From: Hyphomicrobiales bacterium | GTDB lineage: Bacteria > Pseudomonadota > Alphaproteobacteria > Rhizobiales > Rhizobiaceae | Length of the DNA stretch: 64,000 nt | Assembly (NCBI GenBank): GCA_024225445.1 | Contig: JAAEMP010000073.1 | Location: forward strand, 415-64,414 | Reading direction: 5' to 3' | Part shown: positions 1 through 64,000 of the stretch, one piece after another | Layout: each line of letters opens with the position of its first letter | How positions within the stretch are numbered: the first letter of the stretch is position 1 | The notes under the pieces: model-generated | The model's database searches: none | Told to the model about the DNA's origin: nothing | Seen by the model: the letters and a program-made list of their open reading frames with translations, nothing else | Made by a program: the position numbers and the translations under genes

Positions 1-1263
1 GGGGCCTGAAATACGCACCATGACCCCCGCCTCGTACACCGCCTGATGAATAGCGGTGATAATATCCTTGCCAACAGGTGTTTTGCTGCTTTTTTCTGAA
101 ACCAGTTCCAATGCGCACATCAGTCCGTGACCGCCTCGCACATCACCTATCAGTTCAAACTTTTCACCAAGCATCTTCAGGCCGGAATAAAGCTCAGCCC
201 CGCGCCCGGCGGCATTTTCATTGACTTTCAAGCGCTCGGTTTCCTGCAAACAGGCAATTGCAGCGGCGGCACCGACAGGATGACCTGAATAAGTATAACC
301 GGAACCGATAGAGCCGCTACCGGACGTGTCACTCTCAAATGCTTCAACCAGTTTTTCTGCAATCATCACTGCACCAAACGGGAAATATCCATTGGTAATT
401 GCCTTGGCGGTACAGGCCAAATCAGGCTGCACACCCCAATGGCGTGAACCTGTCCAACTGCCAGTACGGCCAAAGCCCGTGATTACTTCATCAGCGATCA
501 GTATTATGCCGTATTTATCGCACAAGATGCGCACACCGGGCATAAAACTCTCATGGGGAGTGATCACGCCACCTGCACCCAGCACCGGCTCCATTATCAT
601 GGCGGCAATTGTGTCGGCACCCTGAAAGTTGATTTCATCTTCCATGGCAGAAAGACATAATTGTGCCAGGCGAGCCGGATCACTTTCATCAAATGGATTG
701 CGATAAGTATAAGGTGCCGGAATATGGTAACAGCCGGGCATCAATGGTTCGTATTGTGTACGAAAATTGGAGTTGCCATTGACAGAAGCGCCGCCCGTAT
801 GGGTTCCATGATAACCTTTTTTGAGACTGAGATATTTAACCCGCCCGGCTTCTCCGCGAATTTTGTGATATTGGCGTGCAAGACGTAATGCTATTTCAAC
901 ACTGTCTGAACCGCCGGAAGTATAAAAAGCCCGGGTCAGGCCATCATCAGCAAAAAATTCACGCAGCATATAGCTAAGCTCAATCGCCGCATCATTGGAG
1001 GTCCCGCGAAACGTGGAATAATAGGGAAGCTGATCCAGCTGAGCCGAAATTGCATCTTTGACCGGGCGGCAGGAGAAGCCCAAATTGACGTTCCACAACC
1101 CGCCGACCGCATCGATGGTTTCATGCCCGTCAATATCAGTAATCCGCACACCGTGTCCGCCGGTAATAATTGTGGGTGGATTATTCAGGCTTTCTGCCGG
1201 ATGCGCCATCGGGTGCCAGAGATGTCTGGCATTATTTTCCTTCAGAAAATTACTGTCTTTCAT
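1..1263 (-). CDS. class-III (omega) aminotransferase, PLP-dependent; C-terminal end runs off the window
   Basis: Absent from the ORF track because it is open at the window edge. My reverse translation from the ATG (rc of cat 1261-1263, GAGGAG RBS upstream) reads MKDSNFLKENNARHLWHPMAHP..GGLWNVNLGF..YTSGGSDSVE..IMEPVLGAGGV..LIADEVITGFGRTG..ACTAKAITNGY..YSGHPVGAAAA. These are the typical motifs of SpuC / beta-alanine-pyruvate type transaminases. Confidence 0.85.
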   Translation of the reverse strand, partial: MKDSNFLKENNARHLWHPMAHPAESLNNPPTIITGGHGVRITDIDGHETIDAVGGLWNVNLGFSCRPVKDAISAQLDQLPYYSTFRGTSNDAAIELSYMLREFFADDGLTRAFYTSGGSDSVEIALRLARQYHKIRGEAGRVKYLSLKKGYHGTHTGGASVNGNSNFRTQYEPLMPGCYHIPAPYTYRNPFDESDPARLAQLCLSAMEDEINFQGADTIAAMIMEPVLGAGGVITPHESFMPGVRILCDKYGIILIADEVITGFGRTGSWTGSRHWGVQPDLACTAKAITNGYFPFGAVMIAEKLVEAFESDTSGSGSIGSGYTYSGHPVGAAAAIACLQETERLKVNENAAGRGAELYSGLKMLGEKFELIGDVRGGHGLMCALELVSEKSSKTPVGKDIITAIHQAVYEAGVMVRISGP

Positions 1264-1274
1264 TGAAAGTCTCC

Positions 1275-1916
1275 TCATAAACCTAGTAAGTGCAACGCAG
1301 CGCGATAACTGTCTTCAGGATCTTGCACATCGAATTGCACGGTATGCAGACCGACTTTTCTGGCACCCTCGATATTGCGGGCCTGATCATCAACAAAAAC
1401 ACATTGGCCTGCATCAAGCCCCAGATCATTCAGGCAGCCCAGATAAGCCTCTGAATCAGGCTTCAGATTATTAGTATAGGTCGCATCATGAATCACTTCG
1501 AATTTGGCAAGAAAAGGCAATTTTTCACGAAAACCGGCGCCATAAAACAGATCCAGTTCATTTGACAAAATTGCCAGGCGTATGCGTGAAGCCAATACCT
1601 TTTCAATAGCCGCATGGAATTCGGGGCGAATAATCAGATCCGGTGACGCACCGCGAACCGCCCTGACAAAATCTGCCATCTCTGCCCAGTCTGCTCCGAT
1701 CATGCCTGACACCTGCTGGGTGCGCTTGCGCCAATATTCTCGCTCGGTAATTTCATCCGCCTGCATGGATCGCCACAGGCAGTCATTATCAGGGTCAAAT
1801 GGCCCGCGCCAGGTCAATGAGCCTTGATCAAGTCCCAGGGCTTTCTCGGTGAGGTCATGGGTTTCAAACATGGTGCGGGTGATTACACCGCCAAAATCCA
1901 GGATTAGCGCTCGCAT
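1275..1916 (-). CDS. HAD-superfamily hydrolase (subfamily IA-like)
   Basis: ORF 1275..1985 contains the motifs ILDFGGV (DxG nucleophile motif), LSNE and VFVDDQARNIEGA. I prefer the start at Met24 (cat 1914-1916), just after the upstream IclR stop (1918-1920). An alternative start is at 1928. Confidence 0.75.
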   Translation of the reverse strand: MRALILDFGGVITRTMFETHDLTEKALGLDQGSLTWRGPFDPDNDCLWRSMQADEITEREYWRKRTQQVSGMIGADWAEMADFVRAVRGASPDLIIRPEFHAAIEKVLASRIRLAILSNELDLFYGAGFREKLPFLAKFEVIHDATYTNNLKPDSEAYLGCLNDLGLDAGQCVFVDDQARNIEGARKVGLHTVQFDVQDPEDSYRAALHLLGL

Positions 1917-1917
1917 G

Positions 1918-2703
1918 TCAGCTGGCATTATTCCATTGCCTTTCCAGTGGTTCGGGAATTGAGCCCCCCAGAGCATCCGAAACATTGAGACTGCCCTCCT
2001 TCAGGCCCTTGACGATGTCCTTTTTCATCCTTTTGTTCATACGGAAAACTGGAACCGCAACTGCGAGGGTTCCAATTATTTTCAACTCTTTCCCGTATAT
2101 CGGTGTGGCGATTGAAAACACTTCCTTTTCAAATCCCTGATCACAGATTGCATATCCGTTTTTGCGGGATTGCTTTACTTCATCTTCCAGCTTGGCGGGA
2201 TCAGTGGTGGTCATTCCGGTGTAGTCTTCAAGATGCCCGGCAAGCACCTTTTGGAGCAATTTTTCCGGTCCGAATGCCAGCATTGCGATCCCCGACGAAG
2301 TGGCATGCATTGGCAACATTTCTGCTTCATCAAAATACACTCGCGTACCGTGAATTTGAATATCCGCATGATAAAGTGGTGACATGAAATCACTCTGAAA
2401 CAGGGAAACATGTACTAATTCACCCAATTGCCGGGAAAGATCATCAACCCACGCTGAAACCGCAGCACGCATGGGAAATGTGCGCTCGCGAACTGCTGCC
2501 AGACGTAATACAGCCGGCCCCAAACGGTAATTCTTGGTTGTTGTATTTTGCTCAACAAAACCATTTTCCTGCAATTCTGACAAATGCCGATAAACCGTTG
2601 CCTTGTCCTGATTGGAAATTTGTTTGAATTCACTAAGCCCGATCTCAGGTCGGGAGGAAGAAAATTCATTCAATAGTTTCAGAGCTTTGGAGATCGTTCC
2701 CAT
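1918..2703 (-). CDS. IclR-family transcriptional regulator
   Basis: 261 aa. The N-terminal wHTH is ISKALKLLNEFSS..GLSEFKQISNQDKATVYRHLSELQENGFV, followed by an IclR effector-domain-length C-terminus. It is divergent from the tctCBA genes. Confidence 0.85.
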   Translation of the reverse strand: MGTISKALKLLNEFSSSRPEIGLSEFKQISNQDKATVYRHLSELQENGFVEQNTTTKNYRLGPAVLRLAAVRERTFPMRAAVSAWVDDLSRQLGELVHVSLFQSDFMSPLYHADIQIHGTRVYFDEAEMLPMHATSSGIAMLAFGPEKLLQKVLAGHLEDYTGMTTTDPAKLEDEVKQSRKNGYAICDQGFEKEVFSIATPIYGKELKIIGTLAVAVPVFRMNKRMKKDIVKGLKEGSLNVSDALGGSIPEPLERQWNNAS

Positions 2704-2809
2704 TTACAAGATTACCTTTACAATGCCGCCAGATATATCATGAGACATACTTGAGCAAATGTAATGTTGACAGAATTCGATTCGGAGCGCAATATGTTTT
2801 TGCAATGAC

Positions 2810-2826
2810 GGTTCAAATAATGAACC
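2810..2826. promoter_or_regulatory. perfect palindrome GGTTCA-N5-TGAACC in the IclR/tctC divergent intergenic region (candidate operator)
   Basis: Read directly: ggttcaaataatgaacc. Confidence 0.35.
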
Positions 2827-2878
2827 TGAAAACTTTGATTAACCAAGCCAGATATAATCCGGCTAAAGGGAGGAATAC

Positions 2879-3823
2879 ATGTTGAATAAAGCTCTAATCG
2901 CAGGGGTGGCAGTCGCAGCAACCATATTTTCTGGAGGAATAGCCGCGGCTGAGTATCCGGAAAAACCAGTACAATTCATCGTGCCATGGCCTCCCGGTGA
3001 CCTGGAAGATGTACTGACCCGGATGATCGCCGACGAGTTTCAAAAAACCTATAATGTCCCTGCCGCGGTGGTAAACAAACCGGGCGGTGGCGGCGGCCCG
3101 TTTCCAGGTGCTGTAGAAGTGGCGAATGCGCCCGGTGACGGTTACACAATCGGATCATTCATTATTGCTGTTCCAACTATTGGTCCAAAGATTGGCATTC
3201 CTGAATTAAGTCCCAATCCATTTGAACCTCTGGGCAATTTCCTGACCTATCCGTTTGTCATCGCTGCTGGTGAAAATGCACCCTATGATGATATCGATAG
3301 TCTTGCAGCACATGCCAAGAAAAACGATGTGGCGCTGGGTCATTTCGGTGCACCACTGATTCCAACCCGGGTGACCCTGGCCCTGGCCAAGAAGAAAGGC
3401 TTTGAGTTTGCTTCAGATGCAGCTTTTGATGCACTGGACTGCAACACGCTTGCATCGGGAGATGTGGACGTTATCAATACAACGTTGCAACTAATTCTAC
3501 CCTGTCTCGACAAGGTCAAGGTGCTTGCCTCAATCGGCGGTGAACGCATCAGCCTGACACCCGATGCACCAACCGTGGGCGAACTGGTGCCTGAGCTGAA
3601 CATCGCGTTGTGGAACGGGTTGTTTGTGCGCAAGGAGACACCTGCAGATGTTCGTGAGAAAATTGTCGCGGTTGCAAAAAAGGTAGCTTTATCCGATGCT
3701 GCCAAGAAACTGGCGAAGGAGACGGGTGCTCTGATCTACTGGCAGGATGTGGCGGCCGCCAACGCGCAAATCGAACAGGATAATAAAATACTTGCAGCCA
3801 TGGGCGAACTCTTAAGCGAGTAA
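2879..3823 (+). CDS. tctC: tripartite tricarboxylate transporter (TTT) substrate-binding protein, TctC/Bug family
   Basis: 314 aa with a signal peptide, EYPEKPVQFIVPWPPGD..D and a GGGG loop. An AGGGAGG RBS precedes the ATG at 2879. Confidence 0.85.
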   Translation: MLNKALIAGVAVAATIFSGGIAAAEYPEKPVQFIVPWPPGDLEDVLTRMIADEFQKTYNVPAAVVNKPGGGGGPFPGAVEVANAPGDGYTIGSFIIAVPTIGPKIGIPELSPNPFEPLGNFLTYPFVIAAGENAPYDDIDSLAAHAKKNDVALGHFGAPLIPTRVTLALAKKKGFEFASDAAFDALDCNTLASGDVDVINTTLQLILPCLDKVKVLASIGGERISLTPDAPTVGELVPELNIALWNGLFVRKETPADVREKIVAVAKKVALSDAAKKLAKETGALIYWQDVAAANAQIEQDNKILAAMGELLSE

Positions 3824-3935
3824 TGGAAAGCCAAAACTGACCGGCCGGCAGCATCTTAGGAAATGCCGGCCGATTGGCTGAATAATTCAGAGAATTATTG
3901 CAGGTAATCCTAAAATAACCGATGGCAGGATAATC

Positions 3936-4475
3936 ATGGCCGGTGCGCGTACATTACAAGATTTGTTCAAACGCTACCGAAGGCCGGGTGATCTGGTATT
4001 TGCGGTAGTATTTCTGGCTTTCTCGGTCTGGTTATTCAGCCAGCTAGGCAATGAAACCCGGTGGATGGCCCGAACCGGGCTGTTTTCCCAACCCTCATTC
4101 TGGCCAGCTGTTTCACTCGCCGGAATGACTTTATTCGCGATTTTGCACTGGATTGGCTCCATCTGTTCTCCACGTATCTATGGGCGCTGGGCCGAAGTCG
4201 GATTCTGGATGCGCGCTGTTGAATATGCGTTGTGGTTTATGGTCTATGTGCTGATCGTTCCCTTTATCGGCTATCTGCCCTCGACCATAATTTTTGCATT
4301 GGTGCTGACCTGGCGGGCCGGTTACCGGAATAAAAGATTTCTTGTATCCGCATTATTATCCGGTTGCGCAATTGTAGTTATCTTCAAGTCCTTTCTGCAG
4401 GTCAAAGTTCCCGGCGGTCAGATCTATGAATATTTGCCCGATGGACTTCGCGCTTTCATGCTGACCTACTTCTAA
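3936..4475 (+). CDS. tctB: TTT small membrane subunit, TctB family
   Basis: 179 aa with 4 predicted hydrophobic helices, positioned between the tctC and tctA homologs. Confidence 0.7.
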   Translation: MAGARTLQDLFKRYRRPGDLVFAVVFLAFSVWLFSQLGNETRWMARTGLFSQPSFWPAVSLAGMTLFAILHWIGSICSPRIYGRWAEVGFWMRAVEYALWFMVYVLIVPFIGYLPSTIIFALVLTWRAGYRNKRFLVSALLSGCAIVVIFKSFLQVKVPGGQIYEYLPDGLRAFMLTYF

Positions 4476-4488
4476 GGAGCCTGGGCAA

Positions 4489-6012
4489 ATGGACAATCTA
4501 CTCTCCGGCATCCAGATGCTTCTCAGTGTTGAGGTGATGGCAGCATTATTCATCGGATCAATTGGCGGCGTAATAATCGGTGCTATTCCAGGCGTGGGTG
4601 CAGCCGTTGCCATTGCCATTTTACTGCCTGCCACTTTTTCACTGGAACCCCTGGTTGGCCTGACCATCCTGTTGGGGATATATGGTTCCTCGATGTATGG
4701 AGGTTCACTACCGGCAATCTTGATCAATACGCCGGGAACGGCAGTTAATGCGCTGACGACTTATGACGGGTATCCGATGACCCAGCGCGGTGAAGGAAGG
4801 CGCGCTTTGGCGCTGGCCTATTCCGCCTCATTTTTTGGCGGGATATTTGCCATATTGTGCCTGATCATATTGTCACCGCTTTTGGCATTGATTGCGCCGC
4901 ATTTCGGCTCGCGTGAAATTTTCCTCGCTGCATTGCTGGGCATCATACTGGTTGTGCTCGCCCATCGTGGCCAGGTTTTTGCCGCAGGCATGCTGGCTTC
5001 TTTTGGCATTTTCATCAATACGATCGGGCTGGAACCGGTGAAATACACCAAAAGATTTACCTTTGATCAAACCTGGCTGGCCTCCGGCGTTAATCTGATC
5101 GTCGTGGTACTGGGTCTTTTTGCTCTCAGTCAGGCTTTTCTGCTGCTGGTTGACAAAGACAAAAGCCCGAAGCCGCAACCGGTAAGTGGCAGTCTGTTTT
5201 CCGGCATGAAAGAACTTTTTGGCCACAAACGCGTGGTAACCGTGTCTTCATCGATCGGCGTGATGATGGGAATGATACCCGGCGTGGGAGAATTTACCGC
5301 ACAGTTTCTGTCTTATACCTATGCTCGAAAATCATCGAAACAACCCGAAATATTTGGCAAGGGTTCACCGGAAGGCTTGATCTCTTCCGAAGCTTCAAAC
5401 AATGCCGTGCCGGGTGCCGCCATGATTCCGTTACTGGCCCTTGGCATTCCAGGAGAAGCCTTAACAGCGATGATGTTGTCGGTATTTTACGTACATAATG
5501 TCATACCGGGACCGCAATTGTTTCAAAACAAAATGGATTTTGTCATGGCTCTCTACATGGCCATGTTGATTCTCAATATCATTGTTCTGATCTTTCTGGT
5601 TTTCTCTACCAATCTGCTGACTAAAATTATTCAAATCCCCACAAGGTTTTTAGGGGTGATCATAATGGTTTTGGGTTTTGTCGGGGTTTATTCCCTGCGC
5701 AATTCCATTACGGATTGTGCCATGGCCGCCGGCTTCGGGGTATTTGGGGTGATTTTGAAACGGCTGAACCTGCCGATTGTTCCCATCATATTGGGTATGG
5801 TGCTGGGCGGGATCATGGAGGTCAAATTGCGCAGTGCGATGGCCCGGGTGAAGACTCCGCTGGATTTTGTCGATCGTCCGATTGCCGCGATATTTGCAAT
5901 AATTATTGTGCTGGTCATCGTAATGCATATCCGCACCCTGATCATCGAACACAAAAACAGGCTGAGCGAAAAAGAAACCGACCATGATATTCATGATACC
6001 CAGCAACGGTAA
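4489..6012 (+). CDS. tctA: TTT large permease, TctA family
   Basis: 507 aa, polytopic, with GAIPGVGAAVAIAILLP and MIPGVGEF repeats typical of TctA. Confidence 0.85.
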   Translation: MDNLLSGIQMLLSVEVMAALFIGSIGGVIIGAIPGVGAAVAIAILLPATFSLEPLVGLTILLGIYGSSMYGGSLPAILINTPGTAVNALTTYDGYPMTQRGEGRRALALAYSASFFGGIFAILCLIILSPLLALIAPHFGSREIFLAALLGIILVVLAHRGQVFAAGMLASFGIFINTIGLEPVKYTKRFTFDQTWLASGVNLIVVVLGLFALSQAFLLLVDKDKSPKPQPVSGSLFSGMKELFGHKRVVTVSSSIGVMMGMIPGVGEFTAQFLSYTYARKSSKQPEIFGKGSPEGLISSEASNNAVPGAAMIPLLALGIPGEALTAMMLSVFYVHNVIPGPQLFQNKMDFVMALYMAMLILNIIVLIFLVFSTNLLTKIIQIPTRFLGVIIMVLGFVGVYSLRNSITDCAMAAGFGVFGVILKRLNLPIVPIILGMVLGGIMEVKLRSAMARVKTPLDFVDRPIAAIFAIIIVLVIVMHIRTLIIEHKNRLSEKETDHDIHDTQQR

Positions 6013-6017
6013 ATCAG

Positions 6018-7505
6018 ATGCTTGAGCAAACTGACATAGACAAGCTGCGCGATAGTGCCGTCAAGCCGTGCGACCTGATGATTGGCGATAAATTCTGCGA
6101 CAGCCAGAACGGAGAGACGCTGGATGTGGTTTCACCGATCAATGGGTCGCTGCTGACAACGATTGCGGCCGGCACAAAAGACGATGCCAATCAGGCAATC
6201 AGTGCTGCCCGGGCAGCATTTGAGGATCGCCGCTGGTGCGGACAAACTCCTGCGGCGCGCAAAAATGTCCTGCTTGCATGGGCTGATCTGATTGAAGTGG
6301 AAGCACTGGAACTTACGGTTTTGGGTGTACGTGACAACGGCACTGAAATCAGTATGGCGATCAAGGCTGAGGTCGGCTCAGCGGTAAATACCATTCGCTA
6401 TTATGCCGAAGCGCTGGACAAGGTTTATGGCCAAATCGCACCAACCGACGATGATGTACTGGGGCTGGTTCACCATGAACCGGTAGGCGTTATCGGCGCG
6501 ATTGTTCCGTGGAATTTTCCATTGATGATTGGTGCCTGGAAGTTGGCTCCCGCTCTGGCAATGGGCAATTCCGTTGTCCTGAAACCATCGGAAACCGCCT
6601 CACTTTCCCTGTTGCGCATTTGCCAACTGGCACTTGACGCCGGTCTTCCCGAAGGGGTTTTGAACGTGGTGAGCGGCAGGGGCGATATTGTGGGTGAAGC
6701 AATTTCTTTGTCGATGGATGTGGATGTGATCGCATTTACCGGTTCTGGCACAACCGGACGATGCCTGCTGGAAAATTCTGCCCGCTCAAACATGAAGCGC
6801 TGTTATCTGGAACTTGGCGGCAAATCTCCCAATGTCGTCTTTGAGGATGTAGAAAACCTGAGCGAGGCAGCGAAGACCAGTGCGGCCGGAATTTTTCGCA
6901 ATTCCGGCCAAGTATGTGTGGCTGCTTCAAGGCTTGTTGTCCAGCAAAGCATTCACGATGAATTTGTCGAGGAACTGGCAAAACATGCCGCAGCAATGAA
7001 AGTTGGCAATCCGCTTGAAATCACCACCCAGAGCGGCGCGATAAATAATTCTGGCCAATTGAAGCAGGATTTGAAATTTGTCGAGATCGCCCAGGCGGAA
7101 GGGGCAAATCTGTATCAGGGTGGCCGGCAGATACTTCAGGACACCGGTGGTTACTATATGGAACCGACGATTTTTACCAATGTCAAATCTGAGGATAGTC
7201 TCGCCCGCAATGAAGTCTTTGGTCCGGTTTTGGCAGTCAGCGCATTTGAAGATGAGGCAGATGCAACTACCATTGCCAACAGCACCGATTTCGGACTTGC
7301 CGCCGGCATCTGGACAGCTGATCTCAGCCGTGCCCACCGGATGGTCCGATCGTTACGCGCAGGAGTGGTTCACGTCAACACCTATGGCGGCACCGACATA
7401 ACGGTTCCGCTGGGCGGGGTTAAACAATCTGGCAACGGCCATGATAAATCAATGCACGCATTTGACAAATATTGTGATCTGAAAACCGCATGGATCAAAC
7501 TTTGA
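6018..7505 (+). CDS. NAD(P)+-dependent aldehyde dehydrogenase
   Basis: 495 aa with VPWNFP, FTGS..TG, ELGGKSP and the catalytic Cys context GQVCVAASR. It starts 6 nt after tctA, so it is probably co-transcribed. Confidence 0.9.
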   Translation: MLEQTDIDKLRDSAVKPCDLMIGDKFCDSQNGETLDVVSPINGSLLTTIAAGTKDDANQAISAARAAFEDRRWCGQTPAARKNVLLAWADLIEVEALELTVLGVRDNGTEISMAIKAEVGSAVNTIRYYAEALDKVYGQIAPTDDDVLGLVHHEPVGVIGAIVPWNFPLMIGAWKLAPALAMGNSVVLKPSETASLSLLRICQLALDAGLPEGVLNVVSGRGDIVGEAISLSMDVDVIAFTGSGTTGRCLLENSARSNMKRCYLELGGKSPNVVFEDVENLSEAAKTSAAGIFRNSGQVCVAASRLVVQQSIHDEFVEELAKHAAAMKVGNPLEITTQSGAINNSGQLKQDLKFVEIAQAEGANLYQGGRQILQDTGGYYMEPTIFTNVKSEDSLARNEVFGPVLAVSAFEDEADATTIANSTDFGLAAGIWTADLSRAHRMVRSLRAGVVHVNTYGGTDITVPLGGVKQSGNGHDKSMHAFDKYCDLKTAWIKL

Positions 7506-7646
7506 GTAACAGACACATATACAGGATCGTTAGTGGGCAGGGCGCCCCTTTCGGCCCATCATCGTCATTGCGAAGCCTGGCCGGGTGGACCGATATCGGG
7601 CATCAAGCGGTTCATCTTTCATTAAAAATTCTCTAAGGAGCCACTC

Positions 7647-8894
7647 ATGCAACCCGGAACAATTCTAGTAATTGGTACATATGATACTAAAGATGATGAA
7701 CTGGCCTATATGGCAAAATGCATCAATTCCCAAGGCGGGAAGGTAGTGAGCATGGATGTCAGTGTACTGGGTGATCCTTCAAAACCGACCGACTATTCCA
7801 AGCACGATGTGGCGGAAGAAGGGGGCAGTTCAATCAAGGCGGCGATTGACAGCGGCAATGAGAATCTTGCCATGCAAATCATGGCCAGGGGTGCCGCCGC
7901 CCTGACCGTCCGGTTATATCACCATGGTATTTTTGACGGAGTAGTCATTCTTGGCGGATCAATGGGCACGGATCTGGCACTGGATGTCAGTACTGCGCTA
8001 CCGCTTGGTGTGCCGAAATATATTGTCTCAACCGTTTCTTTCTCGCCTTTGATTCCGCCCGAAAGGCTAGCGGCCGATACCCAGATGATCCTCTGGGCCG
8101 GTGGGTTATACGGACTCAATTCGATTTGTAAATCCTCGCTTTCCCAGGCGGCCGGCGCCGTATTGGGTGCGGCGCGCGCAGTTGAAAAACCACGAAAGGA
8201 TTTGCCGCTGATAGGCATGACCAGCCTGGGTAAAACAGCATTGAGTTATATGGTGCCACTAAAGCCGGCACTGGAAGCACGCGGGTATGAAGTGGCGATT
8301 TTTCATGCAACCGGAATGGGTGGCAGAGCGTTTGAGGCGCTGGCCGAACAAAACGCATTTGCCTGTGTTTTCGATTTCTGCACCCAGGAACTGGGAAATC
8401 ACATTCACGGATCCAATATTTCGGCTGGCGCGGATCGTTTGACCAATGCCGGTAGTAACAATACACCACAACTGGTTGCCCCGGGTTGTTATGATCTGGT
8501 TGATATTGTCGGCTGGCATGACATTCCCAAAAAATGGAGCGGTAACCCTACCCATGCCCACAACCGGCTGATTACATCAATTGTGCTCAACCATGCCCAG
8601 CGCCGCGAGGTGGCAAGAGCCCATTCAACCCAATTGGCAAAAGCCAGTAGCAAAACGGCATTTTTACTGCCTAAAGGCGGGTGTGGCGAGTGGGACCGGC
8701 CTGGGGCAGATTTGCATGATGGTGAAGGTCTGGCGGCATTTTGTGACGAGATCAGGAAAACCTGTCCTGGGAATGTCCGTCTTGAGGAACTGGATTGCCA
8801 TATCAATGATGCAGAATTTGCCGAGGCTGCACTGGCAATTTTTGATGATTGGTGCGCACAGGGAATAGTGACACCTGGAATCAACGACAACTGA
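7647..8894 (+). CDS. Tm-1-like ATP-binding domain protein (UPF0261 family)
   Basis: 415 aa. The N-terminus ILVIGTYDTKDDELAYM and the overall length match my memory of the UPF0261/Tm-1 family. A good AAGGAG RBS is present. Confidence 0.65.
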   Translation: MQPGTILVIGTYDTKDDELAYMAKCINSQGGKVVSMDVSVLGDPSKPTDYSKHDVAEEGGSSIKAAIDSGNENLAMQIMARGAAALTVRLYHHGIFDGVVILGGSMGTDLALDVSTALPLGVPKYIVSTVSFSPLIPPERLAADTQMILWAGGLYGLNSICKSSLSQAAGAVLGAARAVEKPRKDLPLIGMTSLGKTALSYMVPLKPALEARGYEVAIFHATGMGGRAFEALAEQNAFACVFDFCTQELGNHIHGSNISAGADRLTNAGSNNTPQLVAPGCYDLVDIVGWHDIPKKWSGNPTHAHNRLITSIVLNHAQRREVARAHSTQLAKASSKTAFLLPKGGCGEWDRPGADLHDGEGLAAFCDEIRKTCPGNVRLEELDCHINDAEFAEAALAIFDDWCAQGIVTPGINDN

Positions 8895-8920
8895 TTGCAT
8901 TTTAACAGGGCGCTTGCCGG

Positions 8921-9367
8921 CTACATCTCATCCAGCGCATTCAGCAAATCAAGCAATTGGCTAATATTCTGACGACCAAACCGGCCCTCCAGGTCGCTGG
9001 CGATCTGTCGCGACTGTGCCATGTTTTGGGCAATCAGGACACGACCGGTTGAAGTGATTTCAATAATTTGCCGGCGCCGGTCCGCCACATCGGGTTTACG
9101 GGTAACCAGATCGTTTTCACACAGAGTTTGAATGATGCGCGTCAGGCTTGGCATCAATAGACAGGCGCGCCTGGCAATCTCAGAAGCGTCAGATGGACCA
9201 ATTTCATCCAGTACCCGCAGTACCCGCCATTGCTGTTCGGTCACTCCAACTTTGGCCAGCATTTCACGAATTGGACCCATGACCTTTTCACGCGCCCGCA
9301 ACAGGGCAATGGGAAGGGATCTGTCGGTCGGGCTGATCGGAGCATTTTGCCTGGTCGATTTTCGCAT
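8921..9367 (-). CDS. hpaR: MarR-family regulator, HpaR-like (homoprotocatechuate operon repressor)
   Basis: 148 aa with a wHTH. It is divergent from the hpa operon, as hpaR is in E. coli. Confidence 0.75.
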   Translation of the reverse strand: MRKSTRQNAPISPTDRSLPIALLRAREKVMGPIREMLAKVGVTEQQWRVLRVLDEIGPSDASEIARRACLLMPSLTRIIQTLCENDLVTRKPDVADRRRQIIEITSTGRVLIAQNMAQSRQIASDLEGRFGRQNISQLLDLLNALDEM

Positions 9368-9409
9368 GGGTCCGGTTTAACCAGTAATTTTCCGCATGAC
9401 AATGTCCCC

Positions 9410-9444
9410 TTGACACTTCTTGTTAAACTACTTAACATGTTAAG
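9410..9444 (+). promoter_or_regulatory. sigma70-like promoter (TTGACA-17 nt-TAACAT) overlapped by the perfect 14-bp palindrome CTTAACATGTTAAG (candidate HpaR operator)
   Basis: Read directly: -35 at 9410-9415, -10 at 9433-9438, palindrome at 9431-9444. It lies about 25 nt upstream of the hpaF start. Confidence 0.5.
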
Positions 9445-9468
9445 TGTTATTGAATCAAAGGAATTCAG

Positions 9469-9867
9469 GTGCCGCACTTCTCGCTGGAATATTCTGCTAA
9501 CATGGAAGACATCACAGATATTGCAGAACTTTGCGATGTTATTCGCAAATCAGCCATTGAGACTGGCGTTTTTCCCCAAGCTGGTATCCGGGTGCGGGCC
9601 ATGAGGGCTGATCATGTCAGTATCGCCGATGGTGATCCACAAAACGGTTTTATCGATATTTCAATCAGATTGCGGGCGGGCCGGGATCTGGCAGTACGAA
9701 AAACCGCCACAACGGCAATATTCAGGGCGGCTGAAATTTTTTTGACACCGGTTCTAAAAACTCACCCGATCGCACTTTCGCTTGAAATGCGCGACATCGA
9801 TCCCGGGCTCAGCCCGAAACTGAATACCATTCGCAACCATCTCAGGGGAAACCGGGCCGATGTCTGA
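9469..9867 (+). CDS. hpaF: 5-carboxymethyl-2-hydroxymuconate delta-isomerase
   Basis: 132 aa with a GTG start. The N-terminus MPHFSLEYSAN matches the HpcD/HpaF signature (MPHF..E.S.N). Confidence 0.8.
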   Translation: MPHFSLEYSANMEDITDIAELCDVIRKSAIETGVFPQAGIRVRAMRADHVSIADGDPQNGFIDISIRLRAGRDLAVRKTATTAIFRAAEIFLTPVLKTHPIALSLEMRDIDPGLSPKLNTIRNHLRGNRADV

Positions 9868-11383
9868 ACTGGAAGCAAACATTAACAAACTATCGGGTTA
9901 TCTGACTCGTTTTCAACAAACCGGATTACTAAACCAGATTGGTGGCAAGGCGGTATCCGCCTTGTCAGGCGATACCTTTGACAATCATTCACCAGTGGAT
10001 GGCAAACTGATTTGCAAAATAGCCAAATCCGGAGCCGCCGATATCGATGCAGCAGCCAAAGCGGCCTCGGACGCATTTCCTCAATGGCGCGACACCGATA
10101 ATAAGGAACGCAAGAAAATTTTGCACAGGATTGCTGATGGCATTGTTGCAAGAGCAGAGGAGATTGCCTTTGCCGAATGTTATGACACCGGTCAGGCCTT
10201 GAGGTTTATGTCAAAGGCAGCGTTGCGTGGTGCCGAAAATTTTCGCTATTTTGCGGATCTTGCCCCCGGTGCACGTGATGGCAAACAACTACCCTCACCT
10301 ACGCTGATGAATGTCACCACCCGCGTGCCGATTGGCCCGGCAGGTATCATCACCCCGTGGAATACGCCGTTCATGTTATCAACCTGGAAAATCGCCCCGG
10401 CTCTGGCGGCAGGCTGCACCATTGTTCACAAACCGGCTGAATTCTCACCGGTTACCGCTCGTATTTTAGTGGAAATTGCCGAAGAGGCCGGATTGCCACC
10501 GGGTGTCTGGAACCTGGTCAACGGCTTTGGTGAAGATGCCGGCAAGGCGCTGACGGAACACCGCGATATCAAGGCGATATCTTTTGTCGGGGAATCTAAA
10601 ACCGGCTCGATGATCATGCGACAGGGTGCGGATACGTTAAAACGAGTGCATTTTGAGCTGGGCGGTAAAAACCCGGTGATAGTATTTGAGGATGCCGATC
10701 TCGAGCGGGCACTGGATGCGGCAATCTTCATGATCTATTCGCTGAACGGAGAACGCTGCACTTCGTCCTCGCGTCTGCTGATCCAGTCTTCAATTGCCGA
10801 CAAATTCCTCACCCGCATGGTAAAACGGATCAACCAGATCCGCGTTGGCCATCCGCTTGACCCGACTACGGAAATCGGACCGCTGATCCACAAGGTTCAT
10901 TTTGACAAAGTCTGCAGCTATTTCGATATCGCCCGCCAGGATGGTGCAACCATTGCCGCCGGTGGAGAAGCGGTCGAAGGCGAGGGTTATTATGTGCGCC
11001 CGACCCTGTTTACCGGTGCCGCCAATAACATGCGCATCGCCCAGGAGGAAATATTCGGTCCGGTTCTGACGGCGATTACCTTCGACACGGAAGAAGAAGC
11101 CCTGGCCATTGCCAATGATGTTGAATACGGTCTTTCCGGCTATGTCTGGACAAATGACCTGACCCGGGCAATGCGTATTACTGAAAAGCTGGAAGCGGGA
11201 ATGATCTGGGTCAATTCGGAAAATGTTCGCCATCTGCCTTCGCCCTTTGGCGGGGTCAAGGCGAGTGGCATTGGCAGGGATGGCGGTGACTGGTCGTTTG
11301 AATTTTATATGGAACAAAAACATATCGCTTTTGCCACCGGCAAGCACAAAATTCCACAACTGGGCAAAGACCCGTCCGAATAA
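9860..11383 (+). CDS. hpaE: 5-carboxymethyl-2-hydroxymuconate semialdehyde dehydrogenase
   Basis: 507-aa ALDH (TPWNTP, ELGGKNP, GERCTSSSR) that overlaps the hpaF stop. The call rests on operon context. Confidence 0.8.
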   Translation: MSELEANINKLSGYLTRFQQTGLLNQIGGKAVSALSGDTFDNHSPVDGKLICKIAKSGAADIDAAAKAASDAFPQWRDTDNKERKKILHRIADGIVARAEEIAFAECYDTGQALRFMSKAALRGAENFRYFADLAPGARDGKQLPSPTLMNVTTRVPIGPAGIITPWNTPFMLSTWKIAPALAAGCTIVHKPAEFSPVTARILVEIAEEAGLPPGVWNLVNGFGEDAGKALTEHRDIKAISFVGESKTGSMIMRQGADTLKRVHFELGGKNPVIVFEDADLERALDAAIFMIYSLNGERCTSSSRLLIQSSIADKFLTRMVKRINQIRVGHPLDPTTEIGPLIHKVHFDKVCSYFDIARQDGATIAAGGEAVEGEGYYVRPTLFTGAANNMRIAQEEIFGPVLTAITFDTEEEALAIANDVEYGLSGYVWTNDLTRAMRITEKLEAGMIWVNSENVRHLPSPFGGVKASGIGRDGGDWSFEFYMEQKHIAFATGKHKIPQLGKDPSE

Positions 11384-11449
11384 AAACAGGTGGCTAACCC
11401 AAACCCGGTAACAACTGTGAAACACACCTCGTTCTCAAAGGAGATAAAA

Positions 11450-12304
11450 ATGGGCGAAATTGTCCTGGCAGCCAAGATAACCCACGTTCCAACCATGATC
11501 ATGTCGGAACAGCCGGGGCCCCTGCATGGCAAAAGACAATCGGCGATTGACGGACACAAGGAGATTGCCCGCCGGGCCCGTGCACTGGGAGCCGACACAA
11601 TTGTCGTGCTTGATACCCACTGGTGCGTCAATGCCGGATATCACATCAATGCCAAACATCATTTCAAGGGCACTTTTACCTCCAGCGAATTTCCGCAATT
11701 CATCCAGGGGCTGGAATATGAATATCAGGGCAATTCGGCACTGGGTGATCTGATCGCTGAAAAAGCCATGGCCAGGGATGTGCATACCCTGTCGCACCAG
11801 ATCGACAGTCTTGAACTGGAATATGGCACGCTGGTACCGATGCGCTATATGACCAGCGAAGGTGATTTCAAGGTGGTGTCCATCGCCGCCTGGTGCACCG
11901 TTCACAGCCATGAGGCCTCACGCAGACTTGGTGAAGCCATTCGCGAGGCGATTGATGAGAGCGATGCTAGAGTGCTGTTGCTGGCTTCCGGCTCGCTCAG
12001 CCACAAAATCTGGCCGAATGATGAATATGAGGCCAATAACGGCACATTCACCATTTCCAGCGAATTCAACCGACAGGTTGATTATCATGTGCTGAAGCTA
12101 TGGCAGGAAGGCGACATTGCAACCTTTATCAAGATGCTGCCGGAATATGCCAAATATTGTTGCGGCGAAGGTAATATGCACGATACGGTAATGATGCTTG
12201 GCGCATTGGGCTGGGACAAATATGATGCCAGATGCGAGGTGGTCAGCGAATATTTCCCAAGTTCGGGTACCGGTCAGGTTAATGTTGTCTTTCCAGTGCA
12301 ATAA
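11450..12304 (+). CDS. hpaD: 3,4-dihydroxyphenylacetate (homoprotocatechuate) 2,3-dioxygenase, LigB-type
   Basis: Starts at the ATG at 11450 after AAGGAG. MGEIVLAAKITHVPTM..AIDGHKEI..DTHW closely resembles E. coli HpcB/HpaD. Confidence 0.8.
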   Translation: MGEIVLAAKITHVPTMIMSEQPGPLHGKRQSAIDGHKEIARRARALGADTIVVLDTHWCVNAGYHINAKHHFKGTFTSSEFPQFIQGLEYEYQGNSALGDLIAEKAMARDVHTLSHQIDSLELEYGTLVPMRYMTSEGDFKVVSIAAWCTVHSHEASRRLGEAIREAIDESDARVLLLASGSLSHKIWPNDEYEANNGTFTISSEFNRQVDYHVLKLWQEGDIATFIKMLPEYAKYCCGEGNMHDTVMMLGALGWDKYDARCEVVSEYFPSSGTGQVNVVFPVQ

Positions 12305-12317
12305 TCAAGGGCGCCAG

Positions 12318-12337
12318 GGCCTTTCATGGTTACAAGG
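12318..12337 (+). repeat. partial copy of the head of the intergenic repeat family (ggcctttcatggttacaagg)
   Basis: It shares tttcatggttaca with the head of the 15.6-kb copy and with the inverted tail of the 59.3-kb copy. It sits in the hpaD-decarboxylase gap. Confidence 0.4.
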
Positions 12338-12348
12338 ATCAGAAACAG

Positions 12349-13767
12349 ATGAAATGGGATGAATTTTCCCGCTGGGGTACGCGGATATCAAACTGGGCCT
12401 CATCCTACCACAAGACATTGCGCGAGCGCCCGGTTCGCGCGCAGACAAAACCCGGCGACATCATCAATGCGCTACCCCTGTCACCGCCCGAGGATGGCGA
12501 GGAAATGGAGAAGATTTTCGCCGACTTCGAAGCTGATGTAATGCCGGGCATCACCCATTGGCAACATCCCAGATTCTTCGCCTATTTTCCGGCCAATGCG
12601 GCACCGCCCTCGATGCTGGCGGAATTTCTGGTGACCACGCTGGCGCAGCAATGCATGCTCTGGCAGACCTCACCGGCGGCAACGGAAATGGAAACCCGGA
12701 TGCTGGAATGGCTTCGACAGGCGATTGGCCTGCCGCAAGAATTTTCCGGCGTTATCCAGGATTCAGCGTCATCAGCGACACTTGTTGCCGTGCTGACGAT
12801 GCGCGAACGAGCGCTCGACTGGCAGGGCAACAAAAAGGGACTGGCGGCCAATCCGCGCTTGAGGGTTTATTGTTCCAGCGAAGTTCATACATCGATCGAC
12901 CGGGCGATTTGGGTATCAGGCATCGGCCAGGACAATCTGGTGCGCATCGCCACAAAGGGCGAATTGCGCGGCATGGACCCGGAAGAACTTGAAGCCGCAA
13001 TCAAGGCTGATCTGGCTGCCGGGTTGAAACCAGCCGGGATTATCGCCTGTACCGGTGGCACCGGATCGGGTTCTGCCGATGATCTGGCATCAATTATCGC
13101 CATTGGCAAAAAATATGATCTCTACATTCATGTTGACGCAGCCTGGGCAGGTGCAGCAATGATCTGCCCGGAATTCAGAACCTTGTGGAAGGGGGTTGAG
13201 GGAGCTGATTCCGTCGTTTTCAACCCGCATAAATGGATGGGGGCGCAATTTGACTGTTCAGCGCATTTTCTCAAAAACCCCGACAGCCTGGTCAAGACCC
13301 TGGCGATCCAGCCTGAATACCTAAAAACCCACGGCCATGACGGCCTGATCAATTATTCCGAATGGTCGGTGCCGCTGGGACGCCGCTTTCGCGCCCTGAA
13401 AATCTGGTTCCTGATCCGTTATTATGGCCTGGAAGCCCTGCGCAACCGGATCCGCAACCATGTTTCATGGTCAAAATCGCTGGCGCAACGTTTGGCCAAA
13501 CAACCCGACTTCACCATTACCACCGGGCCGGTGCTGTCGCTGTTCACCTTTCGCTACACGCCGTCGGGTAAACATAATCTGGATGAAATAAACCAGCAAC
13601 TGGTCAACCGCATCAATGATGAGGGCCTGCTTTATCTGACCCAGACACGGGTCGATGGCCAACTGGTAATCCGCTTTCAGGTTGGACAATTTGATGTGGA
13701 AGAAGAGGATGTTATAGCCGCATTTGATATTATTGCCAGCACTGCCAGAGAGGAAATCTTCCAATGA
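12349..13767 (+). CDS. group-II PLP-dependent decarboxylase, aromatic-L-amino-acid (DOPA/tyrosine) decarboxylase-like
   Basis: 472 aa with HWQHPRFFAYFP, the PLP-lysine motif FNPHKW followed by FDCS, and YLTQT near the C-terminus. These are the DDC/TyDC family hallmarks. Confidence 0.85.
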   Translation: MKWDEFSRWGTRISNWASSYHKTLRERPVRAQTKPGDIINALPLSPPEDGEEMEKIFADFEADVMPGITHWQHPRFFAYFPANAAPPSMLAEFLVTTLAQQCMLWQTSPAATEMETRMLEWLRQAIGLPQEFSGVIQDSASSATLVAVLTMRERALDWQGNKKGLAANPRLRVYCSSEVHTSIDRAIWVSGIGQDNLVRIATKGELRGMDPEELEAAIKADLAAGLKPAGIIACTGGTGSGSADDLASIIAIGKKYDLYIHVDAAWAGAAMICPEFRTLWKGVEGADSVVFNPHKWMGAQFDCSAHFLKNPDSLVKTLAIQPEYLKTHGHDGLINYSEWSVPLGRRFRALKIWFLIRYYGLEALRNRIRNHVSWSKSLAQRLAKQPDFTITTGPVLSLFTFRYTPSGKHNLDEINQQLVNRINDEGLLYLTQTRVDGQLVIRFQVGQFDVEEEDVIAAFDIIASTAREEIFQ

Positions 13768-14621
13768 ATCTGTCCACCTACCGGGTTGAAGGGAAGCAGT
13801 TTTTTGGTGCCGTTACGGATGAGGGCATGATTGCCCTTTCGCCAATATTTCCCCAATGGGTAACCTTGCGCGAGGTGATCGAAGCGGGCGCACTGGAACA
13901 ACTGGCAAAAGCCGCAAAAGGAAAACCCGTCACCCATGCCAATGGCACATTTGTTTATGAAATTCCCGTACCCAATCCGGAAAAAATCATCTGTGTGGGG
14001 GTCAATTTCCCCGATCGCAATGCCGAATACAAGGACGGCACGGCAGCGCCGCCGAATATGTCGTTATTCATCCGCTTTGCCCGTTCCTTTGTCGGCCACA
14101 ATGTACCACTGACCCGGCCGAAAGCCTCCGCCCAACTCGATTATGAAGGCGAGATCGCCATTATCATTGGCAGGGGCGGGCGCCATATCGCCGAGGAACA
14201 GGCGCTTGACCATATTGCCGCGCTGACCCTGTGCAATGAAGGCACGTTACGCGATTGGGTCCGCCACGCAAAATTCAACGTCACCCAGGGCAAGAATTTT
14301 GATGGTTCGGGCGCCATGGGCCCCTGGCTGGTGCCGTTCTGTGATCATGCCCAGATTATCGATGTTGGCCTGCGCACAAGGGTAAACGGTGAAACGCGCC
14401 AGGATGACCGCACCGGTCGTATGCTGTTTCCGGTTGCCCGCCAGATTGCCTATATCTCGACTTTTACCACTTTGGTCCCAGGCGACATCATCGTTACCGG
14501 CACTCCAACCGGGGCTGGCGCGCGCTTTGATCCACCAGTCTTCCTGAAACCCGGTGATATCGTCGAAGTTGAGGCGGACGGCATCGGCAAGCTGAAGAAT
14601 GGCGTCGAGGACGAGCAATGA
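13764..14621 (+). CDS. fumarylacetoacetate-hydrolase-family enzyme (HpaG-like isomerase/decarboxylase, single-domain)
   Basis: 285 aa with DYEGEIAIIIG and GDIIVTGTPTGAG motifs. Its start forms an ATGA overlap with the decarboxylase stop. Confidence 0.8.
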   Translation: MNLSTYRVEGKQFFGAVTDEGMIALSPIFPQWVTLREVIEAGALEQLAKAAKGKPVTHANGTFVYEIPVPNPEKIICVGVNFPDRNAEYKDGTAAPPNMSLFIRFARSFVGHNVPLTRPKASAQLDYEGEIAIIIGRGGRHIAEEQALDHIAALTLCNEGTLRDWVRHAKFNVTQGKNFDGSGAMGPWLVPFCDHAQIIDVGLRTRVNGETRQDDRTGRMLFPVARQIAYISTFTTLVPGDIIVTGTPTGAGARFDPPVFLKPGDIVEVEADGIGKLKNGVEDEQ

Positions 14622-15439
14622 GTCGCGATGGAGGAAACCTGACCCCGGTCGAAATCCAAGCCGCGGCCCGCGACCTGATGCGGGCTGAGGAAACCCGCAG
14701 CCAGATTGACCTGATCTCGATGCGTTTTCCTGAAATGAACATGGATGATGCCTATGCCATCCAGGCGGAACTGGTAAACGGCAAAATCGCCTCCGGGCAA
14801 AAAGTCATCGGCTGGAAAATCGGCCTGACCTCAAAAGCCATGCAATCTGCACTGAATATCGATGTTCCCGATAGCGGTGTCCTGCTGGATACCATGCGTT
14901 TCACCAATGGCGTCACTATTGCGACCGGTTATTTCATCCAACCGCGCATTGAAGCCGAAATTGCCTTTATCATGAAGCGCGATCTGGCCGGTGCCGATGT
15001 CACCCGCGACGATGTGATTGCCGCCACGCACTATGTTGCCCCGGCCATTGAAATCCTCGATACCCGCATTTTCAGAAGCGACCCGGCCACCGGACAACCG
15101 CGCGATGTCTGTGACACGATCAGCGACAATGCCGCCAATGCCGGCATTGTCCTGGGTGAAGAGCGTCACAGCATTAAAGATATCGACCTGCGCTGGGTCG
15201 GCGCTATTGTCAGCCGCAACGGCGAAGTAGAAGAAACCGGCCTGGGAGCAGGCGTGTTAAACGATCCGGTCGAAGGCATCGTCTGGCTGGCCCGGCGCAT
15301 GGCAAATTATGACCAGAGGATCAAAGCCGGGCAAGTGATACTATCGGGTTCGTTTGTGCGACCCATTGATTGTCCTGACGGGAGTAAGGTGGAGGCGGAT
15401 TTTGGGAAATTTGGCGCTGTGGGGATGCAGTTTGGGTGA
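14618..15439 (+). CDS. hpaH: 2-oxo-hept-4-ene-1,7-dioate hydratase
   Basis: 273 aa of the MhpD/HpcG hydratase family (KIGLTSKAMQ, EAEIAF, ILSGSF). Its start forms an ATGA overlap with the upstream gene. Confidence 0.8.
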   Translation: MSRDGGNLTPVEIQAAARDLMRAEETRSQIDLISMRFPEMNMDDAYAIQAELVNGKIASGQKVIGWKIGLTSKAMQSALNIDVPDSGVLLDTMRFTNGVTIATGYFIQPRIEAEIAFIMKRDLAGADVTRDDVIAATHYVAPAIEILDTRIFRSDPATGQPRDVCDTISDNAANAGIVLGEERHSIKDIDLRWVGAIVSRNGEVEETGLGAGVLNDPVEGIVWLARRMANYDQRIKAGQVILSGSFVRPIDCPDGSKVEADFGKFGAVGMQFG

Positions 15440-15563
15440 TGGTGGAGTGCAATATTTGATGAAGTGAGCATAGTTCCGGATAGCCAAACAGAAATTGCCG
15501 CTCAACGGGGGAACAGACTCTTTGCCAAAATAGCCTGGATTAGACAAAACCGATCTTCAACTT

Positions 15564-15710
15564 TAGGTCATAGACCTTTTCATGGTTACATTGAACTGTT
15601 TGATGGAATCTGATCAGCCCAGTTTGCAAAGCGCGGCGCGCAGCGCGACCTGGTTGATCGGGCGAGTGCCACAACGCGGCAGATGAACTGATCTGGCCCA
15701 CCTGAAAGGC
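15564..15710 (+). repeat. copy R1 of a roughly 110-150-nt intergenic repeat family (MITE- or structured-RNA-like)
   Basis: The head is taggtcatagaccttttcatggttacattgaactgtttgatgg. The core ends gcgcagcgcgacctggttgatcg. A degenerate inverted tail is cacctgaaaggcc. It aligns by eye with the copies at 59243-59356 and (reverse) 23584-23735. Confidence 0.6.
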
Positions 15711-15758
15711 CGTTTCCTGGTTGCCCGGAATGGAAGTTGCGGCACAAGCGAACAGGAT

Positions 15759-16565
15759 TTAAAATCTGAAATTCAGACCAATCTTGCCAATAAGTACATC
15801 GTTCTTGAACCGGTAGGCTATGGATTCGCCAGGGAATGCTACTGGATCCTGTGCATTAACGATTGTGTCTGCGAGATCGACATACATGCCTTCCAGTTTT
15901 ACACTCATATTGGAATCGATATTGTACTCTGCGCCGGCACCGACTGCGTAGCCGTACCGTGTTTCGTTCCTGCTCCAGCCTGGAGAAGAGTAGGCAAGGG
16001 CAGGAAGCTCCAGCGTGAAACGGTTCCTGACACGGCCAGCCGCAAAGCCCGCTGTGGCGTAAAACAGGAAGTCACCATAGGTGAGGCCAGCGCGCGCTCG
16101 GATTGTTGCCATATTTCCGAACCGGGTTTGATAAGTTGTATTGGTATCAATTCCGGTAAATGGCGGATTTGGATTGGGGTCCACTCGTGAAAAATCATGG
16201 TTGAGTCCCAATTCCTGAAAGGTGACATCAGCTTCCACACCTGCAATGAAATTCCCATCCTGAAAATCATATCCCAGAGACACGCCGCCATTCAGCGTTG
16301 ATTTCTCTTCGGAAATGGCATCGGGGAAAAGGCCATTTGATACATCCAATGGTATCAGGGTTCCACTAAATGCCCCGCGCAGCGCTTCTCCAGAGCTTGA
16401 ACTTATACCTCCAAAAATTCCAAGCCTTAAACCAGACCAGTTAGTTTGTCCGGCTTCAATCAAGGGTGATTCACGATCATTGGTATGTGTAACAATATCC
16501 GCGGCATATGCTGGCATCGCGCTTAGCAACCCTAGCATAAGAGAAATTCGAATCATTTTCGTCAC
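15759..16565 (-). CDS. outer-membrane beta-barrel protein (Omp25/Omp31-porin-like)
   Basis: 268 aa with the signal peptide MTKMIRISLMLGLLSAMPAYA, alternating beta-strand pattern and a C-terminal ...GLNFRF ending in Phe. Confidence 0.75.
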   Translation of the reverse strand: MTKMIRISLMLGLLSAMPAYAADIVTHTNDRESPLIEAGQTNWSGLRLGIFGGISSSSGEALRGAFSGTLIPLDVSNGLFPDAISEEKSTLNGGVSLGYDFQDGNFIAGVEADVTFQELGLNHDFSRVDPNPNPPFTGIDTNTTYQTRFGNMATIRARAGLTYGDFLFYATAGFAAGRVRNRFTLELPALAYSSPGWSRNETRYGYAVGAGAEYNIDSNMSVKLEGMYVDLADTIVNAQDPVAFPGESIAYRFKNDVLIGKIGLNFRF

Positions 16566-17005
16566 TCCGTACGCAGCAATTAGTCTGCCGTTAACCTTGG
16601 CTGCAAATTAATCTATTGAGTGAAATAAAAGCTGATTATGCCTAATAGTTCATTAACGCAGCGAAAAATTTTCCCGTTTTGCCAGTATTTTAGACAATCC
16701 GAGGGTGCGCATATCCCAAATTAGGCCATTATCCCGCAAAACTCGACGGTTCGTGGCCGTATGACAGAAACCCATTACTACAAGTGAGGACAGCGACAAA
16801 GCCTGACAAACCGCTCCAATTTGCTCAACAACAAATGCACAGCCCAATTCATCAATTGGGGGCAGCAAAGAACGCGTTTAACCAAAAATAAATGAAACCG
16901 CACTATGATCCCCAAGCAAATAATCCGCAGTTCGCACACCATAAATCATAACAAAATAAATATCGTCCAGCGTGCTGATATTGAAGAAAAAACGGAGGCT
17001 CCAAA

Positions 17006-18457
17006 ATGCTGGATACACTGGCCAAACAATATTTGAAGGTAGCTGATTTTTTCATTCCCGAAGAAATTTCGGCAGACAGGGAAGCCGTTAACCGGGCACG
17101 CATGTTCCTCATAAGCCACACCATTGGACCAATTCTGGGAAATTCTGTTCCGTTAGCACTGTACCTGTTGGATCCAACGCCCGGAATGGATATTTTTTGG
17201 CTTGCTGTGAGTATCACCGGATTCTGGATATGGCCTTTCCTGCTACGTGCAGGGTTTTCCTTTGACAAACTGGTAATTACTTCGGTGATTAATCTGAATC
17301 TCGCAATTTTCTGGAGTTGCTACTTCAATGGAGGAGTATCATCTCCTACCCTTCCATGGGTATTGATTATACCGATCCTGTCGTTCTTCTATATTGGAGG
17401 AGAACAACGATTGCAGACCACGCTTCTGTCCATCTTCGGAGCCTCGTTCCTGACCTTCACGGCTGCCTATTTCTATTTCGCGCCACCGATGAACGACATT
17501 CCCGAATACGCAATGATGAGCCTCGGCATCGTTTCAACTACCGCCACGCTTGCGTATGTTGCGACGATGGCGCTCTACTATTCGCGTATTTTTGATGCTG
17601 GCGTTGAACTCGAAAACGAGGTTCGCCGCCGCCGTGTTGCTGCACAAGAACTGAAGAACGCTGTTGTGGTCGCGGACCGGAACGGCCAGATGAAGGCGGA
17701 ATTCCTCGCAAGAATGAGCCACGAATTGCGGACACCGCTCAATGCGGTAATTGGTTACAGCCTGATACTGAAAGAAGATGCAGAAGAGGCTAACGATGGG
17801 CAGATGCGCAAGGATGTGGAAAAAATTCATGATGCCGGCCAATATTTGCTCAGACTGATAAATATGATCCTTGACTTGTCCAAGATCGAAGCTGGAAAGA
17901 TGCAGTTCAATGTGAACAAGAAATCGCTGGCCGATATTATTCATTCAGCAACCGAAGGCGTCCGTCATCAGATTGAAAACAACGGCGTTCAACTTGCTGT
18001 TACCATTGCACCGGAGGTTGAAGAAACAGAAACAGACAAAGAACGCCTGGTCCAGATTCTCGATGCAATTCTTCATAACGCCTGTGAACATACCAAGAAG
18101 GGTGTTATTAATGTCTGCTGCCAGTTGAATTCCTCTGGTCTGGAAGATGCTGTCTATTCAATCTCCATTAGCGACACTGGATCGGGGATGCCACCCGACA
18201 CACTAAACACGCTCTTCCAAACCCTGACCGATTCGCGTGATGCGTCAGCCAGTAAATATGGTGGCACCGGCTTGAATCTCACGGTTACAAACAAACTGGC
18301 AGTAGCCATGGGATGCAGGATCGACGTTGAAAGTACAGTTGGCAAAGGCAGCAACTTCACCGTTCATGTGCCGCGCGCCTGGGTTATCAAGGAATCAGAA
18401 GTGGATGCAGCGCAATCTGGGAACGTTCCAGACCGCGAAACCGCTATAGCCGCTTGA
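17006..18457 (+). CDS. membrane sensor histidine kinase (6 predicted TM helices + HisKA + HATPase_c), paralog 1
   Basis: 483 aa. About 195 aa of N-terminal polytopic domain carries FIPEE, ARMFLISHTIGP, GGVSSPTLPW and MALYYSR. The H-box is MSHELRTPLNAVIGYS, with N, G1 (DTGSGM) and G2 (GGTGLNL) boxes. There is no receiver domain. Confidence 0.85.
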   Translation: MLDTLAKQYLKVADFFIPEEISADREAVNRARMFLISHTIGPILGNSVPLALYLLDPTPGMDIFWLAVSITGFWIWPFLLRAGFSFDKLVITSVINLNLAIFWSCYFNGGVSSPTLPWVLIIPILSFFYIGGEQRLQTTLLSIFGASFLTFTAAYFYFAPPMNDIPEYAMMSLGIVSTTATLAYVATMALYYSRIFDAGVELENEVRRRRVAAQELKNAVVVADRNGQMKAEFLARMSHELRTPLNAVIGYSLILKEDAEEANDGQMRKDVEKIHDAGQYLLRLINMILDLSKIEAGKMQFNVNKKSLADIIHSATEGVRHQIENNGVQLAVTIAPEVEETETDKERLVQILDAILHNACEHTKKGVINVCCQLNSSGLEDAVYSISISDTGSGMPPDTLNTLFQTLTDSRDASASKYGGTGLNLTVTNKLAVAMGCRIDVESTVGKGSNFTVHVPRAWVIKESEVDAAQSGNVPDRETAIAA

Positions 18458-18667
18458 TTTATAGAATCTGATTTGAACGAAAACCGTAATGTTTTCCCGG
18501 CCTTTTTCATTTATCACCACATATACGCTGAATAACTAATCTTTAACCATTCTTGTGGTTTTTTCCCTCGCATTCTTGATATCACTTAGAATTTTACCAA
18601 AATTTTCCGATTACCGGCAATACTTCGAACAAATATTAAAACAAAAGTAAAACAAGGAGTCGCTCCG

Positions 18668-20008
18668 GTGAATTACATAAAGACTATTGGCGGTATTCCA
18701 ACCTCCGCCCTGGAAGGCAGCATGCGTGACTTCAGGGTTATGGATGATGTGGATTTAATCAATCGCTGTGATGCTTTCTACAACTGGCAGGATGTTCGTC
18801 GGCAGTCCGGCACATGGCCTTTTTCCAGGGCAACGGAATCCGGGCCTGCATCAAGCTGTGCCGTTCGTGACGATTGTGGCAATCTGAGCAATGGAGTTAA
18901 TTTTGCTTCACAGGATTATCTGAGCCTTTCCTCACATCCAGAAGTGGCAAATGCTGCCCACGATGCCATGGAGGTTTTCGGTGTTCACTCGGCAGGATCG
19001 CCGGCACTGGTTGGCAACACATCCATCTCTGTTGCACTCGAACAACGCCTTGCCGAATATTTGCAGATGAACGAAGCTATCCTGTACCCGACTGGTTGGG
19101 CTGCAGGCTTTGGTGTGATTAAGGGACTTATTCGATCTCACGATTACATCGTGATGGATTCGCTCTCGCATGCATGTTTGCAAACCGGCGCGCAGGCTGC
19201 CACCAGGAACGTTGTTCTCTTCCGGCATAATGATATTGAACATTGTCGTGCTCGCCTTGCTAAAATCCGCCAGCGTGATGCAAAGGCCGGGATCATGGTT
19301 GTGACGGAAAGTCTTTTCTCGATGGACAGCGACACACCGGATATCACAGCCCTCCAGGAAGCTGCAGATGAATATGGTGCGACATTGATGGTTGATGTGG
19401 CACATGATTTCGGTTGCCTGGGCGACGACGGCACGGGACATATCGGAATTCAGAACATGCTGGGTAAAGTTGACCTGGTAATGGGTAGTTTCTCAAAAAC
19501 ATTTGCCTCCAACGGTGGATTTGTCGCTACCAACAATCGGGCAGTTAAAGAATACCTGCGCTTCTATAGCCCGACTTGCACATTTTCCAATGCCTTGTCG
19601 CCAGTACAGGTAGCCGCAGTAACCAAAGCACTGGATATCGTCCAGTCTGAGGAAGGGGCGCATCTTCGCCAGCAGTTGATGAACAACATCCTTTCCCTGC
19701 GCAGCAAGCTCAGCGAAGGCGGTATGGACTATTATGGAGAACCATCCGCGATCGTCGCGGTTAAGACCGGCGATGAAGCACTGGCACGCATAACCGCACG
19801 TGCCTTGCCGGATTTCGGTTTGATAGCAAATCTCGTGGAGTTTCCTGCCGTTGGTAAGGGATTAGCACGTTTCCGGTTACAGGTTATGGCGGGTCATACC
19901 TCATCAGAGATTGACAAGGCGGTCGAAAGCATTGGCGGTGCTATGCAATTGGCAACCGCAAAACTCGAAGCAGGTATTGATCAAGATGAAATACTGAAGG
20001 CGGGATGA
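18668..20008 (+). CDS. alpha-oxoamine synthase family PLP enzyme (BioF/Kbl/Spt/CqsA superfamily), function unassigned
   Basis: 446 aa with a GTG start after AAGGAG. Motifs are FASQDYLSLSSHP, GWAAGFG, VDVAHDFG and the PLP-lysine motif GSFSKTFASNGGF. The stop overlaps the start of the downstream kinase (ATGA). Confidence 0.8.
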   Translation: MNYIKTIGGIPTSALEGSMRDFRVMDDVDLINRCDAFYNWQDVRRQSGTWPFSRATESGPASSCAVRDDCGNLSNGVNFASQDYLSLSSHPEVANAAHDAMEVFGVHSAGSPALVGNTSISVALEQRLAEYLQMNEAILYPTGWAAGFGVIKGLIRSHDYIVMDSLSHACLQTGAQAATRNVVLFRHNDIEHCRARLAKIRQRDAKAGIMVVTESLFSMDSDTPDITALQEAADEYGATLMVDVAHDFGCLGDDGTGHIGIQNMLGKVDLVMGSFSKTFASNGGFVATNNRAVKEYLRFYSPTCTFSNALSPVQVAAVTKALDIVQSEEGAHLRQQLMNNILSLRSKLSEGGMDYYGEPSAIVAVKTGDEALARITARALPDFGLIANLVEFPAVGKGLARFRLQVMAGHTSSEIDKAVESIGGAMQLATAKLEAGIDQDEILKAG

Positions 20009-21492
20009 TGGAAATAAATGCCGGCCCAATGTGGCCGGCGCACCGAATAGCGGGGACAAAAGACATGATGGATAATGCGATAATTAATTGGTTTATCCCG
20101 GAAAAAATCATCCGGGGCCGCACCAATATCGAAATGGCGCGGATTTTTGTGTTCACGCACTTGTTTGGTCCTGTTATTGCCCAGCCGATGGCAATTTTCC
20201 TGTATATTGTTTCTCCAGAGATCAACTTCCCACTGGAAGTCATGGCCACAGGTATCTACAGCTTCCTAACGCTTCCGTTCGTGTTGCGTTACACGGGTAA
20301 TATGGTTGTATCAGCGCTTCTTTCCTTTCAGGGCCTGGCTGCCATATCGCTATTCGGCACCTATTACTATGGTGGTTTCAGCTCTCCATTTCTGCCGTGG
20401 CTTATAGTCAGCCTCCTATTGGGATTTTTCTATCTTTCGAAAAAAGCATACCTGGTTATCGGACTCTTTGCTGCCGATATCATGATTTTTTTAGGTTTTC
20501 TTGGATGGAGCGGCCTGCCTAATACCGTTCCGCTGGAAGACCTGAGAATTCTAGCCTGGCTATCGATCGTCGCGGCGGTCGTCTACATGTCGTGGATGGC
20601 GCTGTACTATGCTCGCATGATCGCCCTGCGAACGGAACTCGAGATTGAAGCGGAACGTTTCCGTACAACCCAGAGAGAATTGGAAAAGGCACGCGCAGTT
20701 GCCGAACAAATAAACCATCATCGTTCCGTGTTTTTTTCCAAAATGAGCCACGAGCTGCGTACTCCGCTCAATGTGATCATCGGGTATTCTGAAATCCTTC
20801 TTGAGGATACCGCAGATATCGCGGGTGAGGACCAACAAAAAATCAAGGATCTCGGTCGCATCAACAAGGCTGGCAAGCACCTTCTCTCCCTTGTTTCCGA
20901 TGTCCTGGATACCAACACGATCGAAAACGATGCACACGTACTTGACATCGCTGAATTTACCCTTGGCGAGTTGATTGACGAAGTGATAGCTTCGGCGCTT
21001 CCACTGATTGAAAAGAACAACAATCGTCTGAATATCGAATGTCCGAATCGCAATGAAACCGTGCGAACCGATAAAACCAAGTTGCGACAGATGTTAATCA
21101 ACTTAATGAGCAATTCAGGAAAATTTACGAATCATGGCAAGGTAACGCTGCATCTGAGTATCGAAAAGGGTATTGCTGACGACCAGCTCCATGCATTCGT
21201 TTCTGATACAGGTATCGGAATTGCCGAGGATGCGTTGCCGAAGCTTTTCCAGGAGTATATCCAGGCGGATGCCTCAATTTCAAAACAGTATGGTGGCACC
21301 GGGATTGGTTTGGCAATTACACGTAAGCTCAGTGTCTTGCTCGGCGGCGAAGTTACTGCCACCAGCAAGTTGGGCGAGGGTGCCCGATTCACCATCGATA
21401 TTCCAGCAATACTAAAACCTGACAATAAAATAGAAACCGCTAAGGAAACTACTCTTGTGCAAACTGATAAAACGCAAGCCAAGGCAGCCTGA
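20005..21492 (+). CDS. membrane sensor histidine kinase, paralog 2 of 17006..18457
   Basis: 495 aa with the same N-terminal domain signature (FIPEK, ARIFVFTHLFGP, GGFSSPFLPW, MALYYAR). The H-box is MSHELRTPLNVIIGYS, with DTGIGI and GGTGIGL boxes. It is translationally coupled to the synthase gene. Confidence 0.85.
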   Translation: MMEINAGPMWPAHRIAGTKDMMDNAIINWFIPEKIIRGRTNIEMARIFVFTHLFGPVIAQPMAIFLYIVSPEINFPLEVMATGIYSFLTLPFVLRYTGNMVVSALLSFQGLAAISLFGTYYYGGFSSPFLPWLIVSLLLGFFYLSKKAYLVIGLFAADIMIFLGFLGWSGLPNTVPLEDLRILAWLSIVAAVVYMSWMALYYARMIALRTELEIEAERFRTTQRELEKARAVAEQINHHRSVFFSKMSHELRTPLNVIIGYSEILLEDTADIAGEDQQKIKDLGRINKAGKHLLSLVSDVLDTNTIENDAHVLDIAEFTLGELIDEVIASALPLIEKNNNRLNIECPNRNETVRTDKTKLRQMLINLMSNSGKFTNHGKVTLHLSIEKGIADDQLHAFVSDTGIGIAEDALPKLFQEYIQADASISKQYGGTGIGLAITRKLSVLLGGEVTATSKLGEGARFTIDIPAILKPDNKIETAKETTLVQTDKTQAKAA

Positions 21493-21589
21493 CTTGGCAG
21501 TACAAGTATAGAATTAAATGGGCTCGAATGATGGTCAAATCACCAGTGAATTCCAACTGCAAAAATACTCTCATGGGGAAGCTAAGAAA

Positions 21590-23470
21590 ATGAATCACAG
21601 CGCCGCACTTAAAACCGACGTTGCTTGGGTCGAACCGCAAGCAGAAACAGAAACCGCGCCGCACGTCCTTGTGGTGGATGACGTTGCAGATAATCGCGAT
21701 ATCCTGTCCCGAAGACTGGTTCGTCGCGGATTTGAAGTGACCGAGGCTGTGGGTGGTGAAGATGCACTTGCAAAGATTTCAGAAAGCTCATTTGATATTG
21801 TTCTGCTTGACATCATGATGCCCGATCTGAACGGAAACGAGGTTCTCAAACGTATACGAAAGCAATATTCAAATACAGAATTGCCGGTGATCATGGTCAC
21901 AGCGAAGAGTCAAAGTGAAAACGTTGTCGACAGCCTAGACAATGGCGCTGACGACTATATCACCAAACCAGTTGATTTCAATGTCGCGATGGCGCGCATC
22001 ACCAACCAGCTCAAAAAGAAATCAGCAGCTGAAGCCAACTCAAGGAAAACAAAAAATTTCGAGGAAACGGCTCAATTTCTCAATCAAACACTCGATCAGA
22101 GGAACGAGGAACTCAGTCTTGAATCTGAAAGACGCCAAATATCTGAAGAGAAATTGCATTACATGGCGTTCCACGATTCACTTACCGGTCTCCTTAACCG
22201 CCAAGGCTTTCGTGATATCCTGTCTCACGCATTTGACAATATGCCGACGACTAATGTCGAGCCTGCGCTCCTTTTTGTCGATCTTGATGCATTTAAATCA
22301 GTCAATGACGTATATGGTCACGAGATCGGAGACAAATTGTTGTCCCAGGTGGCTGATCGTTTGAGCGAATTGGTTGGCCCCGACATCAGCGTATGCAGAC
22401 TAGGGGGTGATGAATTTGCAATTGTCACACAATTCGAAAATCAGCCCGTAAAATCAATGCTAATAGCCGAGCAGATAGTCGAGCAAATGAATTTGCCATT
22501 CATTGTAGAAGGGAAATCCCTGACCATCGGTGCAAGCTGCGGCGTGGCACGGGCATCTCAATTTGACGAAGATCTTGATGGTCTAATTAAGGCAGCAGAT
22601 CTCGCCATGTACCATGCCAAAAGCAATGGCCGATGTGGTGCTGTTCTATTTGAGAATCGCATGTTCGAAGAGCAAGAAGAGCGTCGGGCACTCGAAATCG
22701 ATCTGCACCATGCAATCCAGAACTCTGAGTTTGAGGTTTTCTACCAACCACTTGTTAATGTTGAGTCAAATGAGATATCTGGATTTGAAGCCCTTGTGCG
22801 CTGGCCGCACAAAACACGTGGAATTATGTCACCGGACGCTTTTATTCCGCTGGTGGAAGAGATGGGCTTGATCAATGAGCTTGGAAACTGGGTTTTGAGG
22901 AGCGCCTGTGAGGAAGCAATCAAGTGGCCATCGAATATCAATGTCGCAGTTAACCTGTCGCCAAATCAGTTTAAGAACGATTCACTGCTAGCCACATTGG
23001 TAAATGTACTTGCCACAACAGGACTTAACCCTAATCGTCTCGAGTTGGAAATAACAGAATCGGCATTACTGGATACGGAAAAACGAACTATCAAAACTCT
23101 TGAATCCATTCAAGAACTGGGTGTCCGCATCTCGATGGATGATTTCGGCACCGGATATTCTACACTATCCTATCTGCAGGATTTCAAGTTCGACAAGATT
23201 AAGATTGATAAGTGTTTCGTCCAGGGTATGGAAGAAAATGTATCCGATGAAGCGATCATCGAGGCAATTGTAAAACTCAGCGATTCAATCGGCATGGGTA
23301 CTACGGCAGAAGGTATCGAAACGGACAGCCAGCTCAAATGTATCATGGACCGAGGATGCACTGAGGGGCAAGGTTACCTGTTTAGCCGTCCATTGACGAG
23401 CGACGATGCCGGCAAGTTTATTGAAAGTTTTGTGGGAATAAAAGACTTGAGCACTTCCGGTTTAGATTGA
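21590..23470 (+). CDS. response regulator with REC-GGDEF-EAL architecture (c-di-GMP turnover)
   Basis: The REC domain has VLVVDDVADNRD..LLDIMMPDLNG..KP. The GGDEF domain has an intact RLGGDEFAIV. The EAL domain has EALVRW, DDFGTGYS, KIDK, EGIET and GQGYLFSRP. I prefer the start at Met25 of ORF 21518..23470. Confidence 0.85.
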   Translation: MNHSAALKTDVAWVEPQAETETAPHVLVVDDVADNRDILSRRLVRRGFEVTEAVGGEDALAKISESSFDIVLLDIMMPDLNGNEVLKRIRKQYSNTELPVIMVTAKSQSENVVDSLDNGADDYITKPVDFNVAMARITNQLKKKSAAEANSRKTKNFEETAQFLNQTLDQRNEELSLESERRQISEEKLHYMAFHDSLTGLLNRQGFRDILSHAFDNMPTTNVEPALLFVDLDAFKSVNDVYGHEIGDKLLSQVADRLSELVGPDISVCRLGGDEFAIVTQFENQPVKSMLIAEQIVEQMNLPFIVEGKSLTIGASCGVARASQFDEDLDGLIKAADLAMYHAKSNGRCGAVLFENRMFEEQEERRALEIDLHHAIQNSEFEVFYQPLVNVESNEISGFEALVRWPHKTRGIMSPDAFIPLVEEMGLINELGNWVLRSACEEAIKWPSNINVAVNLSPNQFKNDSLLATLVNVLATTGLNPNRLELEITESALLDTEKRTIKTLESIQELGVRISMDDFGTGYSTLSYLQDFKFDKIKIDKCFVQGMEENVSDEAIIEAIVKLSDSIGMGTTAEGIETDSQLKCIMDRGCTEGQGYLFSRPLTSDDAGKFIESFVGIKDLSTSGLD

Positions 23471-23507
23471 ACCATTTGACCCACCGGAGGCTTGTTTTTC
23501 ACGCCCG

Positions 23508-23570
23508 CTGGACAGCGTTATGCTTCGCTTATGGTCGTATTGACCACAAGAAAATCATAACGCTGTCCAG
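23508..23570. repeat. perfect 15-bp inverted repeat (ctggacagcgttatg / cataacgctgtccag) with a 33-nt spacer, 38 nt downstream of the REC-GGDEF-EAL stop
   Basis: Read directly. The arms extend imperfectly outward (tcacgc.. / ..gcgtga). No T-run follows, so it is not a canonical intrinsic terminator. Confidence 0.6.
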
Positions 23571-23583
23571 AATGCGTGAATAA

Positions 23584-23735
23584 CCGGTCTTTGGTGAACC
23601 AATCCAGCCCATCTGCCCAGTTTATGTAATGGCGCAAAACTTGTCCGATCAACCAGATCGCCCAAAAACTTTTCCGGGTTTCGCGCCTTGCTGAGTGAAC
23701 TGGATTGGTCCATCAAATGCTTCCGTGTAAACAAG
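23584..23735 (-). repeat. copy R3 (inverted orientation) of the intergenic repeat family
   Basis: The reverse complement reads acacggaagcatttgatggaccaatccagttcactcagcaaggcgcg...gggcgatctggttgatcgg. By eye this is roughly three-quarters identical to the 59.3-kb copy over about 80 nt. Confidence 0.55.
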
Positions 23736-24027
23736 AAACGGTCTAGAGTACAGCCGCAAGCACAATCATATCAAACCCAAGTAATACAACAGCCCGGCGC
23801 AACCACTCTCCCGCACTGTTGCGTCAGTCTTTTGATAGATACTCCACAGTCCGGGCGTATGGATAATCCTCAGCACTTGGAAATTGGTGTATTACTACTC
23901 CGACGTTGACATTGTGTACCTATTGGCAATTCTTGAGAAACTGTAGGTTGTCGTATTGACCGTGGGGAGCAAAGCTGAAACAAAATAAATTGCCGGATTA
24001 TCGTAGTTTGAAATTTATGGAGATTTT

Positions 24028-24768
24028 TTGGATAAAGTTGTCTCAAAATTTTTGTCAGGTTTACGTGATCGCGGCAATATCGAAGAGATGTTTGATATTC
24101 TTCCGGATATTTATTTTTACATCAAGGATCACAATTGCCGCTGGATAATGTGTAACAAAGCCTGTCTCCGTTTGTTGAATTTTCGAAATCTTGGGGAGGT
24201 CTATGGCGCCACGGAAGGTGATTTTTTTCCACCAAAGATCGCGGAACTAATCCGGCTGGATGATTGTGACGTGATCAATAACCAGCGCCGCATCATCAAC
24301 CGGACTGAACTTATTGTCGATGAGGTGGGACATCTGACCTGGGTTTCTACTAACAAACTGCCGTTGATAGCAAAAGACGGCAGTGTTGCCGGATTGATGG
24401 GAACCACCAGAATCCTGACCCGCTCCGACCGACTGCCGGACGAATATCAACAGTTTCGTTCGGTTATTGATCATATTCAGACGAAAGTGGATGAAAAAAT
24501 CGATGTGAAGGAACTGGCGCGGATCAGTTGCCTGTCAAATAGCCAGTTCAGGAGGCGCTTTCGCATGCATTTCAGACTGTCACCACAAGAATTCATTCTG
24601 CGCACCCGGTTACAGGCGGCATCAAAGATACTCATCTCAACTGACCGGCCAATCATCAATGTTGCGCTCAGTTGCGGTTTTAGTGATCAAAGCTATTTCA
24701 CCAAACAGTTCAGCAAGTTTTTTGAGCAATCCCCCGGACGCTACCGGGCAATTTGGGGGCAAAAATAG
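24028..24768 (+). CDS. AraC-family transcriptional regulator with N-terminal PAS-like sensor domain
   Basis: 246 aa with a TTG start (alternative ATG at 24088). The C-terminal HTH_18 region is ELARISCLSNSQFRRRFRMHF..SPQEF..R...A..L; the N-terminus has a PAS-like fold pattern. The gene is very AT-rich. Confidence 0.7.
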   Translation: MDKVVSKFLSGLRDRGNIEEMFDILPDIYFYIKDHNCRWIMCNKACLRLLNFRNLGEVYGATEGDFFPPKIAELIRLDDCDVINNQRRIINRTELIVDEVGHLTWVSTNKLPLIAKDGSVAGLMGTTRILTRSDRLPDEYQQFRSVIDHIQTKVDEKIDVKELARISCLSNSQFRRRFRMHFRLSPQEFILRTRLQAASKILISTDRPIINVALSCGFSDQSYFTKQFSKFFEQSPGRYRAIWGQK

Positions 24769-25227
24769 GTGACGATCGGGCACCGCCATTGGCCCAAATC
24801 AAAATAAGCGAATAGTCATAAGAAAAACCCGCTTTGCCAAAGCGATAACATTGTTGATTTGATATATTCCAACAACAAATAACCGATTATGGCGCGTTGG
24901 ACGGCGACAATTTCTATGGCAATTTTGAATAATTATCTGGGAAATGCATATCGATCCCAATGCATAGTCGGGATTCGATAGGCGTTTTTTTTAGTTGCAA
25001 GTGGGACCAAATTGCCACTTGATGCAAAAAGCGGTGATCGGTTGCTACCATGCTGCCTGGTTTATCCGGAACGCGACCACCGACGTGTGGGGTACGTTTT
25101 TTTGGACAAGAGACCGGTTGGTTTGCCTTGCTGAAACATGGACCGGATTTACGAGGATTAATAAAGTCGCTGATCAGGTGACGCTGGTGCTGTCGTAGAT
25201 AGAATTTGCTTTTGGGAGGAGCAAAAA

Positions 25228-26277
25228 ATGTCAAAAGATCAACAATATCCAAAATTGCACAATGCCATGTGGCCCGGACTCGTCGGCAAGGGAGACGATT
25301 CCGAGCCACCGATTGATCTTGATACCATGCTCGATCTCACGGCTGGAGCCGAGGTAAATGGCACCAAATTTGATGGCGTCGATCTGTTTCTGGCAGATCC
25401 CCATACCAGCATTGATGTAAGTGATGATGGAATAAAGGAACTGGCGGACAAAGCATCTTCAAGAAATCTCGTTATCGGATCTGCGGTTGCACCTGTTTGG
25501 CCTCCTGTTGGCGGCGGGGCAGCCATGGGAACCCGCGACGAGCGAAATCAGTTTGTTGAGATGGTACGCAAATCCTGCCGGATTCTGGGGCGCTTGACAG
25601 AACTTGGCGTGCGCTCATATGGCGTCGTTCGTATCGATTCTGCTTCCGGTGTGGAAGAATGGGCGAAAGACCCGGTCGCCAACACAAAAATCATAGCAGA
25701 GACATTTAGAGAAGCCTGTAAAGTGGCAGAAGATCACGGTGAGCGCCTGGCTGCAGAAGGCGAGATTTGCTGGGGTGGAATGCATTCATGGAAAGCGATG
25801 GTTGAGCTGCTGGAGATGGTCGATCGCCCGCAAACCATCGGGTTTCAGGCTGACATGGCCCACACACTGCTCTACGCCATGGGGTATAATGCGCCTGAGG
25901 CGCGCATCCTCCCGGATGATTACGACTGGAGTGATGGCGAGCAGCTTGATGAAGCATTGCGTACCATCACTTGCGCACTCAGACCATGGACAATTGATTT
26001 CCATGTCGCCCAAAATGACGGGACAGTTCATGGGACGGGCAGCCATGACAAAACCGGCCGTCATTGTATGGTCAGCGATCCCAATGGCAGGCTCGATATC
26101 GCACGGCATGCAGGCTACTGGCTGCGCGATGATGACGGGAAAATAACCCGGGCAGTCAAACATATATGCTGGGATGGATGTATGTTCCCGAACGAGAAAT
26201 TACTCCAACAGGAGACGTGGAACGAAATTCTGGCGGCAATGATTGATGTGCGAGATGCCCATGGCTGGAGTAACTGA
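25228..26277 (+). CDS. sugar phosphate isomerase/epimerase (xylose-isomerase-like TIM barrel)
   Basis: 349 aa with a GGAGGAG RBS. The length, the conserved E/D/H metal-site spacing and its pairing with a Gfo/Idh/MocA gene support the call. Confidence 0.7.
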
Positions 26278-26278
26278 T

Positions 26279-27421
26279 ATGGCAGGAAAAAAACTTCGGA
26301 TAGGGCTAGTTGGTTATGGCTTCATGGGTCGCACCCATTCGAATGCCTTTCATCAGGCGGAAAAGTTTTTTGATCTGGGCTACACTCCGGAACTTGTTGC
26401 AGTGTGCGGGCGGGAAAAAGCCAATGCGGAAGCCCATGCAGCGCGCTGGGGCTTTTCTTCTGTAGAGACAGATTGGCGCAAACTGGTAGAGCGCGACGAC
26501 ATTGACCTGATCGATATCGCCGCGCCCAATGACGTGCATCGCGATATCGCCATTGCTGCCGCCAATGCGGGCAAAATGGTGATGTGTGAAAAACCACTGG
26601 GGCGCAATGCGACGGAATCGAGCGATATGGTTGCTGCCGTGGAAAACGCCGGTGTCGCCAATATGGTGTGGTACAATTACCGTCGCATCCCTGCAGTAAC
26701 GCTGGCCAAACAAATTATTGATGAAGGCAAATTGGGGCGTATTTTTCATTATCGTGCCAAATTTCTGCAGGACTGGACCATTGCCGATGACCTTCCTCAA
26801 GGGGGAGCCGCTTTGTGGCGTCTTGACGCGGATGTTGCCGGAAGTGGGGTTACCGGTGATTTGCTGGCTCATTGTATTGATACGGCAATGTGGTTGAACG
26901 GACCGATCGATCAGGTCTCGGGAACCACTGAAACTTTCATTAAAGAACGCATGCATAACTTGACCGGCAAGGTGGAGCCGGTCGGTATCGATGATGCCAG
27001 TCTCTTCCTTGCCCGTTTTGGCAACGGCTCTCTGGCAACGTTTGAAGCAACCCGATACGCACGCGGCCACAAAGCACTCTACACCCTGGAAATAAACGGC
27101 GAACATGCGTCTATTTTCTGGGATTTGCATGATTTGAACCGTATCGAGTATTTTGATCATTCCGATGAGGGGCGGGTGCGCGGATGGCGTTCTGTCCACG
27201 TGACCGATGGCGATCATCCCTACATGGATAAATGGTGGGTGCCCGGCCTGTCGATTGGATACGAGCACAGCTTTGTTCATCAGTTTGCAGACTTCGTGGA
27301 AAGTCTGGGCAGCGGTCGACCGGCAATGCCAGATTTTCGAAATGCATTAGCTACCGATTTGGTGACCGATGCAGTATTGGCTTCAGCCAAATCCGGTCAA
27401 TGGGAGGCAGCTCGCGCTTGA
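26279..27421 (+). CDS. Gfo/Idh/MocA-family NAD(P)-dependent oxidoreductase
   Basis: It has the Rossmann motif [15 protein letters not shown] and the EKPL motif (MCEKPLG). The ATG lies 2 nt after the upstream stop. Confidence 0.85.
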
Positions 27422-27454
27422 TTTTGATTCTATTCGACCCAACAGGGCAGACAA

Positions 27455-28549
27455 ATGGCCAGTGAAAATAATCCGGCATTGCGACTGACCAACATTTCCA
27501 AACGGTTTGGAGATGTGGTTGCGCTTGAAAAACTGACTTTTGACGTCAGGCAGGGCGGATTTTTTGTACTCTTTGGCCCCAGTTCCGTTGGCAAGACAAC
27601 AACATTGCGAGCGATTTGCGGTCTTGAAACGGTAGATTCCGGCAGTATTGAAATTGACGGCAAGGATGCCACACTGGCACCAATCCGAGACCGTGGTGTG
27701 GCGATGGTTTTTCAATCCTTTGCGCTTTATCCACACCTGACCTTATCGGAGAATTTCGCCTATCCGCTTCGCGAGGCAGGCGTTTCTACCAATGAGATCA
27801 AAAAAAGGGTCGGTGAAACTGTCGAAATGCTGCGCCTTTCACACCGTCTGGATAACAAACCAGCGACGCTTTCAGGCGGAGAACAGCAAAGGGTGGCATT
27901 GGGGCGGGCGCTGATACGACACCCCAAAATCCTGTTGTTGGACGAACCCCTGACCAACTTGGATGCAAAATTGCGCCACGATATGCGTGCGGAACTGAAA
28001 AGACTGCATCGTCAACTTGGAATGACCATTGTATTTGCCACTCCCGATGAACTGGAGGCACTTTCAATGGGCGAAGATATCGCAGTCATGGAAACCGGAC
28101 ATGTCGTGCAGCAGGGTACTCCCGATGAATTATATGAGCGACCGCGCAACCTCTATGTCGCGGCAAAAATCGGTTCTCCCCATATGAATCTGCTCGAGGC
28201 AAAAGCACAGCCGGACAATAAAGGCCTGGACACACCGTTCGGCCCGCTTGTCGTGCATCACCGCGACCTGCCAGCGGATGAACCCCTAATTATGGGCATC
28301 CGACCAACTGACATCAAGATCGCCAAAAATGGCGAACCCCATATTCTGACGAAAGTCCGTCTGATCGAACCTTTGGGAGATTTGACGATTGTATCTTTCA
28401 ACGCCGGTGGCTCACATTTAAGAATTGTGCTGTCGGAAGCCGATGCAATCGGCATTCAGCCGGGTCAGGATCTGGGAGTTGTAATTGCGCCTGAATATGT
28501 GCATCTTTTTCGAAAGGCTGACGGGGTCGCAATTGCCAATGCCGCATAA
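27455..28549 (+). CDS. carbohydrate ABC transporter ATP-binding protein (MalK/UgpC-like), copy 1
   Basis: Walker A is GPSSVGKTT, the signature is LSGGEQQRV and Walker B is LLLDEP. A C-terminal regulatory (TOBE-like) domain is present. Confidence 0.9.
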   Translation: MASENNPALRLTNISKRFGDVVALEKLTFDVRQGGFFVLFGPSSVGKTTTLRAICGLETVDSGSIEIDGKDATLAPIRDRGVAMVFQSFALYPHLTLSENFAYPLREAGVSTNEIKKRVGETVEMLRLSHRLDNKPATLSGGEQQRVALGRALIRHPKILLLDEPLTNLDAKLRHDMRAELKRLHRQLGMTIVFATPDELEALSMGEDIAVMETGHVVQQGTPDELYERPRNLYVAAKIGSPHMNLLEAKAQPDNKGLDTPFGPLVVHHRDLPADEPLIMGIRPTDIKIAKNGEPHILTKVRLIEPLGDLTIVSFNAGGSHLRIVLSEADAIGIQPGQDLGVVIAPEYVHLFRKADGVAIANAA

Positions 28550-28585
28550 ATATAATGGAGAACGACCAAAAATAGGAGTCTGGTC

Positions 28586-30004
28586 ATGCTAAAATCTAAA
28601 CAGTTAATGATAACTTCTGTTGTTGCGGGTTGCCTGGGATTATCCATGGCAACTACTGCATTTGCAGAAGAAATCACTCTCAACATGGCGGTGCCGGACT
28701 GGCCCCCCACCCGGATCATGAAGAAATTGTTCGATGAAAATTACAAGGCCAAATCGGGCAATACGGTCAAACTGGAAGTCGATTTCATCCCCTGGCCCGA
28801 TTATTATACCCGACTTAACGCTTCACTGACTTCGGGTGAACAAAAATACAATATGGCAGTCTCTGACAGCCAGTGGCTTGGTGCATTCATTGAAGGTGGA
28901 TATTACCGGAAGCTGAACGACCTGGTCGACCCGGAACTCAAGGCAATACTTGATGACATGCATCAGGCACCGCTTCAGGCCTATGGTACTTATCCATACA
29001 AATCCGACAATCTGTACGGTTTTCCGCAAATGCCGGATATCCTGATCACTTATGCCAGGACAGACGTGTTATGTCACGCCGATGAGCAAGCTGCCTTCAA
29101 GGCAAAATACGGAACCAAATTGCCCTGCACTCCCGAAGAACTGGATGGAATGGACTGGGATATGTTCGGTAACATCGGAGAATTCTTCCAGCGTAAAAAG
29201 GGTGAAAAACTGGCAGGAGCAGCAGCAGCCGATGATTTTTATGGTATCGCTTACCAGGCGGGGAAAGGTTACGACTTCTCCTCCATGCAAATCAACGGTT
29301 TCCTTTGGCAGCATGGCGCGGAAATCTGGGATGAGACGAATATTCCCAAGGCGCAAGCTGAAGGCGTGGTGAACTCTGATACCGCGGTCAAGGGTTTTGA
29401 TCACTATTTGAGTTTACTCAAATACATGCCACCTGTTGTAAAAACCGGGTCAATGGACATATTCAAAACCGATGAACTGTTCCGGGAAGGCAAAATTGCC
29501 CTGAACATCGAATGGATCGGATTTGCCGAAAGCGCCATCAATCCTGAAACCTCAAAGGTGGCGGGGAAAATTGCCTTTGCCTCCATGCCAGGCCTGAAAA
29601 TGGCTGATGGTTCGATCAACCGTACGTCCAACATCGGCGGTCAGCCTTTCGTTATTATGACCTGGACTGACGACAAAAAGATCAAGGAAGCGGTTGATTT
29701 CGTCAAATGGTGGCTGTCACCTGAAATCCAGCACCAATTTGCATCCGCTGGTGGTCAAAGCGCGATCAAATCGGTGTATAACGATCCAAAATACACCACC
29801 TATCGTCCATGGAACCGCACCTGGGCTTCCGGCCTGGATTGGCAGCAGGATGTCTGGCATATCCCGCAGTTCTTCGAAATGCTCGTGCAACAGCAAGAGC
29901 AATTTGATTTAGCCATTACCGGCAAACAGGACGCGAAAGCGACCCTCGACAACATCGCCAAATTCCAGCAGCGTTTGCTGAGCGATGAAGGCTTGATCGA
30001 GTAA
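28586..30004 (+). CDS. ABC transporter extracellular solute-binding protein (family 1, sugar type)
   Basis: 472 aa with a signal peptide. Operon context supports the call. Confidence 0.8.
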   Translation: MLKSKQLMITSVVAGCLGLSMATTAFAEEITLNMAVPDWPPTRIMKKLFDENYKAKSGNTVKLEVDFIPWPDYYTRLNASLTSGEQKYNMAVSDSQWLGAFIEGGYYRKLNDLVDPELKAILDDMHQAPLQAYGTYPYKSDNLYGFPQMPDILITYARTDVLCHADEQAAFKAKYGTKLPCTPEELDGMDWDMFGNIGEFFQRKKGEKLAGAAAADDFYGIAYQAGKGYDFSSMQINGFLWQHGAEIWDETNIPKAQAEGVVNSDTAVKGFDHYLSLLKYMPPVVKTGSMDIFKTDELFREGKIALNIEWIGFAESAINPETSKVAGKIAFASMPGLKMADGSINRTSNIGGQPFVIMTWTDDKKIKEAVDFVKWWLSPEIQHQFASAGGQSAIKSVYNDPKYTTYRPWNRTWASGLDWQQDVWHIPQFFEMLVQQQEQFDLAITGKQDAKATLDNIAKFQQRLLSDEGLIE

Positions 30005-30021
30005 TCTCTCAGTCATAAAAC

Positions 30022-30048
30022 CATGCGCCAGCCTGTTGCTGGCGCATG
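30022..30048 (+). terminator. strong 11-bp hairpin (catgcgccagc-ctgtt-gctggcgcatg) just after the binding-protein gene; attenuator or mRNA-stabiliser-like
   Basis: Read directly. It is followed by tcttgccc, a weak T tract. It overlaps the TTG start proposed in the ORF track, which is why I move the permease start to 30075. Confidence 0.5.
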
Positions 30049-30074
30049 TCTTGCCCAAGAAAAATCAGAACATC

Positions 30075-31124
30075 ATGAGCATGACATCCAACTCACCTTC
30101 GTCTGGCGACAAGCTGTTAACCCTGCGATGGGACAACTGGCTGCTGGCATTACTGGCTGGTATTATTGCCGTGCCAATCGCCACCTTATTACTGCCAGGC
30201 TTTCTGGCCGTTGTGGTTGCCGGCATTTTTATCGCTCTAGTGGTGATCACCGCCATCGTTAATGCCTGGAGCAGGCACATCGGCGGTCTGCTGGTCGCTC
30301 CGGCCATTGCCGTACTGGTGGTGATGAATATTTTTCCATTGCTCTGGTCACTGGGACTTTCATTCTATTCCTATCGTGCAGACCGGCAAACCCTGCGGTT
30401 TCTGGGGACACGCAACTACGAACGGTTGATCACTGACCCGGTCGTCTGGGACCGGTTGACCACAACAGCCTACCTCGTGGTGCTGACGGTGGCGGTGCAA
30501 ATGGTAATAGGATTCCTGCTGGCTCTTTTGTTCTCAAAGCAGTTTCCGTTGCGTCGTTATCTGCTGATACTGGTGCTGACGCCCATGATGTTGTCCTATG
30601 TCGCTGTCGGCGCATTTTTCCGCTACTATTATGATCCCACATTCGGACTGGTGAGCCAGATTGCCAATTTATTTACCACGGAACCCTTTGTGCTGATCTC
30701 CTCTACCGCCGGTGCATTTGCGGCTATTGTCATAGCCGATGCGTGGATGTGGGCGCCTTTTGTCATGCTGCTTGTTCTGGCCGGACTGGTCAGTGTGCCC
30801 AAACACCTCTATGAGGCGGCATCTGTAGACCGGGTCCCTGGCTGGCGACGCTTCTGGTGGATCACGTTTCCCTATGTCAAAGGCCTGCTTCTGCTGGCGC
30901 TGCTGTTTCGCACGATCGAGGCGTTTAAGCTGTTTGATGTTGTTTTCATTCTCACTGATGGTGGCCAGAGCACCGAGACCATTGCGCTTTATGTATATCG
31001 GCAGGCAATTCAGTTCAACAAAACATCCTATTCTTCATCGCTTTCCTATATTTTGCTGTTCACGGTCATTGTGCTGACCAACCTGTATCTTTATCTCGCA
31101 AACCGCCGGTCGAAGGAGGCTTGA
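30075..31124 (+). CDS. carbohydrate ABC transporter permease (MalF/UgpA-like)
   Basis: Polytopic, with an EAA-loop region EAASVDRVPGWRRFWWITFP. Confidence 0.85.
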   Translation: MSMTSNSPSSGDKLLTLRWDNWLLALLAGIIAVPIATLLLPGFLAVVVAGIFIALVVITAIVNAWSRHIGGLLVAPAIAVLVVMNIFPLLWSLGLSFYSYRADRQTLRFLGTRNYERLITDPVVWDRLTTTAYLVVLTVAVQMVIGFLLALLFSKQFPLRRYLLILVLTPMMLSYVAVGAFFRYYYDPTFGLVSQIANLFTTEPFVLISSTAGAFAAIVIADAWMWAPFVMLLVLAGLVSVPKHLYEAASVDRVPGWRRFWWITFPYVKGLLLLALLFRTIEAFKLFDVVFILTDGGQSTETIALYVYRQAIQFNKTSYSSSLSYILLFTVIVLTNLYLYLANRRSKEA

Positions 31125-31125
31125 T

Positions 31126-32052
31126 ATGATGCGTTGGGTAGCCGCAAAAAACCGCGCCAAAGAAGTTGACCGGGCAGGCTGGGGACGAACCATTGCAGCC
31201 GCTGTGGTAAGTCTTATCTATTTCTTTCCGGTTTTGGTAATCATTATCACTGCATTCAAGAAGCACACTGATGCTCTGGCGGTGCCGGCCAAATTAATTC
31301 CGGATGCCTTTGACTGGCTGGTCCCGGACTATTTAACCTTTTCGCCAACCACTGAGAATTTTGTCAATGTATTTTCCCGGTCATTTTCAACCGGAGCCGC
31401 CGCCCAGGATACCGGATTTGATCTGTTTTTCTTCAATTCGATTTTTATCGCCGGATTTTCTGTACTGCTTGCACTAGTTATCGGAACTATCGCCGCATTC
31501 GGATTTTCACGATATCCACTAAAAGGTAACGATACTTACCTGTTCGTAATTCTGACCACCCGGATGCTTCCGGCCATCGTGGTTATCATTCCGGTGATGT
31601 TGATGTTCCGCGTCACCGGACTGGCGGGAACCTATACCGGCATTATTCTTCTTTATACGGCGTTCAATCTTCCATTCACAATCTGGATGATGAAGAGCTT
31701 CTTCGATGAATTGTCCCGAGACGTAGAGGATGCTGCTCGAATCGACGGTTCTTCGGACAGACGGGTATTTTTCAAGATCTGCATGCCCCAGGTTGTTGCC
31801 GGTCTGGCTGCGACAGCCGTATTCGGCCTGATCCTGACCTGGAATGAATTCCTGTTCGCACTTTTATTGACAGGTGTTGAGACCCGCACTGTCCCGGTTG
31901 CCATGTCCCAGACAATAGGCGGGGATATCGGGGTTCGCTGGGGATTGCTGGCGGCAATTGAAACCCTGTTCTTGATCCCGGTCATCCTTGTCACTTTCTT
32001 CTTGCAAAACCAGCTATTGCGCGGCGTAACATTCGGGACGGTGAAACGTTGA
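31126..32052 (+). CDS. carbohydrate ABC transporter permease (MalG/UgpE-like)
   Basis: Polytopic, with the EAA loop EDAARIDGSSDRRVFFKICMP. Confidence 0.85.
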   Translation: MMRWVAAKNRAKEVDRAGWGRTIAAAVVSLIYFFPVLVIIITAFKKHTDALAVPAKLIPDAFDWLVPDYLTFSPTTENFVNVFSRSFSTGAAAQDTGFDLFFFNSIFIAGFSVLLALVIGTIAAFGFSRYPLKGNDTYLFVILTTRMLPAIVVIIPVMLMFRVTGLAGTYTGIILLYTAFNLPFTIWMMKSFFDELSRDVEDAARIDGSSDRRVFFKICMPQVVAGLAATAVFGLILTWNEFLFALLLTGVETRTVPVAMSQTIGGDIGVRWGLLAAIETLFLIPVILVTFFLQNQLLRGVTFGTVKR

Positions 32053-33137
32053 AATCTACAATCGAACTTCGTGACGTGACCAAGAATTTCGGACAGTTTA
32101 CGGCAGTCCGGGATGTTGATCTGTTTGTTGATGCGGGTGAGGTGGTCTGCCTGCTTGGACCTTCGGGTTGCGGTAAAACCACCACTCTTAGAATGATTGC
32201 CGGCCTCGAAACACCCAGTGCAGGCGATATCCTGTTTGGAAAGAGCCGGGTAAACAATTTAACGCCCGAACAGCGAAATGTTGCGATGGTCTTTCAGTTT
32301 TATGCGCTGTATCCGGCACTGAGTGTCGAGGAAAATCTGACATTCCCGTTGTTTGCCGAACATCTGTCGAAATCCAAGCGACAGGCACGCGTTGCAGATG
32401 TTGCCGAAATTCTGCAATTGACTGATATCCTCAACCGCAAACCATCGGAAATAGCCGAAGGGGAAAAACAGCGTGTCGCGGTTGCCCGGGCGATCATCCG
32501 GGAGCCAAATTGTTTTCTATTTGACGAACCGCTATCACGCCTTGACGTCGAATTACGCGAATCGATGCGGGGCCAGATCAAGGAAGTACTGCAGGGACTG
32601 TCAAAGCCAACCGTCATCGTAACCCACGACCAGCTGGAAGCATTGACGATGGCTGATCGTATTACCATCATGCGCGACGGGCTGATTGAGCAAATCGGCA
32701 CTCCTCATGAAGTTTTTACCAAACCAGTCAATATTTTCGTTGCCAGTTTTATTGGCACACCGCAAATGAATCTTCTCGGTGTGGAATTGATCCGCTGTAA
32801 CGGCAATGACGCGGAAGTTGTGCTGGATGGAAACCCGTTGAAGTTTGGTGTTGAGGCTATCGCATCTGAGCTATCGCCGGGAGAAATTACCCTGGGGATA
32901 AGACCCCGTGCCTTTTCACTGCAGTCTGAAAGTGGCAAAGACGCCATCTCGGTAACCTCGGAGATTATAGAACCTATGGGTGCCGAAACGCTTGTTCATG
33001 CCCGGACAATTTCAGAAACGGAAATCCGCGTGGTGGTGCCGCGTGAAAAGAAAGTTACCAGCGGAGAAACGCTCCATCTGCGCCCTGATCCAGGTCAGAC
33101 CCTGGTGTTCAATAAACATGGGAAGGCGGCTTGGTGA
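32049..33137 (+). CDS. carbohydrate ABC transporter ATP-binding protein, copy 2
   Basis: TTG start overlapping the upstream stop. Walker A is GPSGCGKTT and Walker B is FLFDEP. The signature motif is degenerate (IAEGEKQRV instead of LSGGQ). Confidence 0.85.
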   Translation: MKSTIELRDVTKNFGQFTAVRDVDLFVDAGEVVCLLGPSGCGKTTTLRMIAGLETPSAGDILFGKSRVNNLTPEQRNVAMVFQFYALYPALSVEENLTFPLFAEHLSKSKRQARVADVAEILQLTDILNRKPSEIAEGEKQRVAVARAIIREPNCFLFDEPLSRLDVELRESMRGQIKEVLQGLSKPTVIVTHDQLEALTMADRITIMRDGLIEQIGTPHEVFTKPVNIFVASFIGTPQMNLLGVELIRCNGNDAEVVLDGNPLKFGVEAIASELSPGEITLGIRPRAFSLQSESGKDAISVTSEIIEPMGAETLVHARTISETEIRVVVPREKKVTSGETLHLRPDPGQTLVFNKHGKAAW

Positions 33138-33568
33138 TGAACAAAACGAAAAACCGGAAATTGACCCTGTCTTCAGCGCTTCGCCTTGAATTTGGTATAA
33201 TCGGGCTTGGCGTGGTGGCACTTGCGATGATCTTCCAGCCGTTCAGCCTGTCGGTGTTTTCAGCAGGTTGCGGCCTGGTGGTGCTGGCAGCACTGGCAAA
33301 TAACCTGTTACCGCTGGCAGAACCGGGAACACCAATACGCCAAATTATATTTGCGGCTGTCGTCGTGTTGCTAGTTTTCTGCACTGCTTTGCTGGTCGCT
33401 ATTGTGGCCGCGCATCTCTATGGCCTGGCCTATCTAAAAGCACCGGCCGCGTCCGTGTTATCGAGGGTTCCGGCGCAGCCGTATTGGCAACATTCGCTGT
33501 TCTGGGGATTGGCCATTGCCGATGCTGTGCTGTGGTTCGCCGTATTTCGACTTACCGGGAGTAAATAA
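33137..33568 (+). CDS. small hydrophobic protein (about 4 TM), unknown function, embedded in the sugar operon
   Basis: Its ATG overlaps the ATPase stop by 1 nt and it ends 3 nt before the kinase ATG. There is no recognisable motif, so coding is inferred from the tight packing. Confidence 0.5.
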   Translation: MNKTKNRKLTLSSALRLEFGIIGLGVVALAMIFQPFSLSVFSAGCGLVVLAALANNLLPLAEPGTPIRQIIFAAVVVLLVFCTALLVAIVAAHLYGLAYLKAPAASVLSRVPAQPYWQHSLFWGLAIADAVLWFAVFRLTGSK

Positions 33569-33571
33569 GTG

Positions 33572-34519
33572 ATGGCATATGATGTATCCATTATCGGATT
33601 GTATATTCTGGATGTGCTTGGAAGACCGATAAGCAAGATTCCGGAAGGCGGCAATGTTGAATTCATTGACGAAATCCGATTAACCGTTGCCGGAACAGCC
33701 GGAGGCACTGTCGTTGATACCGCCAAACTTGGCTTGAACAGCCTGGCGGTTGGTGCGGTTGGTGATGATGAAAAAGCCGATTGGGTGCTAATGACCCTGG
33801 AGCGACACGGCGTAGATGTTTCTGCCATGCAGCGCCTTGCCGGCATACCGACCTCAGCCACCATTCTCAACGTTCGCCCAAATGGTGACCGCCCGGCCTT
33901 GCATGTTCGCGGAGCTTCGGACCACTTCGATGTGCCATCATCAATGTACGATCAGGTATTCGACGCTCCGATAATCCACCTGGGTGGCACTGGACTGCTT
34001 AAAAGACTCGATGGCAAACAAAGCGAAATACTTTTGGCTGAAGCCAAGCGCCGCGGACGAACCGTCACTTTTGACCTGATCGCAACCGATCAGAACACGA
34101 TCAGAATTGTCAGGCCATTGCTGCCTTATATCGATTATTTCATGCCTTCGATAGAAGAAGCGCGCGATCTTGCTGACAAACAAACGGCTGATGATTGCGC
34201 TGATGCAATGCTGAATGCCGGTGCCAAAGCCTGTGTATTTACCCTCGGCCCCGATGGAGCCTATTTTGCCGCCAGCGATGGAACACGCAAGACCTCTCCC
34301 GCCTATGATATCGAAGTAACAGACACGACCGGTTGCGGTGATGCATTCGATGCCGGATTTATCACCGCGCTTCACCACAACATGGATCTCGACACAGCCC
34401 TGCGTTTCGCACAGGCATCCGCCGCACTTGTGGCTTCCGGTCTGGGTTCTGATGCCGGTATTGTTTCATTTGATGATACACGCAACGCTATGGAAAGCCT
34501 GCCTGTGAAAAATGTCTGA
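33572..34519 (+). CDS. PfkB-family carbohydrate kinase
   Basis: It has the N-terminal GG motif region and the C-terminal DTTGCGDAFDAGF signature. Confidence 0.85.
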   Translation: MAYDVSIIGLYILDVLGRPISKIPEGGNVEFIDEIRLTVAGTAGGTVVDTAKLGLNSLAVGAVGDDEKADWVLMTLERHGVDVSAMQRLAGIPTSATILNVRPNGDRPALHVRGASDHFDVPSSMYDQVFDAPIIHLGGTGLLKRLDGKQSEILLAEAKRRGRTVTFDLIATDQNTIRIVRPLLPYIDYFMPSIEEARDLADKQTADDCADAMLNAGAKACVFTLGPDGAYFAASDGTRKTSPAYDIEVTDTTGCGDAFDAGFITALHHNMDLDTALRFAQASAALVASGLGSDAGIVSFDDTRNAMESLPVKNV

Positions 34520-34557
34520 GATGGTTGCCGGCCACATGAAACCAGAAAGGAAGAAAT

Positions 34558-35406
34558 ATGCTGCTTGGTTTTAATATGCTTTTGTGGACGCCTAGCGTCA
34601 CCGAAGAGCATTTCCCGATTTTCGAGACGCTGAAAAAGACCGGATATGACGGCGTCGAGCTGCCAATTTTTGACGGCACTCCAGAACACTTTGCAACCGT
34701 TGGAGAAGCCGCCCGCAATAGCGGTCTGAGAACAACAGCCGTATGTGTCATGCCGGATGAGGCGCATGACTGCCTGAGCAGTGACAAATCGGTTCAGGAA
34801 GCTGCGCTTGGCCACATCCGTTGGGCAATTGATTGCCTGGCGGCGGCCGGCGGTGAGGTACTTTGTGGCCCGTTCCATCAACCGCTTGGCGTATTTTCCG
34901 GCAATCCCCCCAGCGAAGAAGAGTGGACCAACCTGGTTGGGGTACATCAGCAGGCGGCGAAATATGCAGCTGAAAACAATGTCAAACTGGCGGTTGAACC
35001 GCTCAATCGATTTGAGTGTTATGTATTGAATACCGTCGAAGATGCGGCAGGCATTGCGCGACGGGTGAACGCCCCGAATTATGGTCTTTTATATGACACG
35101 TTTCACGCCAATATCGAGGAAAAGGATCCTGTCGGGGCCATCACTCCCCATCTTGATGCGATCAGCCACGTTCACTTTTCTGAGAATGATCGGGGTACTC
35201 CGGGTAAAGGACATGTGCCCTGGAGTGCTACTATGGCAGCATTGAAACAGGGTGGGTACGATGGCTGGTGTACGATCGAGGCTTTTGGTCGTTCAATGCC
35301 AGAAGTTGCTGCTGCCACCATGGTATGGCGCGATTTCTTCCCTTCAACGGATGAAGTTTACCGGTTCGGCCATGATTTCCTGAGAGAAACCTGGGCGAGG
35401 TCATAG
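34558..35406 (+). CDS. sugar phosphate isomerase/epimerase (TIM barrel; ketose 3-epimerase-like)
   Basis: 282 aa with LAVEPLNRFE, DTFHANIEE and the HVHFSENDRG metal/catalytic pattern. Confidence 0.8.
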   Translation: MLLGFNMLLWTPSVTEEHFPIFETLKKTGYDGVELPIFDGTPEHFATVGEAARNSGLRTTAVCVMPDEAHDCLSSDKSVQEAALGHIRWAIDCLAAAGGEVLCGPFHQPLGVFSGNPPSEEEWTNLVGVHQQAAKYAAENNVKLAVEPLNRFECYVLNTVEDAAGIARRVNAPNYGLLYDTFHANIEEKDPVGAITPHLDAISHVHFSENDRGTPGKGHVPWSATMAALKQGGYDGWCTIEAFGRSMPEVAAATMVWRDFFPSTDEVYRFGHDFLRETWARS

Positions 35407-35461
35407 ACCTGTAAACAGGTGCGAAATCCAACCAGACAAATATGTGATGAAGGAATCCGAC

Positions 35462-35791
35462 ATGAAACGCATGGGAATGGTAATCGGCGTAAAGGCAGCT
35501 GACATTGCGGAATATAAACGTCTGCACGCAAATGTCTGGCCGGCTATTCTGGATCGGCTCGGTAAAAGCAATATTACCAACTATTCGATTTTCCTGCGAG
35601 AGCCGGAAAACCTGATGTTCGCCTACTGGGAGTATATTGGTGATGATTTCGATACTGATAATCAGGCAATCGCCGAAGATCCGAAAACCAAAGAATGGTG
35701 GAATATATGCGGCCCGATGCAGGTGCCGCTGACGACCCGGGCAGAAGGGGAATGGTGGGCGCCTATGGAAGAGGTTTTTCACTTGCAGTAA
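35462..35791 (+). CDS. rhaM: L-rhamnose mutarotase family protein
   Basis: MKRMGMVIGVKAADIAEYKRLHANVWP..NYSIF..EWW is the RhaM signature. An AAGGAA RBS precedes the ATG at 35462. Confidence 0.8.
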   Translation: MKRMGMVIGVKAADIAEYKRLHANVWPAILDRLGKSNITNYSIFLREPENLMFAYWEYIGDDFDTDNQAIAEDPKTKEWWNICGPMQVPLTTRAEGEWWAPMEEVFHLQ

Positions 35792-35902
35792 TCAATCTTT
35801 CAATGCAAGCCGTCAGATTCTGAGGGTAAAATAGTAAAATAAGACCACATATTAGCCTGTGCAGGTTTATCAATAGCAGCAGATTTCAGGGAAACATTCA
35901 AT

Positions 35903-36658
35903 ATGAACACATATGACCTAACCAACCGCGTCGCCATTATTACCGGAGGTGGACAGGGGATTGGCTACACCGTTGCCAAACGCATTCTTGACAGCGGTGG
36001 TCTGGTTTCTGTCTGGGATATTGACCAGGGCCTGCTCGATAAACTGGCAGAATCACTGGGCGCAGATGATCACCGGCTGCAGGCACTCAATGTGAATATC
36101 GGCGACCTTGATGCAGTTAAAAAAGGTGTAGCGGCGGCAATTGATAAGTTTGGCAAGATAGATATTCTGATTAACAATGCGGCGATTGTCGGTCCCAATG
36201 CACCAACCTGGGAATATCCCGCCCAGGATTTTATCGATGTAATTCATATCGGACTGGTCGGCACATTCAATGTAAGCCGCAGTGTTGTACCGCACATGAT
36301 CAAAGCCAATTATGGCCGCATCGTCAATGTCAGCTCGGTTGCCGGCAAGGAAGGCAATCCAAATGCTCCGGCTTATTCATCAATGAAGGCTGGAGTATTG
36401 GCGCTGACCAAGTCACTGGGCAAGGAGCTGGCAGATTATGAGATTTCGGTGAATGCCGTAACCCCGGCTGTCGCCAAGACGACCATGGCACTGAGCCAGG
36501 ATCCGGAATTCCTCAAGATGATCCTGTCAAAAATTCCGCGAGGCAGAATGCTTGAACTGTCGGAAGCCGCTTCAATGATCTGCTGGCTGGCCAGTGAAGA
36601 AAACTCGTTCACCACCGCCTCAACCTTTGATCTGTCCGGCGGTCGGGCAACCTACTGA
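35903..36658 (+). CDS. short-chain dehydrogenase/reductase (SDR)
   Basis: It has TGGGQGIG, NNAA and YSSMK (YxxxK). Confidence 0.85.
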   Translation: MNTYDLTNRVAIITGGGQGIGYTVAKRILDSGGLVSVWDIDQGLLDKLAESLGADDHRLQALNVNIGDLDAVKKGVAAAIDKFGKIDILINNAAIVGPNAPTWEYPAQDFIDVIHIGLVGTFNVSRSVVPHMIKANYGRIVNVSSVAGKEGNPNAPAYSSMKAGVLALTKSLGKELADYEISVNAVTPAVAKTTMALSQDPEFLKMILSKIPRGRMLELSEAASMICWLASEENSFTTASTFDLSGGRATY

Positions 36659-36966
36659 ACGAAACTGCCGCTGATATTTTTCTTTTGGGTGCCGGGTGTT
36701 TTTTGATAGCCAGCTATACGCATCAGGCTTTCCATCCTTGAATCAGCTTGGTATCCCACGCTAACCTTGGCCTATCGCTTGTTCAGCATGGCATTGCTTA
36801 ATATCCATCATATTTGTAAAAAGAATCGTACAGGGCTGTCATGTTTGACACTTCACAAACCCGATATTCCAATTTTCAAGCCTGCTTGACTGAAATCAAG
36901 GACTGAGAACCAGGGACGGAATATTATAAGAGCATCCCCACATTTTGAAAACGAAAGGACGTTAGT

Positions 36967-37383
36967 ATGGTTGAATCCTCAAACACAGGCGGACACTGGC
37001 CTAATATTTTTGAACCATTTCGTACCGTGGGCAGCAAGATCGCCGACTGGTTTTCGCCGATCTCGGAAGCATCATCGGGCGAAGATGTCTACAAAATTGT
37101 GCTGGAGTTGCCCGGCGTAAAAACCGATGATATCGATATCGCGCTGCATAATCACAATTTGACCATCAAGGGTGACAAATATTCTGAGCGGGAGGAAAAG
37201 GAGGGCTCCTATTTCTTCAGCGAACGCCAGTACGGCGCCTTTCAGAGAAGTTTTCGCCTGCCTGCTGACGCTTCGGATGATGATATCAAAGCCGATTTCA
37301 AGGATGGCGTGCTGACGGTACTGATTGGACGTGAAAAAGCCGAAAAGGCCGGCACCAAACGGGTCAAGATCAACACCGGTTAA
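36967..37383 (+). CDS. Hsp20/alpha-crystallin small heat-shock protein
   Basis: 138 aa with an alpha-crystallin domain (LPGVKTDDIDI..F.R.F.LP...D...I.A.F.DGVL.V). Confidence 0.9.
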   Translation: MVESSNTGGHWPNIFEPFRTVGSKIADWFSPISEASSGEDVYKIVLELPGVKTDDIDIALHNHNLTIKGDKYSEREEKEGSYFFSERQYGAFQRSFRLPADASDDDIKADFKDGVLTVLIGREKAEKAGTKRVKINTG

Positions 37384-37618
37384 TCGATACGCCGGGGCCG
37401 GCGAAATGCAGACCATGAGTAATTACCGGCAATCTGCTCGGATTGCGGCATCGGGATTTTTATTTCAAACCCGGTTAGAAGGTGTTGACGTGCCGAATGT
37501 TACGGGTCTGTATCACTGGTGTTAACTGATCGTGCTGACCCAGGGCATCAAAAGGTCGCCAAATGTCCGGATGAATGAATAATATCATTATTGTTGCAGA
37601 AAGCTGGAGACCATCAGA

Positions 37619-40078
37619 ATGGTAAAGAAAATCAAGGCAAAGGTTCCGCTGGCGGCAGATCAGCTTTGTGCCACCTGCGATGCATCGATGTTTGATTTCA
37701 GGACAACCAGAGATCTGGAACCAAGCGAAGGTCTGGTTGGACAGCAACGCGCCCTTGGCGCCATCAGGATGGCGGCAAAAATCAGGCATGATGACTTTAA
37801 TCTGTTTGTATTGGGTAATTCGGGCAGCGGCCGGCATACAGCAGTGGGAGAAATTCTCGGCCAGGAGGCCGCCAATCGACCGGTACCCAATGACTGGGTC
37901 TATGTGAATAATTTTGAGGCACCCCACAAACCGGTTGCCATTGAGCTTGCACCGGGACTGGCAAACCGTCTGAAGATGGCGATGGAGACGCTGGTAGATG
38001 ATCTGGCAAACAATATTCCGGCGATTTTTGATTCCGAAGATTATCAAACCCAGCGACGCCAGATCGACCAGGAATTTGGCGATCAGAATGAGCAATCCTT
38101 CAGCCAACTGGGTGAAAGTGCGCACAAGAGAAATGTTGCCATTCTGCGCACGCCGATGGGTTTTGCGGTGGCTGCAATGCACGATGGGGAAACGATCAAG
38201 CCGGATGATTACAACGCCTTGTCAAAGGAAGAGCGCCAGCAGATCGATAACAATGTTGCAACCACCCAAAAAGAACTCGAAGCCCTGCTCAAGCAGGTTC
38301 CCAACCGGGAAAAGGAACGCCGTCTATCTGTCGAGAAACTCAATGCACGCATGGCGGAACAGGGAGTGGAGGATTGTATCAGGGAGCTGGAGCATGAATT
38401 CCAAACTGTGGAAACGGTGGCAAAATATCTCGCATCCGTGCGCGCCGACCTTGTCAAGAATGCCGATATTTTTCTCAATTCTGAACCCGCCCACAAAGTC
38501 GGCACCTTTCCGGTCGCCACATCAAAACATTATACCAAAGCACAGTTTCAACGTTACGCCGTCAATGTGATGGTCTCCAACGATCCCTCCAGTGAAGCGG
38601 ATGCGCCAGTGGTGAGAGCAGATATGCCGAGCCTTGCCAATCTGACTGGCCGGGTGGAACATGCCTCCGAGATGGGAGCGCTGATTACCAACTTCACGAT
38701 GATAAAACCCGGCGCGCTGCATCGCGCAAATGGCGGGTATCTGGTCCTCGATGCAAGAAGGATACTGAGCGAACCATTTGCATGGGATGCGCTCAAACGC
38801 TGTCTTGAGACAGGGGTTATCTCGATTGTACCGGCGGGTGAAAAACTCGGCCTGATCACGACAACTTCACTGGAGCCGGATCCAATCCCCCTGAATGTAC
38901 GCATTGTACTGATTGGTGAGCGCATGCTCTATTATCTGCTGGCAGCGCTTGATTCGGATTTTCAAAACCTGTTCAAGCTGCAGGCTGATTTCAATGACAT
39001 GGGGGATCGTTCGAAAGAGACCCTGAAACTGCATGCCAGCATGATTGGTTCAATTGCCAGACGTGAAAATCTCAGGGCAATCAACGCCAAGGGCGTTGCC
39101 AGATTGCTGCAGGAGGGCTCACGCCTTGTTGATGATGCCGAGAGACTGTCGCTTAATCCGGGTCAAATATCGGACATATTGAGGGAAGCCGATTACTGGA
39201 CTGCTGAAGCCGGCAGAAAGATCATCGGCCCGCAGGATATAGAAAAGGCTATTCACGAAACAGACCAGCGCGCCAGCCGGATCCGCGAACTTTCCCAAGA
39301 GGCGATCAACAGAAATACCGTACTGATCGATACCGATGGGCATGAATGCGGCCAGATCAACGCGCTTTCAGTGCTGCAGATTGGCAGTTACCGTTTCGGA
39401 CGGCCATCGCGGGTCACCGCCAGGGTTCGAATGGGGACCGGAAAAGTGGTCGATATAGAGCGCGAGGTCGAACTGGGCGGATCGATCCATTCGAAAGGCG
39501 TGATGATCCTTTCCAGCTATCTGGCAACCAGTTATGCGCTTGATGTACCGATGTCACTTTGGGCAAGCATCGCGTTTGAGCAAAGTTACGGCGGCGTCGA
39601 TGGCGACAGTGCTTCGGCAGCCGAACTGTTCGTGCTCCTTTCCGCTCTCAGCCAATTGCCCGTCGACCAGTCATTTGCAGTCACCGGTTCGGTAAACCAG
39701 CGCGGAGAAATTCAGGCGATTGGCGGCATCAATGAGAAAATCGAAGGATTCTTCGATATTTGTTCGGCACGGGGCCTGAGCGGGCGACAGGGGATATTGA
39801 TGCCCGTTTCAAATGTCAAAAATCTGGTGCTGCGTTCACGAGTGGTTGAGGCTGTGAAAAAGAAGAGGTTCAGGATCATCGCCATTGAAACGATCGATCA
39901 GGGGATAGAAGTATTGACCGGTTGCAAGGCTGGCAGTCGAAGCAAAAAAGGCGAATACCCAGGAAATTCGGTGAATGGACTGGTGGAGGCACGGCTCAGA
40001 AGTTTTGCTGAACGTCGTTTGGAGTTTGCAAAATCAGCAAAAGATAGCGATGGCACAAAGCGGGAGGAATTAGGTTGA
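37619..40078 (+). CDS. Lon-family (LonB/COG1067-like) ATP-dependent protease homolog
   Basis: 819 aa. Walker A is GNSGSGRHT. The C-terminal Lon proteolytic domain has the VDGDSASAAE serine motif and a downstream INEKIEGFF lysine region. Confidence 0.8.
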   Translation: MVKKIKAKVPLAADQLCATCDASMFDFRTTRDLEPSEGLVGQQRALGAIRMAAKIRHDDFNLFVLGNSGSGRHTAVGEILGQEAANRPVPNDWVYVNNFEAPHKPVAIELAPGLANRLKMAMETLVDDLANNIPAIFDSEDYQTQRRQIDQEFGDQNEQSFSQLGESAHKRNVAILRTPMGFAVAAMHDGETIKPDDYNALSKEERQQIDNNVATTQKELEALLKQVPNREKERRLSVEKLNARMAEQGVEDCIRELEHEFQTVETVAKYLASVRADLVKNADIFLNSEPAHKVGTFPVATSKHYTKAQFQRYAVNVMVSNDPSSEADAPVVRADMPSLANLTGRVEHASEMGALITNFTMIKPGALHRANGGYLVLDARRILSEPFAWDALKRCLETGVISIVPAGEKLGLITTTSLEPDPIPLNVRIVLIGERMLYYLLAALDSDFQNLFKLQADFNDMGDRSKETLKLHASMIGSIARRENLRAINAKGVARLLQEGSRLVDDAERLSLNPGQISDILREADYWTAEAGRKIIGPQDIEKAIHETDQRASRIRELSQEAINRNTVLIDTDGHECGQINALSVLQIGSYRFGRPSRVTARVRMGTGKVVDIEREVELGGSIHSKGVMILSSYLATSYALDVPMSLWASIAFEQSYGGVDGDSASAAELFVLLSALSQLPVDQSFAVTGSVNQRGEIQAIGGINEKIEGFFDICSARGLSGRQGILMPVSNVKNLVLRSRVVEAVKKKRFRIIAIETIDQGIEVLTGCKAGSRSKKGEYPGNSVNGLVEARLRSFAERRLEFAKSAKDSDGTKREELG

Positions 40079-40782
40079 CGACCAGCAGACGCCAGAACAG
40101 GGTAATTATCAGCGCCACATGTTTTGCCGATGCCGATGCGGCGATTGCGATGGCGACCAATCTGGCTCAAAAGGTGAAAGGCGATTTACTGGGCCTGCTG
40201 GTCGAGGAGGAATCCATTCTGCGACATGCTGATCTTCCTTTCTCAAAAGTCGTTGCCTTCCAATCCGGAACGCCGCGGCAGGTGACAGCCAAAGCGATGG
40301 CTGCCGCCTTTCGCAGCGATGCAAGGATTTTCAAGACCAATCTGGCGAAAATGGCGATGGATGCCTCGCTCAACTGGTCATTCGAGAGCAGACGGGGACA
40401 AATGATGTCACTTGTGCATGCTGCTGCATCGAAGGGTGACCTTATTCTTCTGGGCCATCAGCAAGCACCGGTATTGAACGGCGAGATCGTCTATCTGAAT
40501 TTAACTGGTGACGGTGAGGGCAACTTTGAAGAACTGGCAAGCCAGATTGCTGTTGAAATGGAAATCCCTTTCCAGGTCATTTCTCCTGCGGAAACTGGCG
40601 ACAGGCAAAGTCCTGAAACAGACAGAGCAATCACCGCTCGCCATTTAGATCAGGTGCTGGAGTTCCTGCGCAGCAAAAGCCTGAAAGCGGTTTTCGTTGC
40701 CCTGCGCCCAGAACAGGACCTCGATATTCACAAAATACTGGAGGCAGCCCGTTGTCCGGTAGTATATCTGGTGCAGGAGTAA
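40075..40782 (+). CDS. hypothetical protein, translationally coupled to the Lon-like gene
   Basis: 235 aa. The TTG start overlaps the Lon stop (alternative ATG at 40150). No motif recognised. The C-terminal half has an alpha/beta-like pattern. Confidence 0.45.
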   Translation: MTTSRRQNRVIISATCFADADAAIAMATNLAQKVKGDLLGLLVEEESILRHADLPFSKVVAFQSGTPRQVTAKAMAAAFRSDARIFKTNLAKMAMDASLNWSFESRRGQMMSLVHAAASKGDLILLGHQQAPVLNGEIVYLNLTGDGEGNFEELASQIAVEMEIPFQVISPAETGDRQSPETDRAITARHLDQVLEFLRSKSLKAVFVALRPEQDLDIHKILEAARCPVVYLVQE

Positions 40783-40874
40783 AAAAACCACTGCGTTGAT
40801 CAAAGTCAACTGATTGCCGGGAAATACAAACATAATGAAAACAGGATAACCGTATTCAATTGAAGAGAGGCGTT

Positions 40875-41324
40875 ATGAGAAGCAAAAAAACATGGATTGT
40901 CGTTGCCGACGGAGCGCGAGCGCGGTTTTTTGTCAGTGAGGGTCCTGGTACCGGTCTGGAGCCTGCACTGCCCCAGGCTCTGGTAGCTGATAACCGGCCA
41001 AGCGCCGACATTGCCAGTGACCGTCCCGGCAGAACCTTCGACAGCGTCGGCGCTGGGCGGCATGCGGTTCAACCCTCCAGTGATCCTCATCGCCACTCGC
41101 AAATAACATTTGCCGGGGAGATTACCGAAGTACTGGACCAGCAATTGAAGAGCAAAACATTTGACCAGCTTGTTGTCATTGCCGCGCCCAGGATGCTGGG
41201 TGATTTACGCGCTGCATTCGGGGAAAATATCCGCAAACTGGTGTGTGCCGAAATAGACAAGGATCTGACCAAATTGCCGGTTCATGAACTGGCTGATCGG
41301 GTGGGAGAGATAATAAGAATTTAA
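40875..41324 (+). CDS. host-attachment-protein family (baeRF family 12-like)
   Basis: The N-terminus MRSKKTWIVVADGARARFF is the signature I recall for this family. The ATG follows AGAGAGG. Confidence 0.65.
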   Translation: MRSKKTWIVVADGARARFFVSEGPGTGLEPALPQALVADNRPSADIASDRPGRTFDSVGAGRHAVQPSSDPHRHSQITFAGEITEVLDQQLKSKTFDQLVVIAAPRMLGDLRAAFGENIRKLVCAEIDKDLTKLPVHELADRVGEIIRI

Positions 41325-41346
41325 TGTCAAGTTTCCTTGTTGTGAT

Positions 41347-42699
41347 TTATGCCGGGGAAAGGCAGATATCCAATAGCTGGCTGAACTCCTGATCATCAGT
41401 CTGATCAAAATCGGTCGTCAGCTGATGCATGCGGGCAGCGCGGTTATCTCCCAAAACCGGAGTGGCGAAGGCGTAGAACTTTTCTCGAATTGTCTGATCA
41501 GAAAGCGGAGCATCGCTATCACCCTGTGGCGTTCTGGGTTCTTCACTGTATTGGTGACCATCCGCCATAATAATTGTCACCGCAGCCCATCTTTTGCCAA
41601 CGCTGATTTCGGTCAGGTAAGGGTCATCAACAAGTTCCGTCGCCCGGCTTATTCTAAGGATATCGGGATCATCGAGTATGTCGGGGCCAAGCTCTTCCAC
41701 GCCCATTTTACCACGGACTATCATTGTCGCAACCGGAAATGCAATCGCATACGTGAACTCATCCAAATTTGCCGGTTGATGTCCGGCAAGGCGGGTGGCG
41801 TTGTGGAATGTGTTGATACGCACGGCGGCAATTTGTTCATGTGACAGGTTATGCCTGTGCATCAATGCGACAACCGCGTCCATGGACGGATGTGCCCAGC
41901 GACAACACGGATACTGTTTGTAATGCGTATCTTCGACGGTCTTCCAGCGTTTACCCAGATCATCCCAAAAAGGTTGAGCCTCAGCCCCCTCGCATGTCAA
42001 AGCCGGCGCACCGGTAAATCCTTCTTTCGCCAGATAGGCCGCTGCCACTCCCGATGGTGCGCCCCAGCCCACGCCGTCGCGCAGCATGGTGGGAAAATCA
42101 ATGCACCGCATCATCTGGCTGCGGGGGCCGTGATATTCGCCGATGCCCGCGGAATGACGAATTGTCTCCACATCACCACCCAACATCCGTGACGCAGCTG
42201 CCGCAATACCAACAGCCGTCCAGGCACCAGAGGTATGATAATCAGAACAGGTTTCATGCTGGACCTGTCCGGCGCGATAGCTTATTTCATAGGCAATGGC
42301 GAGCCAGGCGGCAAAATCTTTACCGGTTATGCTGACACCGTTTGACTTCATCGCATCGGCAACGGCAAGCAGGGAAGGGAAAACCGCTGAACCGGCATGT
42401 CCCTTGTTGGGTGTTGTACCATCATGGGCATCAATGCTGTCTATGGTGAAGGCGCCAGCCATGGCAGCACCGGCCGGGCTGACCTTGCGTCCATCCATAA
42501 GCATCCGCGCGGCACCCGCACTGCCGGTACCAAACAAGGCGATGGCTCCCTTCCTGGCCAATATGGACATTTGCGAGGTCGAACCAATTGCCGCCACGCC
42601 GATGGTATCAAGGAAACTGCGTCGAAGGACTGTCAATACCGCTTCGGGCAGATCCTCATAGCTGAGTGAAGCGGCAAATTCTGCCATGGTTGGTGTCAT
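41347..42699 (-). CDS. MmgE/PrpD-family protein (2-methylcitrate-dehydratase-like)
   Basis: About 450 aa. The N-terminus is TMAEFAASLSYEDLPE.V....R.FLDTIGVA, and HAGSA and H.TSG motifs are present. I prefer the start at Met11 (42699), which has an AGGGA RBS. Confidence 0.85.
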   Translation of the reverse strand: MTPTMAEFAASLSYEDLPEAVLTVLRRSFLDTIGVAAIGSTSQMSILARKGAIALFGTGSAGAARMLMDGRKVSPAGAAMAGAFTIDSIDAHDGTTPNKGHAGSAVFPSLLAVADAMKSNGVSITGKDFAAWLAIAYEISYRAGQVQHETCSDYHTSGAWTAVGIAAAASRMLGGDVETIRHSAGIGEYHGPRSQMMRCIDFPTMLRDGVGWGAPSGVAAAYLAKEGFTGAPALTCEGAEAQPFWDDLGKRWKTVEDTHYKQYPCCRWAHPSMDAVVALMHRHNLSHEQIAAVRINTFHNATRLAGHQPANLDEFTYAIAFPVATMIVRGKMGVEELGPDILDDPDILRISRATELVDDPYLTEISVGKRWAAVTIIMADGHQYSEEPRTPQGDSDAPLSDQTIREKFYAFATPVLGDNRAARMHQLTTDFDQTDDQEFSQLLDICLSPA

Positions 42700-42847
42700 T
42701 GTGCTGTCCCTTGCTCCAATACGGCACATGCCGTTTCCATCTTTTTACGCCTTCAATTAGCAGGCATTCACCAGCTGGCAAATCTCCCTGATCTGCAGCC
42801 GGGAACAACCTCGTGAGAACTCATACCTAGAGCACATTTAATGAATA

Positions 42848-43894
42848 TCAGGCAAACATGGTATAGAGTAACCCCGAAATGACCGACCCGGTCAGTGCAA
42901 ATCCGATATAGGCCAGAAATACAGGCATCCGGGCCAGCGCAAATACTGCTATGGCGGCCGGAATACTGGTTACTCCGCCGGCAATCAGGAAGGCCATTCC
43001 GGCGCCAGGCGCCATGCCCTGGTCAATCAGGCCGGAGACCAGGGGCAGAGCGGCATAGCCGTTCAGATAGGCGGGAACACCGACCAGAGCGGCGGTAACA
43101 ATTGTCAGCAAGCCGTCATTACCCAACAATCCGGAAATTGTCTGCGCCGGCACATAGGTGAGCATGACGCTTTCCAGCAAAAACGCCAGCATCAGCCATT
43201 TTCCAAGGAATAATGTATTGGACAGGCCGCTGTCTGCAAAGGCTTTTCGGCGCGGGGCTTCATGCCAGAATTTCCAGACAACTTCCTTGGGCGCACGCAC
43301 ATTTGATGCCCCGCAACCGCCATCGCCAACTCCTGGACGCAGTGGATTTTCAAACATCCCGGTTCCCTGTAAAGCCAGCACACCATAACCGCCAAGCAGG
43401 CCCAGGAATATCGCGGATGCAGTTTTATACAAGGCAAATTCTGTCCCCAGCACCCCGGTTGTCAGGGCAAACATAGATGGGTCCATTATTGGTGAAGCCA
43501 GCCAGAATGCCATGACTGCTGACAAAGGCACTCCCATAAACAACAAGGCTGCAATAAGCGGAATCACACCACAGGAGCAAAACGGTGACAGCGCACCCAT
43601 CAAAGCCGCCACGAATATCATCTTGATGACATTGCCCTGAAACGCTTTGGCGATCAGGCCATCCGCACCGGATGCTTTAGCATAAGCGGCAATTGCAATG
43701 GAAGCCAGAAGGAAGGGTGACACATTAATAATCTGTGTCACCATGAATTTGAAACTGTCCAAAGCCACTGTCGCGTCAATGACAATCAGGGCCAGCAAAA
43801 TTATCACAATGGCAACAACCGCTTTATCAATTGATGCCAGGTTAAAGGGCCTGGACAGGGCCATTAATCGATTACTCATTGAATTTTTCTCCAT
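42848..43894 (-). CDS. predicted permease (two-CxC, ArsP/PF03773-like)
   Basis: 348 aa, polytopic, with an SPFCSCGVIP motif. It is co-oriented with and 22 nt downstream of an ArsR gene. Confidence 0.7.
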   Translation of the reverse strand: MEKNSMSNRLMALSRPFNLASIDKAVVAIVIILLALIVIDATVALDSFKFMVTQIINVSPFLLASIAIAAYAKASGADGLIAKAFQGNVIKMIFVAALMGALSPFCSCGVIPLIAALLFMGVPLSAVMAFWLASPIMDPSMFALTTGVLGTEFALYKTASAIFLGLLGGYGVLALQGTGMFENPLRPGVGDGGCGASNVRAPKEVVWKFWHEAPRRKAFADSGLSNTLFLGKWLMLAFLLESVMLTYVPAQTISGLLGNDGLLTIVTAALVGVPAYLNGYAALPLVSGLIDQGMAPGAGMAFLIAGGVTSIPAAIAVFALARMPVFLAYIGFALTGSVISGLLYTMFA

Positions 43895-43916
43895 ATTTTT
43901 GAGATTGGGTATCTTC

Positions 43917-44237
43917 TCAAGCCGCTTTATCTTCTCTGGCCAGGGTAAAGCCGGTGCAACATTCTTCCGTCAATAATTCCAGCAGTTCGCGCATCATCGA
44001 ATAGTCAGCGGATGACATGACTGTCCTGCCTTGTCGCTGCTGAAGGATCAGACCTGATTGCGAGAGAGTTGCCAGATGATGCTGAAGCGTCGATCCCGGC
44101 ACATTTATCAAATCCCTGATCTCGCCAACGTTCAGTCCGTCATCACCAGCCTTCACCAATAACTTGAACAATCGCAAACGCGTCTTGTTGCCAAGTGCAG
44201 CCAACACATCTGCTGCCAATTCTTCGTTCATTTTCAT
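43917..44237 (-). CDS. ArsR/SmtB-family metalloregulator
   Basis: 106 aa with LAALGNKTRLRLFKLL...L.VGEI......PGSTLQHHL..L..SGLI. Confidence 0.85.
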   Translation of the reverse strand: MKMNEELAADVLAALGNKTRLRLFKLLVKAGDDGLNVGEIRDLINVPGSTLQHHLATLSQSGLILQQRQGRTVMSSADYSMMRELLELLTEECCTGFTLAREDKAA

Positions 44238-44250
44238 ATCCTCTTTAAGA

Positions 44251-44282
44251 AACTATATAACCAATAATCTAGTTTTATAGTT
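44251..44282. promoter_or_regulatory. imperfect 11-bp inverted repeat (aactatataac ... gttttatagtt) upstream of arsR; candidate ArsR operator
   Basis: Read directly; 10 of 11 positions pair. Confidence 0.35.
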
Positions 44283-44504
44283 ATGTCAAGATAAAATGGA
44301 CGAGATTGTAGGCGCCCCTTTGTTTCAGCGAGTTGAGTGACTATCTCCTGGATGGGTTTCATCCGAGTATTGTTATGGAAGCCATGGGAAGTTATGGACT
44401 ACACCGTAGCTGCCTTTGATACAGCTTCGTGGCGGTCTTTTACCAGCAGATTCACTGCCTCGACAGTCCCTGGTTCATTCGCCAGCGCGATAAGGCACTT
44501 GATT

Positions 44505-44725
44505 TGCTGGTCCCGCACATGCTGTCGTCTTCGAGAAGTGGTACAACTTACGCAGTTACTGCAAAGCACGTCATCTAAAATCTCCGACGATTAGAGTTCC
44601 GGTTTAGATGTACAAGAGACCATCATCCGACTCAAATAAGTCAACCAATGCCTCTAATTGTTGTTGAAATGCCGCTGACCACGACAGGCAAAATTATCAA
44701 GGGGCGATTGAAGGCCAAGGATTAG
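44505..44725 (+). pseudogene. decayed 3' remnant of an AMP-dependent synthetase / acyl-CoA ligase gene
   Basis: The last frame reads PLIVVEMPLTTTGKIIKGRLKAKD*, which fits the terminal ..ELP.T.(S/T)GKI.R..L motif. An upstream fragment, AVVFEKWYNLRSYCKARHLKSPTIRVPV*, is in another frame. Stops and frameshifts interrupt it and no N-terminal domain is present. Confidence 0.5.
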
Positions 44726-44804
44726 ACCACTCTGCCCGCTGCACCCATATCGATGACCAGGTATCTGCCCGGATATACCAGTAGCGAACCAGCCCTTCAG
44801 GCAA

Positions 44805-46214
44805 TCAACTCATGATCACCTGAATATCGGTATATTCCGCCAGACCTTCCTTGCCAAATTCAACCCCGATACCGGAGCTTTTCACCCCGCCAAACGGCGC
44901 ATTGGGCTGGATTGCACCATGCTTGTTGATCCACACCGTACCACATTCCATTTTCAGCGCGGCAGCCTTGGCCGCCTTTATATCCTTCGACCATATCGAC
45001 CCACCCAAACCGTTGGGGTTGTCATTGGCCTTGGCTATGACCTTGTCGATATCCTTGTAACGAATGATCGGCAGAGCAGGTCCGAACTGTTCTTCATCCA
45101 CCAGCGCAATTCCATGATCAACATCACCTATCAAAGTAATTGGATAAAAATATCCGGCCCCCTTCTTTTTCGGATTGGCGCCCAACAATACCCGGCCACC
45201 CTTTTTAACCGCATCCTTCACCAGCCGATCAACCTTTTTGTATTGCATCTTGTTGGAGATGGGACCCAGAACGTTATCCTCATTCAATCCGTCACCCATC
45301 GGCATTTTTTTCGAGAAATTTATAAGATGTTTGCAGACCTTGTCATAAATCTTGTCGTGAACATAAAGGCGTTTCAATGCTGCGCAGGTCTGTCCGCCGT
45401 TAATGAAAGCCCCCCAGAACAAACCTTCCGCAATTTCCTTGGGGTCGGCATCCTCCATAACAATGCCGGCATCATTCCCGCCAAGCTCCAGCGTCAGACG
45501 TTTCAAGGTGTGAGCGGCACTTTCCATCACCTTTTTACCGGTATTACACGATCCGGTGAATATGATTTTGCCAATACCCTTGTGGGTCGACATCGCCGCC
45601 CCCAGGCTGTCTTCACCGGTAATGCAGTTGACGACGCCTGCTGGCAGAACCTCATTCATAATCTGCACCAGGCGAATCGTCGAAAGTGGAGTATATGGTG
45701 AAGGCTTGATTACTACGGTATTCCCGCTGCGAATGGCCGGTATAATGTGCCACACGGCAATCAGTACCGGCCAGTTCCATGGCGTGATTGAACCCACCAC
45801 TCCTATCGGCTTGCGATACATTTCGACCTTGCCCTCTTCATTGTCCTGTATAATCTCCACAGGCAATTGCAAATCAGCAGTAAAATGTGCCCAGGCCTGT
45901 GCACCACCAATTTCAAAACGTGAGCCCAGCCCGTTTAATGGCTTGCCTTGTTCGCGGGTCAAAAGGCGGGACAATTCATCAGCGTTTTGCTCAATTGCCT
46001 CAGCGACACCGTGGCAAGCCTTGCTGCGCTCCTCATCAGACACCTTACTCCAGCTGTCAAAGGCCCTGGCCGCGGCCTCAACTGCAGCATCCAGTTGTTT
46101 AGTACTCGCCCTGGGGGCTTCGCCAACAACTTTTCCGGTCGAGGGATTTTTCACCTCAAAGGTCTTGGTTGTTTTTATCGAATATCCGTTGATGATGTTT
46201 GGATATTGGGCCAT
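44805..46214 (-). CDS. NAD(P)+ aldehyde dehydrogenase (paralog A)
   Basis: 469 aa with TPWNWP, FTGSCNTGK, ELGGNDA and GQTCAALKR. Confidence 0.9.
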   Translation of the reverse strand: MAQYPNIINGYSIKTTKTFEVKNPSTGKVVGEAPRASTKQLDAAVEAAARAFDSWSKVSDEERSKACHGVAEAIEQNADELSRLLTREQGKPLNGLGSRFEIGGAQAWAHFTADLQLPVEIIQDNEEGKVEMYRKPIGVVGSITPWNWPVLIAVWHIIPAIRSGNTVVIKPSPYTPLSTIRLVQIMNEVLPAGVVNCITGEDSLGAAMSTHKGIGKIIFTGSCNTGKKVMESAAHTLKRLTLELGGNDAGIVMEDADPKEIAEGLFWGAFINGGQTCAALKRLYVHDKIYDKVCKHLINFSKKMPMGDGLNEDNVLGPISNKMQYKKVDRLVKDAVKKGGRVLLGANPKKKGAGYFYPITLIGDVDHGIALVDEEQFGPALPIIRYKDIDKVIAKANDNPNGLGGSIWSKDIKAAKAAALKMECGTVWINKHGAIQPNAPFGGVKSSGIGVEFGKEGLAEYTDIQVIMS

Positions 46215-46345
46215 AATATTCCTCTTCTTTTTCCAACCCTCCCATAAAATTTGAACCTTTTCAAAAAAGGTTAGTTAGGGTTTTTTTGTTACAAACGCCG
46301 TTGCACAGTTGGGCTTCTGTGTCATTTTTTGCTGTATTTTTGTCG

Positions 46346-46362
46346 TTGTATACTGTATCCAA
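46346..46362. promoter_or_regulatory. operator site A: TTGTATACTGTATCCAA (17-bp palindrome family)
   Basis: Lies in the divergent gap between ALDH-A and the FAD oxidoreductase. It matches sites B-E. Confidence 0.6.
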
Positions 46363-46512
46363 TAGTTGCGTATTGCAAGCACAAAACCAACCGTCCGGAA
46401 CAATACGGCTAAAACCGCGTAGTTTGGTAAACGCTGTTGCTTAACAACAAAAAAAGTAATGCACATTGAATGTCTGCAAGACGATCAAAAAGAAAACATC
46501 AGGGACAGGAAA

Positions 46513-47805
46513 ATGCCGAAGACGAGACCATATTGGTGGGAGGAATTCAAAACTTACAAAACACAACCCAAACACCTTCCCGAGGAATGCGATGTGGTGG
46601 TGGTTGGCGCCGGATTGACCGGCTGCTCAGCCGCGATAACCCTGGCCAAAACCGGTGCCAAGGTAGTGGTACTGGAAGCCCAGCGCCCGGGTTTTGGAGC
46701 CTCCACGCGCAATGGTGGTATGGTTGGTGGCGGCTACCGCGTACCCTTTGAGGAAATGGCAGAACGCTATGGACCGGGAACTGCTTATCGCCTGTTGACA
46801 GAATCCCACATCGATTCACTGAATTTCGCCAATGCCCGCATCAGGGAGGAGAAAATCAAGTGTGATTATAAAACATATGGCCGCTTTCGAGGAATGTGGA
46901 ACAAGGCGGAATATGACACAACCGCGAAATCGCTGGAACAATTACGCCAACTGATACCGGTGAATATCGACATGGTTCCGCGCGAGCAGCAACGCGATCA
47001 GATCGGTACGGATTTTTACAGTGGCGGCATGCTTTTGCATGACCACGGTGGTTTGCACCCGGCGAAATACCTGAACGGAATGCTGCATGCGGCTAAACGC
47101 GCAGGTGCCAAAATAGTCGGGTACACACCGGTCACCGAGGTCAAACCATCAGGCTCCGGGTTTATTGTAACGACCAGCAAAGGTTCAATCAAGGCCAGCT
47201 CAGTTCTCATGGCCACTAATGGCTATACGACGAGGGATTTTGCTGCGCTCAGACAGCGCGTCATTCCTGTCTCCAGTTTTCTCATCGCCACCAAAAAACT
47301 TTCAAAAAACCTGATTGACGAAATTATGCCAGCCCGTCGCATGGGTGTGGAAACCCGCCACCGCCACTGCTATTTCCGTCTGTCACCAGATTCAAGCAGG
47401 TTCATTATTGGTGGAAGAGCTGCCCTGTCCAATGTCTCTGAACCAAAAGCCACGGCCGTATTGCAGTCGCTTATGAGCGAGATTTTTCCGCAGTTGAAAT
47501 CGGCGAAAATATCCCATTCCTGGACCGGTCAGACCGGTTTCACCTTCTCGTTCATGCCCCATATCGGTCAGTTTGACGGGGTCTGGCATGCACTTGGTTA
47601 TTCGGGAAGCGGCAACGCCATGGCGCCCTATCTCGGGCACAAGGCAGCCCTGCAGATGCTCGGTGATCCAGCAGGAGAAACAGCCTTTACAGAAACAAAG
47701 CTGGAAACCCGGTCATGGTACCGGGGAACGCCATGGTTCCTGCCTTTCGCCCACAGGCTTTATCGCTGGACCGATTTCCGTGAAAATCTTCGCCGTGGAC
47801 GATGA
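46513..47805 (+). CDS. FAD-dependent oxidoreductase (DAO family; gamma-glutamyl-amine oxidase PuuB-like)
   Basis: It has the dinucleotide motif DVVVVGAGLTGCSAA followed by LEA...GFGASTRNGG. I prefer the start at the ATG at 46513. Confidence 0.8.
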   Translation: MPKTRPYWWEEFKTYKTQPKHLPEECDVVVVGAGLTGCSAAITLAKTGAKVVVLEAQRPGFGASTRNGGMVGGGYRVPFEEMAERYGPGTAYRLLTESHIDSLNFANARIREEKIKCDYKTYGRFRGMWNKAEYDTTAKSLEQLRQLIPVNIDMVPREQQRDQIGTDFYSGGMLLHDHGGLHPAKYLNGMLHAAKRAGAKIVGYTPVTEVKPSGSGFIVTTSKGSIKASSVLMATNGYTTRDFAALRQRVIPVSSFLIATKKLSKNLIDEIMPARRMGVETRHRHCYFRLSPDSSRFIIGGRAALSNVSEPKATAVLQSLMSEIFPQLKSAKISHSWTGQTGFTFSFMPHIGQFDGVWHALGYSGSGNAMAPYLGHKAALQMLGDPAGETAFTETKLETRSWYRGTPWFLPFAHRLYRWTDFRENLRRGR

Positions 47806-47942
47806 AAATTTCCGCTCAATTTCATCAGCAGTGAAGTCGCATTTAGAGCTTGATCAACACGGATACTCTAGCACTCCCAGACTGTATCTGAGCTCAGTGG
47901 CAAGTGTTCATAATTTACAATTTTCTTGCAACAGCATTCATT

Positions 47943-47959
47943 TTGTATACGGTATACAA
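47943..47959. promoter_or_regulatory. operator site B: TTGTATACGGTATACAA (perfect palindrome)
   Basis: Lies 209 nt upstream of ALDH-B. Confidence 0.6.
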
Positions 47960-48167
47960 TAGTGTCACCAAACGATACAGGCGATCTGGCCACGTCGATC
48001 CAATCTGATTGCCAAACAGGGAATAAGTGAAATTTCGCATTCTCCAAATACCTTGAACGGACAACCGGATAAGCATCCCAGGTGACAGGAGAATTCCTAC
48101 GGCTGTGGCTGACCATGAACAAAATACAGCCAGATCGGTAACTTCAAAATAGTAAAAGGAGAGTTCC

Positions 48168-49577
48168 ATGTTTCAGCAAATGCTTATTAACGGAAAGCTT
48201 GTCGGAAAAAGGTCACCGAAAAAGACAATTAACGTAGTCAACCCATCCACGCAGAAAGCATTTGCCCAGGTTCCAAAGGGAAAAATCAAACACATCAACA
48301 AGGCCGTAAAGGCAGCAAACAAGGCTTTCCCTGCCTGGGCGGCCACACCGCTGGAAAAGCGTCAGGCTATCGTTGAGAAAATGGCGGACGTTATTTCCGA
48401 TAACGCTGACAAACTCGCACGCCTTTTAACAAGCGAACAAGGCAAGCCAATGCCTGAAGCAATGGGGGAAATGGCCTGGACGGAAGGTTACCTTCGTCAC
48501 TACGCTACTCTTGAAGCCAGAGGGCGGACCATCCAGGATGATGACGACTTCAAAATCGAGGTGCGCCGTGTACCATTGGGTGTGGTCGCAGGTATATGCC
48601 CGTGGAATTTCCCGGTTCTTGTACCATTCTGGAAAATCGGCCCAGCGCTTGTTGCAGGCAATACTATAGTCATTAAACCGGCTCCGACTACCCCTCTGAC
48701 AATCTTGAAAATATTTGAACTATTCAACAATTTTGTGCCCGCAGGCGTTATCAATGTGGTAACCGATGAAAACGATCTGGGTCCTGCTCTGACCAACCAC
48801 CCTGATGTGGCCAAAGTCAGCTTTACCGGTTCTTGTGAAACCGGCAAGAAGATCATGGCATCATCTGCGAGTACTCTTAAACGGGTAACGCTGGAATTGG
48901 GAGGGAACGACCCGGCAATTGTATTGCCAGACGTTGATGTGGCCGCCACGGCCGCACAGATATATGGCGGTGCTTTCCTTAATGCCGGCCAGGTCTGTCT
49001 GGCGGTCAAGCGCGTATATGCCCACAAGGATATTTATGATGAAATGTGCGGCGAACTTGCCACGCTGGCCAACGAAGCAATTGTCGGGGACGGTTTGCAG
49101 CAGGGAACAACAATTGGGCCGGTCCAGAACAAGGCGCAATTCAAGAAGGTCAAGGCCTTTGTCAAAAGTGCAAGAAAGGACGGTAAAATCCTGTGTGGCG
49201 GCATCGTGAAAAACAAGGCCGGATACTTCGTCAACCCCGTCATTGTCCGGGATGTAAAGGATGGCGATGACATCGTTGACAAGGAACAGTTCGGGCCGAT
49301 TTTGCCGGTGATCAAATACTCCAATATCGAAAAGATCGGCAAACAAGCCAATGACACCGATTTCGGTCTGGGTGCCTCTGTCTGGTCGTCAGACACAGCC
49401 AAAGCGACAAAAATTGCTTCACAAATCGAGGCCGGTTCTGTCTGGGTCAACCAACACATCAATATCGGCCCGCACATTCCTATGGCAGGATTCAAGTCTT
49501 CAGGTATTGGTGTGGAGCAATCTGAAGAAGGTCTGGAAGAATACACTCAAATTCAGGTCATGAATATTGCCAAATAG
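48168..49577 (+). CDS. NAD(P)+ aldehyde dehydrogenase (paralog B)
   Basis: 469 aa, the same length and motif order as paralog A (CPWNFP, FTGSCETGK, ELGGNDP, GQVCLAVKR). Confidence 0.9.
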   Translation: MFQQMLINGKLVGKRSPKKTINVVNPSTQKAFAQVPKGKIKHINKAVKAANKAFPAWAATPLEKRQAIVEKMADVISDNADKLARLLTSEQGKPMPEAMGEMAWTEGYLRHYATLEARGRTIQDDDDFKIEVRRVPLGVVAGICPWNFPVLVPFWKIGPALVAGNTIVIKPAPTTPLTILKIFELFNNFVPAGVINVVTDENDLGPALTNHPDVAKVSFTGSCETGKKIMASSASTLKRVTLELGGNDPAIVLPDVDVAATAAQIYGGAFLNAGQVCLAVKRVYAHKDIYDEMCGELATLANEAIVGDGLQQGTTIGPVQNKAQFKKVKAFVKSARKDGKILCGGIVKNKAGYFVNPVIVRDVKDGDDIVDKEQFGPILPVIKYSNIEKIGKQANDTDFGLGASVWSSDTAKATKIASQIEAGSVWVNQHINIGPHIPMAGFKSSGIGVEQSEEGLEEYTQIQVMNIAK

Positions 49578-49606
49578 CTACAATGGCCAACGCAAAACCG
49601 TGAACA

Positions 49607-49650
49607 GGTTTACTGATGAGCATCCCTGCCCGGGATACCCTCAGTAAACC
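49607..49650. terminator. 10-bp inverted repeat (ggtttactga / tcagtaaacc, 24-nt spacer) between convergent genes
   Basis: Read directly. It could act as a bidirectional terminator, but the loop is long and there is no clear T tract. Confidence 0.35.
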
Positions 49651-49665
49651 GGAAGCGCCCCGATT

Positions 49666-50964
49666 CTACAGGTTTCTCAGATAGCGATCCAGTTCGACCT
49701 GGGTTATCTGGTTGGCAAAAAATTCAAGCTCGCGCTCTGCCTGACCAGCTAAAATACCCAGCGTGTCCTCGCCGATTATATTGCCAACAAAATCTGACTG
49801 CTTTGCAAGTTTAATCGCTGTTTGCAAATCAGTCGGTAACAATTCGGCATCGGCATCCTCGTACGCATTGCCGGTCGTTTCCGGTGTCGGCTCAAGTTTT
49901 TGTTCAATCCCGTCAAGACCGGCAGCAATTTCGCAGGCCATTATATTGTAAGGGTTGCAATCCGCCGAGCCGTCACGTTTCTCAACCCGCACCGCACTGT
50001 CCTTACCCTCAATAATACGCAATCCAACGGTTCGATTATCAACTCCCCAACAGGTATTTACCGGGCTAAACGAATATGGCTGGCGACGTCGGTAGGCATT
50101 GGGGGTAGTTGCACCGGCCAGTGACATTTCACACATTCGTTTTTGCAGCCCGGCGACGTAGTTTTTACCGATCGCGGACAGTTTTCCATTATCTGCAAAA
50201 ACATTCTTTCCCCCACTCCAGAGGGAGTGATGCAGGTGAAATCCGTTACCTGATTCCTCTATGAACGGTTTTGCCATGAAAGTGGCGACATAGCCGTGTG
50301 CACCGGCTATTTCCTTGATCAGGCCACGAAAAGCTACAACCCGGTCGGCTGCCCTCAATGCCTCGCCGTAGCGAATATTGACCTCAACCTGACCGGCGGC
50401 ATATTCGGGATTGGATTGCTCAATGGGAATATCAACATCATTGAGATGGCGCCGGATAGGTCCCAATACATGCTCCAGTTCGGCGGAGCGAGCGAGACTG
50501 TAGACTCCGATACCGGTATCGCGTGGTTGCAAGGTTTCCTTGTCAAGCAGATAAAATTCCAGTTCGGCGCCAATCTGTACTTCGTACCCCATTTTGGCAG
50601 CGCGCTCCAGTACTCTGACCAGGCCATTGCGGGGGTCGATGGGAACCGGTTTATGATCCATTCCCTCCACCCGTCCAAAGCAGAATGCCACTCCGTCTTC
50701 CCAAGGAGTTGCATAAGCTGGCCCGTTTGGAAAAATGTGCATGTCGGGATAGCCATTGTCGAAGTTTACATATGGTGTGTCCCACACATCGCAGGTCATA
50801 TCGATTGCAAAGGTTGCAATTGATAAAGCCACTCCGTTTTCACAAACCGTCGGCCAGTGGCTGGCCGGTACCCGCTTGCCGCGCAGAATCCCGTTGGGAT
50901 CTCCTATGCCCAGCGCAACAGTATGAATACCTTCAGGCAAATTTTTATATTCAACACTCATCAA
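49666..50964 (-). CDS. glutamine-synthetase-family gamma-glutamyl-amine (amide) synthetase, GmaS/PuuA-like
   Basis: 432 aa with a GS catalytic-domain pattern (FMAKPF..GNGFHLH.SLW, ..NAYRR). It follows mgsABC-like genes, as gmaS does in N-methylglutamate-pathway clusters. Confidence 0.8.
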   Translation of the reverse strand: MMSVEYKNLPEGIHTVALGIGDPNGILRGKRVPASHWPTVCENGVALSIATFAIDMTCDVWDTPYVNFDNGYPDMHIFPNGPAYATPWEDGVAFCFGRVEGMDHKPVPIDPRNGLVRVLERAAKMGYEVQIGAELEFYLLDKETLQPRDTGIGVYSLARSAELEHVLGPIRRHLNDVDIPIEQSNPEYAAGQVEVNIRYGEALRAADRVVAFRGLIKEIAGAHGYVATFMAKPFIEESGNGFHLHHSLWSGGKNVFADNGKLSAIGKNYVAGLQKRMCEMSLAGATTPNAYRRRQPYSFSPVNTCWGVDNRTVGLRIIEGKDSAVRVEKRDGSADCNPYNIMACEIAAGLDGIEQKLEPTPETTGNAYEDADAELLPTDLQTAIKLAKQSDFVGNIIGEDTLGILAGQAERELEFFANQITQVELDRYLRNL

Positions 50965-51005
50965 GATCCTCCCAAATCAGATTTGCTACAATTTGCAATT
51001 TCACC

Positions 51006-52427
51006 CTACCATGAAAATGGCCGATCAATACCAGCAAGTTTAACCCCAGTAAAGGCAGAGGCTTCTGTAGAAAGGGCTCGAAGGTCTTCAACCTCAAGAT
51101 TGTGCACTGATGACTTCCCGCAGGCCTTTGCCAGAAGAGTAATCTCCATGGTCATAGCAGTTAAATATCTTGCGACCCGCTCAGCTGCCGCAGGCACATC
51201 AATTCGTTCTTCCAGTTCCGGCTCCTGGGTAGCAATGCCCACCGGGCAAAGCCCGGTATGGCAATGATGACACCTGCCCGGTTCCGTTCCCAGGGCTTCA
51301 TAACCATCAAAATATCGCGGCGAGTTACAGCCCAGTGCGATCAGAGAACCGGTTCCCACCATCACCGCATCTGCTCCCAAAGCCAGACATTTGGCTGCAT
51401 CGGTTCCCGAACGGATACCCCCGGCAGCCACCAGTGAAACTTTTCCGGACATACCACATTCATCCAGTGCTTCACGCGCCGCACGAATCGCCGTCATGGT
51501 CGGAATACCGGTATGGTTGAGCAGCAGTTCAGGCGAGGCGCCTGTTCCACCTTCAGCACCATCAACAACAACTACATCAACCCCTGCCTTTGCCGCAATA
51601 GCCACGTCATAGCGTGGCCTTGTGGCTCCCATCTTGAGAAAAATCGGAACCTTGTAATCAGTCGCTTCACGCAGTTCTTCGATCTTCACCTGCATATCAT
51701 CAGCACCAAGAAAATCGGGGTGTCTGACGGTAGACCGCTGATCAACACCGGAAGGCAACGAGCGCATACCGGCAACGCGTTCGGACACTTTCATGCCGAG
51801 CAACAACCCGCCGGTTCCCGGTTTGGCACCCTGTCCAACTACCAGTTCGATGGCATCGGCCATTCGCAAATGAGCCAGATCAAGCATATAGCGGGACGGT
51901 GTCATCTGGTAGACAAGTGTCCTGGAAGCCCGACGCTCGTCTTCCAGCATTCCGCCTTCACCGGTACAGGTCAAGGTCCCAACTTTGGAAGCACCATAAC
52001 CCAGTGCCGCCTTGGCATTTGCCGACAGCGCACCAAATGACATTGAAGCAATATAGATGGGAATATCCAGCTCCAGTGGATTTTCAACCAGCCCGGATCC
52101 CCCGCCGAGAACGGTTTTTGTGTCGCAGCTTTCACGATATCCCTCCAGCGGCAGGCGGGTCATGGTCGCAGGCACGAATGTCAAATCATCAAAACTGGGC
52201 AGGCGATGGTTAAAGCTGTTAAAGCCGCGTATCTGATAACGCCCGAGACGTGAAAGCGCGTGAATTTCCGAAATTGATTCAGGTGTCCAGGATACTGATT
52301 CACCACGCGCGTATGATTTGGGCACTCCTGCCGGGCGATCTTCCACCCCGCCATCCTTCATTGCCACCGCGTCTTCCGAGGGCATTTCAAACGGATATTC
52401 GTATGGTTTCTTCATATCATCAGCCAT
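51006..52427 (-). CDS. glutamate-synthase FMN-domain-like protein (MgsC-like)
   Basis: 473 aa with GEGG, the G.GAKPG.GG motif (VVGQGAKPGTGGLL) and DGAEGGTGASP. Confidence 0.85.
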   Translation of the reverse strand: MADDMKKPYEYPFEMPSEDAVAMKDGGVEDRPAGVPKSYARGESVSWTPESISEIHALSRLGRYQIRGFNSFNHRLPSFDDLTFVPATMTRLPLEGYRESCDTKTVLGGGSGLVENPLELDIPIYIASMSFGALSANAKAALGYGASKVGTLTCTGEGGMLEDERRASRTLVYQMTPSRYMLDLAHLRMADAIELVVGQGAKPGTGGLLLGMKVSERVAGMRSLPSGVDQRSTVRHPDFLGADDMQVKIEELREATDYKVPIFLKMGATRPRYDVAIAAKAGVDVVVVDGAEGGTGASPELLLNHTGIPTMTAIRAAREALDECGMSGKVSLVAAGGIRSGTDAAKCLALGADAVMVGTGSLIALGCNSPRYFDGYEALGTEPGRCHHCHTGLCPVGIATQEPELEERIDVPAAAERVARYLTAMTMEITLLAKACGKSSVHNLEVEDLRALSTEASAFTGVKLAGIDRPFSW

Positions 52428-53104
52428 GCGCTAGCGTCCCTACTTTCAAAATGCCACAAACGTTGGGCGGACACGATCTTCTGCCATTGGTGTGAGTTGT
52501 CACCCAACCCCAATTCATCCAAAAGTTTTTCTACACTGGCAATTTCCTGTGAACTCGGTTCAACCACCTTTGAATCCACACCCAGCGATTCTATCGGGCC
52601 AGCCACCCAGACCTCACCGCCCCACAAGCTGTCGGCGCAGGCTTCGCCTGCCCCCGACAGGGCAATGATCCGCCCGGCATGAGACATGAAACCGGCCATG
52701 TAACCAATCTTGCCTTCAACGACGATATCGCCACCTTTCATAGCCACACCGCAACGCGGTCCGGCATCACCCTTGACATGTATCAGACCGCCTCGCATGG
52801 AAGCGCCAAGTGACATGCCTGCATAACCATTGACAAGAATTTCTCCGCTGGCCATGGCTTCACCGCACGACCAGCCGACATTGCGCTCGACCTCGATATT
52901 GGCGCCGTCATTAAGCCCGCCGCAGTAATAACCAACACTGCCCTCAAAGCGGATATCGGCACCAGGTGGCAGACCAACCCCCAGATTATGCCGTGAACGC
53001 GTATCGCGTACAATAACCTTGTTTCCTTCAGCCAGCGCGGCCTTGATTTCCCTGTTGACTTCGCGAATTGGACGATCCTTGACGGTGACAATAACCTCAC
53101 TCAT
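52412..53104 (-). CDS. GXGXG-motif protein (glutamate synthase alpha C-terminal-domain-like; MgsB-like)
   Basis: 230 aa with repeated G.G.G beta-helix motifs (GSVGYYCGG, GYAGMSLG, GDAGPRCG, GKIGYMAG). Confidence 0.85.
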   Translation of the reverse strand: MSEVIVTVKDRPIREVNREIKAALAEGNKVIVRDTRSRHNLGVGLPPGADIRFEGSVGYYCGGLNDGANIEVERNVGWSCGEAMASGEILVNGYAGMSLGASMRGGLIHVKGDAGPRCGVAMKGGDIVVEGKIGYMAGFMSHAGRIIALSGAGEACADSLWGGEVWVAGPIESLGVDSKVVEPSSQEIASVEKLLDELGLGDNSHQWQKIVSAQRLWHFESRDASAWLMI

Positions 53105-54045
53105 GCCGCTTTCCTCAATGTTCCGATTTCCCAGGTCTTGGTCATGCTCGGGCCATCATAATTATTGACAACCTCCTCACCAAGATAGATCATCCGTACT
53201 GCCTGTTCTTCCGTGGCAACCGCCATTTGCCCATTTTCCTCAATCGCCACCAACGGCTTGATTGCCCAGCGGTCCTTGGCAAAGCCCATGCTATGAATGT
53301 CTGAAATCAGATAAGTAAATACCCCATCTATTTGCGATATCGATTTTTTCAGTGACTGGGCCTGACTTAATCCCTGTGACATCTGATCGGAAATCCACAC
53401 CGCCAACAATTCGCTGTCATTATAGGTCATGAACCTGTAGCCTTTTCGCTCCAACCGTTCCCGCCACGTGTAGTAATCGGTTATCTGACCATTGTGAACA
53501 ATTGCCACATCGGGAAAAGGCCGTGCCCAAAACGGATGGCTGGCAGTTGGCGAGACGCTTGATTCAGTGGCAAGACGCGCGTGACCAAGGCCATGAGTAC
53601 CAATAAAATCACGTATATTGTGCTTGTCAGCAACTTCACTGGCCCCGCCCAAATCCTTGACAATTTCAAGCGAACGGCCCACTGATTGCATCTCCAGGTT
53701 TTCACAAATTGTGTCAGCCTGACGTGCCCAGGCGGCAAAATCATTTGGATCCTTTATCACCATTCGGACAGAAACATGGGGGGTATCAGCATCATCCCAT
53801 GTAGGATCTGAAATGAAATCCGAATTATTCTCAATCAGAATATTTTTGAAATCCTGCAAATCACTCGATAGCCTGTCTCTGTTACTAGCCATGGCGCGAA
53901 CGATATAACCCGTATCCAGCGGTGAACCATAAAGTGCAAATCCGGTTGAATCCGCACCCCGGTGACGCTGTGATTCCATCAACTCCACCAAATCTGCACC
54001 AATTCTACCGGGTGCAGTAAGTATTCGTCCGGCTATCCCGCACAT
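53101..54045 (-). CDS. class-II (Ntn) glutamine amidotransferase-like protein (MgsA-like)
   Basis: Starts MCGIAG (catalytic Cys2) and contains RHRGADSTG. It overlaps the next gene by 4 nt. Confidence 0.85.
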   Translation of the reverse strand: MCGIAGRILTAPGRIGADLVELMESQRHRGADSTGFALYGSPLDTGYIVRAMASNRDRLSSDLQDFKNILIENNSDFISDPTWDDADTPHVSVRMVIKDPNDFAAWARQADTICENLEMQSVGRSLEIVKDLGGASEVADKHNIRDFIGTHGLGHARLATESSVSPTASHPFWARPFPDVAIVHNGQITDYYTWRERLERKGYRFMTYNDSELLAVWISDQMSQGLSQAQSLKKSISQIDGVFTYLISDIHSMGFAKDRWAIKPLVAIEENGQMAVATEEQAVRMIYLGEEVVNNYDGPSMTKTWEIGTLRKAA

Positions 54046-54066
54046 AGAAGCATTTCCTTTTGCATA

Positions 54067-54083
54067 CAGTATACAGTGTACAA
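54067..54083. promoter_or_regulatory. operator site C: CAGTATACAGTGTACAA
   Basis: Lies 22 nt upstream of the mgsA-like start, in the 107-nt gap after livH. An overlapping ATACAGTATACA half-site lies just upstream. Confidence 0.5.
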
Positions 54084-54151
54084 TATTATCCTATTCCCAG
54101 AACTCAAAATACGCAAGGAAAACTTTGGGCAGCTTAATACAATTGTGCCCT

Positions 54152-55039
54152 TCAGCGCATCGGTTCCGGATTGCTGGCGATAATGCCGTTGGGGCGGAAA
54201 ACAAGGAAAATAATCAATAACAGCAACACCGCGGCATCCCTGAACACCACAAGATTATCAGGCAACAAGAACAACAGGGTTGCTTCAAGCGCGCCAAGCA
54301 GAAATCCACCATAAAGCGCACCCTTTGGATTTGCCAACCCCCCGATTATTGCCGCAATAAGAGCCTTGATCATTGGTGTTAGTCCGAGCGCGGGAAATAC
54401 CGCTCCGCGCTGGGAAATCCATAACAGCGCAGCGACACCCGCCAGCGCACCGGACAAAAAGAAAGCCAGCGCAATCACCCGGTTTGCCTGAATTCCCACC
54501 ACCCTGGCAACATCAAAATCAGCTGCTGAAGCCCGCAGTGATATACCCAGTCGCGAGTGGGCAAGAAACAGGCGCAGCAGGATCAGTGAGGCAAATGCCA
54601 CCACCACCGTAAATATCTGGGCGCGCGAAACAAACACATCACCAATGGTGATATAGCCGGAGAGGAATTCCGGGATCGGAATTGGTTTGGAACGCGGGCT
54701 GATGCCAACCTGAAAAATCACATGCAGTGCCCCGGATATTGCAAAAGAAGTAATCAGCAACGTCATCGGACTGCGCCCGCGCAACGGTCGAAAGGCTATG
54801 CGTTCCATGGCAACAGCGCACAATCCGGCAAAAATAATGGCCAGCAGCACCGCCAGCCAGAAGGGCGTATGCCAACCGATCATGAAAAACAACGCATAGC
54901 CAAATAATGTCATAAGGTCGCCATGGGCAAAATTCAGAAATCCCAGCTGCCCGAACACAACAACCAGCCCCAGCGCCAGCAGGGCATAAATGGCTCCAAG
55001 ATTTAGCACAGCAACCAGATACTGAATGAACTCAGCCAT
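54152..55039 (-). CDS. branched-chain-amino-acid-type ABC permease (LivH-like)
   Basis: Polytopic. I prefer the start MAEFIQYLVAVLNLGAIYALLALG at 55039, which overlaps the upstream stop by 8 nt. Confidence 0.85.
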   Translation of the reverse strand: MAEFIQYLVAVLNLGAIYALLALGLVVVFGQLGFLNFAHGDLMTLFGYALFFMIGWHTPFWLAVLLAIIFAGLCAVAMERIAFRPLRGRSPMTLLITSFAISGALHVIFQVGISPRSKPIPIPEFLSGYITIGDVFVSRAQIFTVVVAFASLILLRLFLAHSRLGISLRASAADFDVARVVGIQANRVIALAFFLSGALAGVAALLWISQRGAVFPALGLTPMIKALIAAIIGGLANPKGALYGGFLLGALEATLLFLLPDNLVVFRDAAVLLLLIIFLVFRPNGIIASNPEPMR

Positions 55040-55757
55040 TGCCACTCTCCCGACTGCCGGTTCCAAGATAACTGTCATGGACAAACTGGTCATCAGCCAG
55101 TTCATCGGCAGGACCTGAACGCACAATCATTCCCAGTTCCATCACATAGGCACGGTCCGCAATCGCCAGACTCTTTTTGACATTCTGCTCGACCAGCAGA
55201 ATAGTTACCCCTGACGCGCGCAACTCAGCGATGATCTCAAAAACTTTTGTAACAATTTTCGGTGCCAGACCCAGCGAGGGTTCATCCAGAATAAGGCAGG
55301 TCGGATTGACCATCAGTGCTCGCGCAATTGCCAGCATCTGCTGTTCTCCGCCGGAAAGCGTGCCCGCATCCTGCTCACGGCGCTCTCTCAGCACCGGAAA
55401 CTGTTCCAGCACAGAACCGAGGCGCCTGTCGAAGTCACTTCGTGAAAGCGTACAGCCTCCGGCGCGCAGATTGTCAATGACTGAAAGTGATTTGAACACC
55501 CGGCGTCCCTCAGGTGAAAACGACAATCCCATCCCTGCCCGGTTCTCGACCGGAACACCAGCCAGCGAATTGCCTTTCAGAACAATGTTGCCGCTGACAA
55601 TTGGCACCAGTCCCATGATGGCGTTAAGTGTGGTGGTCTTGCCCGCCCCGTTTGCGCCGATAATTGTCACCAGCTCTCCACTGTCCACTTCAAAGGAAAT
55701 GCCCTTAACCGCCGCCACCGGACCGTATGATACGCATAAATTGGAAACTACCAGCAT
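55032..55757 (-). CDS. ABC ATP-binding protein (LivF-like)
   Basis: It has GANGAGKTT, LSGGEQQML and LILDEPS. Confidence 0.9.
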   Translation of the reverse strand: MLVVSNLCVSYGPVAAVKGISFEVDSGELVTIIGANGAGKTTTLNAIMGLVPIVSGNIVLKGNSLAGVPVENRAGMGLSFSPEGRRVFKSLSVIDNLRAGGCTLSRSDFDRRLGSVLEQFPVLRERREQDAGTLSGGEQQMLAIARALMVNPTCLILDEPSLGLAPKIVTKVFEIIAELRASGVTILLVEQNVKKSLAIADRAYVMELGMIVRSGPADELADDQFVHDSYLGTGSRESGNG

Positions 55758-55834
55758 GATTGGTTACTTCAAGGAATTTGTAATAAGGGTACCACCGGCA
55801 AATATGCCGGTGGCAAGTTTGGCAAGCCAGTCAC

Positions 55835-57007
55835 TTATTTGGCTTTCGGTATTTCAGACGGATCAAGCTTGATTGAGGTAATATATTTGCCCTCTCCATT
55901 TTCAATTTTCATAATGTGAACCGGAAGGTTCGGAGCTTTGCCGACACCCTTGAAGGTTGCCTTACCGATCTCGGTATCAACATTTTCAAGCTGGCCAAAG
56001 GCATCACGCAATGCGGCAGGTTCGATTGTACCTGCCTTTTCTGCAGCTGCTGCAACCATCCGCATGGCGGAATAACCGACCATCGCAGGATAAAAGCTGT
56101 CAGCATTACCAAATTTTGTTTCATAAGCCTTGACAAAATTTGCGGCACTTTCACTGGTGCTGGGTGCTGCCATTGTCACATAGTGAACACCATCGACCAC
56201 TTTGCCCAACCCTTTAACGGAAGGCTGGTCAAGCACATCAGGACCAAGATAGGTTGACGTGATACCTGCGGCGCGCAACTGGTTGATAAAGATGGGAAAA
56301 TCATTGTCAAATGGCATCGCCATAATGACATCGGGTTGCTGGGGCAGCTTCTTGATATCTGCAACCACTTTGGTGAATTCCTGCTGGTCGTAGGTAAAAG
56401 TCGATTGGCCAACCACTTTACCTCCATTTTTTTCAAAGGAATCCTTGAAATAGAGCGGCAGATATTCTGTATACGGATCAAAATCTGACGTCACGATATA
56501 GGCAGTTTTTGCCTTCAGGCCGGTGGTGGCAAATTTGCCGTAAACCGCACCCATGTGTGCATCCGACATCATCACCAGATAACTGCCACCGCCCGCACGT
56601 GCGGGAATTGTCGGCTGGGATGCAATGGTGTGCATGATCAGGAGATTTTCCTTTTTGACCATGGTTCCCGCAGCAATCGCACTGGGTGAAATTGCACTTG
56701 AAACAAACATGTTCATTTTCTGTGACTTCAACAATTCTGCAATGGCGATTGCTGTTTTTTGCGGGTCAGACGCATCATCGCGCTCCACCAGTGTAATCGG
56801 ATATTTTCCATTGAGTCCGCCATTTTTGTTTGCTTGCTCAATATACATGGTAACGCCCTGCATAAACGGCGCATCATAAGCTGCCATGAAGCCTGTGCGA
56901 GCACTTACGGCACCAATGACAAAGTCTTCCGCCTGAGCAGGTGCATACCCAGCCCCAGCCAGTGTTGAAGCCGCTACAACAGCGGCAAAAATAGTTTTGT
57001 TAATCAT
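55835..57007 (-). CDS. periplasmic binding protein, type-1 (LivJ/K-like; amino acid/amide/amine)
   Basis: The start MINKTIFAAVVAAS...AQA is a signal peptide, preceded by a GGGAGAAG RBS. Operon context supports the call. Confidence 0.8.
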   Translation of the reverse strand: MINKTIFAAVVAASTLAGAGYAPAQAEDFVIGAVSARTGFMAAYDAPFMQGVTMYIEQANKNGGLNGKYPITLVERDDASDPQKTAIAIAELLKSQKMNMFVSSAISPSAIAAGTMVKKENLLIMHTIASQPTIPARAGGGSYLVMMSDAHMGAVYGKFATTGLKAKTAYIVTSDFDPYTEYLPLYFKDSFEKNGGKVVGQSTFTYDQQEFTKVVADIKKLPQQPDVIMAMPFDNDFPIFINQLRAAGITSTYLGPDVLDQPSVKGLGKVVDGVHYVTMAAPSTSESAANFVKAYETKFGNADSFYPAMVGYSAMRMVAAAAEKAGTIEPAALRDAFGQLENVDTEIGKATFKGVGKAPNLPVHIMKIENGEGKYITSIKLDPSEIPKAK

Positions 57008-57036
57008 ATTACTTCTCCCTTTTGTTAATTTTAGTT

Positions 57037-58959
57037 TCATTCGCCAAGGTAATGTTCCTCATCCCCCTCTTCTCCCACATATGCCTCAATCACATCGGCA
57101 TTGGTACTGATCTCGGCTGGCTGCCCATCCGCAATCAGTTCACCTTTGTTGAGTACATAAATGCGATTGCATAATTGCATAACCATTTTCAGATCATGCT
57201 CTACCAGCAATACGCCAACGCCAAAATCACGAACAATTCGGCTGAGCAAGGTTTTGAGTTCCTCTGTCTCCGATGAATTCATACCTGCCGCGGGTTCATC
57301 CAGCAGCAGAAAGTCCGGTTCCAGCGCAAGCGCGCGGGCAATCTCAAGCCAGCGCTGGTCTCCATAGGCAAGATTGCTTGCCAGAACTGCTGCCTTGTCC
57401 TCAAGATTGAGTAAAGCCAACCATTCGCGCGCTCTTTTCTGCGCCCTGGCTCGGCTAAGTGCGGGTGACTTCACGGTAACCGCGCAAATTACATTTTCCA
57501 GCACTGTCAATGAAGTGAACAGGCGAATGTTCTGATAAGTGCGGCCAAGTCCATTTCGCGCCAGGCGCACCGCACTCCATGATGTAGCCTCCTGACCGCC
57601 CACCAAAATGGTTCCGGAAGAAGCAAACAGGTTACCGGTCAAGACATTGATAAACGTCGTCTTGCCCGCGCCATTTGGCCCGATCAATCCGACAATTTCC
57701 CCGGCATCGACCCTGAGACTGACATCTGAAAGTGCGCTTAATCCGCCAAAGGTCTTTGACAGACCTGAAGTTTCAAGACTACGCCTGATGTCAACTTTGT
57801 AACCGGGTGTCGCAAGCTGCCCGGATTGAACCGCACTGCTCCCACCTCCCTTAAACAATAAAACCGCCAGTTCGCGGTAACCCAGCAATCCTTCCGGGCG
57901 CAGATATAAAACGATGAGGATCAGGATGGAAAATGAAATTGCAGTCAGGCCAAATACAAGGGGGAACTCAAACCCGAATATCGTTTCAGTTCCGGCAAAA
58001 CTACCTAGATATTCCTCCGTATTGCGAAACACTTTCTCGGCAAAGGTAATCACTATAGCACCGATTGCACACCCGCTGATTGAGCGATAACCACCGAGAA
58101 TAATCATCACCACCAGGGCAAAGGTCTTTTCAAGATAAAACCCGTTGGGAGAAATCACACCAACCACATGGGCATACAAGCCGCCGGCAAGTCCGACCAA
58201 CCCGGCACTGGCCGTCCAGAACAAAAAGATATTTATCTGTGGTTCAATGCCGATGGAACGCGATGCCTGCTCCTCGTCCCGCGTAGCCTCCAGATGTCTG
58301 GCAGCCTTTGTACTTTTTAGAAAAAACGCAGCGCCAAGCGCCACTGCAAGGGAGGAGACAATAACTGGCCAGGTGGCGTATTCTGTCGGGATTGCATACA
58401 AAGACTGTTTGCCATTGGTAAGCACTTTTGCTCCGACAAAAACCAGATAAGCAATGATAATCAGACCGAAACTGGCAATCACCGCCGAAGTATCGCGCAG
58501 GCGCATGATAACCAGACCGGAAATGGCACCAATCACCAGGCAAACCAATATAGCAACCGGCAATGCCAAGGGTAACGACCATTCTGCTTCGCGTACAAAA
58601 GCAGGCATGTCAGCCAGCAAGAACGATTTTAGCGCGGGCGGCAAGGTAAACCAGACCGTTACATAGGCGCCAATTCCAAAGAAAGACACATGTCCCAGTG
58701 ACAAAATTCCGCTGGTCCCCGAGAACAAACCAAGACCGACGGCGGCGATAATGTTGATGCAGCCAAGCATCAACAACTCGCGTCCGGCAATGTTTGTAAG
58801 CAAAGAGAAAGCGACAATGGCGCAAATTAGCGGCAAAATAATTGCACCAGAAATCAGGCACTCACGCGAGCGCTGGTCAAAAAAGGCTCTCGACGCACTA
58901 ATGTCGTCACGACCGGCGACGGCCTGGTCCTGCACCAGAGTTTCTTGCTGCTCGCTCAT
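57037..58959 (-). CDS. fused ABC permease (LivM-like) + ATP-binding (LivG-like) protein
   Basis: About 640 aa. The N-terminal approx. 350 aa are polytopic. The C-terminus has GPNGAGKTT, L.YGDQRWLEIARAL and LLLDEPAAG. Confidence 0.85.
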   Translation of the reverse strand: MSEQQETLVQDQAVAGRDDISASRAFFDQRSRECLISGAIILPLICAIVAFSLLTNIAGRELLMLGCINIIAAVGLGLFSGTSGILSLGHVSFFGIGAYVTVWFTLPPALKSFLLADMPAFVREAEWSLPLALPVAILVCLVIGAISGLVIMRLRDTSAVIASFGLIIIAYLVFVGAKVLTNGKQSLYAIPTEYATWPVIVSSLAVALGAAFFLKSTKAARHLEATRDEEQASRSIGIEPQINIFLFWTASAGLVGLAGGLYAHVVGVISPNGFYLEKTFALVVMIILGGYRSISGCAIGAIVITFAEKVFRNTEEYLGSFAGTETIFGFEFPLVFGLTAISFSILILIVLYLRPEGLLGYRELAVLLFKGGGSSAVQSGQLATPGYKVDIRRSLETSGLSKTFGGLSALSDVSLRVDAGEIVGLIGPNGAGKTTFINVLTGNLFASSGTILVGGQEATSWSAVRLARNGLGRTYQNIRLFTSLTVLENVICAVTVKSPALSRARAQKRAREWLALLNLEDKAAVLASNLAYGDQRWLEIARALALEPDFLLLDEPAAGMNSSETEELKTLLSRIVRDFGVGVLLVEHDLKMVMQLCNRIYVLNKGELIADGQPAEISTNADVIEAYVGEEGDEEHYLGE

Positions 58960-59104
58960 CGCAATACAATGACAAAGGCCTGCCCGCAAACATCCAGGCA
59001 GGACATTTGACCAGACTTCGAGGTGATATTATCCAACTCTAGGTTTTCTGCTCCAATGTCATTTTATATCCTCCCATATATCTTTATTCTGCGTTTTATC
59101 AATT

Positions 59105-59121
59105 TTGTATACTGTATTCAA
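59105..59121. promoter_or_regulatory. operator site D: TTGTATACTGTATTCAA
   Basis: Lies 146 nt upstream of the livMG-fusion start. It differs from site A at one position. Confidence 0.6.
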
Positions 59122-59242
59122 TATATCATAGCATTGTTTCCCGGCATCGGCAATTTCAATTATTGCACTCGCACAATAAATCATCGTACCGCCACTGGGC
59201 GGGTCGCATCCAATGAAATTCGCCTGGCCAATTTCCAAAGCA

Positions 59243-59356
59243 ACTTTCGACCACATTGAAGCATTTGATGGGATAAATCGGTTCACTCGGCCAGGCGCGG
59301 TGCGCAGCGCGATCTGGTTGATCGATCAAACGATTCAATGCAACCATGAAAAGTCC
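59243..59356 (+). repeat. copy R2 of the intergenic repeat family; the most complete copy, with head and inverted tail able to pair
   Basis: The head is actttcgaccacattgaagcatttgatgg and the tail is gatcaaacgattcaatgcaaccatgaaaagtcc. The reverse complement of the tail (ggacttttcatggttgcattgaatcgtttgat) nearly equals the head of R1. Confidence 0.6.
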
Positions 59357-59442
59357 AGGATTTCCCGGACATCAATGTGCTGATGCAGAAATATACGCAA
59401 TATCGCGTTAACTACAGATTCAAATAGTTTGGATTTGCCGGC

Positions 59443-59853
59443 TTAGGTCAGTGAAATCTTGCCGTTTCGCGAATGAATAATGGCATCAACTTCAATCTCT
59501 ACCATCATTCCAGGCGTCGTCAGACCGGCCTGGACACCGGTTAAAACCGGCTCAATTCCCTTGAATATTTCGCCATGTCGGCGGATAAATCCACCTGCAT
59601 CACGCATATCGGAAACAAATGCCCTGGTTCGAACAATGTGGCGCATTTTTGCATCCACAGTCCCAAGAACATCTTCTATCTTATTGAAAATATAAACAGT
59701 TTGCTCATATATATCATAAGGAGCATATACCTTGCCATTTTGTTGCATGGATGTTAATCCAGCGACAAATACAAACGGTCCTACTCTTTTTACGCGGGAA
59801 TACGAAGCGGCCTTCTCAAACCGTCCGCTACCTGATACTGACATTAAAACCAT
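59443..59853 (-). CDS. RidA/YjgF/Rut-family (reactive enamine/imine deaminase-like) protein
   Basis: It has the C-terminal pattern R..F......D........F......P..T.V....L......VEI. The start is at 59853 or 59844; the longer ORF-track start would overlap the gntR promoter. Confidence 0.75.
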   Translation of the reverse strand: MVLMSVSGSGRFEKAASYSRVKRVGPFVFVAGLTSMQQNGKVYAPYDIYEQTVYIFNKIEDVLGTVDAKMRHIVRTRAFVSDMRDAGGFIRRHGEIFKGIEPVLTGVQAGLTTPGMMVEIEVDAIIHSRNGKISLT

Positions 59854-59868
59854 GTATCCTGTATACAG
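59852..59868. promoter_or_regulatory. operator site E: ATGTATCCTGTATACAG
   Basis: Lies in the approx. 40-nt divergent gap between ridA and gntR and overlaps the ridA start region. This is consistent with autoregulation. Confidence 0.5.
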
Positions 59869-59893
59869 TATTAAGCAGGTGAAGCAAATCGCA

Positions 59894-60571
59894 ATGTTCA
59901 AAAAAGCACCTCAGGCAAGACCAAGACTGGCCGCTGATGTTTACGATCAGCTTTTGTCTGCCGTCGTCAACGGACAGATAAAACCAGGTGAACGTCTGAT
60001 ACAGGAAAAAATTGCCGCGCAAATCAATATCAGCCGCACCCCCGTGCGAGAAGCGCTGTTACGTCTGGAGCAGGAAGGTGTGCTTGAACAAACCGGGCGC
60101 AGGGGTTTTACCATTCGTGATATTACCGACCAGGAAATCCGTGCGCTTTATGGTGCTCGTGAGGCGGTTGAAGGTTATGCGGCCTATGTGATAGCTACCG
60201 ACAGGGGCGATCAGCAACTTGCTACTATTGAACAGGCTGTCTTAGCAGAACAGCAACTCTTTGAGCGCGATGTTGAAAAGGAATTCACGATCAATCGTAA
60301 CATTCATCGCACTATTGTTGAGCAAAGCGGTAATTCAGTTTTGCTGGGAATGTTTGACAGTTTGTGGAGTCGTGGTGTTTCATTGTGGTTGTTTTCTGCA
60401 ACCCGGAACGATCAGACCCCGTCGAAGCCAGATGTGCATTCAAAACTGTTGCAAAAACTGAAATCCGGCACCCCTGAAGAAGCCCAGAAAGAGATGATCG
60501 ACCACATCCGCGATGGATTGGACATGCATTTGGAGAACAAGAAAACGCATGCAAGTAATCCGGATTCGTGA
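59894..60571 (+). CDS. GntR-family regulator, FadR/FCD subfamily
   Basis: I prefer the start at MFKKAP. The wHTH is VYDQLLSAVVNGQIKPGERLIQEKIAAQINISRTPVREALLRLEQEGVL. The C-terminus is all-helical and FCD-like, with H..I....GN. Confidence 0.85.
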   Translation: MFKKAPQARPRLAADVYDQLLSAVVNGQIKPGERLIQEKIAAQINISRTPVREALLRLEQEGVLEQTGRRGFTIRDITDQEIRALYGAREAVEGYAAYVIATDRGDQQLATIEQAVLAEQQLFERDVEKEFTINRNIHRTIVEQSGNSVLLGMFDSLWSRGVSLWLFSATRNDQTPSKPDVHSKLLQKLKSGTPEEAQKEMIDHIRDGLDMHLENKKTHASNPDS

Positions 60572-60683
60572 TTTGCCGAGACCCGGATTCATTACTGCTA
60601 AAGATAATTTTGGATGTTTTTAGGCCTCGAAAATAGCAGATGAATGCTGACAGGGAACACAAGGCTGGTGGATATCAGCTACC

Positions 60684-60833
60684 TATAGCAGAACACCTTT
60701 ATTTTGATTCAGTTCCGAATTTTTTTTGCTCAGGGCTATTCGGGCTTACGCCCGGCCTCCGCGAGGGCGGCGCACCGGCGCCGGTCGCTATTCGCTCCTG
60801 ATTGCATGACCATTTCAAAGGTGTTCTGCTATA
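60684..60833. repeat. 150-nt element bounded by perfect 17-bp inverted repeats (tatagcagaacaccttt / aaaggtgttctgctata) enclosing a GC-rich core with three short hairpins; MITE-like or structured RNA
   Basis: Read directly. The core hairpins are cgggc-ttac-gcccg, cctc-cgc-gagg and ggcgc-accg-gcgcc. It lies between the convergent 3' ends of gntR and the 60960..61415 gene. Confidence 0.55.
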
Positions 60834-60959
60834 CATAGTGTGGTACACACTGCACACAATATACTACTGATATTTTTGCATAAAAATTGTCAAATGATTC
60901 AATGTGGCCGAAAGCTGCTCCAGATGTTCATTGTTGTACAAAACCCATGAAATTTCAAC

Positions 60960-61415
60960 TTAGCCATGAACACCATAAATCGCCGCGACGATCGTGATTA
61001 GACTTAGTACAGTCATGATTTTGTGAAACCGACTGGCGAGAACCAGTGTCTGTTGCGGCGCAATTGCAGCTCGACGCGTGAACCAGGCGTGTAGAAACAA
61101 TGGTTCCGCAACAAACAAAACCAGGGTAAAAATCAGCCAGAGAAATGTCATGGCGTGCACCCACCAGAAGTTCGCATCGAGATACCGTTCCCACCCGTCT
61201 AATTTGTGCAACATATAAAAACCAGACAGGCCAGCCAATATCACAACAATCTTGGCGTGATTTACAAACTGGTTTTCCACCGCCTCGAAACGGGCCACGG
61301 GATCGGCGGCGGACTTGATCACCGGCAATATGACGAAAGTGACAAAGTAAACCCCACCAATCCAGACGACTACCGAGATGACATGGATTACTCGGGCCAA
61401 GGTTAAATCATCCAT
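60960..61415 (-). CDS. small integral membrane protein (4 TM), unknown function
   Basis: 151 aa with four clear hydrophobic helices. No motif recognised. Confidence 0.5.
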   Translation of the reverse strand: MDDLTLARVIHVISVVVWIGGVYFVTFVILPVIKSAADPVARFEAVENQFVNHAKIVVILAGLSGFYMLHKLDGWERYLDANFWWVHAMTFLWLIFTLVLFVAEPLFLHAWFTRRAAIAPQQTLVLASRFHKIMTVLSLITIVAAIYGVHG

Positions 61416-61448
61416 TTAAGCCAACCTTTGCTGCTTACCCTGATTATG

Positions 61449-61461
61449 GGTCTATGACCTA
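61449..61461 (-). repeat. exact 13-mer (rc = taggtcatagacc) shared with the left edge of repeat R1; near-palindrome GGTC-nnn-GACC
   Basis: Read directly. It is identical to 15564-15576 on the opposite strand. Confidence 0.4.
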
Positions 61462-61666
61462 GGACTATTCTGCAGGTCGGTCAATATCCATCCTCGCATT
61501 ACAGCTGGCCAATACCTGACCTTGGCTCAAACCGGTCTCTCACAGACGGGATAGTCGAGGCAAGCCCATATTCGCCCTTAATGCTCAAATGTGATCGCCA
61601 CGCACCTTGCAGCTTGCAGCTTTGAATCCAAATAGCTGGTTCTTGTGACCGAGATTATTGTCCGCC

Positions 61667-62569
61667 TTAAGCGGTTATTGTCAACACACTCCGGGCTTCA
61701 GAAATGACGGTACCTACATCTCTGCTGGGGGGCGATCCGAATTTCCGGCTGTAGTCACGGCTAAAGTGGGTTGGGCTTTCATAACCCACAGCGAATGCCG
61801 CTGATGAAACCGAATGGTTCGCGTCCGCCAGTAGTGTTCGCGCCTCGACCAGACGCAGGTCCTTTTGGTATTGCAGCGGGGTTGTGCCCGTAATTGATTT
61901 GAAATGATCGTGAAAGGAAGAGGAACTCATTCCTGCCGTTCCAGCGAGCTCGGCGACGGAAAGTGAAAAGCTAAATTCTGCCTTGATCCGCTGGATAGCC
62001 TTGGCGACCCGGCTTGCATGGCTGTCAACCGAAAGCAGGTTGCGTAACATGCCTCCAATTGGTGACATCAAAAGGCGGTAGTGGATTTCTCGCACTATCG
62101 AAGGGCCAAGGACCTGTGCATCTATTGAGCTATCCATTAATGCAATGTATCGGCCCAGTGGTTCAAGCCAGGTCGGATCGGCGGGGCCAGTAGAAAGCGA
62201 CCGGACGTTGGTGGCGGGTCCTACGGTGTCGCCGATTTGTTGATACAGGCTACGTACCAGCCCCAGATCAAGTGACAGGATAGCGGCAAGATAGGGCTCT
62301 TTGGTGCTTGCCTTGGTGATTGTAGAAATGACGGGTAAATCGTGGCTGACCAATAAAGCATCACCAACCTGCAGTTCCACGCATTGATCCCCTATGGTTG
62401 TTACCTTGCTTCCTTGTAGTACTAGGCAGATGACAGGTTGATATACAAATGCCTCAAAACTGCTCGTTGTTTCCTGGTGGAAAATGAAGAACCCCGGCAA
62501 ATTCTGTGAAGTTTCATCGGCATATGCGGCGTAATGCCTGCATAATCTGGTAAATTGAGTGAGTTCCAT
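61667..62569 (-). CDS. AraC-family transcriptional regulator (AraC_N-type sensor domain)
   Basis: The C-terminal double HTH is SVAELAGTAGMSSSSFHDHFK..TG.TPLQYQK..RL..AR.LL......V...A..VGYES...FSR.Y...FG..P. The start is at 62569 or 62608. Confidence 0.8.
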   Translation of the reverse strand: MELTQFTRLCRHYAAYADETSQNLPGFFIFHQETTSSFEAFVYQPVICLVLQGSKVTTIGDQCVELQVGDALLVSHDLPVISTITKASTKEPYLAAILSLDLGLVRSLYQQIGDTVGPATNVRSLSTGPADPTWLEPLGRYIALMDSSIDAQVLGPSIVREIHYRLLMSPIGGMLRNLLSVDSHASRVAKAIQRIKAEFSFSLSVAELAGTAGMSSSSFHDHFKSITGTTPLQYQKDLRLVEARTLLADANHSVSSAAFAVGYESPTHFSRDYSRKFGSPPSRDVGTVISEARSVLTITA

Positions 62570-62731
62570 CTCTAGTCCCTTCAGAACAAAACCTAGCAGC
62601 ATTTCCATATATAATCATTAAAAAAAGCAATCAATTGGAGGAATAGGCAGGTAAAAAGGAGGATGTGGCAGGCGCAAACCGATGTTCATGGATAAGATCT
62701 CCTCATCTTGAAGAAATCCCGGGAGAAACAA

Positions 62732-63688
62732 ATGGCAAGAATTGTGAAACTTGGTGGCGAGGGACTTGAGGTCCCGGCAGTTGGCTTGGGTTGTATGGGG
62801 ATGTCGGAATTTTATGGTTCCTCGGACCGCTCTGAAAACCTGAAGGTTCTGGACCGGGCACTGGAGGTCGGTTGCACCTTTTGGGATACTGCCGACATGT
62901 ACGGTCCTTTCACCAATGAGGAACTGCTTGGTGAGGCGTTAACCGGGCGGCGCTCCCAAGTAACACTGGCGACGAAATTCGGAATATCCCGCGGGGTAGA
63001 TGGCGAATGGTTCGGAACCAAAGGAGGCGAGGACTATGTTCGTGAGAGTTGCGACGCGTCGCTGAAACGTCTGGGTACCAACTATATCGATCTTTATTAT
63101 CAACATAGGCTCGATCCTGATACGCCGATTGAGGAAACGGTCAGCGCGATGGCCGGGTTGGTCAAGGCCGGCAAGGTTCGCTACATCGGCCTTTCTGAAG
63201 CCGATGCTGAGACCATCGAACGGGCTCATCGCATCCACCCCATCACCGCGGTACAGACCGAATATTCGCTCTGGTCAAGGGATGTGGAAGAGGAGGTTCT
63301 CCCCACGCTCCGGCGCCTGGGAATTGGGCTTGTAGCCTACAGCCCGCTGGGGCGAGGATTTCTAACAGGAAAAATTCGCAACCGGTCCGATCTGCAGAAA
63401 GGGGATTGGCGGCTTGAAAATCCCCGGTTTGCCGATGATGCAATGGCTGCAAATTTGGTGCTGGTCGATGAAATTGAAAAACTTGCCAAATCGAAAAAGG
63501 TTATGCCAGCACAGTTGGCTCTAGCCTGGCTTCTGACACAGGGCGAAAATATCGCTGCGATTCCCGGGACAAGACGGATAGAGCGTCTTGAGCAGAACAT
63601 GGCAGCCGCTGACATTCCACTTTCCGAAGATGAAGTCTCGCATCTGTCAACCTTGACCAATCGTGGCGTAGCCGGTAGCCGGTATTGA
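62732..63688 (+). CDS. aldo/keto reductase (AKR11/13-like)
   Basis: It has LGCMGMS, FWDTADMYG, the catalytic-tetrad context (D..Y..K..H) and IDLYYQHR. It is divergent from the AraC gene. Confidence 0.9.
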   Translation: MARIVKLGGEGLEVPAVGLGCMGMSEFYGSSDRSENLKVLDRALEVGCTFWDTADMYGPFTNEELLGEALTGRRSQVTLATKFGISRGVDGEWFGTKGGEDYVRESCDASLKRLGTNYIDLYYQHRLDPDTPIEETVSAMAGLVKAGKVRYIGLSEADAETIERAHRIHPITAVQTEYSLWSRDVEEEVLPTLRRLGIGLVAYSPLGRGFLTGKIRNRSDLQKGDWRLENPRFADDAMAANLVLVDEIEKLAKSKKVMPAQLALAWLLTQGENIAAIPGTRRIERLEQNMAAADIPLSEDEVSHLSTLTNRGVAGSRY

Positions 63689-63930
63689 AAAAAATGACGC
63701 TGTTACTGGCGATGTTTTAGTTGGCGTTGCACCTACAGATATTGCCACCGCCATAATGATCAGGATATCTACCCATATCGCACCGCCTCTGCCAACAAGG
63801 TTGCTATATTCCGCTCTTGTTGGCGATGCCGCGGACTTTCGTTCGATCTTGTCGGAAATACAAAGCACCCGTCAACCAGATGCAGCGAATTGTTCAACGT
63901 CCATATCCTCTTCAAGGTGATGGGGCCAAA

Positions 63931-64000
63931 TTAATGCACCAGCTGGTAAATGCCATACTTAATGTCTTTTTGAACAGGAGCAAGATCAGTCCAGTATGCA
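63931..64000 (-). CDS. 3' end of an unidentified gene entering from the right window edge
   Basis: The reverse frame reads ..AYWTDLAPVQKDIKYGIYQLVH* with the stop at 63931-63933. Only 22 codons are visible, so no function can be assigned. Confidence 0.25.
   Translation of the reverse strand, partial: AYWTDLAPVQKDIKYGIYQLVH

Follow-up and report, generated by a model that had tools for sequence, protein, structure and literature searches.

We have found that a member of the Hyphomicrobiales carries a cluster of genes that, by a modest margin, is best read as an undescribed circuit built around a self-made signal, an analogue of the CqsA/LqsA systems without common descent with them; the ligand, its secretion and the phosphotransfer steps are inferred. 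A lipophilic signal of the aminoketone type, made by an alpha-oxoamine synthase (AOS)-family enzyme and sensed in the membrane, would set c-di-GMP turnover, a reading that we lean towards rather than hold firmly. The module reading rests on computation, there being no experimental evidence of any kind, and we found no description of an AOS/6-TM-kinase/c-di-GMP module in the literature searched. The whole stretch of DNA analysed (the window) is 64,000 nucleotides long, and the relevant features are as follows.

15759-23470: proposed single signalling module, consisting of the OMP gene, HK1, AOS, HK2 and REC-GGDEF-EAL
15759-16565, plus/minus orientation minus: 8-stranded beta-barrel outer-membrane protein (OMP), 268 aa, with signal peptide (Pfam OMP_b-brl, 1.6e-14)
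16566-17005, no strand: AT-rich divergent intergenic region OMP-HK1, 440 nt (sequence)
17006-18457, plus: HK1, 6-TM sensor histidine kinase, 483 aa (Pfam HisKA 7.9e-19, HATPase_c 8.7e-21)
18458-18667, no strand: AT-rich spacer HK1-AOS, 210 nt, holding AAGGAG (sequence)
18668-20008, plus: AOS-family PLP enzyme, 446 aa, soluble (Pfam Aminotran_1_2, 7.4e-44)
20005-21492, plus: HK2, paralogous 6-TM sensor histidine kinase, 495 aa (Pfam HisKA and HATPase_c)
20020-20039, no strand: GC-rich hairpin GCCGGCC-N6-GGCCGGC, within the first 35 nt of HK2 (terminator-like scan)
21518-23470, plus: REC-GGDEF-EAL response regulator, 650 aa (Pfam Response_reg 3.6e-28, GGDEF 2.4e-40, EAL 2.3e-70)

Gene layout and the two sensor kinases

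HK1, AOS, HK2 and the regulator gene are four same-strand genes with intact motifs (ORF list, translations, Pfam), and their arrangement is not due to chance, as it recurs in many genomes. When the 64-kb window was searched by tblastn with its own domains, no second receiver, AOS or GGDEF was found and the only kinases were HK1 and HK2; no Rfam family was found in 15400-24200 except for one chance match to a miRNA model. The initial annotation, made from sequence alone, had claimed four co-oriented genes in this order, paralogous kinases with shared signatures and H-boxes and no receiver, an AOS gene with family motifs whose stop overlaps the HK2 start, and a REC-GGDEF-EAL protein with intact GGDEF and EAL motifs as the sole receiver in the neighbourhood. 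All of these claims held.

The OMP gene is divergent from HK1 and is the usual companion of the module: in 14 loci HK1 or AOS has an orthologue of it (40-54% identity) as a neighbour, and two Bosea-type loci (L017 and L019) have a less similar relative (27-31%). We count the gene as a module member. We note that at one locus (L009) an additional OmpW-family gene lies between HK1 and AOS. A consensus promoter scan of the OMP-HK1 region gave no enrichment over shuffles, and a promoter role for this region is thus an inference only. It is possible, judging from sequence alone, that the HK1-AOS spacer contains an internal promoter.

In HK1 the sensor domain spans residues 1-205 (17006-17620), the H-box MSHELRTPLN lies at residue 237 (His239) and the G1 and G2 boxes lie at 390 and 419; the corresponding positions in HK2 are 1-215 (20005-20649), 247 (His249), 401 and 430. 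Pfam detects no receiver domain in either protein, and NCBIfam places both kinase cores in the LuxQ/BarA/TorS type. That the sensors are paralogous is shown by shared signatures (both kinases carry FIPE, AR.F...H..GP, GG.SSP.LPW, MALYY.R and MSHELRTPLN), by 30% identity and by profile-profile comparison (probability 100%, E 9e-56). HK1 orthologues were recovered at 18 loci with 36-73% identity. The AOS stop and the HK2 start overlap as ATGA (20005-20008), and this early HK2 start has support from orthologues, whose in-frame alignments begin at residue 5-7.

The sensor domain has no match in Pfam, and profile comparison revealed no detectable homology to CqsS/LqsS-like membrane domains, consistent with the earlier proposal that it is of a different, uncharacterised type. 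The proposed six TM segments were borne out for HK2 by an AlphaFold2 model of residues 1-235 (pLDDT 88.5, pTM 0.81), which has six TM helices (39-69, 75-97, 100-121, 130-143, 145-169 and 177-234) with loops of no more than 8 residues. The polar and aromatic positions that are conserved map to the helices and also to the TM3-TM4 loop on the periplasmic side (GG..SP...W). The sole meaningful PDB match to the HK2 sensor found with Foldseek was the 6-TM domain of the M. tuberculosis adenylyl cyclase Rv1625c (7yzk; TMq 0.56, rmsd 4.3 A over 183 columns, identity 15%); the E value of 0.23 is weak and helical bundles match easily. The domain is rare (474 representatives in 1.84 billion (1.84e9) proteins) and is found with plain HisKA kinases, hybrid kinases with REC and Hpt, PAS-kinases and GGDEF-EAL. 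This variety of output partners, together with the rarity and the conserved residues, indicates that it is an input module.

The AOS enzyme and its linkage to the kinases

AOS starts with GTG, 7 nt downstream of an AAGGAG Shine-Dalgarno sequence, and no TM segment was found in the protein. It carries QDYLSLSSHP (82-91), VDVAHDFG (242-249) and GSFSKTF (273-279, with Lys277), and the catalytic set is intact (His168, Asp243/His246, PLP-Lys277 and the Arg401/Arg403 region), with catalytic positions conserved in PDB alignments with Kbl, SPT and BioF. A PDB search gave about equal scores for Kbl, SPT and BioF (174-195 bits) and the lowest for CqsA (113 bits); identity to CqsA-family proteins is 22-26%. 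In a neighbour-joining tree of 46 sequences the kinase-linked AOS enzymes form their own clade with 100% bootstrap, as does a wider clade, and a sister relation to CqsA receives only 4%. The tree is distance-based, with few reference sequences and without LqsA.

One alternative is that AOS has a housekeeping role as BioF, Kbl or ALAS and lies by chance between two kinases. In its favour, the best NCBIfam score is for bioF (277 bits), and JGI auto-annotation names homologues 'glycine C-acetyltransferase' or '7-keto-8-aminopelargonate synthetase-like'. Against it, AOS lies above no curated NCBIfam cut-off for BioF, Kbl, ALAS, SPT or CqsA (equivalog scores against cut-offs: BioF 277 vs 426, Kbl 253 vs 460, SPT 252 vs 640, ALAS 194 vs 339, CqsA-type 185 vs 428), the clade is separate, no bio, tdh or haem genes were found within 10 kb, the kinase linkage is conserved across orders, and a Pseudorhodobacter replicon has a second AOS-family match elsewhere on the record. 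This explanation is largely refuted, and we consider it all but excluded.

It is also conceivable, but in our view unlikely, that the module serves envelope-lipid homeostasis. AOS would supply the initial intermediate for a membrane aminolipid or a lipid of sphingoid type, the 6-TM kinases would monitor bilayer composition or stress and not a diffusible signal, and c-di-GMP would tune the envelope and biofilm, with OMP in the same programme. Consistent with this, SPT and Kbl match AOS equally well (193 vs 195 bits in the PDB search; NCBIfam SPT models give 240-252 bits), the sensors are wholly intramembrane, OMP genes are conserved neighbours, and in Blastocatellia an acyl-CoA ligase gene comes after that of a distant AOS homologue. 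However, at no locus does the module include a ketoreductase, N-acyltransferase/ceramide synthase, ACP or acyl-ACP synthetase, the NCBIfam SPT scores are far below the cut-offs of 500-670 bits, an ACP-linked alphaproteobacterial SPT-like enzyme from Roseomonas falls outside the kinase-linked clade, and translational coupling to a sensor across this many genomes would be unexpected for a bulk lipid pathway.

The linkage itself is shown. Sixteen related loci with an AOS at least 59% identical (labelled L001-L009, L011-L019 and L056) extend far enough to reveal neighbouring genes. In every one of them AOS adjoins kinases bearing this sensor domain or is only a few kb away, and each of the 16 also has a recognisable kinase of the HK2 type; at L013 the sole kinase recovered is HK1-type. 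The linked loci come from Shinella, Hoeflea, Phreatobacter, Zhengella, Pseudahrensia, Fulvimarina, Aureimonas, Bosea and a Pseudorhodobacter chromid. Gene order and orientation are altered in L014, L015, L017 and L019 and the genes are still together; where orthologous loci are collinear, 10-167 nt separate AOS from HK2. Conservation does not extend to the flanking genes, and therefore the module is the unit; its smallest conserved form is AOS-HK2-regulator, HK1 being absent from two lineages. No such kinases were found beside AOS homologues less than 55% identical (Acidobacteriota, Actinomycetes). Some proteins with the sensor domain have no AOS encoded within 5-9 kb (P0287, P0255, P0347 and a second fusion, P0317), and so the pairing is not obligatory. 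The initial annotation had named two computational conditions that would refute it, a place for AOS inside a housekeeping clade and absence of the linkage from relatives; neither refuted it, and the linkage persists even through rearrangement. Its remark that biotin, haem and threonine partner genes are lacking nearby also held.

A further alternative, slightly less likely still than envelope-lipid homeostasis, is that AOS is cargo: the kinases would sense an external hydrophobic cue, such as a host or plant lipid, and AOS would merely be co-transcribed, for example modifying or detoxifying the cue or making a secondary metabolite. The orphan sensors speak for this, as do the upstream region of HK1's own and the 210-nt spacer before AOS. 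Against it, the regulator has no DNA-binding domain and therefore the system has no direct control of AOS transcription; AOS-sensor adjacency persists through rearrangements and where a GGDEF-EAL fusion replaces the kinase; and no other protein of the module is as well conserved as AOS (71-80% identity vs 50-76% for the kinases in collinear Hyphomicrobiales-type loci).

The regulator and the proposed signalling route

The REC domain of the regulator (residues 50-161) has its phospho-acceptor Asp in LLDIMMP (residue 96). The GGDEF domain (217-372) has its motif at 296 and no RxxD I-site, and the EAL domain (395-625) carries EAL at 424 (EALVRW), N479, ELEITES at 509, DDFGTGYS at 541, KIDK at 562, EGIE at 598 and QGY at 618; orthologues retain GGDEF, DDFGTG and EGxE. 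The start is uncertain because the longest ORF begins at 21518, 25 nt past the end of HK2, and the alignment with one orthologue starts at residue 1; the 98-nt gap reported earlier fits only the second ATG (21590) and so held in part.

Direct wiring to c-di-GMP, as the initial annotation had proposed, gains support from a natural sensor-GGDEF-EAL fusion in one lineage (P0318), encoded 71 nt downstream of an AOS gene whose product is 66% identical to the window enzyme. The fusion is on five contigs, three of which, from different sequencing runs, were examined. It constitutes independent support for wiring of the sensor to c-di-GMP; phosphorylation of the window's regulator by either kinase is inferred, and their pairing is based on adjacency alone. 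A kinase/kinase-REC-AOS arrangement is seen at L077 (AOS 64% identical). We note that some lineages (L015, L018, L019 and L077) have an extra single-domain receiver gene, which might there be the true kinase partner or a phosphate sink.

Returning to the self-made-signal reading, we propose that cytoplasmic AOS would carry out a condensation of an amino acid and either acyl-CoA or acyl-ACP. The resulting alpha-aminoketone, or a compound derived from it spontaneously or by enzymes, would have a lipophilic tail. This product would enter the membrane and be bound inside the HK2 six-helix bundle, and HK1 may respond to that ligand in the opposite sense or may detect a related one. As the sensors have no periplasmic domain, ligand binding must be intramembrane. 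Occupancy would shift the kinase/phosphatase balance of the HisKA cores, which would act on the sole receiver present, and REC input would switch c-di-GMP synthesis versus hydrolysis and hence sessile or motile behaviour. The weakest step is the suggestion that the beta-barrel protein may help a hydrophobic molecule across the outer membrane. The substrates, the identity of the ligand, its equation with the AOS product and its extracellular accumulation (quorum sensing) are inferred only. The chemistry of AOS is unconstrained because acyl-CoA ligase, ACP, reductase and exporter are not conserved in the module, and it is possible that the kinases read membrane state and not a discrete ligand. 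Overall the earlier signal-circuit reading is supported, with the status of a secreted quorum signal inferred.

Comparison with known systems

The module resembles the Legionella Lqs system in having one AOS-family synthase (LqsA), two paralogous 6-TM kinases without receivers (LqsS and LqsT) and one regulator (LqsR), in clustered genes with intramembrane sensing expected. Unlike Lqs, the window AOS belongs to a different clade (CqsA/LqsA-type model 185 vs 428 bits; LqsA absent from the tree), its sensors have no detectable homology to CqsS/LqsS-like domains, its kinase cores are of the LuxQ/BarA/TorS type and its regulator is REC-GGDEF-EAL. The Lqs parallel drawn by the initial annotation thus held in part, as analogy and not membership, and its scheme of one synthase, two kinases and one regulator is amended to an AOS-HK2-regulator core plus the beta-barrel gene.

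In Vibrio CqsA/CqsS (CAI-1) and Janthinobacterium JqsA/JqsS/JqsR an AOS gene likewise adjoins a 6-TM kinase gene, and a lipophilic ligand arises from condensation of an amino-acid-type substrate with acyl-CoA, as inferred for the window. CqsS, however, is a hybrid feeding LuxU/LuxO and transcription, whereas the window kinases are non-hybrid with c-di-GMP enzymology as output, and both the AOS clade and the sensor family are distinct. True CqsA-type genes in other Alpha- and Betaproteobacteria (Tistrella, Ralstonia and Cupriavidus) are clearly distinct from the window AOS.

DSF is a self-made lipid signal wired directly to c-di-GMP turnover (RpfF-RpfC/RpfG in Xanthomonas; RpfF-RpfR in Burkholderia). 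It operates either through a kinase acting on a REC-phosphodiesterase or through a one-component receptor-GGDEF-EAL protein beside the synthase, and P0318 mirrors the latter. The DSF synthase is of the crotonase family, not AOS, reception is by RpfC membrane/PAS domains, RpfG is an HD-GYP protein, and there is no sequence relationship to the window module.

Lastly, the class III adenylyl cyclase Rv1625c/Cya (7YZK) resembles HK2 in that a long signalling helix follows a bundle of six helices; its output domain is unlike that of HK2 and the resemblance is at the level of fold only. The 6-TM domain of Rv1625c has been functionally replaced by the CqsS receptor domain (PMC4821796); this membrane domain has been proposed to be a lipid receptor and is interchangeable with that of CqsS (PMC4821796, PMC9433096).

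Organization of the module

We have found that a gene for an alpha-oxoamine synthase (AOS) family PLP enzyme lies between genes for two paralogous 6-TM sensor histidine kinases (HK1 and HK2) and is followed by a gene for a REC-GGDEF-EAL protein (the regulator). These genes and their named neighbours are as follows.

12349-15439: hpa-like set, upstream of the module
15759-16565, reverse strand: outer-membrane beta-barrel gene (OMP; Pfam), divergent from and upstream of the kinase and AOS genes
17006-18457: HK1, 483 aa, co-oriented with AOS, HK2 and the regulator (ORF list and translation)
18668-20008: AOS-family PLP enzyme, 446 aa (ORF list and translation; Pfam Aminotran_1_2)
20005-21492: HK2, 495 aa (ORF list and translation)
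21518-23470: REC-GGDEF-EAL protein, 650 aa (Pfam Response_reg, GGDEF and EAL)
24028-24768: PAS-AraC regulator, beyond the module

The AOS gene has a GTG start with a Shine-Dalgarno sequence, AAGGAG, 7 nt upstream, and its stop overlaps the HK2 start in the sequence ATGA; the HK2 start is supported by orthologues that align in frame from HK2 residue 5-7. HK1 and HK2 alike contain HisKA and HATPase_c and lack a receiver domain according to Pfam, and the presence in both of the H-box and the N, G1, F and G2 boxes identifies them as HisKA-type two-component histidine kinases. Identity between their sensor domains is 30%, and hhalign relates them with a probability of 100% (E 9e-56). The regulator has a complete receiver Asp pocket, a GGDEF site that is intact and without an RxxD I-site, and all the EAL catalytic residues (EAL, N, ExxE, DDFGTGYS, K, EGxE, QGY), and its orthologues keep GGDEF, DDFGTG and EGxE. 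It meets the criteria of a REC-GGDEF-EAL c-di-GMP enzyme, its enzymatic activity being inferred from sequence alone. Because the regulator has no DNA-binding domain, its immediate output is inferred to be c-di-GMP turnover; its sequence does not reveal which of the two activities phosphorylation would favour. It is the only receiver protein in the window, where no further receiver, kinase, GGDEF or AOS gene was found beyond the module. We note that the pairing of the kinases with the regulator rests on adjacency and co-conservation only, and that phosphotransfer between them is an inference.

No biotin, haem, threonine or sphingolipid genes are found near the module, the flanks of which consist of unrelated catabolic and transport genes. 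In the hpa-like catabolic set, FAA-hydrolase-family and HpaH (2-oxo-hept-4-ene-1,7-dioate hydratase) genes come after one for a PLP-dependent aromatic-amino-acid-type decarboxylase, and the set is not kept beside the module in other genomes; other flanking genes encode sugar-related enzymes and apparent ABC transporters. Within 16001-24000 the G+C content of the module is 46-49%, as against 53-55% in the upstream flank, and the genes beyond the module vary between genomes. The low G+C content and the differing flanks are together consistent with the module moving as a unit. We also note a perfect 7-bp GC hairpin (GCCGGCC ACATTG GGCCGGC, 20020-20039) located 15 nt into the HK2 frame, just past the AOS stop, which might modulate translational coupling or mRNA stability. 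A scan of 15400-24200 with Rfam revealed no riboswitch or sRNA, the sole match being to a miRNA model, by chance and far under threshold, and scans for consensus promoters and terminators gave counts equal to the shuffled expectation and were uninformative.

The initial annotation had described four co-oriented genes, a set of diagnostic motifs, the ATGA overlap, a pair of paralogous kinases lacking receiver domains, intact GGDEF and EAL motifs, and an absence of biotin, haem, threonine or sphingolipid partner genes nearby. All of this held: the ORF list and translations bear out the four genes, every quoted motif is present, Pfam supports the lack of receivers, and the paralogy is upheld by hhalign.

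The synthase and the sensor domain

AOS carries the PF00155 fold (Pfam 7.4e-44), and its His168, Asp243, His246, Lys277 and Arg401/403 region align with the structures of Kbl, SPT and BioF. It thereby meets the criteria of the alpha-oxoamine synthase subfamily of fold-type I PLP enzymes, namely a catalytic His, an Asp-x-x-His, a Schiff-base Lys and a C-terminal Arg. Since all of the catalytic residues align, AOS is expected, by inference from its sequence, to be an active condensing enzyme.

One alternative is that AOS is a housekeeping enzyme of the BioF, Kbl, ALAS or SPT type, and another is that it belongs to the CqsA/LqsA family, which makes alpha-hydroxyketone signals. AOS passed the cut-off of no NCBIfam model for these families.

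Scores of AOS against NCBIfam models, in bits (no cut-off was passed)
BioF: 277 (cut-off 426)
Kbl: 253 (cut-off 460)
SPT, three models: 252, 240 and 184 (cut-offs 640, 500 and 670)
ALAS: 194 (cut-off 339)
CqsA/LqsA type, NF005526 (PRK07179): 185.3 (cut-off 428)

Against PDB sequences AOS is about equidistant from Kbl (195 bits), SPT (193) and BioF (174), with ALAS further away (143 bits) and CqsA furthest (113 bits). For phylogeny we used a neighbour-joining tree with Kimura distances (46 sequences, 387 columns, 300 bootstraps), from which LqsA was left out. The V. cholerae CqsA reference sequence, checked to be 100% identical to PDB 2WK8, was used to fetch CqsA-family genes, and the adjacent CqsS/LqsS-like kinases where present, from V. 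campbellii, Ralstonia, Cupriavidus, Tistrella and Streptomyces; annotated hemA, bioF and kbl genes and one ACP-linked SPT-like gene served as further references. The kinase-linked AOS clade, the wider clade with distant homologues, and the CqsA clade (6 sequences, including V. cholerae 2WK8) each received 100% bootstrap support, and the window's clade was joined with CqsA in only 4% of the 300 replicates. AOS falls outside all reference groups in this tree and is 22-26% identical to CqsA-family proteins. Given the failed cut-offs and the tree, we conclude that AOS is neither a housekeeping enzyme of this family nor a member of the CqsA/LqsA family, with the reservation that LqsA was not included. 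The housekeeping reading is thus rejected, AOS lying below every equivalog cut-off and outside all reference groups, and AOS belongs to an uncharacterised clade, as shown for the neighbour-joining tree only.

Genuine CqsA-family synthase genes were seen in the alphaproteobacterium Tistrella mobilis (pTM3, locus L061) and on a plasmid of Streptomyces sp. NBC_01426 (locus L062), neither with an adjacent CqsS-like kinase. To learn about the chemistry we examined the gene neighbourhoods of distant AOS homologues, and found no known biosynthetic cluster in Thermoanaerobaculia, Blastocatellia, Novosphingobium, Gemmatimonadaceae, Rhodospirillales, Streptomyces or Amycolatopsis; the contexts are heterogeneous (Ser/Thr kinase, BTAD regulator, peroxidase, transporters, one acyl-CoA ligase), and the substrate therefore cannot be inferred from them.

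Neither Pfam nor NCBIfam contains a match to the sensor domain of the kinases. Pfam, searched up to E = 10, gave no real match in the first ~200 residues, only noise (DUF2975 and PspB at E ~0.1), and NCBIfam matches are confined to the kinase cores, leaving the sensor domains uncovered. At least 90% of 36 orthologues conserve F.P (of FIPE), R.F...H..GP, GG..SP...W, L..FY and MA..Y. In a confident AlphaFold2 model of HK2 residues 1-235 (pLDDT 88.5, pTM 0.81), an amphipathic helix at the N-terminus precedes six TM helices, the loops between which have no more than 8 residues, and TM6 runs into the signalling helix; on this model, any ligand would have to bind within the membrane. The topology leads us to infer that the GG..SP...W motif lies in the TM3-TM4 loop on the periplasmic side. 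On the strength of this HK2 model and Pfam, the kinases meet the receptor criterion of six TM helices without a periplasmic domain and with HisKA directly after, which is a functional resemblance to CqsS/LqsS and not evidence of membership.

It was also possible that the sensor domain is a diverged homologue of the CqsS/LqsS-like membrane domains, and this too is rejected. In the TM part, BLASTP against CqsS/LqsS-like kinases gave no match; when 18 sensor domains of the HK1 type were compared by hhalign with three CqsS/LqsS-like domains (CqsS signature FPQPYEN...), the probability was 0.6%; and pooled and HK2 profiles aligned with those domains only at the junction to HisKA. The one meaningful match of Foldseek against the PDB was to the 6-TM domain of Rv1625c, an adenylyl cyclase of M. 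tuberculosis (7yzk_A; TMq 0.56, rmsd 4.3 A, 183 columns; PMC9433096), a domain that was replaced by the CqsS receptor in experiments without loss of ligand control (PMC4821796).

The sensor domain is rare. An exhaustive HMMER search with a two-paralogue profile found 474 representatives (E <=1e-3) among 1.84 billion, and proved more informative than a word-indexed search with HK2 1-225, which returned mostly fragments and no Pfam signalling domain besides HisKA/HATPase_c. The majority of the HMMER matches are plain HisKA kinases, the others including PAS-kinases, hybrid kinases that also carry REC and Hpt, and two GGDEF-EAL proteins; such varied partners are typical of an input domain.

Conservation and variants of the linkage

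A scan of one genome per species yielded 54 loci encoding AOS relatives. At those loci whose AOS has at least 59% identity and whose neighbours can be seen, kinases with the same sensor adjoin the AOS or are no more than a few kb away. Represented among these loci are Shinella, Rhizobiaceae and Hyphomicrobiales MAGs, Hoeflea, Phreatobacter, Zhengella, Pseudahrensia, Fulvimarina, Aureimonas, Bosea, two unclassified alphaproteobacterial MAGs, MAGs labelled Bordetella and Desulfonatronospira, and a Pseudorhodobacter chromid found in PLSDB. Aureimonas sp. Leaf324, Fulvimarina manganoxydans, Pseudahrensia aquimaris and Zhengella mangrovi are carriers that can be cultured. The commonest gene order is OMP, HK1, AOS, HK2, REC-GGDEF-EAL. 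Four loci (L014, L015, L017 and L019) have the HK2-regulator pair inverted and HK1 divergent with all genes still together, and in L009 a further gene, of the OmpW family, separates HK1 from AOS. HK1 is absent in Pseudahrensia (L008) and Pseudorhodobacter (L056), and the minimal unit is therefore AOS-HK2-regulator. No such kinases accompany the AOS homologues of Acidobacteriota, Gemmatimonadota, Actinomycetes and Rhodospirillales, the identity of which is 37-55%.

Extra single-domain receiver genes lie beside the kinases, one or two per locus, in four loci, and might be phosphate sinks or alternative partners.

L015: 7559-7960
L018: 6359-6763 and 6807-7208
L019: 15710-16078
L077: 3283-3648

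Several loci merit separate mention. In Pseudorhodobacter turbinis (L056, 11866-13354) the regulator is reduced to its receiver part, of 162 aa, with a DDE-transposase gene ~260 nt downstream of the remnant, suggesting that an IS insertion may have decapitated the GGDEF-EAL output. The module contigs assigned to the Desulfonatronospira MAG (L013) and the Bordetella MAG (L018) encode proteins typical of the alphaproteobacterial set, which may mean that the contigs were binned wrongly or that the genes were transferred horizontally. An identical AOS protein is found in just one database record, an 18-kb contig (L057; NCBI GCA_024449465.1, JAANSR011684549.1); since the contig accession numbers of that assembly run above eleven million, the bacterium may have come along as a passenger when a very large assembly, possibly that of a host genome, was sequenced.

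The sensor domain also occurs outside kinases. The database protein P0318 is a sensor-GGDEF-EAL fusion, the sensor part of which has 29% identity to HK2 and retains the signature motifs, and its gene lies 71 nt downstream of an AOS 66% identical to the window's enzyme. This arrangement is present on five contigs, three of which, from different sequencing runs, were examined. With the AOS adjoining the fusion, what the window encodes as synthase, sensor and c-di-GMP enzyme exists in its organism in one-component form, and P0318 independently links these three functions. An AI-2E_transport (PF01594) family gene is divergently adjacent to the AOS of this one-component variant (L071 3167-4297, also L072); it could encode an exporter for the product, or be there by coincidence. 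A metagenomic contig (L077) has the order kinase/kinase-REC-AOS with an AOS 64% identical. In four further sensor cases (a second fusion, P0317, with IS genes ~1 kb upstream; a PAS-kinase; a hybrid kinase; and a distant plain kinase) no AOS was found in the available 5-9 kb. Orphan receptors thus exist, and the pairing of AOS with the sensor is not obligatory.

Two outcomes that would have refuted the circuit proposed in the initial annotation, a housekeeping placement of AOS and a loss of linkage in relatives, did not materialize: AOS is not inside BioF, Kbl, ALAS or SPT, its clade in the neighbour-joining phylogeny with CqsA and housekeeping references is separate and not sister to CqsA, and the linkage is conserved. 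The proposed 6-TM topology held for HK2, on which structure prediction was run, as did the view that the sensor is of a different, uncharacterised type, given the absence of a Pfam match and of CqsS/LqsS homology. The proposed wiring to c-di-GMP is supported by the P0318 fusion beside an AOS orthologue, with phosphotransfer inferred.

Proposed signalling and relation to known systems

We propose that AOS would make a lipophilic aminoketone-type compound, the substrates and identity of which are inferred, that this product may be sensed in the membrane by HK2 and HK1, its role as their ligand also being inferred, and that the kinases would in turn set the phosphorylation state of the REC-GGDEF-EAL enzyme. 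Secretion, density dependence and any role of the OMP are likewise inferences. A bolder reading is that the lipid-like autoinducers made by such AOS enzymes form a third family, independent in evolution, with a rare 6-TM receptor of its own that has been coupled either to histidine kinases or straight to GGDEF-EAL, and that this system is widespread in Hyphomicrobiales from soil, the sea and plants and sets c-di-GMP by population density; we lean slightly against this reading at present.

Discussion of how Rhizobiales cells signal to one another usually centres on acyl-homoserine lactones, and most of what is known of AOS-dependent signalling (CAI-1, LAI-1) comes from Vibrio, Legionella and a few Betaproteobacteria. 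If the proposed mechanism is correct, it would add both a new class of signal and a new receptor domain to what is known of many Alphaproteobacteria, environmental and plant-associated, and would connect a small molecule made by the cell itself directly to c-di-GMP. Class III adenylyl cyclases have a membrane domain that the sensor domain resembles, and the ligands of that membrane domain are an open question; a bacterial 6-TM domain whose ligand synthase is genetically linked to it would serve as a tractable model of lipid binding by such bundles. With only three to five genes, the module is easy to test and could be reconstituted in E. coli.

We are aware of no description, in the literature searched in full text, of an AOS linked to such a kinase or to GGDEF-EAL. 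In wiring a lipid signal to c-di-GMP, the proposed system would resemble the DSF systems RpfC/RpfG and RpfF/RpfR. Like Lqs and Cqs, it comprises an AOS synthase, 6-TM kinases and one regulator, but synthase clade, sensor homology and output regulator all differ; the output in Lqs/Cqs is LqsR or LuxU/LuxO, whereas the only receiver protein of the module is REC-GGDEF-EAL (the LqsR sequence was not compared). Because the tests of Cqs/Lqs membership failed on all three counts, we consider the module to be Lqs/Cqs-like in its working and not a member of either system. What is new here is the AOS clade, the rare sensor domain and the different output, conserved together across many Hyphomicrobiales.

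Follow-up and report, generated by a model that had tools for sequence, protein, structure and literature searches.

We identified five candidate operators in a 64-kb stretch of DNA (the window) that are very likely bound by the product of an adjacent FadR/FCD-type GntR gene (59894-60571), which would thereby repress a 16-kb set of genes for amine breakdown and transport. This local repressor system is itself undescribed, while its kind is well known. The putative operator consists of two or three 6-bp palindromes in tandem at 7-bp phase, and so goes beyond the simple 17-bp palindrome described in the first-pass annotation of this DNA.

Tandem hexamer arrays in five regulatory gaps

An exhaustive scan of the 64-kb window for TTGTATAC-N-GTATACAA with up to three mismatches returned six matches against 0.11 expected, a count reached by none of 100 dinucleotide shuffles. 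All six lie within the five regulatory gaps that had been named, where every one of the five sites was recovered with its coordinates and sequence. The first-pass annotation had not noticed the motif elsewhere in the window, and the scan likewise found no match outside the five gaps. The sixth match (54060-54076, TTGCATACAGTATACAG, two mismatches) overlaps site C with its register shifted by 7 bp, and is better than the register given before (three mismatches).

We redefined the motif as an array of at least two GTATAC hexamers with a 7-bp period and no more than one mismatch per hexamer. By this definition the window holds exactly five arrays (46348-46360, 47945-47957, 54062-54081 with three hexamers, 59107-59119 and 59854-59866), and arrays of the required quality were found in 0 of 100 Markov-simulated windows. 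GTATAC has only eight copies in the whole window, six of them inside the five sites. The 17-bp palindrome is thus real and does mark the five gaps, but is better defined as two or three hexamers at the 7-bp period. The arrays take the consensus forms T-GTATAC-n-GTATAC-A and T-GnATAC-T-GTATAC-A-GTATnC-A; conservation values of the position matrix built from them are inflated because the arrays were selected by similarity to GTATAC. The sites, none assigned to a strand, are:

Site A, 46346-46362: two-hexamer array TTGTATACTGTATCCAA in the divergent ALDH-A/DAO gap
Site B, 47943-47959: perfect two-hexamer array TTGTATACGGTATACAA, with the ALDH-B start codon 208 nt downstream
Site C, 54060-54083: three-hexamer array, TTGTACACTGTATACTGTATGCAA on the minus strand, with the mgsA-like ATG 14 nt downstream
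Site D, 59105-59121: two-hexamer array TTGTATACTGTATTCAA upstream of the ABC operon
Site E, 59852-59868: two-hexamer array ATGTATCCTGTATACAG in the ridA/gntR gap

Site C was correctly placed upstream of the mgsA-like gene, but extends to 54060 and ends 14 rather than 22 nt from the ATG. Site E does belong to the ridA/gntR gap, which is only 40 bp long, but adjoins or overlaps the start codon of RidA (ATG 59853-59851); a degenerate third hexamer, GTATTA, follows and reaches 59873.

Genes and putative promoters at the arrays

Pfam and NCBIfam confirmed all previous gene calls:

44805-46214, minus strand: ALDH-A, aldehyde dehydrogenase (Pfam Aldedh, 5.2e-144)
46459-47805, plus strand: DAO-family FAD-dependent amine/amino-acid oxidoreductase, 448 aa (Pfam DAO, 7.2e-61)
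48168-49577, plus strand: ALDH-B, NAD(P)-dependent aldehyde dehydrogenase (Pfam Aldedh, 4.3e-155)
49666-54045, minus strand: mgsABC-like and GS-like operon (profile matches GATase/GXGXG/Glu_synthase and GS-like), with the four genes that follow
49666-50964, minus strand: glutamine-synthetase-like ligase
51006-52427, minus strand: glutamate-synthase FMN domain protein
52412-53104, minus strand: GXGXG protein
53101-54045, minus strand: class-II GATase (mgsA-like)
54152-58989, minus strand: LIV-type ABC importer operon (Pfam BPD_transp_2, ABC_tran, Peripla_BP_6)
59443-59853, minus strand: RidA-family (Ribonuc_L-PSP) gene, divergent from gntR (Pfam, 3.4e-20)
59894-60571, plus strand: GntR-family regulator, FadR/FCD subfamily, 225 aa (Pfam GntR, 6.2e-17; FCD, 2.4e-17)

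The importer operon encodes a fused permease-ATPase (650 aa), a substrate-binding protein (55835-57040), an ATPase and a permease. ALDH-B shares 46% identity with ALDH-A and 74-80% with copies from Rhodobacteraceae clusters. Every NCBIfam match in the mgsABC-like/GS-like operon falls under its equivalog cut-off, and the top match of the DAO gene, L-pipecolate oxidase, reaches 171.8 bits where the cut-off is 600. The mgsABC/gmaS-like domain labels given earlier hold, but the cluster lacks mgdABCD, so the pathway is not the canonical one for methylamine. To judge by its domains, the regulon looks like one for uptake of a short primary amine and its gamma-glutamylation-dependent oxidation to aldehyde and then acid, a pathway that the imine-handling RidA would accompany.

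Putative promoters, which are consensus matches and in some cases weak, were located at or beside four of the arrays:

46329-46378, both strands: back-to-back promoters for DAO (plus, TTGCTG-16-TACTGT) and ALDH-A (minus, TTGCAA-15-TACAGT)
47926-47953, plus strand: ALDH-B promoter TTGCAA-16-TACGGT, from sequence reading, its -10 being the centre of palindrome B
54088-54116, minus strand: mgsA-operon promoter TTGCGT-17-TAGGAT, from sequence reading
59125-59153, minus strand: ABC promoter TTGCCG-17-(TG)cTATGAT, from a consensus scan

Site D begins 3 nt past the ABC -10, and therefore covers the predicted transcription start. Similarly, site C begins 4 nt past the -10 of the mgsA operon, whose -35 matches the consensus at only three of six positions. 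At site A, the array centre would serve as the -10 on both strands, with a minus-strand spacer of only 15 nt.

Conservation of the arrays and their link to GntR

Using the mgsA-like protein alone, we collected 60 related loci with 10-kb flanks from different alpha- and gammaproteobacterial species (GC 40-72%). These 1.03 Mb contain 93 arrays, located in the same regulatory gaps as in the window. When the period was varied across the 60 loci and the window, period 7 yielded 98 arrays, and periods 6 and 8-12 yielded 0-1.

Sites A, C, D and E have positional orthologues, with arrays in the matching gaps of related genomes. Orthologues of site A (TTGnATACAGTATACAA) occupy the matching gap in five loci; in these and one other, ALDH-A orthologues (75-90% identical) adjoin the DAO gene. 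Most GntR-encoding loci have a counterpart of site C, 15-33 nt ahead of the mgsA-like ATG. In four loci site D is the most conserved stretch of the RidA-ABC gap, which is otherwise unalignable; three of the four also conserve ATTGCCG and TGnTA of the ABC promoter, with ATTGCCG alone retained in the fourth. In eight loci the site E orthologue, CTGTATACAGGATACAT-G, directly adjoins the RidA ATG. For site B, one locus (L020) has an array preceding an AMP-ligase/ALDH-B/DAO operon that contains the ALDH-B orthologue. Invariant columns in the gap alignments (37-43% mean identity) are mostly the array and the -35 box.

Promoter layout is conserved as well. CTTGnG-17-TAnnnn followed by an array recurs in ten loci, the same ten in which the ABC importer operon is syntenic (L001-L008, L026 and L034). 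Across clade-2 loci cTTGCg-17-TACAGT recurs with the hexamer junction as its -10, as it does in the ALDH-A gap, where CTTGCAA-16-TACAGT is invariant in four loci. The ALDH-B promoter is not conserved elsewhere because ALDH-B occupies that position only in the window. In the conserved layouts the arrays overlap the -10, spacer or +1, or begin 3-13 nt past the -10.

GntR-RidA pairing is kept in clade-1 loci. In rearranged clusters the arrays move with the genes (GntR<>RidA, GntR<>mgsA and DAO<>GS gaps), they precede ABC genes arranged in differing orders, and a GS-like gene detached from mgsABC gains an array of its own. Together with the positional orthologues, these moves support the earlier proposal of a single co-regulated pathway whose units are linked through the motif. 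In relatives, microcompartment shell genes are joined to the same regulon.

Array presence follows the GntR gene. Among the 60 loci, 48 have both, none has GntR without an array, nine have neither and three have an array without GntR (Fisher p = 1.5e-8); these last three are all on contigs cut at the edge, and every one of the 48 assessable loci with arrays encodes GntR. The AraC, ArsR and AKR genes of the window were mapped in none of the 60. The DNA-binding-domain motif SRTPVREAL.R.EQ.G is nearly invariant in 49 GntR orthologues whose overall identity drops to 36-46%. A reverse test searched metagenomes for the DNA pattern alone and found 86 isolated three-hexamer arrays. Of these, 25 are followed at 12-184 nt by a GntR-type wHTH gene pointing away from the array; 59 have no adjacent GntR gene, many of them on contigs that are short or non-bacterial-looking. 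These three lines support binding of the motif by the adjacent FCD-type GntR, as had been suspected. The 746 GntR homologues at E <= 1e-20 carry generic names only.

Proposed mode of action and alternative readings

The closest solved structures to the window GntR are TM0439 and McbR, with Atu1419 and NanR more distant. Atu1419 and NanR are characterised relatives with this type of site, and both are repressors released by ligand. Atu1419 was solved on ATGTATACAT, which its S-R-T-x-x-R helix contacts, and binding is lost when the contacted G is changed (PMC7797058). The window GntR has this helix in common with it (SRTPVREAL), and FadR-subfamily regulators with the SRTPVREALLRLE helix have predicted targets TTGTA-TACAA (PMC4494728 supplement). 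By analogy with the Atu1419 complex, a single dimer most likely occupies each (T)GTATAC(A) unit, and the Arg of the helix would recognise the G at the end of each half-site. Two or three dimers may then line up along one array, although simultaneous occupancy is not guaranteed because dimer sites 10 bp long, set 7 bp apart, share 3 bp with their neighbours.

Operator sequence alone does not identify the binding protein, since the identical sequence TTGTATACAGTATAC in Geobacter is the operator of HgtR, an unrelated 62-aa repressor outside the GntR family, which was footprinted on TTGTATACAGTATACTAA in Geobacter sulfurreducens and has a gntR among its targets (PMC2817479). The arrays could likewise be real operators bound by a small repressor resembling HgtR, or by some regulator whose gene lies elsewhere in the genome, with gntR a mere target, and the 59 metagenome arrays without a GntR neighbour would suit this. 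We consider it improbable. HgtR is described as a Geobacter protein, no conserved small ORF was found in the gaps of the window, and the RidA-ABC gap aligns at promoter, array and RBS only. GntR, with the recognition helix seen reading GTATAC in Atu1419, is moreover the regulator that accompanies the arrays. Less probable still, and barely credible, is a motif that is no operator. The centre TACnGT does resemble a -10 box, fitting TAnnnT 15-17 nt past TTGCnn boxes, but a -10 box explains neither two or three complete palindromic hexamers conserved at a strict 7-bp phase nor arrays that follow a distinct -10 (sites C and D, clade-1 loci). Folded as REP-like or terminator hairpins, the sites have little predicted stability (-1.4 to -4.9 kcal/mol, z-scores +0.3 to -1.8); they lie upstream rather than downstream of genes, and the region has no match in Rfam. 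GTATAC is rarer in the window than expected (eight copies against about 15), as restriction-site biology might produce, but array presence depends on the GntR gene.

Somewhat less unlikely than either, though still a minor prospect, is that GntR binds the arrays but acts at some or all of them as an activator or dual regulator. Weak consensus matches underlie several of the promoter assignments, site B is far from its start codon, and promoters around site E must lie inside neighbouring coding regions. However, array positions relative to the -10 are typical of steric repression, the mode of Atu1419 and NanR. We infer repression from these positions: with arrays over the -35/-10 or the transcription start, both repression and the proposed autoregulation of gntR through site E fit. 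Arrays would sit on the spacer and -10 at sites A and B, and directly past the -10, over the transcription start, at sites C and D. Bound GntR would keep RNA polymerase off seven transcription units (ALDH-A, the DAO oxidoreductase, ALDH-B, the mgsABC-like and GS-like operon, the LIV-type importer, RidA and gntR) until a pathway metabolite in the FCD domain releases it. As read from sequence, this is very probably a gene switch of an ordinary bacterial kind, unusually well conserved across marine bacteria.

Tandem hexamers in the gaps of the gene cluster

We scanned both strands of the 64-kb window with TTGTATACNGTATACAA, allowing up to three mismatches, and obtained six matches where 0.11 were expected; none of the dinucleotide shuffles attained six. 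Five of the six fall exactly on sites A–E, the palindromes that the first-pass annotation had placed in five regulatory gaps, and the remaining one, at 54060-54076 with two mismatches, overlaps site C in a register 7 bp off. The motif had been described as a 17-bp palindrome. That palindrome exists, but the unit is GTATAC, occurring twice with one base between; since this hexamer is its own reverse complement, the longer palindrome amounts to two hexamers at a 7-bp period. Site C comprises three hexamers (GCATAC-A-GTATAC-A-GTGTAC), and site E is trailed by a degenerate third. We define an array as at least two hexamers, each with no more than one mismatch, at a 7-bp period. Exactly five arrays, and no others, occur in the window, and simulated windows held 0.42 runs of any quality and zero that passed the quality threshold. 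The hexamer GTATAC is found eight times in the whole window, six of these copies within the sites.

Pfam and NCBIfam scans bore out every gene call of the earlier annotation.

Genes in the cluster region of the window (coordinates, strand, assignment)
43917-44237: ArsR gene
44805-46214, minus strand: aldehyde dehydrogenase ALDH-A (Pfam/NCBIfam)
46459-47805, plus strand: DAO-family FAD oxidoreductase, 448 aa (Pfam/NCBIfam)
48168-49577, plus strand: aldehyde dehydrogenase ALDH-B (Pfam/NCBIfam)
54045-49666, minus strand: operon for class-II GATase, GXGXG protein, glutamate-synthase FMN domain and glutamine-synthetase-like (GS-like) ligase (Pfam/NCBIfam)
58989-54152, minus strand: LIV-type ABC importer (Pfam/NCBIfam)
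59853-59443, minus strand: RidA (Pfam/NCBIfam)
59894-60571, plus strand: GntR+FCD regulator (Pfam/NCBIfam)
61667-62608: AraC gene

All sites lie in the gaps between these units, site E being inside a 40-bp gap and touching the RidA start codon. The enzyme matches are all under the NCBIfam equivalog cut-offs: for gamma-glutamylputrescine synthetase (NF045547) the GS-like protein reaches 206.8 of the 650 bits required, and for PuuC the two ALDHs, with 46% identity between them, reach 258-303 of 850 bits. The gmaS/mgsABC domain architecture is present (Gln-synt_C; GATase_6/7; GXGXG; Glu_synthase), likewise with sub-equivalog NCBIfam scores. The four-subunit N-methylglutamate dehydrogenase mgdABCD was not found at 44-61 kb of the window, and its role is occupied by the single 448-aa DAO-family protein. 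Pfam detected neither a class-I GATase nor a PuuR-type regulator in the cluster region, and the window has no PuuD/IpuF-type hydrolase or P450. Rfam gave zero matches for 44000-61000 at E <= 0.1, so neither a riboswitch nor an sRNA accounts for the gaps.

The ALDH-B leader that follows site B is unusually long, at 208 nt (47960-48167). ALDH-B is missing from the closest syntenic relatives (locus L001 and others) and shares 74-80% identity with the ALDH of Rhodobacteraceae clusters, which together suggest that it arrived as a separate module along with its own operator. On the minus strand, the leader of the ABC operon has a strong ribosome-binding site (RBS; GGGAGGA from 59075) and then an ATG between site D and the permease start. 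This ATG opens a seven-codon mini-ORF (59062-59039, minus strand; MTLEQKT and a stop). Both RBS and ATG are kept in relatives with differing peptides (MPLKLVFR in L001 and MTVGGRR in L005, each ending in a stop), and the mini-ORF might function either as a leader ORF or in translational coupling to the permease gene, which initiates at TTG.

Conservation of the arrays and their association with GntR

Using the mgsA-like protein alone as bait, we retrieved 60 related loci, each with 10 kb on either side, from a collection in which every species is represented by a single genome, and placed the window proteins on them by tblastn. The loci are from alpha- and gammaproteobacteria, chiefly marine metagenome-assembled genomes (MAGs) together with Sulfitobacter and Phaeobacter isolates, with GC contents of 40-72% and 58-85% identity to the bait. 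The closest relative, an uncultured Rhizobiaceae MAG (L001), shows 69-95% protein identity across the mapped genes and the gene order of the window, ALDH-B excepted; the GntR and ALDH-B proteins of the window had no exact match in protein records. Clade 1 (L001-L008, L026, L034 and others) has the window order: GntR divergent from RidA, the ABC genes, mgsABC-GS, and DAO divergent from ALDH-A. Clade 2 is mostly Rhodobacteraceae/Paracoccaceae with some Hyphomicrobiales and gammaproteobacteria; here GntR is divergent from mgsABC, and the GS-like gene is often detached and divergently paired with a DAO-family gene of ~380 aa.

Sampled around this one bait gene rather than genome-wide, the 60 loci (1.03 Mb) contain 93 arrays, 50 of two hexamers and 43 of three. 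Loci and window together hold 98 arrays at period 7, compared with 0-1 at periods 6 and 8-12. Arrays are located in the GntR-RidA gap, upstream of the ABC operon regardless of its first gene, before mgsA (mostly 15-33 nt from the ATG), in the DAO-ALDH-A gap and, where GS is detached, in the DAO-GS gap. Positional orthologues thus exist for sites A, C, D and E. ALDH-B occupies the position following site B only in the window, and its orthologue in L020 lies within an array-preceded operon. Mean identity of the gap alignments is 37% for RidA-ABC and 43% for DAO-ALDH-A; the invariant columns in both are mostly the array and the -35 box, with the RBS in addition in RidA-ABC. These same-gap arrays across the 60 loci argue, at the level of sequence, for the earlier proposal that the motif ties the cluster into one regulon.

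An array is present in 48 of 48 GntR-encoding loci, and nine loci have neither (arrays in 0 of 9). In three further loci an array is present and GntR undetected, each being limited by its contig: one contig is 5.6 kb, one is cut within the ABC operon and one ends just past mgsA. With these three exceptions counted against it, the array-GntR association has a Fisher p of 1.5e-8. Locus L018, which was scored negative, is ambiguous, with a weak two-hexamer match and GntR not within reach. The AraC and ArsR genes of the window mapped in none of the 60 loci by tblastn, and both were on that ground rejected as the cognate factor. Six loci (L007, L009, L016, L033, L037 and L048) carry mgsABC-GS clusters, with mgsA-like proteins of 62-80% identity, and have neither GntR nor array; another regulator must therefore control the same enzymes there.

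The regulator itself matches the Pfam GntR domain (PF00392) at residues 13-74 (E = 6.2e-17, 61.4 bits, cut-off 27) and the FCD domain (PF07729) at residues 85-206 (E = 2.4e-17, 64 bits, cut-off 24.3). An N-terminal winged helix followed by a C-terminal FCD domain assigns it to the FadR subfamily, and its top-scoring PDB relatives, TM0439 and McbR, are FCD proteins. The recognition helix, ISRTPVREALLRLEQEG, is of the S-R-T-x-x-R type and is kept in 49 orthologues. Across these 49 proteins the DNA-binding domain is near-invariant (RLA..VY.Q...QE..A....SRTPVREAL.R.EQ.G) while overall identity to the window protein falls to 36-46%, the pattern expected if DNA specificity were conserved. Homologues with E <= 1e-20 number 746, with annotations that include SAR324, and among the matches listed none is specifically named. 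Co-occurrence and the helix match together lend computational support to the claim that the local GntR recognises the motif. The observation of the first-pass annotation was confirmed, and its interpretation is supported on computational grounds. No description of this regulon, or of the tandem motif in such a context, was found in the literature searched.

Metagenome contigs were scanned for the three-hexamer pattern GNATACTGTATACAGTATAC, which gave at least 120 stretches. Among the 120 matches listed, 34 are satellite-like 7-mer runs and 86 are isolated arrays. Also among the matches listed, 25 of the 86 isolated arrays have a GntR-type winged-helix gene 12-184 nt downstream that points away, so GntR-type genes are recurrent neighbours of the motif even with different targets. 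An mgsA-like gene adjoins the array in five contigs among the matches listed, four of them with an orthologous GntR; the remaining array-adjacent GntR genes in this set are mostly more distant paralogues in unrelated contexts. These matches suggest that the 7-bp operator grammar could be common to many GntR paralogues. The three-hexamer array is not regulon-specific, preceding distant GntR paralogues in L064, L074, L089, L139 and L157, for example. The satellite-like runs, of a GTATAC(A/T) 7-mer, lie in low-GC contigs.

Proposed operator architecture and the probable binding protein

The arrays coincide with predicted promoter elements in two ways. In clade 2 the mgsA promoter is predicted, at consensus level, as cTTGCg-17-TACAGT, with the -10 box formed by the junction of hexamers 2 and 3. 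This design recurs in the predicted ALDH-A promoter (CTTGCAA-16-TACAGT in relatives, with a 15-nt spacer in the window) and in those predicted in the window at site B (TTGCAA-16-TACGGT) and on the other strand of site A (TTGCTG-16-TACTGT). Site A reads on both strands, so that a single palindrome would provide the -10 boxes of two back-to-back promoters. In clade 1, the window included, the mgsA and ABC promoters are predicted to have a separate -10 box, with the array starting 3-13 nt beyond it and therefore covering the transcription start; the predicted elements are TTGCGT-17-TAGGAT for mgsA in the window and TTGCCG-17-TGcTATGAT for ABC, with ATTGCCG and TGnTA kept. The ridA and gntR start codons are 40 bp apart (59851-59896), so the promoter of each gene must sit within the coding region of the other. 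As a -35 box for ridA, the best candidate is TTGCGA (59894-59889), which overlaps the gntR ATG, and the predicted ridA transcript would be nearly leaderless unless a second ATG (59844) initiates.

These positions are where a bound protein blocks RNA polymerase, from which we infer that GntR would repress seven units, its own gene included, until a metabolite held in the FCD domain frees it from DNA. Other FCD-family proteins bind lactate, glycolate, galactonate, pyruvate or acyl-CoA. Since the characterised ligands are carboxylates, by analogy the inducer would more likely be a carboxylate-bearing intermediate (a gamma-glutamyl-alkylamide, an N-alkylglutamate or the acid product) than the free amine. 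Less probably than repressing, GntR could act at some or all of these sites as an activator or a dual regulator.

The nearest precedent for the hexamer is Atu1419 of Agrobacterium fabrum, a VanR-type FCD/GntR repressor (PMC7797058; PDB 6z74, others). Both proteins combine a GntR winged helix-turn-helix (wHTH) and FCD domain with an S-R-T-x-x-R recognition helix; in the Atu1419 crystal structure this helix touches ATGTATACAT, an Arg reads the G, and substituting that G abolishes binding (PMC7797058). The core GTATAC is common to this operator and the window arrays, and Atu1419 sites likewise overlap the -10 box or fall between -35 and -10. Atu1419 is an autoregulated repressor of a local catabolic cluster, as is proposed for the window GntR. 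It is among the PDB sequence matches of the window protein (E = 5e-10), with low similarity confined to the N-terminal half. However, it binds single 10-bp palindromes 109-190 bp apart, with DNA looping by a tetramer, whereas each window array joins two or three palindromes at a 7-bp period; its pathway is that of hydroxycinnamates rather than amines. A comparative study of GntR motifs gives the rule NyGT-Nx-ACNy, with x = 2-3 in the FadR subfamily, and predicts TTGTA-TACAA sites for regulators with a SRTPVREALLRLE helix (PMC4494728). The unit here, (T)GT-AT-AC(A), fits that rule with x = 2. The accessible portion of a RegPrecise-based compendium holds single TGTATACA sites, with no GTATACnGTATAC tandem among the matches listed.

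Tandem binding has a precedent in E. coli NanR, also of the FadR subfamily, in which three dimers lie side by side on a (GGTATA)3 operator and the ligand Neu5Ac, a carboxylate, frees the protein (PMC8012715). Both operators consist of closely spaced hexamers containing GTATA, placed at or after the RNA-polymerase site. In contrast, the NanR repeats are direct and non-palindromic, whereas each window hexamer is palindromic and the spacing is exactly 7 bp. The PDB match to NanR is marginal (E = 9e-4), and the N-terminal extension of ~32 residues that confers dimer-dimer cooperativity on NanR is missing from the window protein, where the wHTH begins at residue 13, and likewise from the orthologue alignment. 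A single FadR-like dimer across the 17-bp dyad is less likely, given that 43 of the 93 arrays have three hexamers, each palindromic by itself. One dimer per hexamer would be the most economical reading: the unit equals the Atu1419 dimer site, about half of the arrays have an odd number of units (three), and, in arrays picked by similarity to the motif, constraint is lowest in the outward halves of the end hexamers, while the terminal G and C are kept at 96-100%. Adjacent dimers would then be turned by ~240 degrees, loosely as NanR on (GGTATA)3.

The DNA alone cannot name the binding protein, as HgtR of Geobacter sulfurreducens makes plain: its footprinted operator, TTGTATACAGTATAC, is essentially identical, a dyad just past the transcription start (+11 to +23 of gltA) that serves as a repressor site at several promoters, one of them belonging to a gntR gene, and a GntR-family protein shifted a promoter with this operator as well (PMC2817479). 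HgtR (GSU3364), described in Geobacter species as a 62-aa protein with neither GntR nor FCD domain, governs central metabolism (TCA cycle, ATP synthase, NADH dehydrogenase) rather than a local catabolic cluster. A binder other than GntR is nevertheless disfavoured for the arrays: no small ORF and nothing resembling HgtR is conserved in the cluster gaps, and co-occurrence and the helix favour the GntR+FCD protein. Taking the arrays as a pure promoter element, a hairpin or a REP fails against the hexamer phasing, the weak folds, the placement upstream of genes and the dependence on a GntR gene; the hairpin, terminator or REP reading was rejected for its weak predicted folds.

A candidate amine route and its relatives

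The domain set of the cluster suggests the following route. The LIV-type system would import the substrate, the GS-like ligase would gamma-glutamylate a primary amine at the expense of ATP, and the three-part GATase/GXGXG/FMN enzyme would convert the product. The DAO-type flavoprotein would then oxidise it, with RidA handling imines, and ALDH-A and ALDH-B would oxidise the resulting aldehyde.

The N-methylglutamate pathway (gmaS-mgsABC, mgdABCD) shares with the window a GS-like ligase and the three-subunit GATase/GXGXG/FMN set, and both occur in marine alpha- and gammaproteobacteria. TmoR, a repressor of the GntR family, likewise acts in amine catabolism, as is proposed for the GntR here. However, instead of mgdABCD the window has a single DAO-type oxidoreductase, two ALDHs, RidA and a LIV-type importer, and its order is mgsABC then GS rather than gmaS-mgsABC. 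The methylamine operon of Ruegeria pomeroyi is reported to be activated by TmaR (AraC), with TmoR (GntR) controlling only tmm (PMC13390433). The cluster is not the canonical methylamine pathway, since mgdABCD is absent and the canonical operon is under the AraC-type TmaR in Ruegeria. Identity with the TmoR/TmaR system was rejected: the genes and their order are different, and mgdABCD is missing.

In E. coli, the Puu pathway gamma-glutamylates amines through PuuA, PuuB, PuuC and PuuD under the repressor PuuR. Puu, the Ipu cluster of Pseudomonas and Arthrobacter (isopropylamine gamma-glutamylation), GlnA4/EpuRI and the window have in common a GS-like gamma-glutamyl-amine synthetase, an oxidising step (FAD or other), an ALDH, a transporter and a divergently encoded repressor; GlnA4/EpuRI serves ethanolamine in Streptomyces (PMC6529630). 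Relatives add acyl-CoA synthetases (L019, L020) or, in clade 2, a class-I GATase hydrolase and an SDR (L053), as in the Streptomyces and Ipu clusters. By analogy with these clusters, the extra genes suggest that the substrate is a C2-C4 amine or amino alcohol, its aldehyde being converted to an acid or acyl-CoA.

Microcompartment shell genes occur in relatives, not in the window. In the clade-2 locus L053 (15879-20393), and in the same layout in L056, EutN/CcmL and BMC-H genes follow the GS-like gene in an array-preceded operon and are succeeded by an aldehyde dehydrogenase with a partial Aldedh match. Red Sea MAGs L181-L183 (L181, 10805-16353) carry in addition a CsoS1D-like BMC-T gene and an Ldh/Mdh-like gene; their GntR belongs to a cluster at 90% identity (P0089) of 449 member sequences. 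No paper on a microcompartment linked to a GS-like/mgsABC-like amine cluster was found in the literature searched.

More speculatively, and less probably than not, a new operator grammar could be paired here with an undescribed amine pathway. Full GTATAC dimer palindromes would be joined in an exact 7-bp (~240 degree) phase, with two or three dimers spiralling round the promoter and binding cooperatively in the absence of a NanR-like arm. On the pathway side, short primary amines may be processed by a gamma-glutamylation or N-alkylglutamate-type route, which in abundant marine relatives would be encapsulated in a bacterial microcompartment.

For a local FadR/FCD-type repressor, autoregulation and a GT..AC palindrome are textbook features, so the principle of regulation itself is unsurprising. 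The type of system is thoroughly known, and the regulon is one without a published description that we could find; the strict phasing of the tandem operator is less ordinary, as are the relatives with microcompartment genes. With the operator as a query, additional regulon members could be identified in any genome. The cultured carriers Sulfitobacter sp. JB4-11 (CP166251.2), Phaeobacter marinintestinus UB-M7, S. sediminilitoris JBTF-M27 and S. sediminis MJW-29 are hosts in which substrate and inducer could be sought. Together these results give a testable regulatory map of a 16-kb amine-utilisation cluster that is widespread in marine alpha- and gammaproteobacteria and has no characterised member, with the conserved operator as a sequence-level argument that its GS-like, mgsABC-like, DAO, ALDH, RidA and transporter genes cooperate.

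Follow-up and report, generated by a model that had tools for sequence, protein, structure and literature searches.

A 64,000-nucleotide stretch of a Hyphomicrobiales genome (hereafter the window) encodes what is probably a GntR-controlled accessory catabolic module that handles a primary amine distinct from methylamine and is assembled from paralogous components of the N-methylglutamate (NMG) pathway. The cluster is apparently a separately regulated copy of the methylamine machinery, rebuilt for a different small amine. Its core is a run of eight genes, all on the minus strand, and open reading frames and domain searches confirm the predicted order: a fused LivM-LivG protein, a periplasmic binding protein, LivF, LivH, an amidotransferase, a GXGXG protein, a protein with the FMN domain of glutamate synthase, and a glutamine synthetase (GS)-like protein. 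By their domain matches, the last four follow the order mgsABC-gmaS, and they share four protein families and this order with the NMG pathway of methylotrophs and the marine Roseobacter group. Canonically, mgsABC-gmaS is accompanied by a divergent mgdABCD (PMC6237917). The predicted absence of mgdABCD from the window holds for its whole contig, where, of the SoxBDAG/mgdABCD models, only that of soxB gives a match, weakly (46 bits), to a monomeric oxidase gene of the DAO family. This gene and the other neighbors named in the original prediction (two aldehyde dehydrogenases, a Rid-family gene, and a GntR/FCD regulator) were all located.

The MgsA-like protein (53101–54045, minus strand; GATase_6/7) is an Ntn (class-II) amidotransferase that keeps the N-terminal Cys of MgsA (N-terminus MCGIAG) and has 39–40% identity with both of the genome's other mgsA paralogs. 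The MgsB-like GXGXG subunit (52412–53104, minus strand; PF01493) is 37% identical to its paralogs on contig C389. The MgsC-like FMN glutamate-synthase-domain subunit (51006–52427, minus strand; PF01645, 309 bits) is conserved more strongly than any other protein of the module, with 76–95% identity to its orthologs in 80 related loci, and is always operator-controlled. It has an additional Cys within a 17-aa insert and keeps three Cys that align with those of the genome's GltB that we take to be 3Fe-4S ligands, so that an unrecognized redox partner may exist. These cysteines, together with the association of a GS-like protein with a three-part glutamate-synthase-like set, could also suit a split GS/GOGAT-type system serving ammonia assimilation or a biosynthesis (e.g., of a γ-glutamyl or N-substituted glutamate product) and no catabolic function. 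This is very unlikely: the cluster lacks a GltD-like partner, the genome already has an ordinary GlnA (contig C98) and GltB (contig C5), and an FCD-type GntR, an importer, aldehyde dehydrogenases, CoA ligases, and metabolosome shells are typical of catabolic systems. The ligase also differs from GlnA, as it scores below the cut-off of the GlnA model (208 versus 429 bits) and has Phe299 where the genome's own GlnA has its flap Glu (VPGFEAP), presumably equivalent to Glu327 of the enterobacterial enzyme. The same position is also nonacidic in the uncharacterized GS-like paralogs of this genome.

The GS-like protein (49666–50964, minus strand; 432 aa, Gln-synt_C) is predicted to be an ATP-dependent γ-glutamyl ligase. 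It fails the cut-offs of the GmaS model (220 versus 470 bits) and of the PuuA model (207 versus 650 bits). Against solved structures it scores 122 bits with RhGmaS and 165 bits with 8wwu, presumably NpaA1, which is among its better matches. GS-fold ligases acting on amines other than ammonia include Streptomyces GlnA4 (ethanolamine), Pseudomonas IpuC (isopropylamine), and NpaA1 (arylamines). The window protein has about 30% identity or less with any of them and, unlike the window, none of their systems has an MgsABC-like complex. In the alignment the predicted ligase is intact in its catalytic residues, as in the NMG pathway: it keeps those for metal, ATP, and glutamate (E134, E136, E187, E194, H243, H245, R292–294, R311, R316, E328, R330). 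Its amine pocket differs from that of GmaS, where methylamine is held by Asp177 and Trp189 (PMC7948447), these being replaced by Asn185 and Ile197. In an alignment of 22 sequences Asn185 is invariant and Ile197 nearly so (at least 90%), and the subfamily also has the invariant motif IPIEQSNPEY. The phylogenetic tree groups 81 orthologs in one clade (SH-aLRT 100), separate from the GmaS, the GlnA, and the other GS-like paralogs of the same genome.

The genome encodes a true GmaS on another contig (C291, 2060–3367; 643 bits for a cut-off of 470, and 647 bits with the solved RhGmaS structure 7cql). On contig C389, a four-subunit Sox/Mgd-like set in the order β/δ/α/γ (7883–12970) adjoins its own mgsA-mgsBC, FTHFS, and FolD. 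This mgsA-mgsBC beside the Mgd-like set and the true GmaS on C291 make the window cluster a third set of paralogs, distinct from the methylamine pathway of the genome. The suggestion that mgd is simply encoded elsewhere is thus correct for the genome but does not explain the window cluster. A plain or redundant methylamine NMG pathway, drawing on MgdABCD from elsewhere, would fit the mgsABC-gmaS domain order and the presence of Sox/Mgd-like sets, but it is highly improbable given this second gene set, the failed GmaS cut-off, and the replaced Asp and Trp of the methylamine pocket. In addition, there are no mgd genes in the regulon of the related loci, and an aldehyde-forming oxidase, aldehyde dehydrogenases, and CoA ligases or a microcompartment are needless for formaldehyde/THF chemistry. 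Where the NMG pathway has MgdABCD, the window has a monomeric oxidase and a pair of aldehyde dehydrogenases, together with a Rid-family protein, an importer of the LIV type, and a GntR operator.

The importer begins with a fusion of a LivM-type permease and a LivG-type ATPase (57037–58989, minus strand; BPD_transp_2 at residues 72–323, ABC_tran at 420–567, and BCA_ABC_TP_C; 243 bits with the LivG model), whose orthologs occupy the same position in loci L035–L045 with 70–80% identity. The first ATG of this open reading frame lies at 58959, the boundary originally given; the frame itself extends to 58989. The periplasmic binding protein (55835–57040, minus strand; Peripla_BP_6, with a signal peptide) belongs to the LIV/urea/amide family and has no close solved structure (best match 63 bits). 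Aligned to LivK, it keeps an acidic residue (Asp) at the position of Glu226 and has Phe for Tyr202. As it keeps most of the residues that we take to bind α-amino acids in LivK, an amino-acid-like ligand is possible. The LivF-type ATPase (55032–55757, minus strand) has 224 bits with the LivF model, below its cut-off. The LivH-type permease (54152–55039, minus strand) has 295 aa when read from the ATG at 55039, although the longest open reading frame runs to 55126; its ortholog in locus L032 also has 295 aa.

The regulator (59894–60571, plus strand; 225 aa from the ATG, the longest open reading frame starting at 59732) has the Pfam GntR and FCD domains and is presumably the repressor of the regulon. 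In 32 of the 80 related loci, an ortholog is oriented divergently to mgsA or to the Rid gene. The putative GntR-type operator has the consensus TGTATAC-N-GTATACA, with six matches in the window for 0.11 expected by chance; two of them overlap, which leaves five sites. The gap before mgsA (54046–54151) is 106 nt long, instead of the 107 nt first reported, and the operator predicted there as site C is a double one (54060–54083), formed by two overlapping TTGTATACNGTATACAA copies at 54060 and 54067, some 20–35 bp upstream of mgsA. A site with one mismatch, TTGTATACTGTATTCAA, precedes the importer operon (59105–59121), and a site is conserved at the corresponding place in related loci. Further copies lie just upstream of the regulator (59852–59868), upstream of the second aldehyde dehydrogenase (47943–47959), and in the divergent gap common to the oxidase and the first aldehyde dehydrogenase (46346–46362), an arrangement that recurs in L035, L039, L043, and L044. 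In the 80 loci (1.44 Mb) there are 92 sites, against none in five shuffles, and they precede mgsA, the oxidase, the Rid gene, and the transporter. Their usual places are before mgsA (about 30–40 bp upstream, almost without exception), between the oxidase and the GS-like or aldehyde dehydrogenase gene, and before the Rid gene or the binding protein.

The 80 orthologous loci come from marine α- and γ-proteobacteria, in one tight clade, and sponges, corals, or bryozoans are the source of many of the carrier genomes. MIC2 loci make up 59 of them; MIC2 is a catalogued microcompartment type of unknown function that includes a "glutamine synthetase" (Sutter et al. 2021, PMC8217296, supplement file 6). 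The GS-like protein of the window is an ortholog of the latter (66–82% identity, one clade). Among loci with full flanks, mgsC is within 10 kb of the GS-like gene in 15 of 15 shell-less loci and in 18 of 35 MIC2 loci, mgsABC being more than 10 kb away in half of the latter. All five MIC2 genomes tested that lack a flanking mgsC have an ortholog elsewhere (77–84% identity). The window shares with MIC2 the mgsABC-like genes, the Rid gene, the GntR regulator, the operator, and the class of importer. In contrast, searches of the window and the whole genome found no shell genes, and both also lack the acylating aldehyde dehydrogenase, the MDH-like enzyme, the opine-dehydrogenase-fold protein, and the sarcosine-oxidase-family oxidase; the window has instead a pipecolate-oxidase/PuuB-like oxidase and two nonacylating aldehyde dehydrogenases. 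Judged by sequence, the window module is a shell-less relative of the MIC2 enzyme set.

These loci consistently include an oxidase from a family whose substrates are N-substituted amino acids. In MIC2 it is of the N-methyltryptophan/monomeric sarcosine oxidase family, and in the window it is a monomeric FAD oxidoreductase (46459–47805, plus strand) whose nearest named model is the L-pipecolate oxidase AmaA. MIC2 loci also encode a 398-aa protein with a predicted opine-dehydrogenase-like fold (pLDDT 88; 1bg6, E = 1e-20), the next structural matches being octopine, staphylopine, and pseudopaline dehydrogenases. These oxidases and the predicted fold suggest an N-substituted amino acid intermediate. 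Aldehyde conversion to acyl-CoA seems to be common to both variants, as MIC2 loci have an acylating EutE-like aldehyde dehydrogenase and shell-less loci have an aldehyde dehydrogenase with short-chain acyl-CoA ligases. In the window, the first NAD(P)-dependent aldehyde dehydrogenase (44805–46214, minus strand, a profile match) has orthologs (75–90%) beside the oxidase gene in L035, L036, L039, L043, and L044. The second (48168–49577, plus strand; PF00171) has orthologs (76–81%) in L068, L074, L095, and L106, and reaches 445 bits with the aminobutyraldehyde-dehydrogenase subfamily model, below its cut-off. The Rid-family protein (59443–59853, minus strand; about 136 aa, Pfam Ribonuc_L-PSP) is 59% identical to the Rid protein of MIC2 loci. 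It reads PVL where the archetypal RidA reads PAR, and its best solved match, 3i7t, likewise lacks the key arginine; with this arginine missing, the label of RidA imine deaminase is not supported.

The Puu/Pau pathway for polyamines such as putrescine also has a co-regulated GS-like ligase, DAO-family oxidase, and aldehyde dehydrogenases, acting on a γ-glutamyl-conjugated amine. The window oxidase and PuuB share a broad family, so the former could possibly oxidize the distal amine of a γ-glutamyl-diamine. One could thus conceive of a Puu-like route in which the GS-like enzyme γ-glutamylates a diamine or amino compound, the oxidase acts as PuuB on the free distal amine, an aldehyde dehydrogenase acts as PuuC to yield a γ-glutamyl-amino acid, and MgsA serves as a PuuD-like hydrolase. 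The best matches of the aldehyde dehydrogenases are to aminobutyraldehyde-dehydrogenase-type models, and an Ntn amidotransferase might hydrolyze a γ-glutamyl amide. Yet this route is unlikely, and strict Puu-like chemistry is not supported: the PuuA cut-off is missed, the PuuC model gives 258–303 bits for a cut-off of 850, and the contig has no PuuD/Peptidase_C26-type (class-I amidotransferase) gene. The window has a complete MgsABC-like complex, absent from Puu, and the route would leave MgsB and the highly conserved MgsC without a role. Moreover, the sarcosine-oxidase-family and opine-dehydrogenase-fold enzymes of the MIC2 relatives both act on secondary amines, and a γ-glutamyl-amino acid is ill-matched to short-chain acyl-CoA ligases and an acylating aldehyde dehydrogenase.

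The comparative data support the other part of the original prediction, that a different amine is handled by a hybrid γ-glutamyl route whose monomeric oxidase and aldehyde dehydrogenases belong to a single regulon, since the same operator is found in 80 loci of two proteobacterial classes and the oxidase is a constant partner. The amine would be taken up by the LIV-type ABC system, and the GS-like ligase would bond it, with ATP, to the γ-carboxyl of glutamate. The Ntn-Cys site of the MgsABC-like complex would then strip the amine from the γ-glutamyl-amide, and the FMN site would place it on the 2-carbon of the glutamate/2-oxoglutarate skeleton, giving an N-substituted glutamate, presumably by the same logic as in the NMG pathway. 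The monomeric flavin oxidase, replacing the four-subunit MgdABCD, would oxidize the N-alkyl C–N bond to release glutamate and an aldehyde. The two aldehyde dehydrogenases would convert the latter to an acid, to which an acyl-CoA ligase is added in related loci, and the Rid-family protein may have an accessory role. The literature searched offers no precedent for such an extension from N-methylglutamate to "N-alkylglutamate".

As to the substrate class, our best but weak guess would be a short C2–C5 aliphatic amine (alkylamine). The same N-substituted-glutamate mechanism might instead serve a functionalized amine that abounds in marine hosts, such as taurine/hypotaurine, ethanolamine, 1-amino-2-propanol, β-alanine, or GABA. 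This would suit the sponge, coral, and bryozoan origin of many carriers and the LivK-like polar pocket residues of the binding protein. The MDH/LDH-like enzyme of MIC2 resembles the lactaldehyde-handling dehydrogenase of PVM and MIC1 (PMC4207490), and the acylating aldehyde dehydrogenase reaches 314 bits with the sulfoacetaldehyde dehydrogenase model. However, the latter enzyme scores higher with the acetaldehyde model (497 bits), and the ligases linked to the loci (MbcS-like, acetate-CoA-ligase-like, and PRK12583) are of short- or branched-chain fatty-acid types. Conserved genes for Xsc, sulfite handling, or phosphonatase are absent from the loci, where one TPP enzyme (in L032) is acetolactate-synthase-like, and a functionalized substrate thus seems improbable. 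Intact acyl-CoA ligases lie inside the cluster in six related loci. In the window, a weak candidate for the relic of the 3′ end of such a gene lies at 44657–44713 (plus strand), where a 650-nt search matched 19 aa, at 42% identity, to the C-terminus (..PLTTTGKIIKGRLK) of the cluster-linked ligase of L074 (E = 0.25).

The cluster very probably is a separately regulated paralog of the N-methylglutamate (NMG) machinery that is dedicated to an amine other than methylamine. Its minus-strand gene run spans 58989 to 49666. The ORF listing and the Pfam and NCBIfam scans bear out the gene order originally predicted; in the direction of transcription, the run codes for a LivM-LivG fusion (LivMG), a binding protein of the Peripla_BP_6 family that carries a signal peptide, a LivF-like ATPase, a LivH-like permease and, after a 106-nt gap, a class-II (Ntn) amidotransferase (MCGIAG), a GXGXG protein, a glutamate-synthase FMN-domain protein and a 432-aa Gln-synt_C protein (49666-50964; GS-like protein). 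Downstream are an aldehyde dehydrogenase (ALDH) gene (+), a DAO-family FAD oxidoreductase gene (46459-47805, +) and a second ALDH gene (-), and upstream a YjgF/Rid-family gene (-) followed by a divergent GntR/FCD regulator (+). A three-subunit set of NMG-synthase type (Cys1 class-II amidotransferase, GXGXG, FMN domain) is encoded together, judged by domains and gene order; the ligase falls under the GmaS cut-off and has a changed pocket (see following). The mgsABC-like set is only 37-42% identical to the Mgd-linked set of the same genome. Its MgsC retains three cysteines aligned with those of the genome's GltB that we take to be 3Fe-4S ligands; they are present in every MgsC paralog and were dropped as a discriminator between them. 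A 17-aa Cys-containing insert is common to the window protein and the C389b paralog.

The GS-like protein reaches none of the curated cut-offs: it scores 219.9 bits on the GmaS model TIGR03105 (cut-off 469.6), 206.8 bits on the PuuA model NF045547 (cut-off 650) and 208 bits on the GlnA model TIGR00653 (cut-off 429), and is 25-32% identical to each paralog in its own genome. An alignment with its paralogs in the genome, GlnA and GmaS among them, shows that no residue for binding metal, ATP or glutamate has been lost, and the protein should therefore be an active gamma-glutamyl ligase. In GlnA of this genome, the flap Glu that handles ammonium lies in VPGFEAP and is presumably the equivalent of Glu327 of the enterobacterial enzyme; in the GS-like protein, Phe299 takes the aligned position. 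In GmaS, the methylamine pocket consists of Tyr147, Gln175, Asp177, Glu179, Glu186 and Asn188, with Trp189 nearby (PMC7948447). This pocket is not conserved, as the strings YQNDHED..FEINW of GmaS correspond to EQSNPEY..VEVNI in the window protein, with Asp177 replaced by Asn185, His178 by Pro, and Trp189 by Ile197. In the family alignment Asn185 is invariant, Ile197 nearly so (at least 90%), and the motif IPIEQSNPEY is unchanged throughout. The changed pocket argues for an amine other than methylamine, without pointing to one.

The genome (4.94 Mb, 475 contigs, estimated 100% complete) has genes for methylamine use elsewhere. The absence of mgdABCD from the window was noted correctly, and a genome search finds none on the whole of its contig, C73. 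The suggestion that mgd is simply encoded elsewhere is right in that three beta/delta/alpha/gamma Sox-like (Mgd-like) sets lie on contigs C137, C389, and C59. Beside the C389 set (7883-12970) are a second mgsA, mgsB and mgsC fused into one gene (the mgs genes at 5773-2922), FTHFS and FolD, which is the layout expected for an NMG dehydrogenase with C1 oxidation. A true GmaS is encoded at C291:2060-3367 (642.7 bits, cut-off 469.6; 646.6 bits to the solved RhGmaS 7cql). Hence, mgd is elsewhere and yet tied to another gene set, because the C389 set has its own adjacent mgs genes and the window GS-like protein is below the GmaS, PuuA, and GlnA cut-offs. A canonical NMG pathway with its mgd elsewhere was rejected for the window, since the true GmaS, the second mgs set and the Mgd-like set are on other contigs.

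These other contigs have features of their own. At C291:1288-5827 (locus L122) the true gmaS lies beside an Amt-family transporter and a class-I amidotransferase/Peptidase_C26-like gene, without mgsABC, which hints at a gamma-glutamylmethylamide hydrolase branch. At C389:374-15609 (L120), mgsA, the fused mgsB-mgsC (652 aa) and an 866-aa GltD-like fusion (Fer4_20, Pyr_redox_2 and a partial FMN domain) are divergent from the SoxB/D/A/G-like genes, FTHFS, and FolD. This is a probable canonical NMG block, and the GltD-like partner adjoining the NMG synthase may have a bearing on the redox cofactor of that enzyme. Further along the contig (C389:17547-26068; L120, L121), a third mgs trio (19252-22434) follows another GS-like gene and precedes another 447-aa DAO-family gene. 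This GS-like protein has the GmaS pocket (QGDHED..LELNW), a large insertion and 310 bits on the GmaS model (cut-off 470).

The strongest evidence for common regulation is an operator. The palindrome TTGTATACNGTATACAA occurs in the window at 46346, 47943, 54060/54067, 59105, and 59852 (6 matches, 0.11 expected by chance), every site lying in a promoter-bearing gap. In 1.44 Mb of 80 related loci there are 92 sites, against 0 in five shuffles. Nearly all are found 30-40 bp upstream of mgsA, in the gap between the oxidase and GS-like genes, in the gap between the DAO and ALDH genes, or before the Rid or binding-protein gene. This footprint, which extends across two proteobacterial classes, indicates that the transporter, mgsABC, the GS-like gene, the oxidase, and the aldehyde-handling genes probably form one regulon. 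The 453-nt gap between LivMG and the Rid gene has, besides an operator, an intergenic repeat copy (59243-59356) that may set the Rid gene apart from the transporter operon. Outside the window, a perfect operator copy, TTGTATACCGTATACAA, at C44:9040-9056 (locus L119, 6041-6057) is flanked on one side by an ABC operon of Dpp/Opp type, made up of SBP_bac_5, two permease and two ATPase genes, and on the other by an amidase-signature gene (525 bits on the PRK06170 model, over cut-off). These genes may also belong to the GntR regulon. Another operator copy, less well matched, is at C22:18411.

Protein searches return more than 2300 GS-like protein clusters, every one named just 'glutamine synthetase family protein'. 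A scan of GTDB species-representative genomes gave 356 loci, of which the best 80 (66-82% identity) were retained. They come from marine Hyphomicrobiales, Rhodobacterales, Rhodospirillales, Granulosicoccaceae, Thioglobus, Arenicellales and Poriferihabitaceae, and many of the carrier genomes have sponges, corals or bryozoans as their source. Shell genes of a bacterial microcompartment (BMC) are present in 59 of these loci; the other 21 are shell-less like the window. The maximum-likelihood tree unites the 81 orthologs in a single clade (SH-aLRT 100, stem length 1.38), with the outgroups (the genome's own GmaS, GlnA and three other GS-like paralogs) all outside. Hence, the window protein and the GS adjoining BMC-P and BMC-H genes are orthologs. 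The window lies within a 13-row shell-less subclade nested among microcompartment rows, and the tree implies at least six shell switches. As far as can be judged from a root inside the ortholog clade that rests on very long outgroup branches, the shell-less state is likely to reflect loss of the shell rather than gain. The GS-like ortholog was not found in two genomes of the same genus and 17 others of the same family, and it is present in one of the 12 same-order genomes searched. Its tree intermixes Alpha- and Gammaproteobacteria. Therefore, the module is accessory and probably horizontally mobile.

In shell-less loci, mgsABC directly precedes the GS-like gene in 20 of 21 cases (15/15 with full flanks), and the full order of the window (RidA-like, LivMG, binding protein, LivF, LivH, DAO, ALDH) is found in seven to ten. 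In microcompartment loci, the genes after the GS-like gene are BMC-P and BMC-H, then those for a 398-aa protein and a 459-aa ALDH, and then BMC-T; these loci also have an MDH/LDH-like protein of ~400 aa, a Rid gene, and a LIV-type ABC system. Both mgsABC and GntR lie within 10 kb in 18 of the 35 microcompartment loci with full flanks. Five of the genomes without a flanking mgsC were searched, and all five have an mgsC ortholog (77-84% identical) elsewhere, in three of them apparently close by.

The microcompartment is of the MIC2 type, for which Sutter et al. 2021 (PMC8217296, supplement file 6) catalogued 22 loci from Acidithiobacillia, Alpha- and Gammaproteobacteria. The catalogue gives its enzymes as AldDH, a dehydrogenase of family pfam02866 extended at the N-terminus, a protein resembling 6-phosphogluconate dehydrogenase, and a glutamine synthetase (pfam00120). 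The main text counts MIC2-7 among the loci without an obvious aldehyde-generating signature enzyme, and the text on MIC2 makes no mention of glutamate-synthase-like genes or an oxidase. An HO-type microcompartment was considered and dropped, HO standing for Haliangium ochraceum, as was MIC1, since the supplement text identifies MIC2. The MIC2 loci (L034 and L046-L114; e.g., L034:8751-16856) go beyond the 2021 catalogue text in three features: a 380-aa DAO-family gene for a sarcosine-oxidase-family oxidase divergently upstream of the GS-like gene (57/59), mgsABC-like genes, and the common GntR operator. Among cultured bacteria, Ruegeria profundi ZGT108, Falsiruegeria mediterranea M17, Tropicibacter sp. 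R16_0 and Hoeflea poritis E7-10 have the MIC2 form. In a MIC2 locus, shell genes (PF00936/PF03319) lie beside the genes for four enzymes: a GS (PF00120), an AldDH, a dehydrogenase of family PF02866 and a 6PGDH-like protein. The window is not such a locus. No PF00936 match was found anywhere in its genome, nor any ortholog of the 398-aa protein, the acylating ALDH or the sarcosine-oxidase-like oxidase. What it has in common with MIC2 is limited to the GS-like, mgsABC, Rid, and GntR components.

At locus L034, the oxidase scores 186 and 166 bits as a member of the N-methyltryptophan/monomeric sarcosine oxidase family, the ALDH is acylating and EutE-like (497 bits on the acetaldehyde-DH model), and the MDH-like protein has a ~100-aa extension. 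The 398-aa '6PGDH-like' protein, modelled from 30 orthologs (pLDDT 88.4, pTM 0.86), has N-(1-carboxyethyl)-norvaline dehydrogenase 1bg6 as its best structural match (E = 1.2e-20, TM 0.72/0.81), followed by octopine, yersinopine, staphylopine, and pseudopaline dehydrogenases; by this prediction it has an opine-dehydrogenase fold. Given these matches and the oxidase family, the loci therefore appear to code for three enzyme families acting on secondary amines (N-substituted amino acids): MgsABC-like proteins (by analogy), the sarcosine-oxidase-family oxidase, and the opine-dehydrogenase-fold protein. For the oxidase encoded in the window, the nearest match is L-pipecolate oxidase, likewise a secondary-amine oxidase.

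These families are consistent with a chain that we consider rather probable, in which a gamma-glutamyl-amide would be formed from the amine and converted to an N-substituted glutamate, whose flavin-dependent oxidation would free an aldehyde, with the acid next. The main rival is a Puu-like route, with MgsA as the sole Mgs subunit that matters. Such a route leaves unexplained why MgsB and MgsC are so extremely conserved and co-regulated, and why the MIC2 relatives have secondary-amine enzymes. Moreover, the genome search finds no PuuD-type class-I amidotransferase/Peptidase_C26 (PF07722) on C73, and the two ALDHs score 258 and 303 bits on the PuuC model NF007352 (cut-off 850). With PuuA below its own cut-off as well, the Puu-like chemistry of the original prediction finds no support in its strict sense. 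The label of RidA imine deaminase is likewise unsupported. In archetypal RidA, Arg105 (E. coli numbering) binds the imino-acid carboxylate, and the Rid protein of the window, present in both variants of the module (59% identity), has Leu at this PAR position when aligned to 2csl and 6izh. Its best solved relative, 3i7t, likewise lacks the Arg.

If the N-substituted glutamate chain operates, the fate of the aldehyde would differ between variants. Six shell-less loci, including that of the cultured Sulfitobacter sp. JB4-11, have one or two acyl-CoA ligases in the cluster. One is of PRK12583 type (849 bits, over cut-off); a link of this ligase to leucine catabolism was rejected, as the own-genome ortholog on contig C184 lies outside any liu-like cluster. 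The other is of short-chain type; its nearest matches are MbcS, a branched-chain acyl-CoA synthetase (545 bits), and acetate-CoA ligase (442 bits). All that the window has is a possible 19-aa relic of an acyl-CoA ligase gene at 44657-44713 (weak match, E = 0.25). With an acylating ALDH in MIC2, and ALDH plus ligases in shell-less loci, both variants would therefore end in acyl-CoA, reached directly from the aldehyde inside the shell in the former and through the acid in the cytosol in the latter. Encapsulation, the acetaldehyde-type ALDH and the short-chain ligases suggest a small aliphatic aldehyde, and the substrate would then be a C2-C5 alkylamine (e.g., ethyl-, propyl-, isobutyl- or isoamylamine). 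A plain short alkylamine is a tentative guess, more probably wrong than right; functionalised amines (ethanolamine, aminopropanol, taurine) are possible substrates. The binding protein has no close solved relative (best match 63 bits). Mapped on LivK, it keeps Ser79, Ala101, and Tyr150 and has Ser for Thr102, acidic Asp at Glu226, and Phe for Tyr202, all positions to which we assign ligand roles by assumption. A taurine/Xsc idea, raised by a TPP enzyme near locus L032, was abandoned, as the protein is acetolactate-synthase-like and lies beyond a transposase. Acyl-CoA dehydrogenases and amidase-signature genes are found beside the module in some shell-less relatives (L040:2245-4552 and 11398-12828, L071, L106). 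These amidases and the one at the C44 operator are merely 28-30% identical and non-orthologous, and an amidase as conserved upstream step was discarded.

A broader reading, to which we give a little less than an even chance, is that N-substituted glutamates serve to carry primary amines in general, and not just methylamine, for oxidation. On this view, the GS-like, MgsABC-like, and secondary-amine-oxidase set would be the aldehyde-generating 'signature' pathway so far missing for MIC2, in which the opine-dehydrogenase-fold and MDH-like enzymes may recycle NADH in the shell. The window would be one of at least six independent shell gains or losses, in which the encapsulated acylating ALDH and sarcosine-oxidase-type oxidase were swapped for cytosolic ALDHs and a PuuB/pipecolate-oxidase-type enzyme. 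A literature search, with most subscription journals outside its scope, found no mgs/gmaS paralog system for another amine, no N-ethyl- or N-alkylglutamate pathway, no characterised MIC2 and no MIC2 function proposed after the 2021 catalogue. If the reading is true, the gamma-glutamyl/N-methylglutamate strategy, known only for methylamine, reaches other amines in a widespread marine module, and MIC2 microcompartments receive a first concrete, testable biochemical proposal. Natural pairs with and without a shell for one pathway would give a handle on why and when encapsulation pays. The gmaS/mgsABC-like clusters of metagenomes should also be read with caution, as not all would represent methylamine use.

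The same genome has at least 12 DAO + GcvT-type genes (800-870 aa, dimethylglycine-dehydrogenase-like) on contigs C200, C250, C248, C115, C40, C242, C448, C251, and C58, which together with the three heterotetrameric Sox-like sets make up an unusually large repertoire for the oxidation of N-methyl and other N-substituted compounds.
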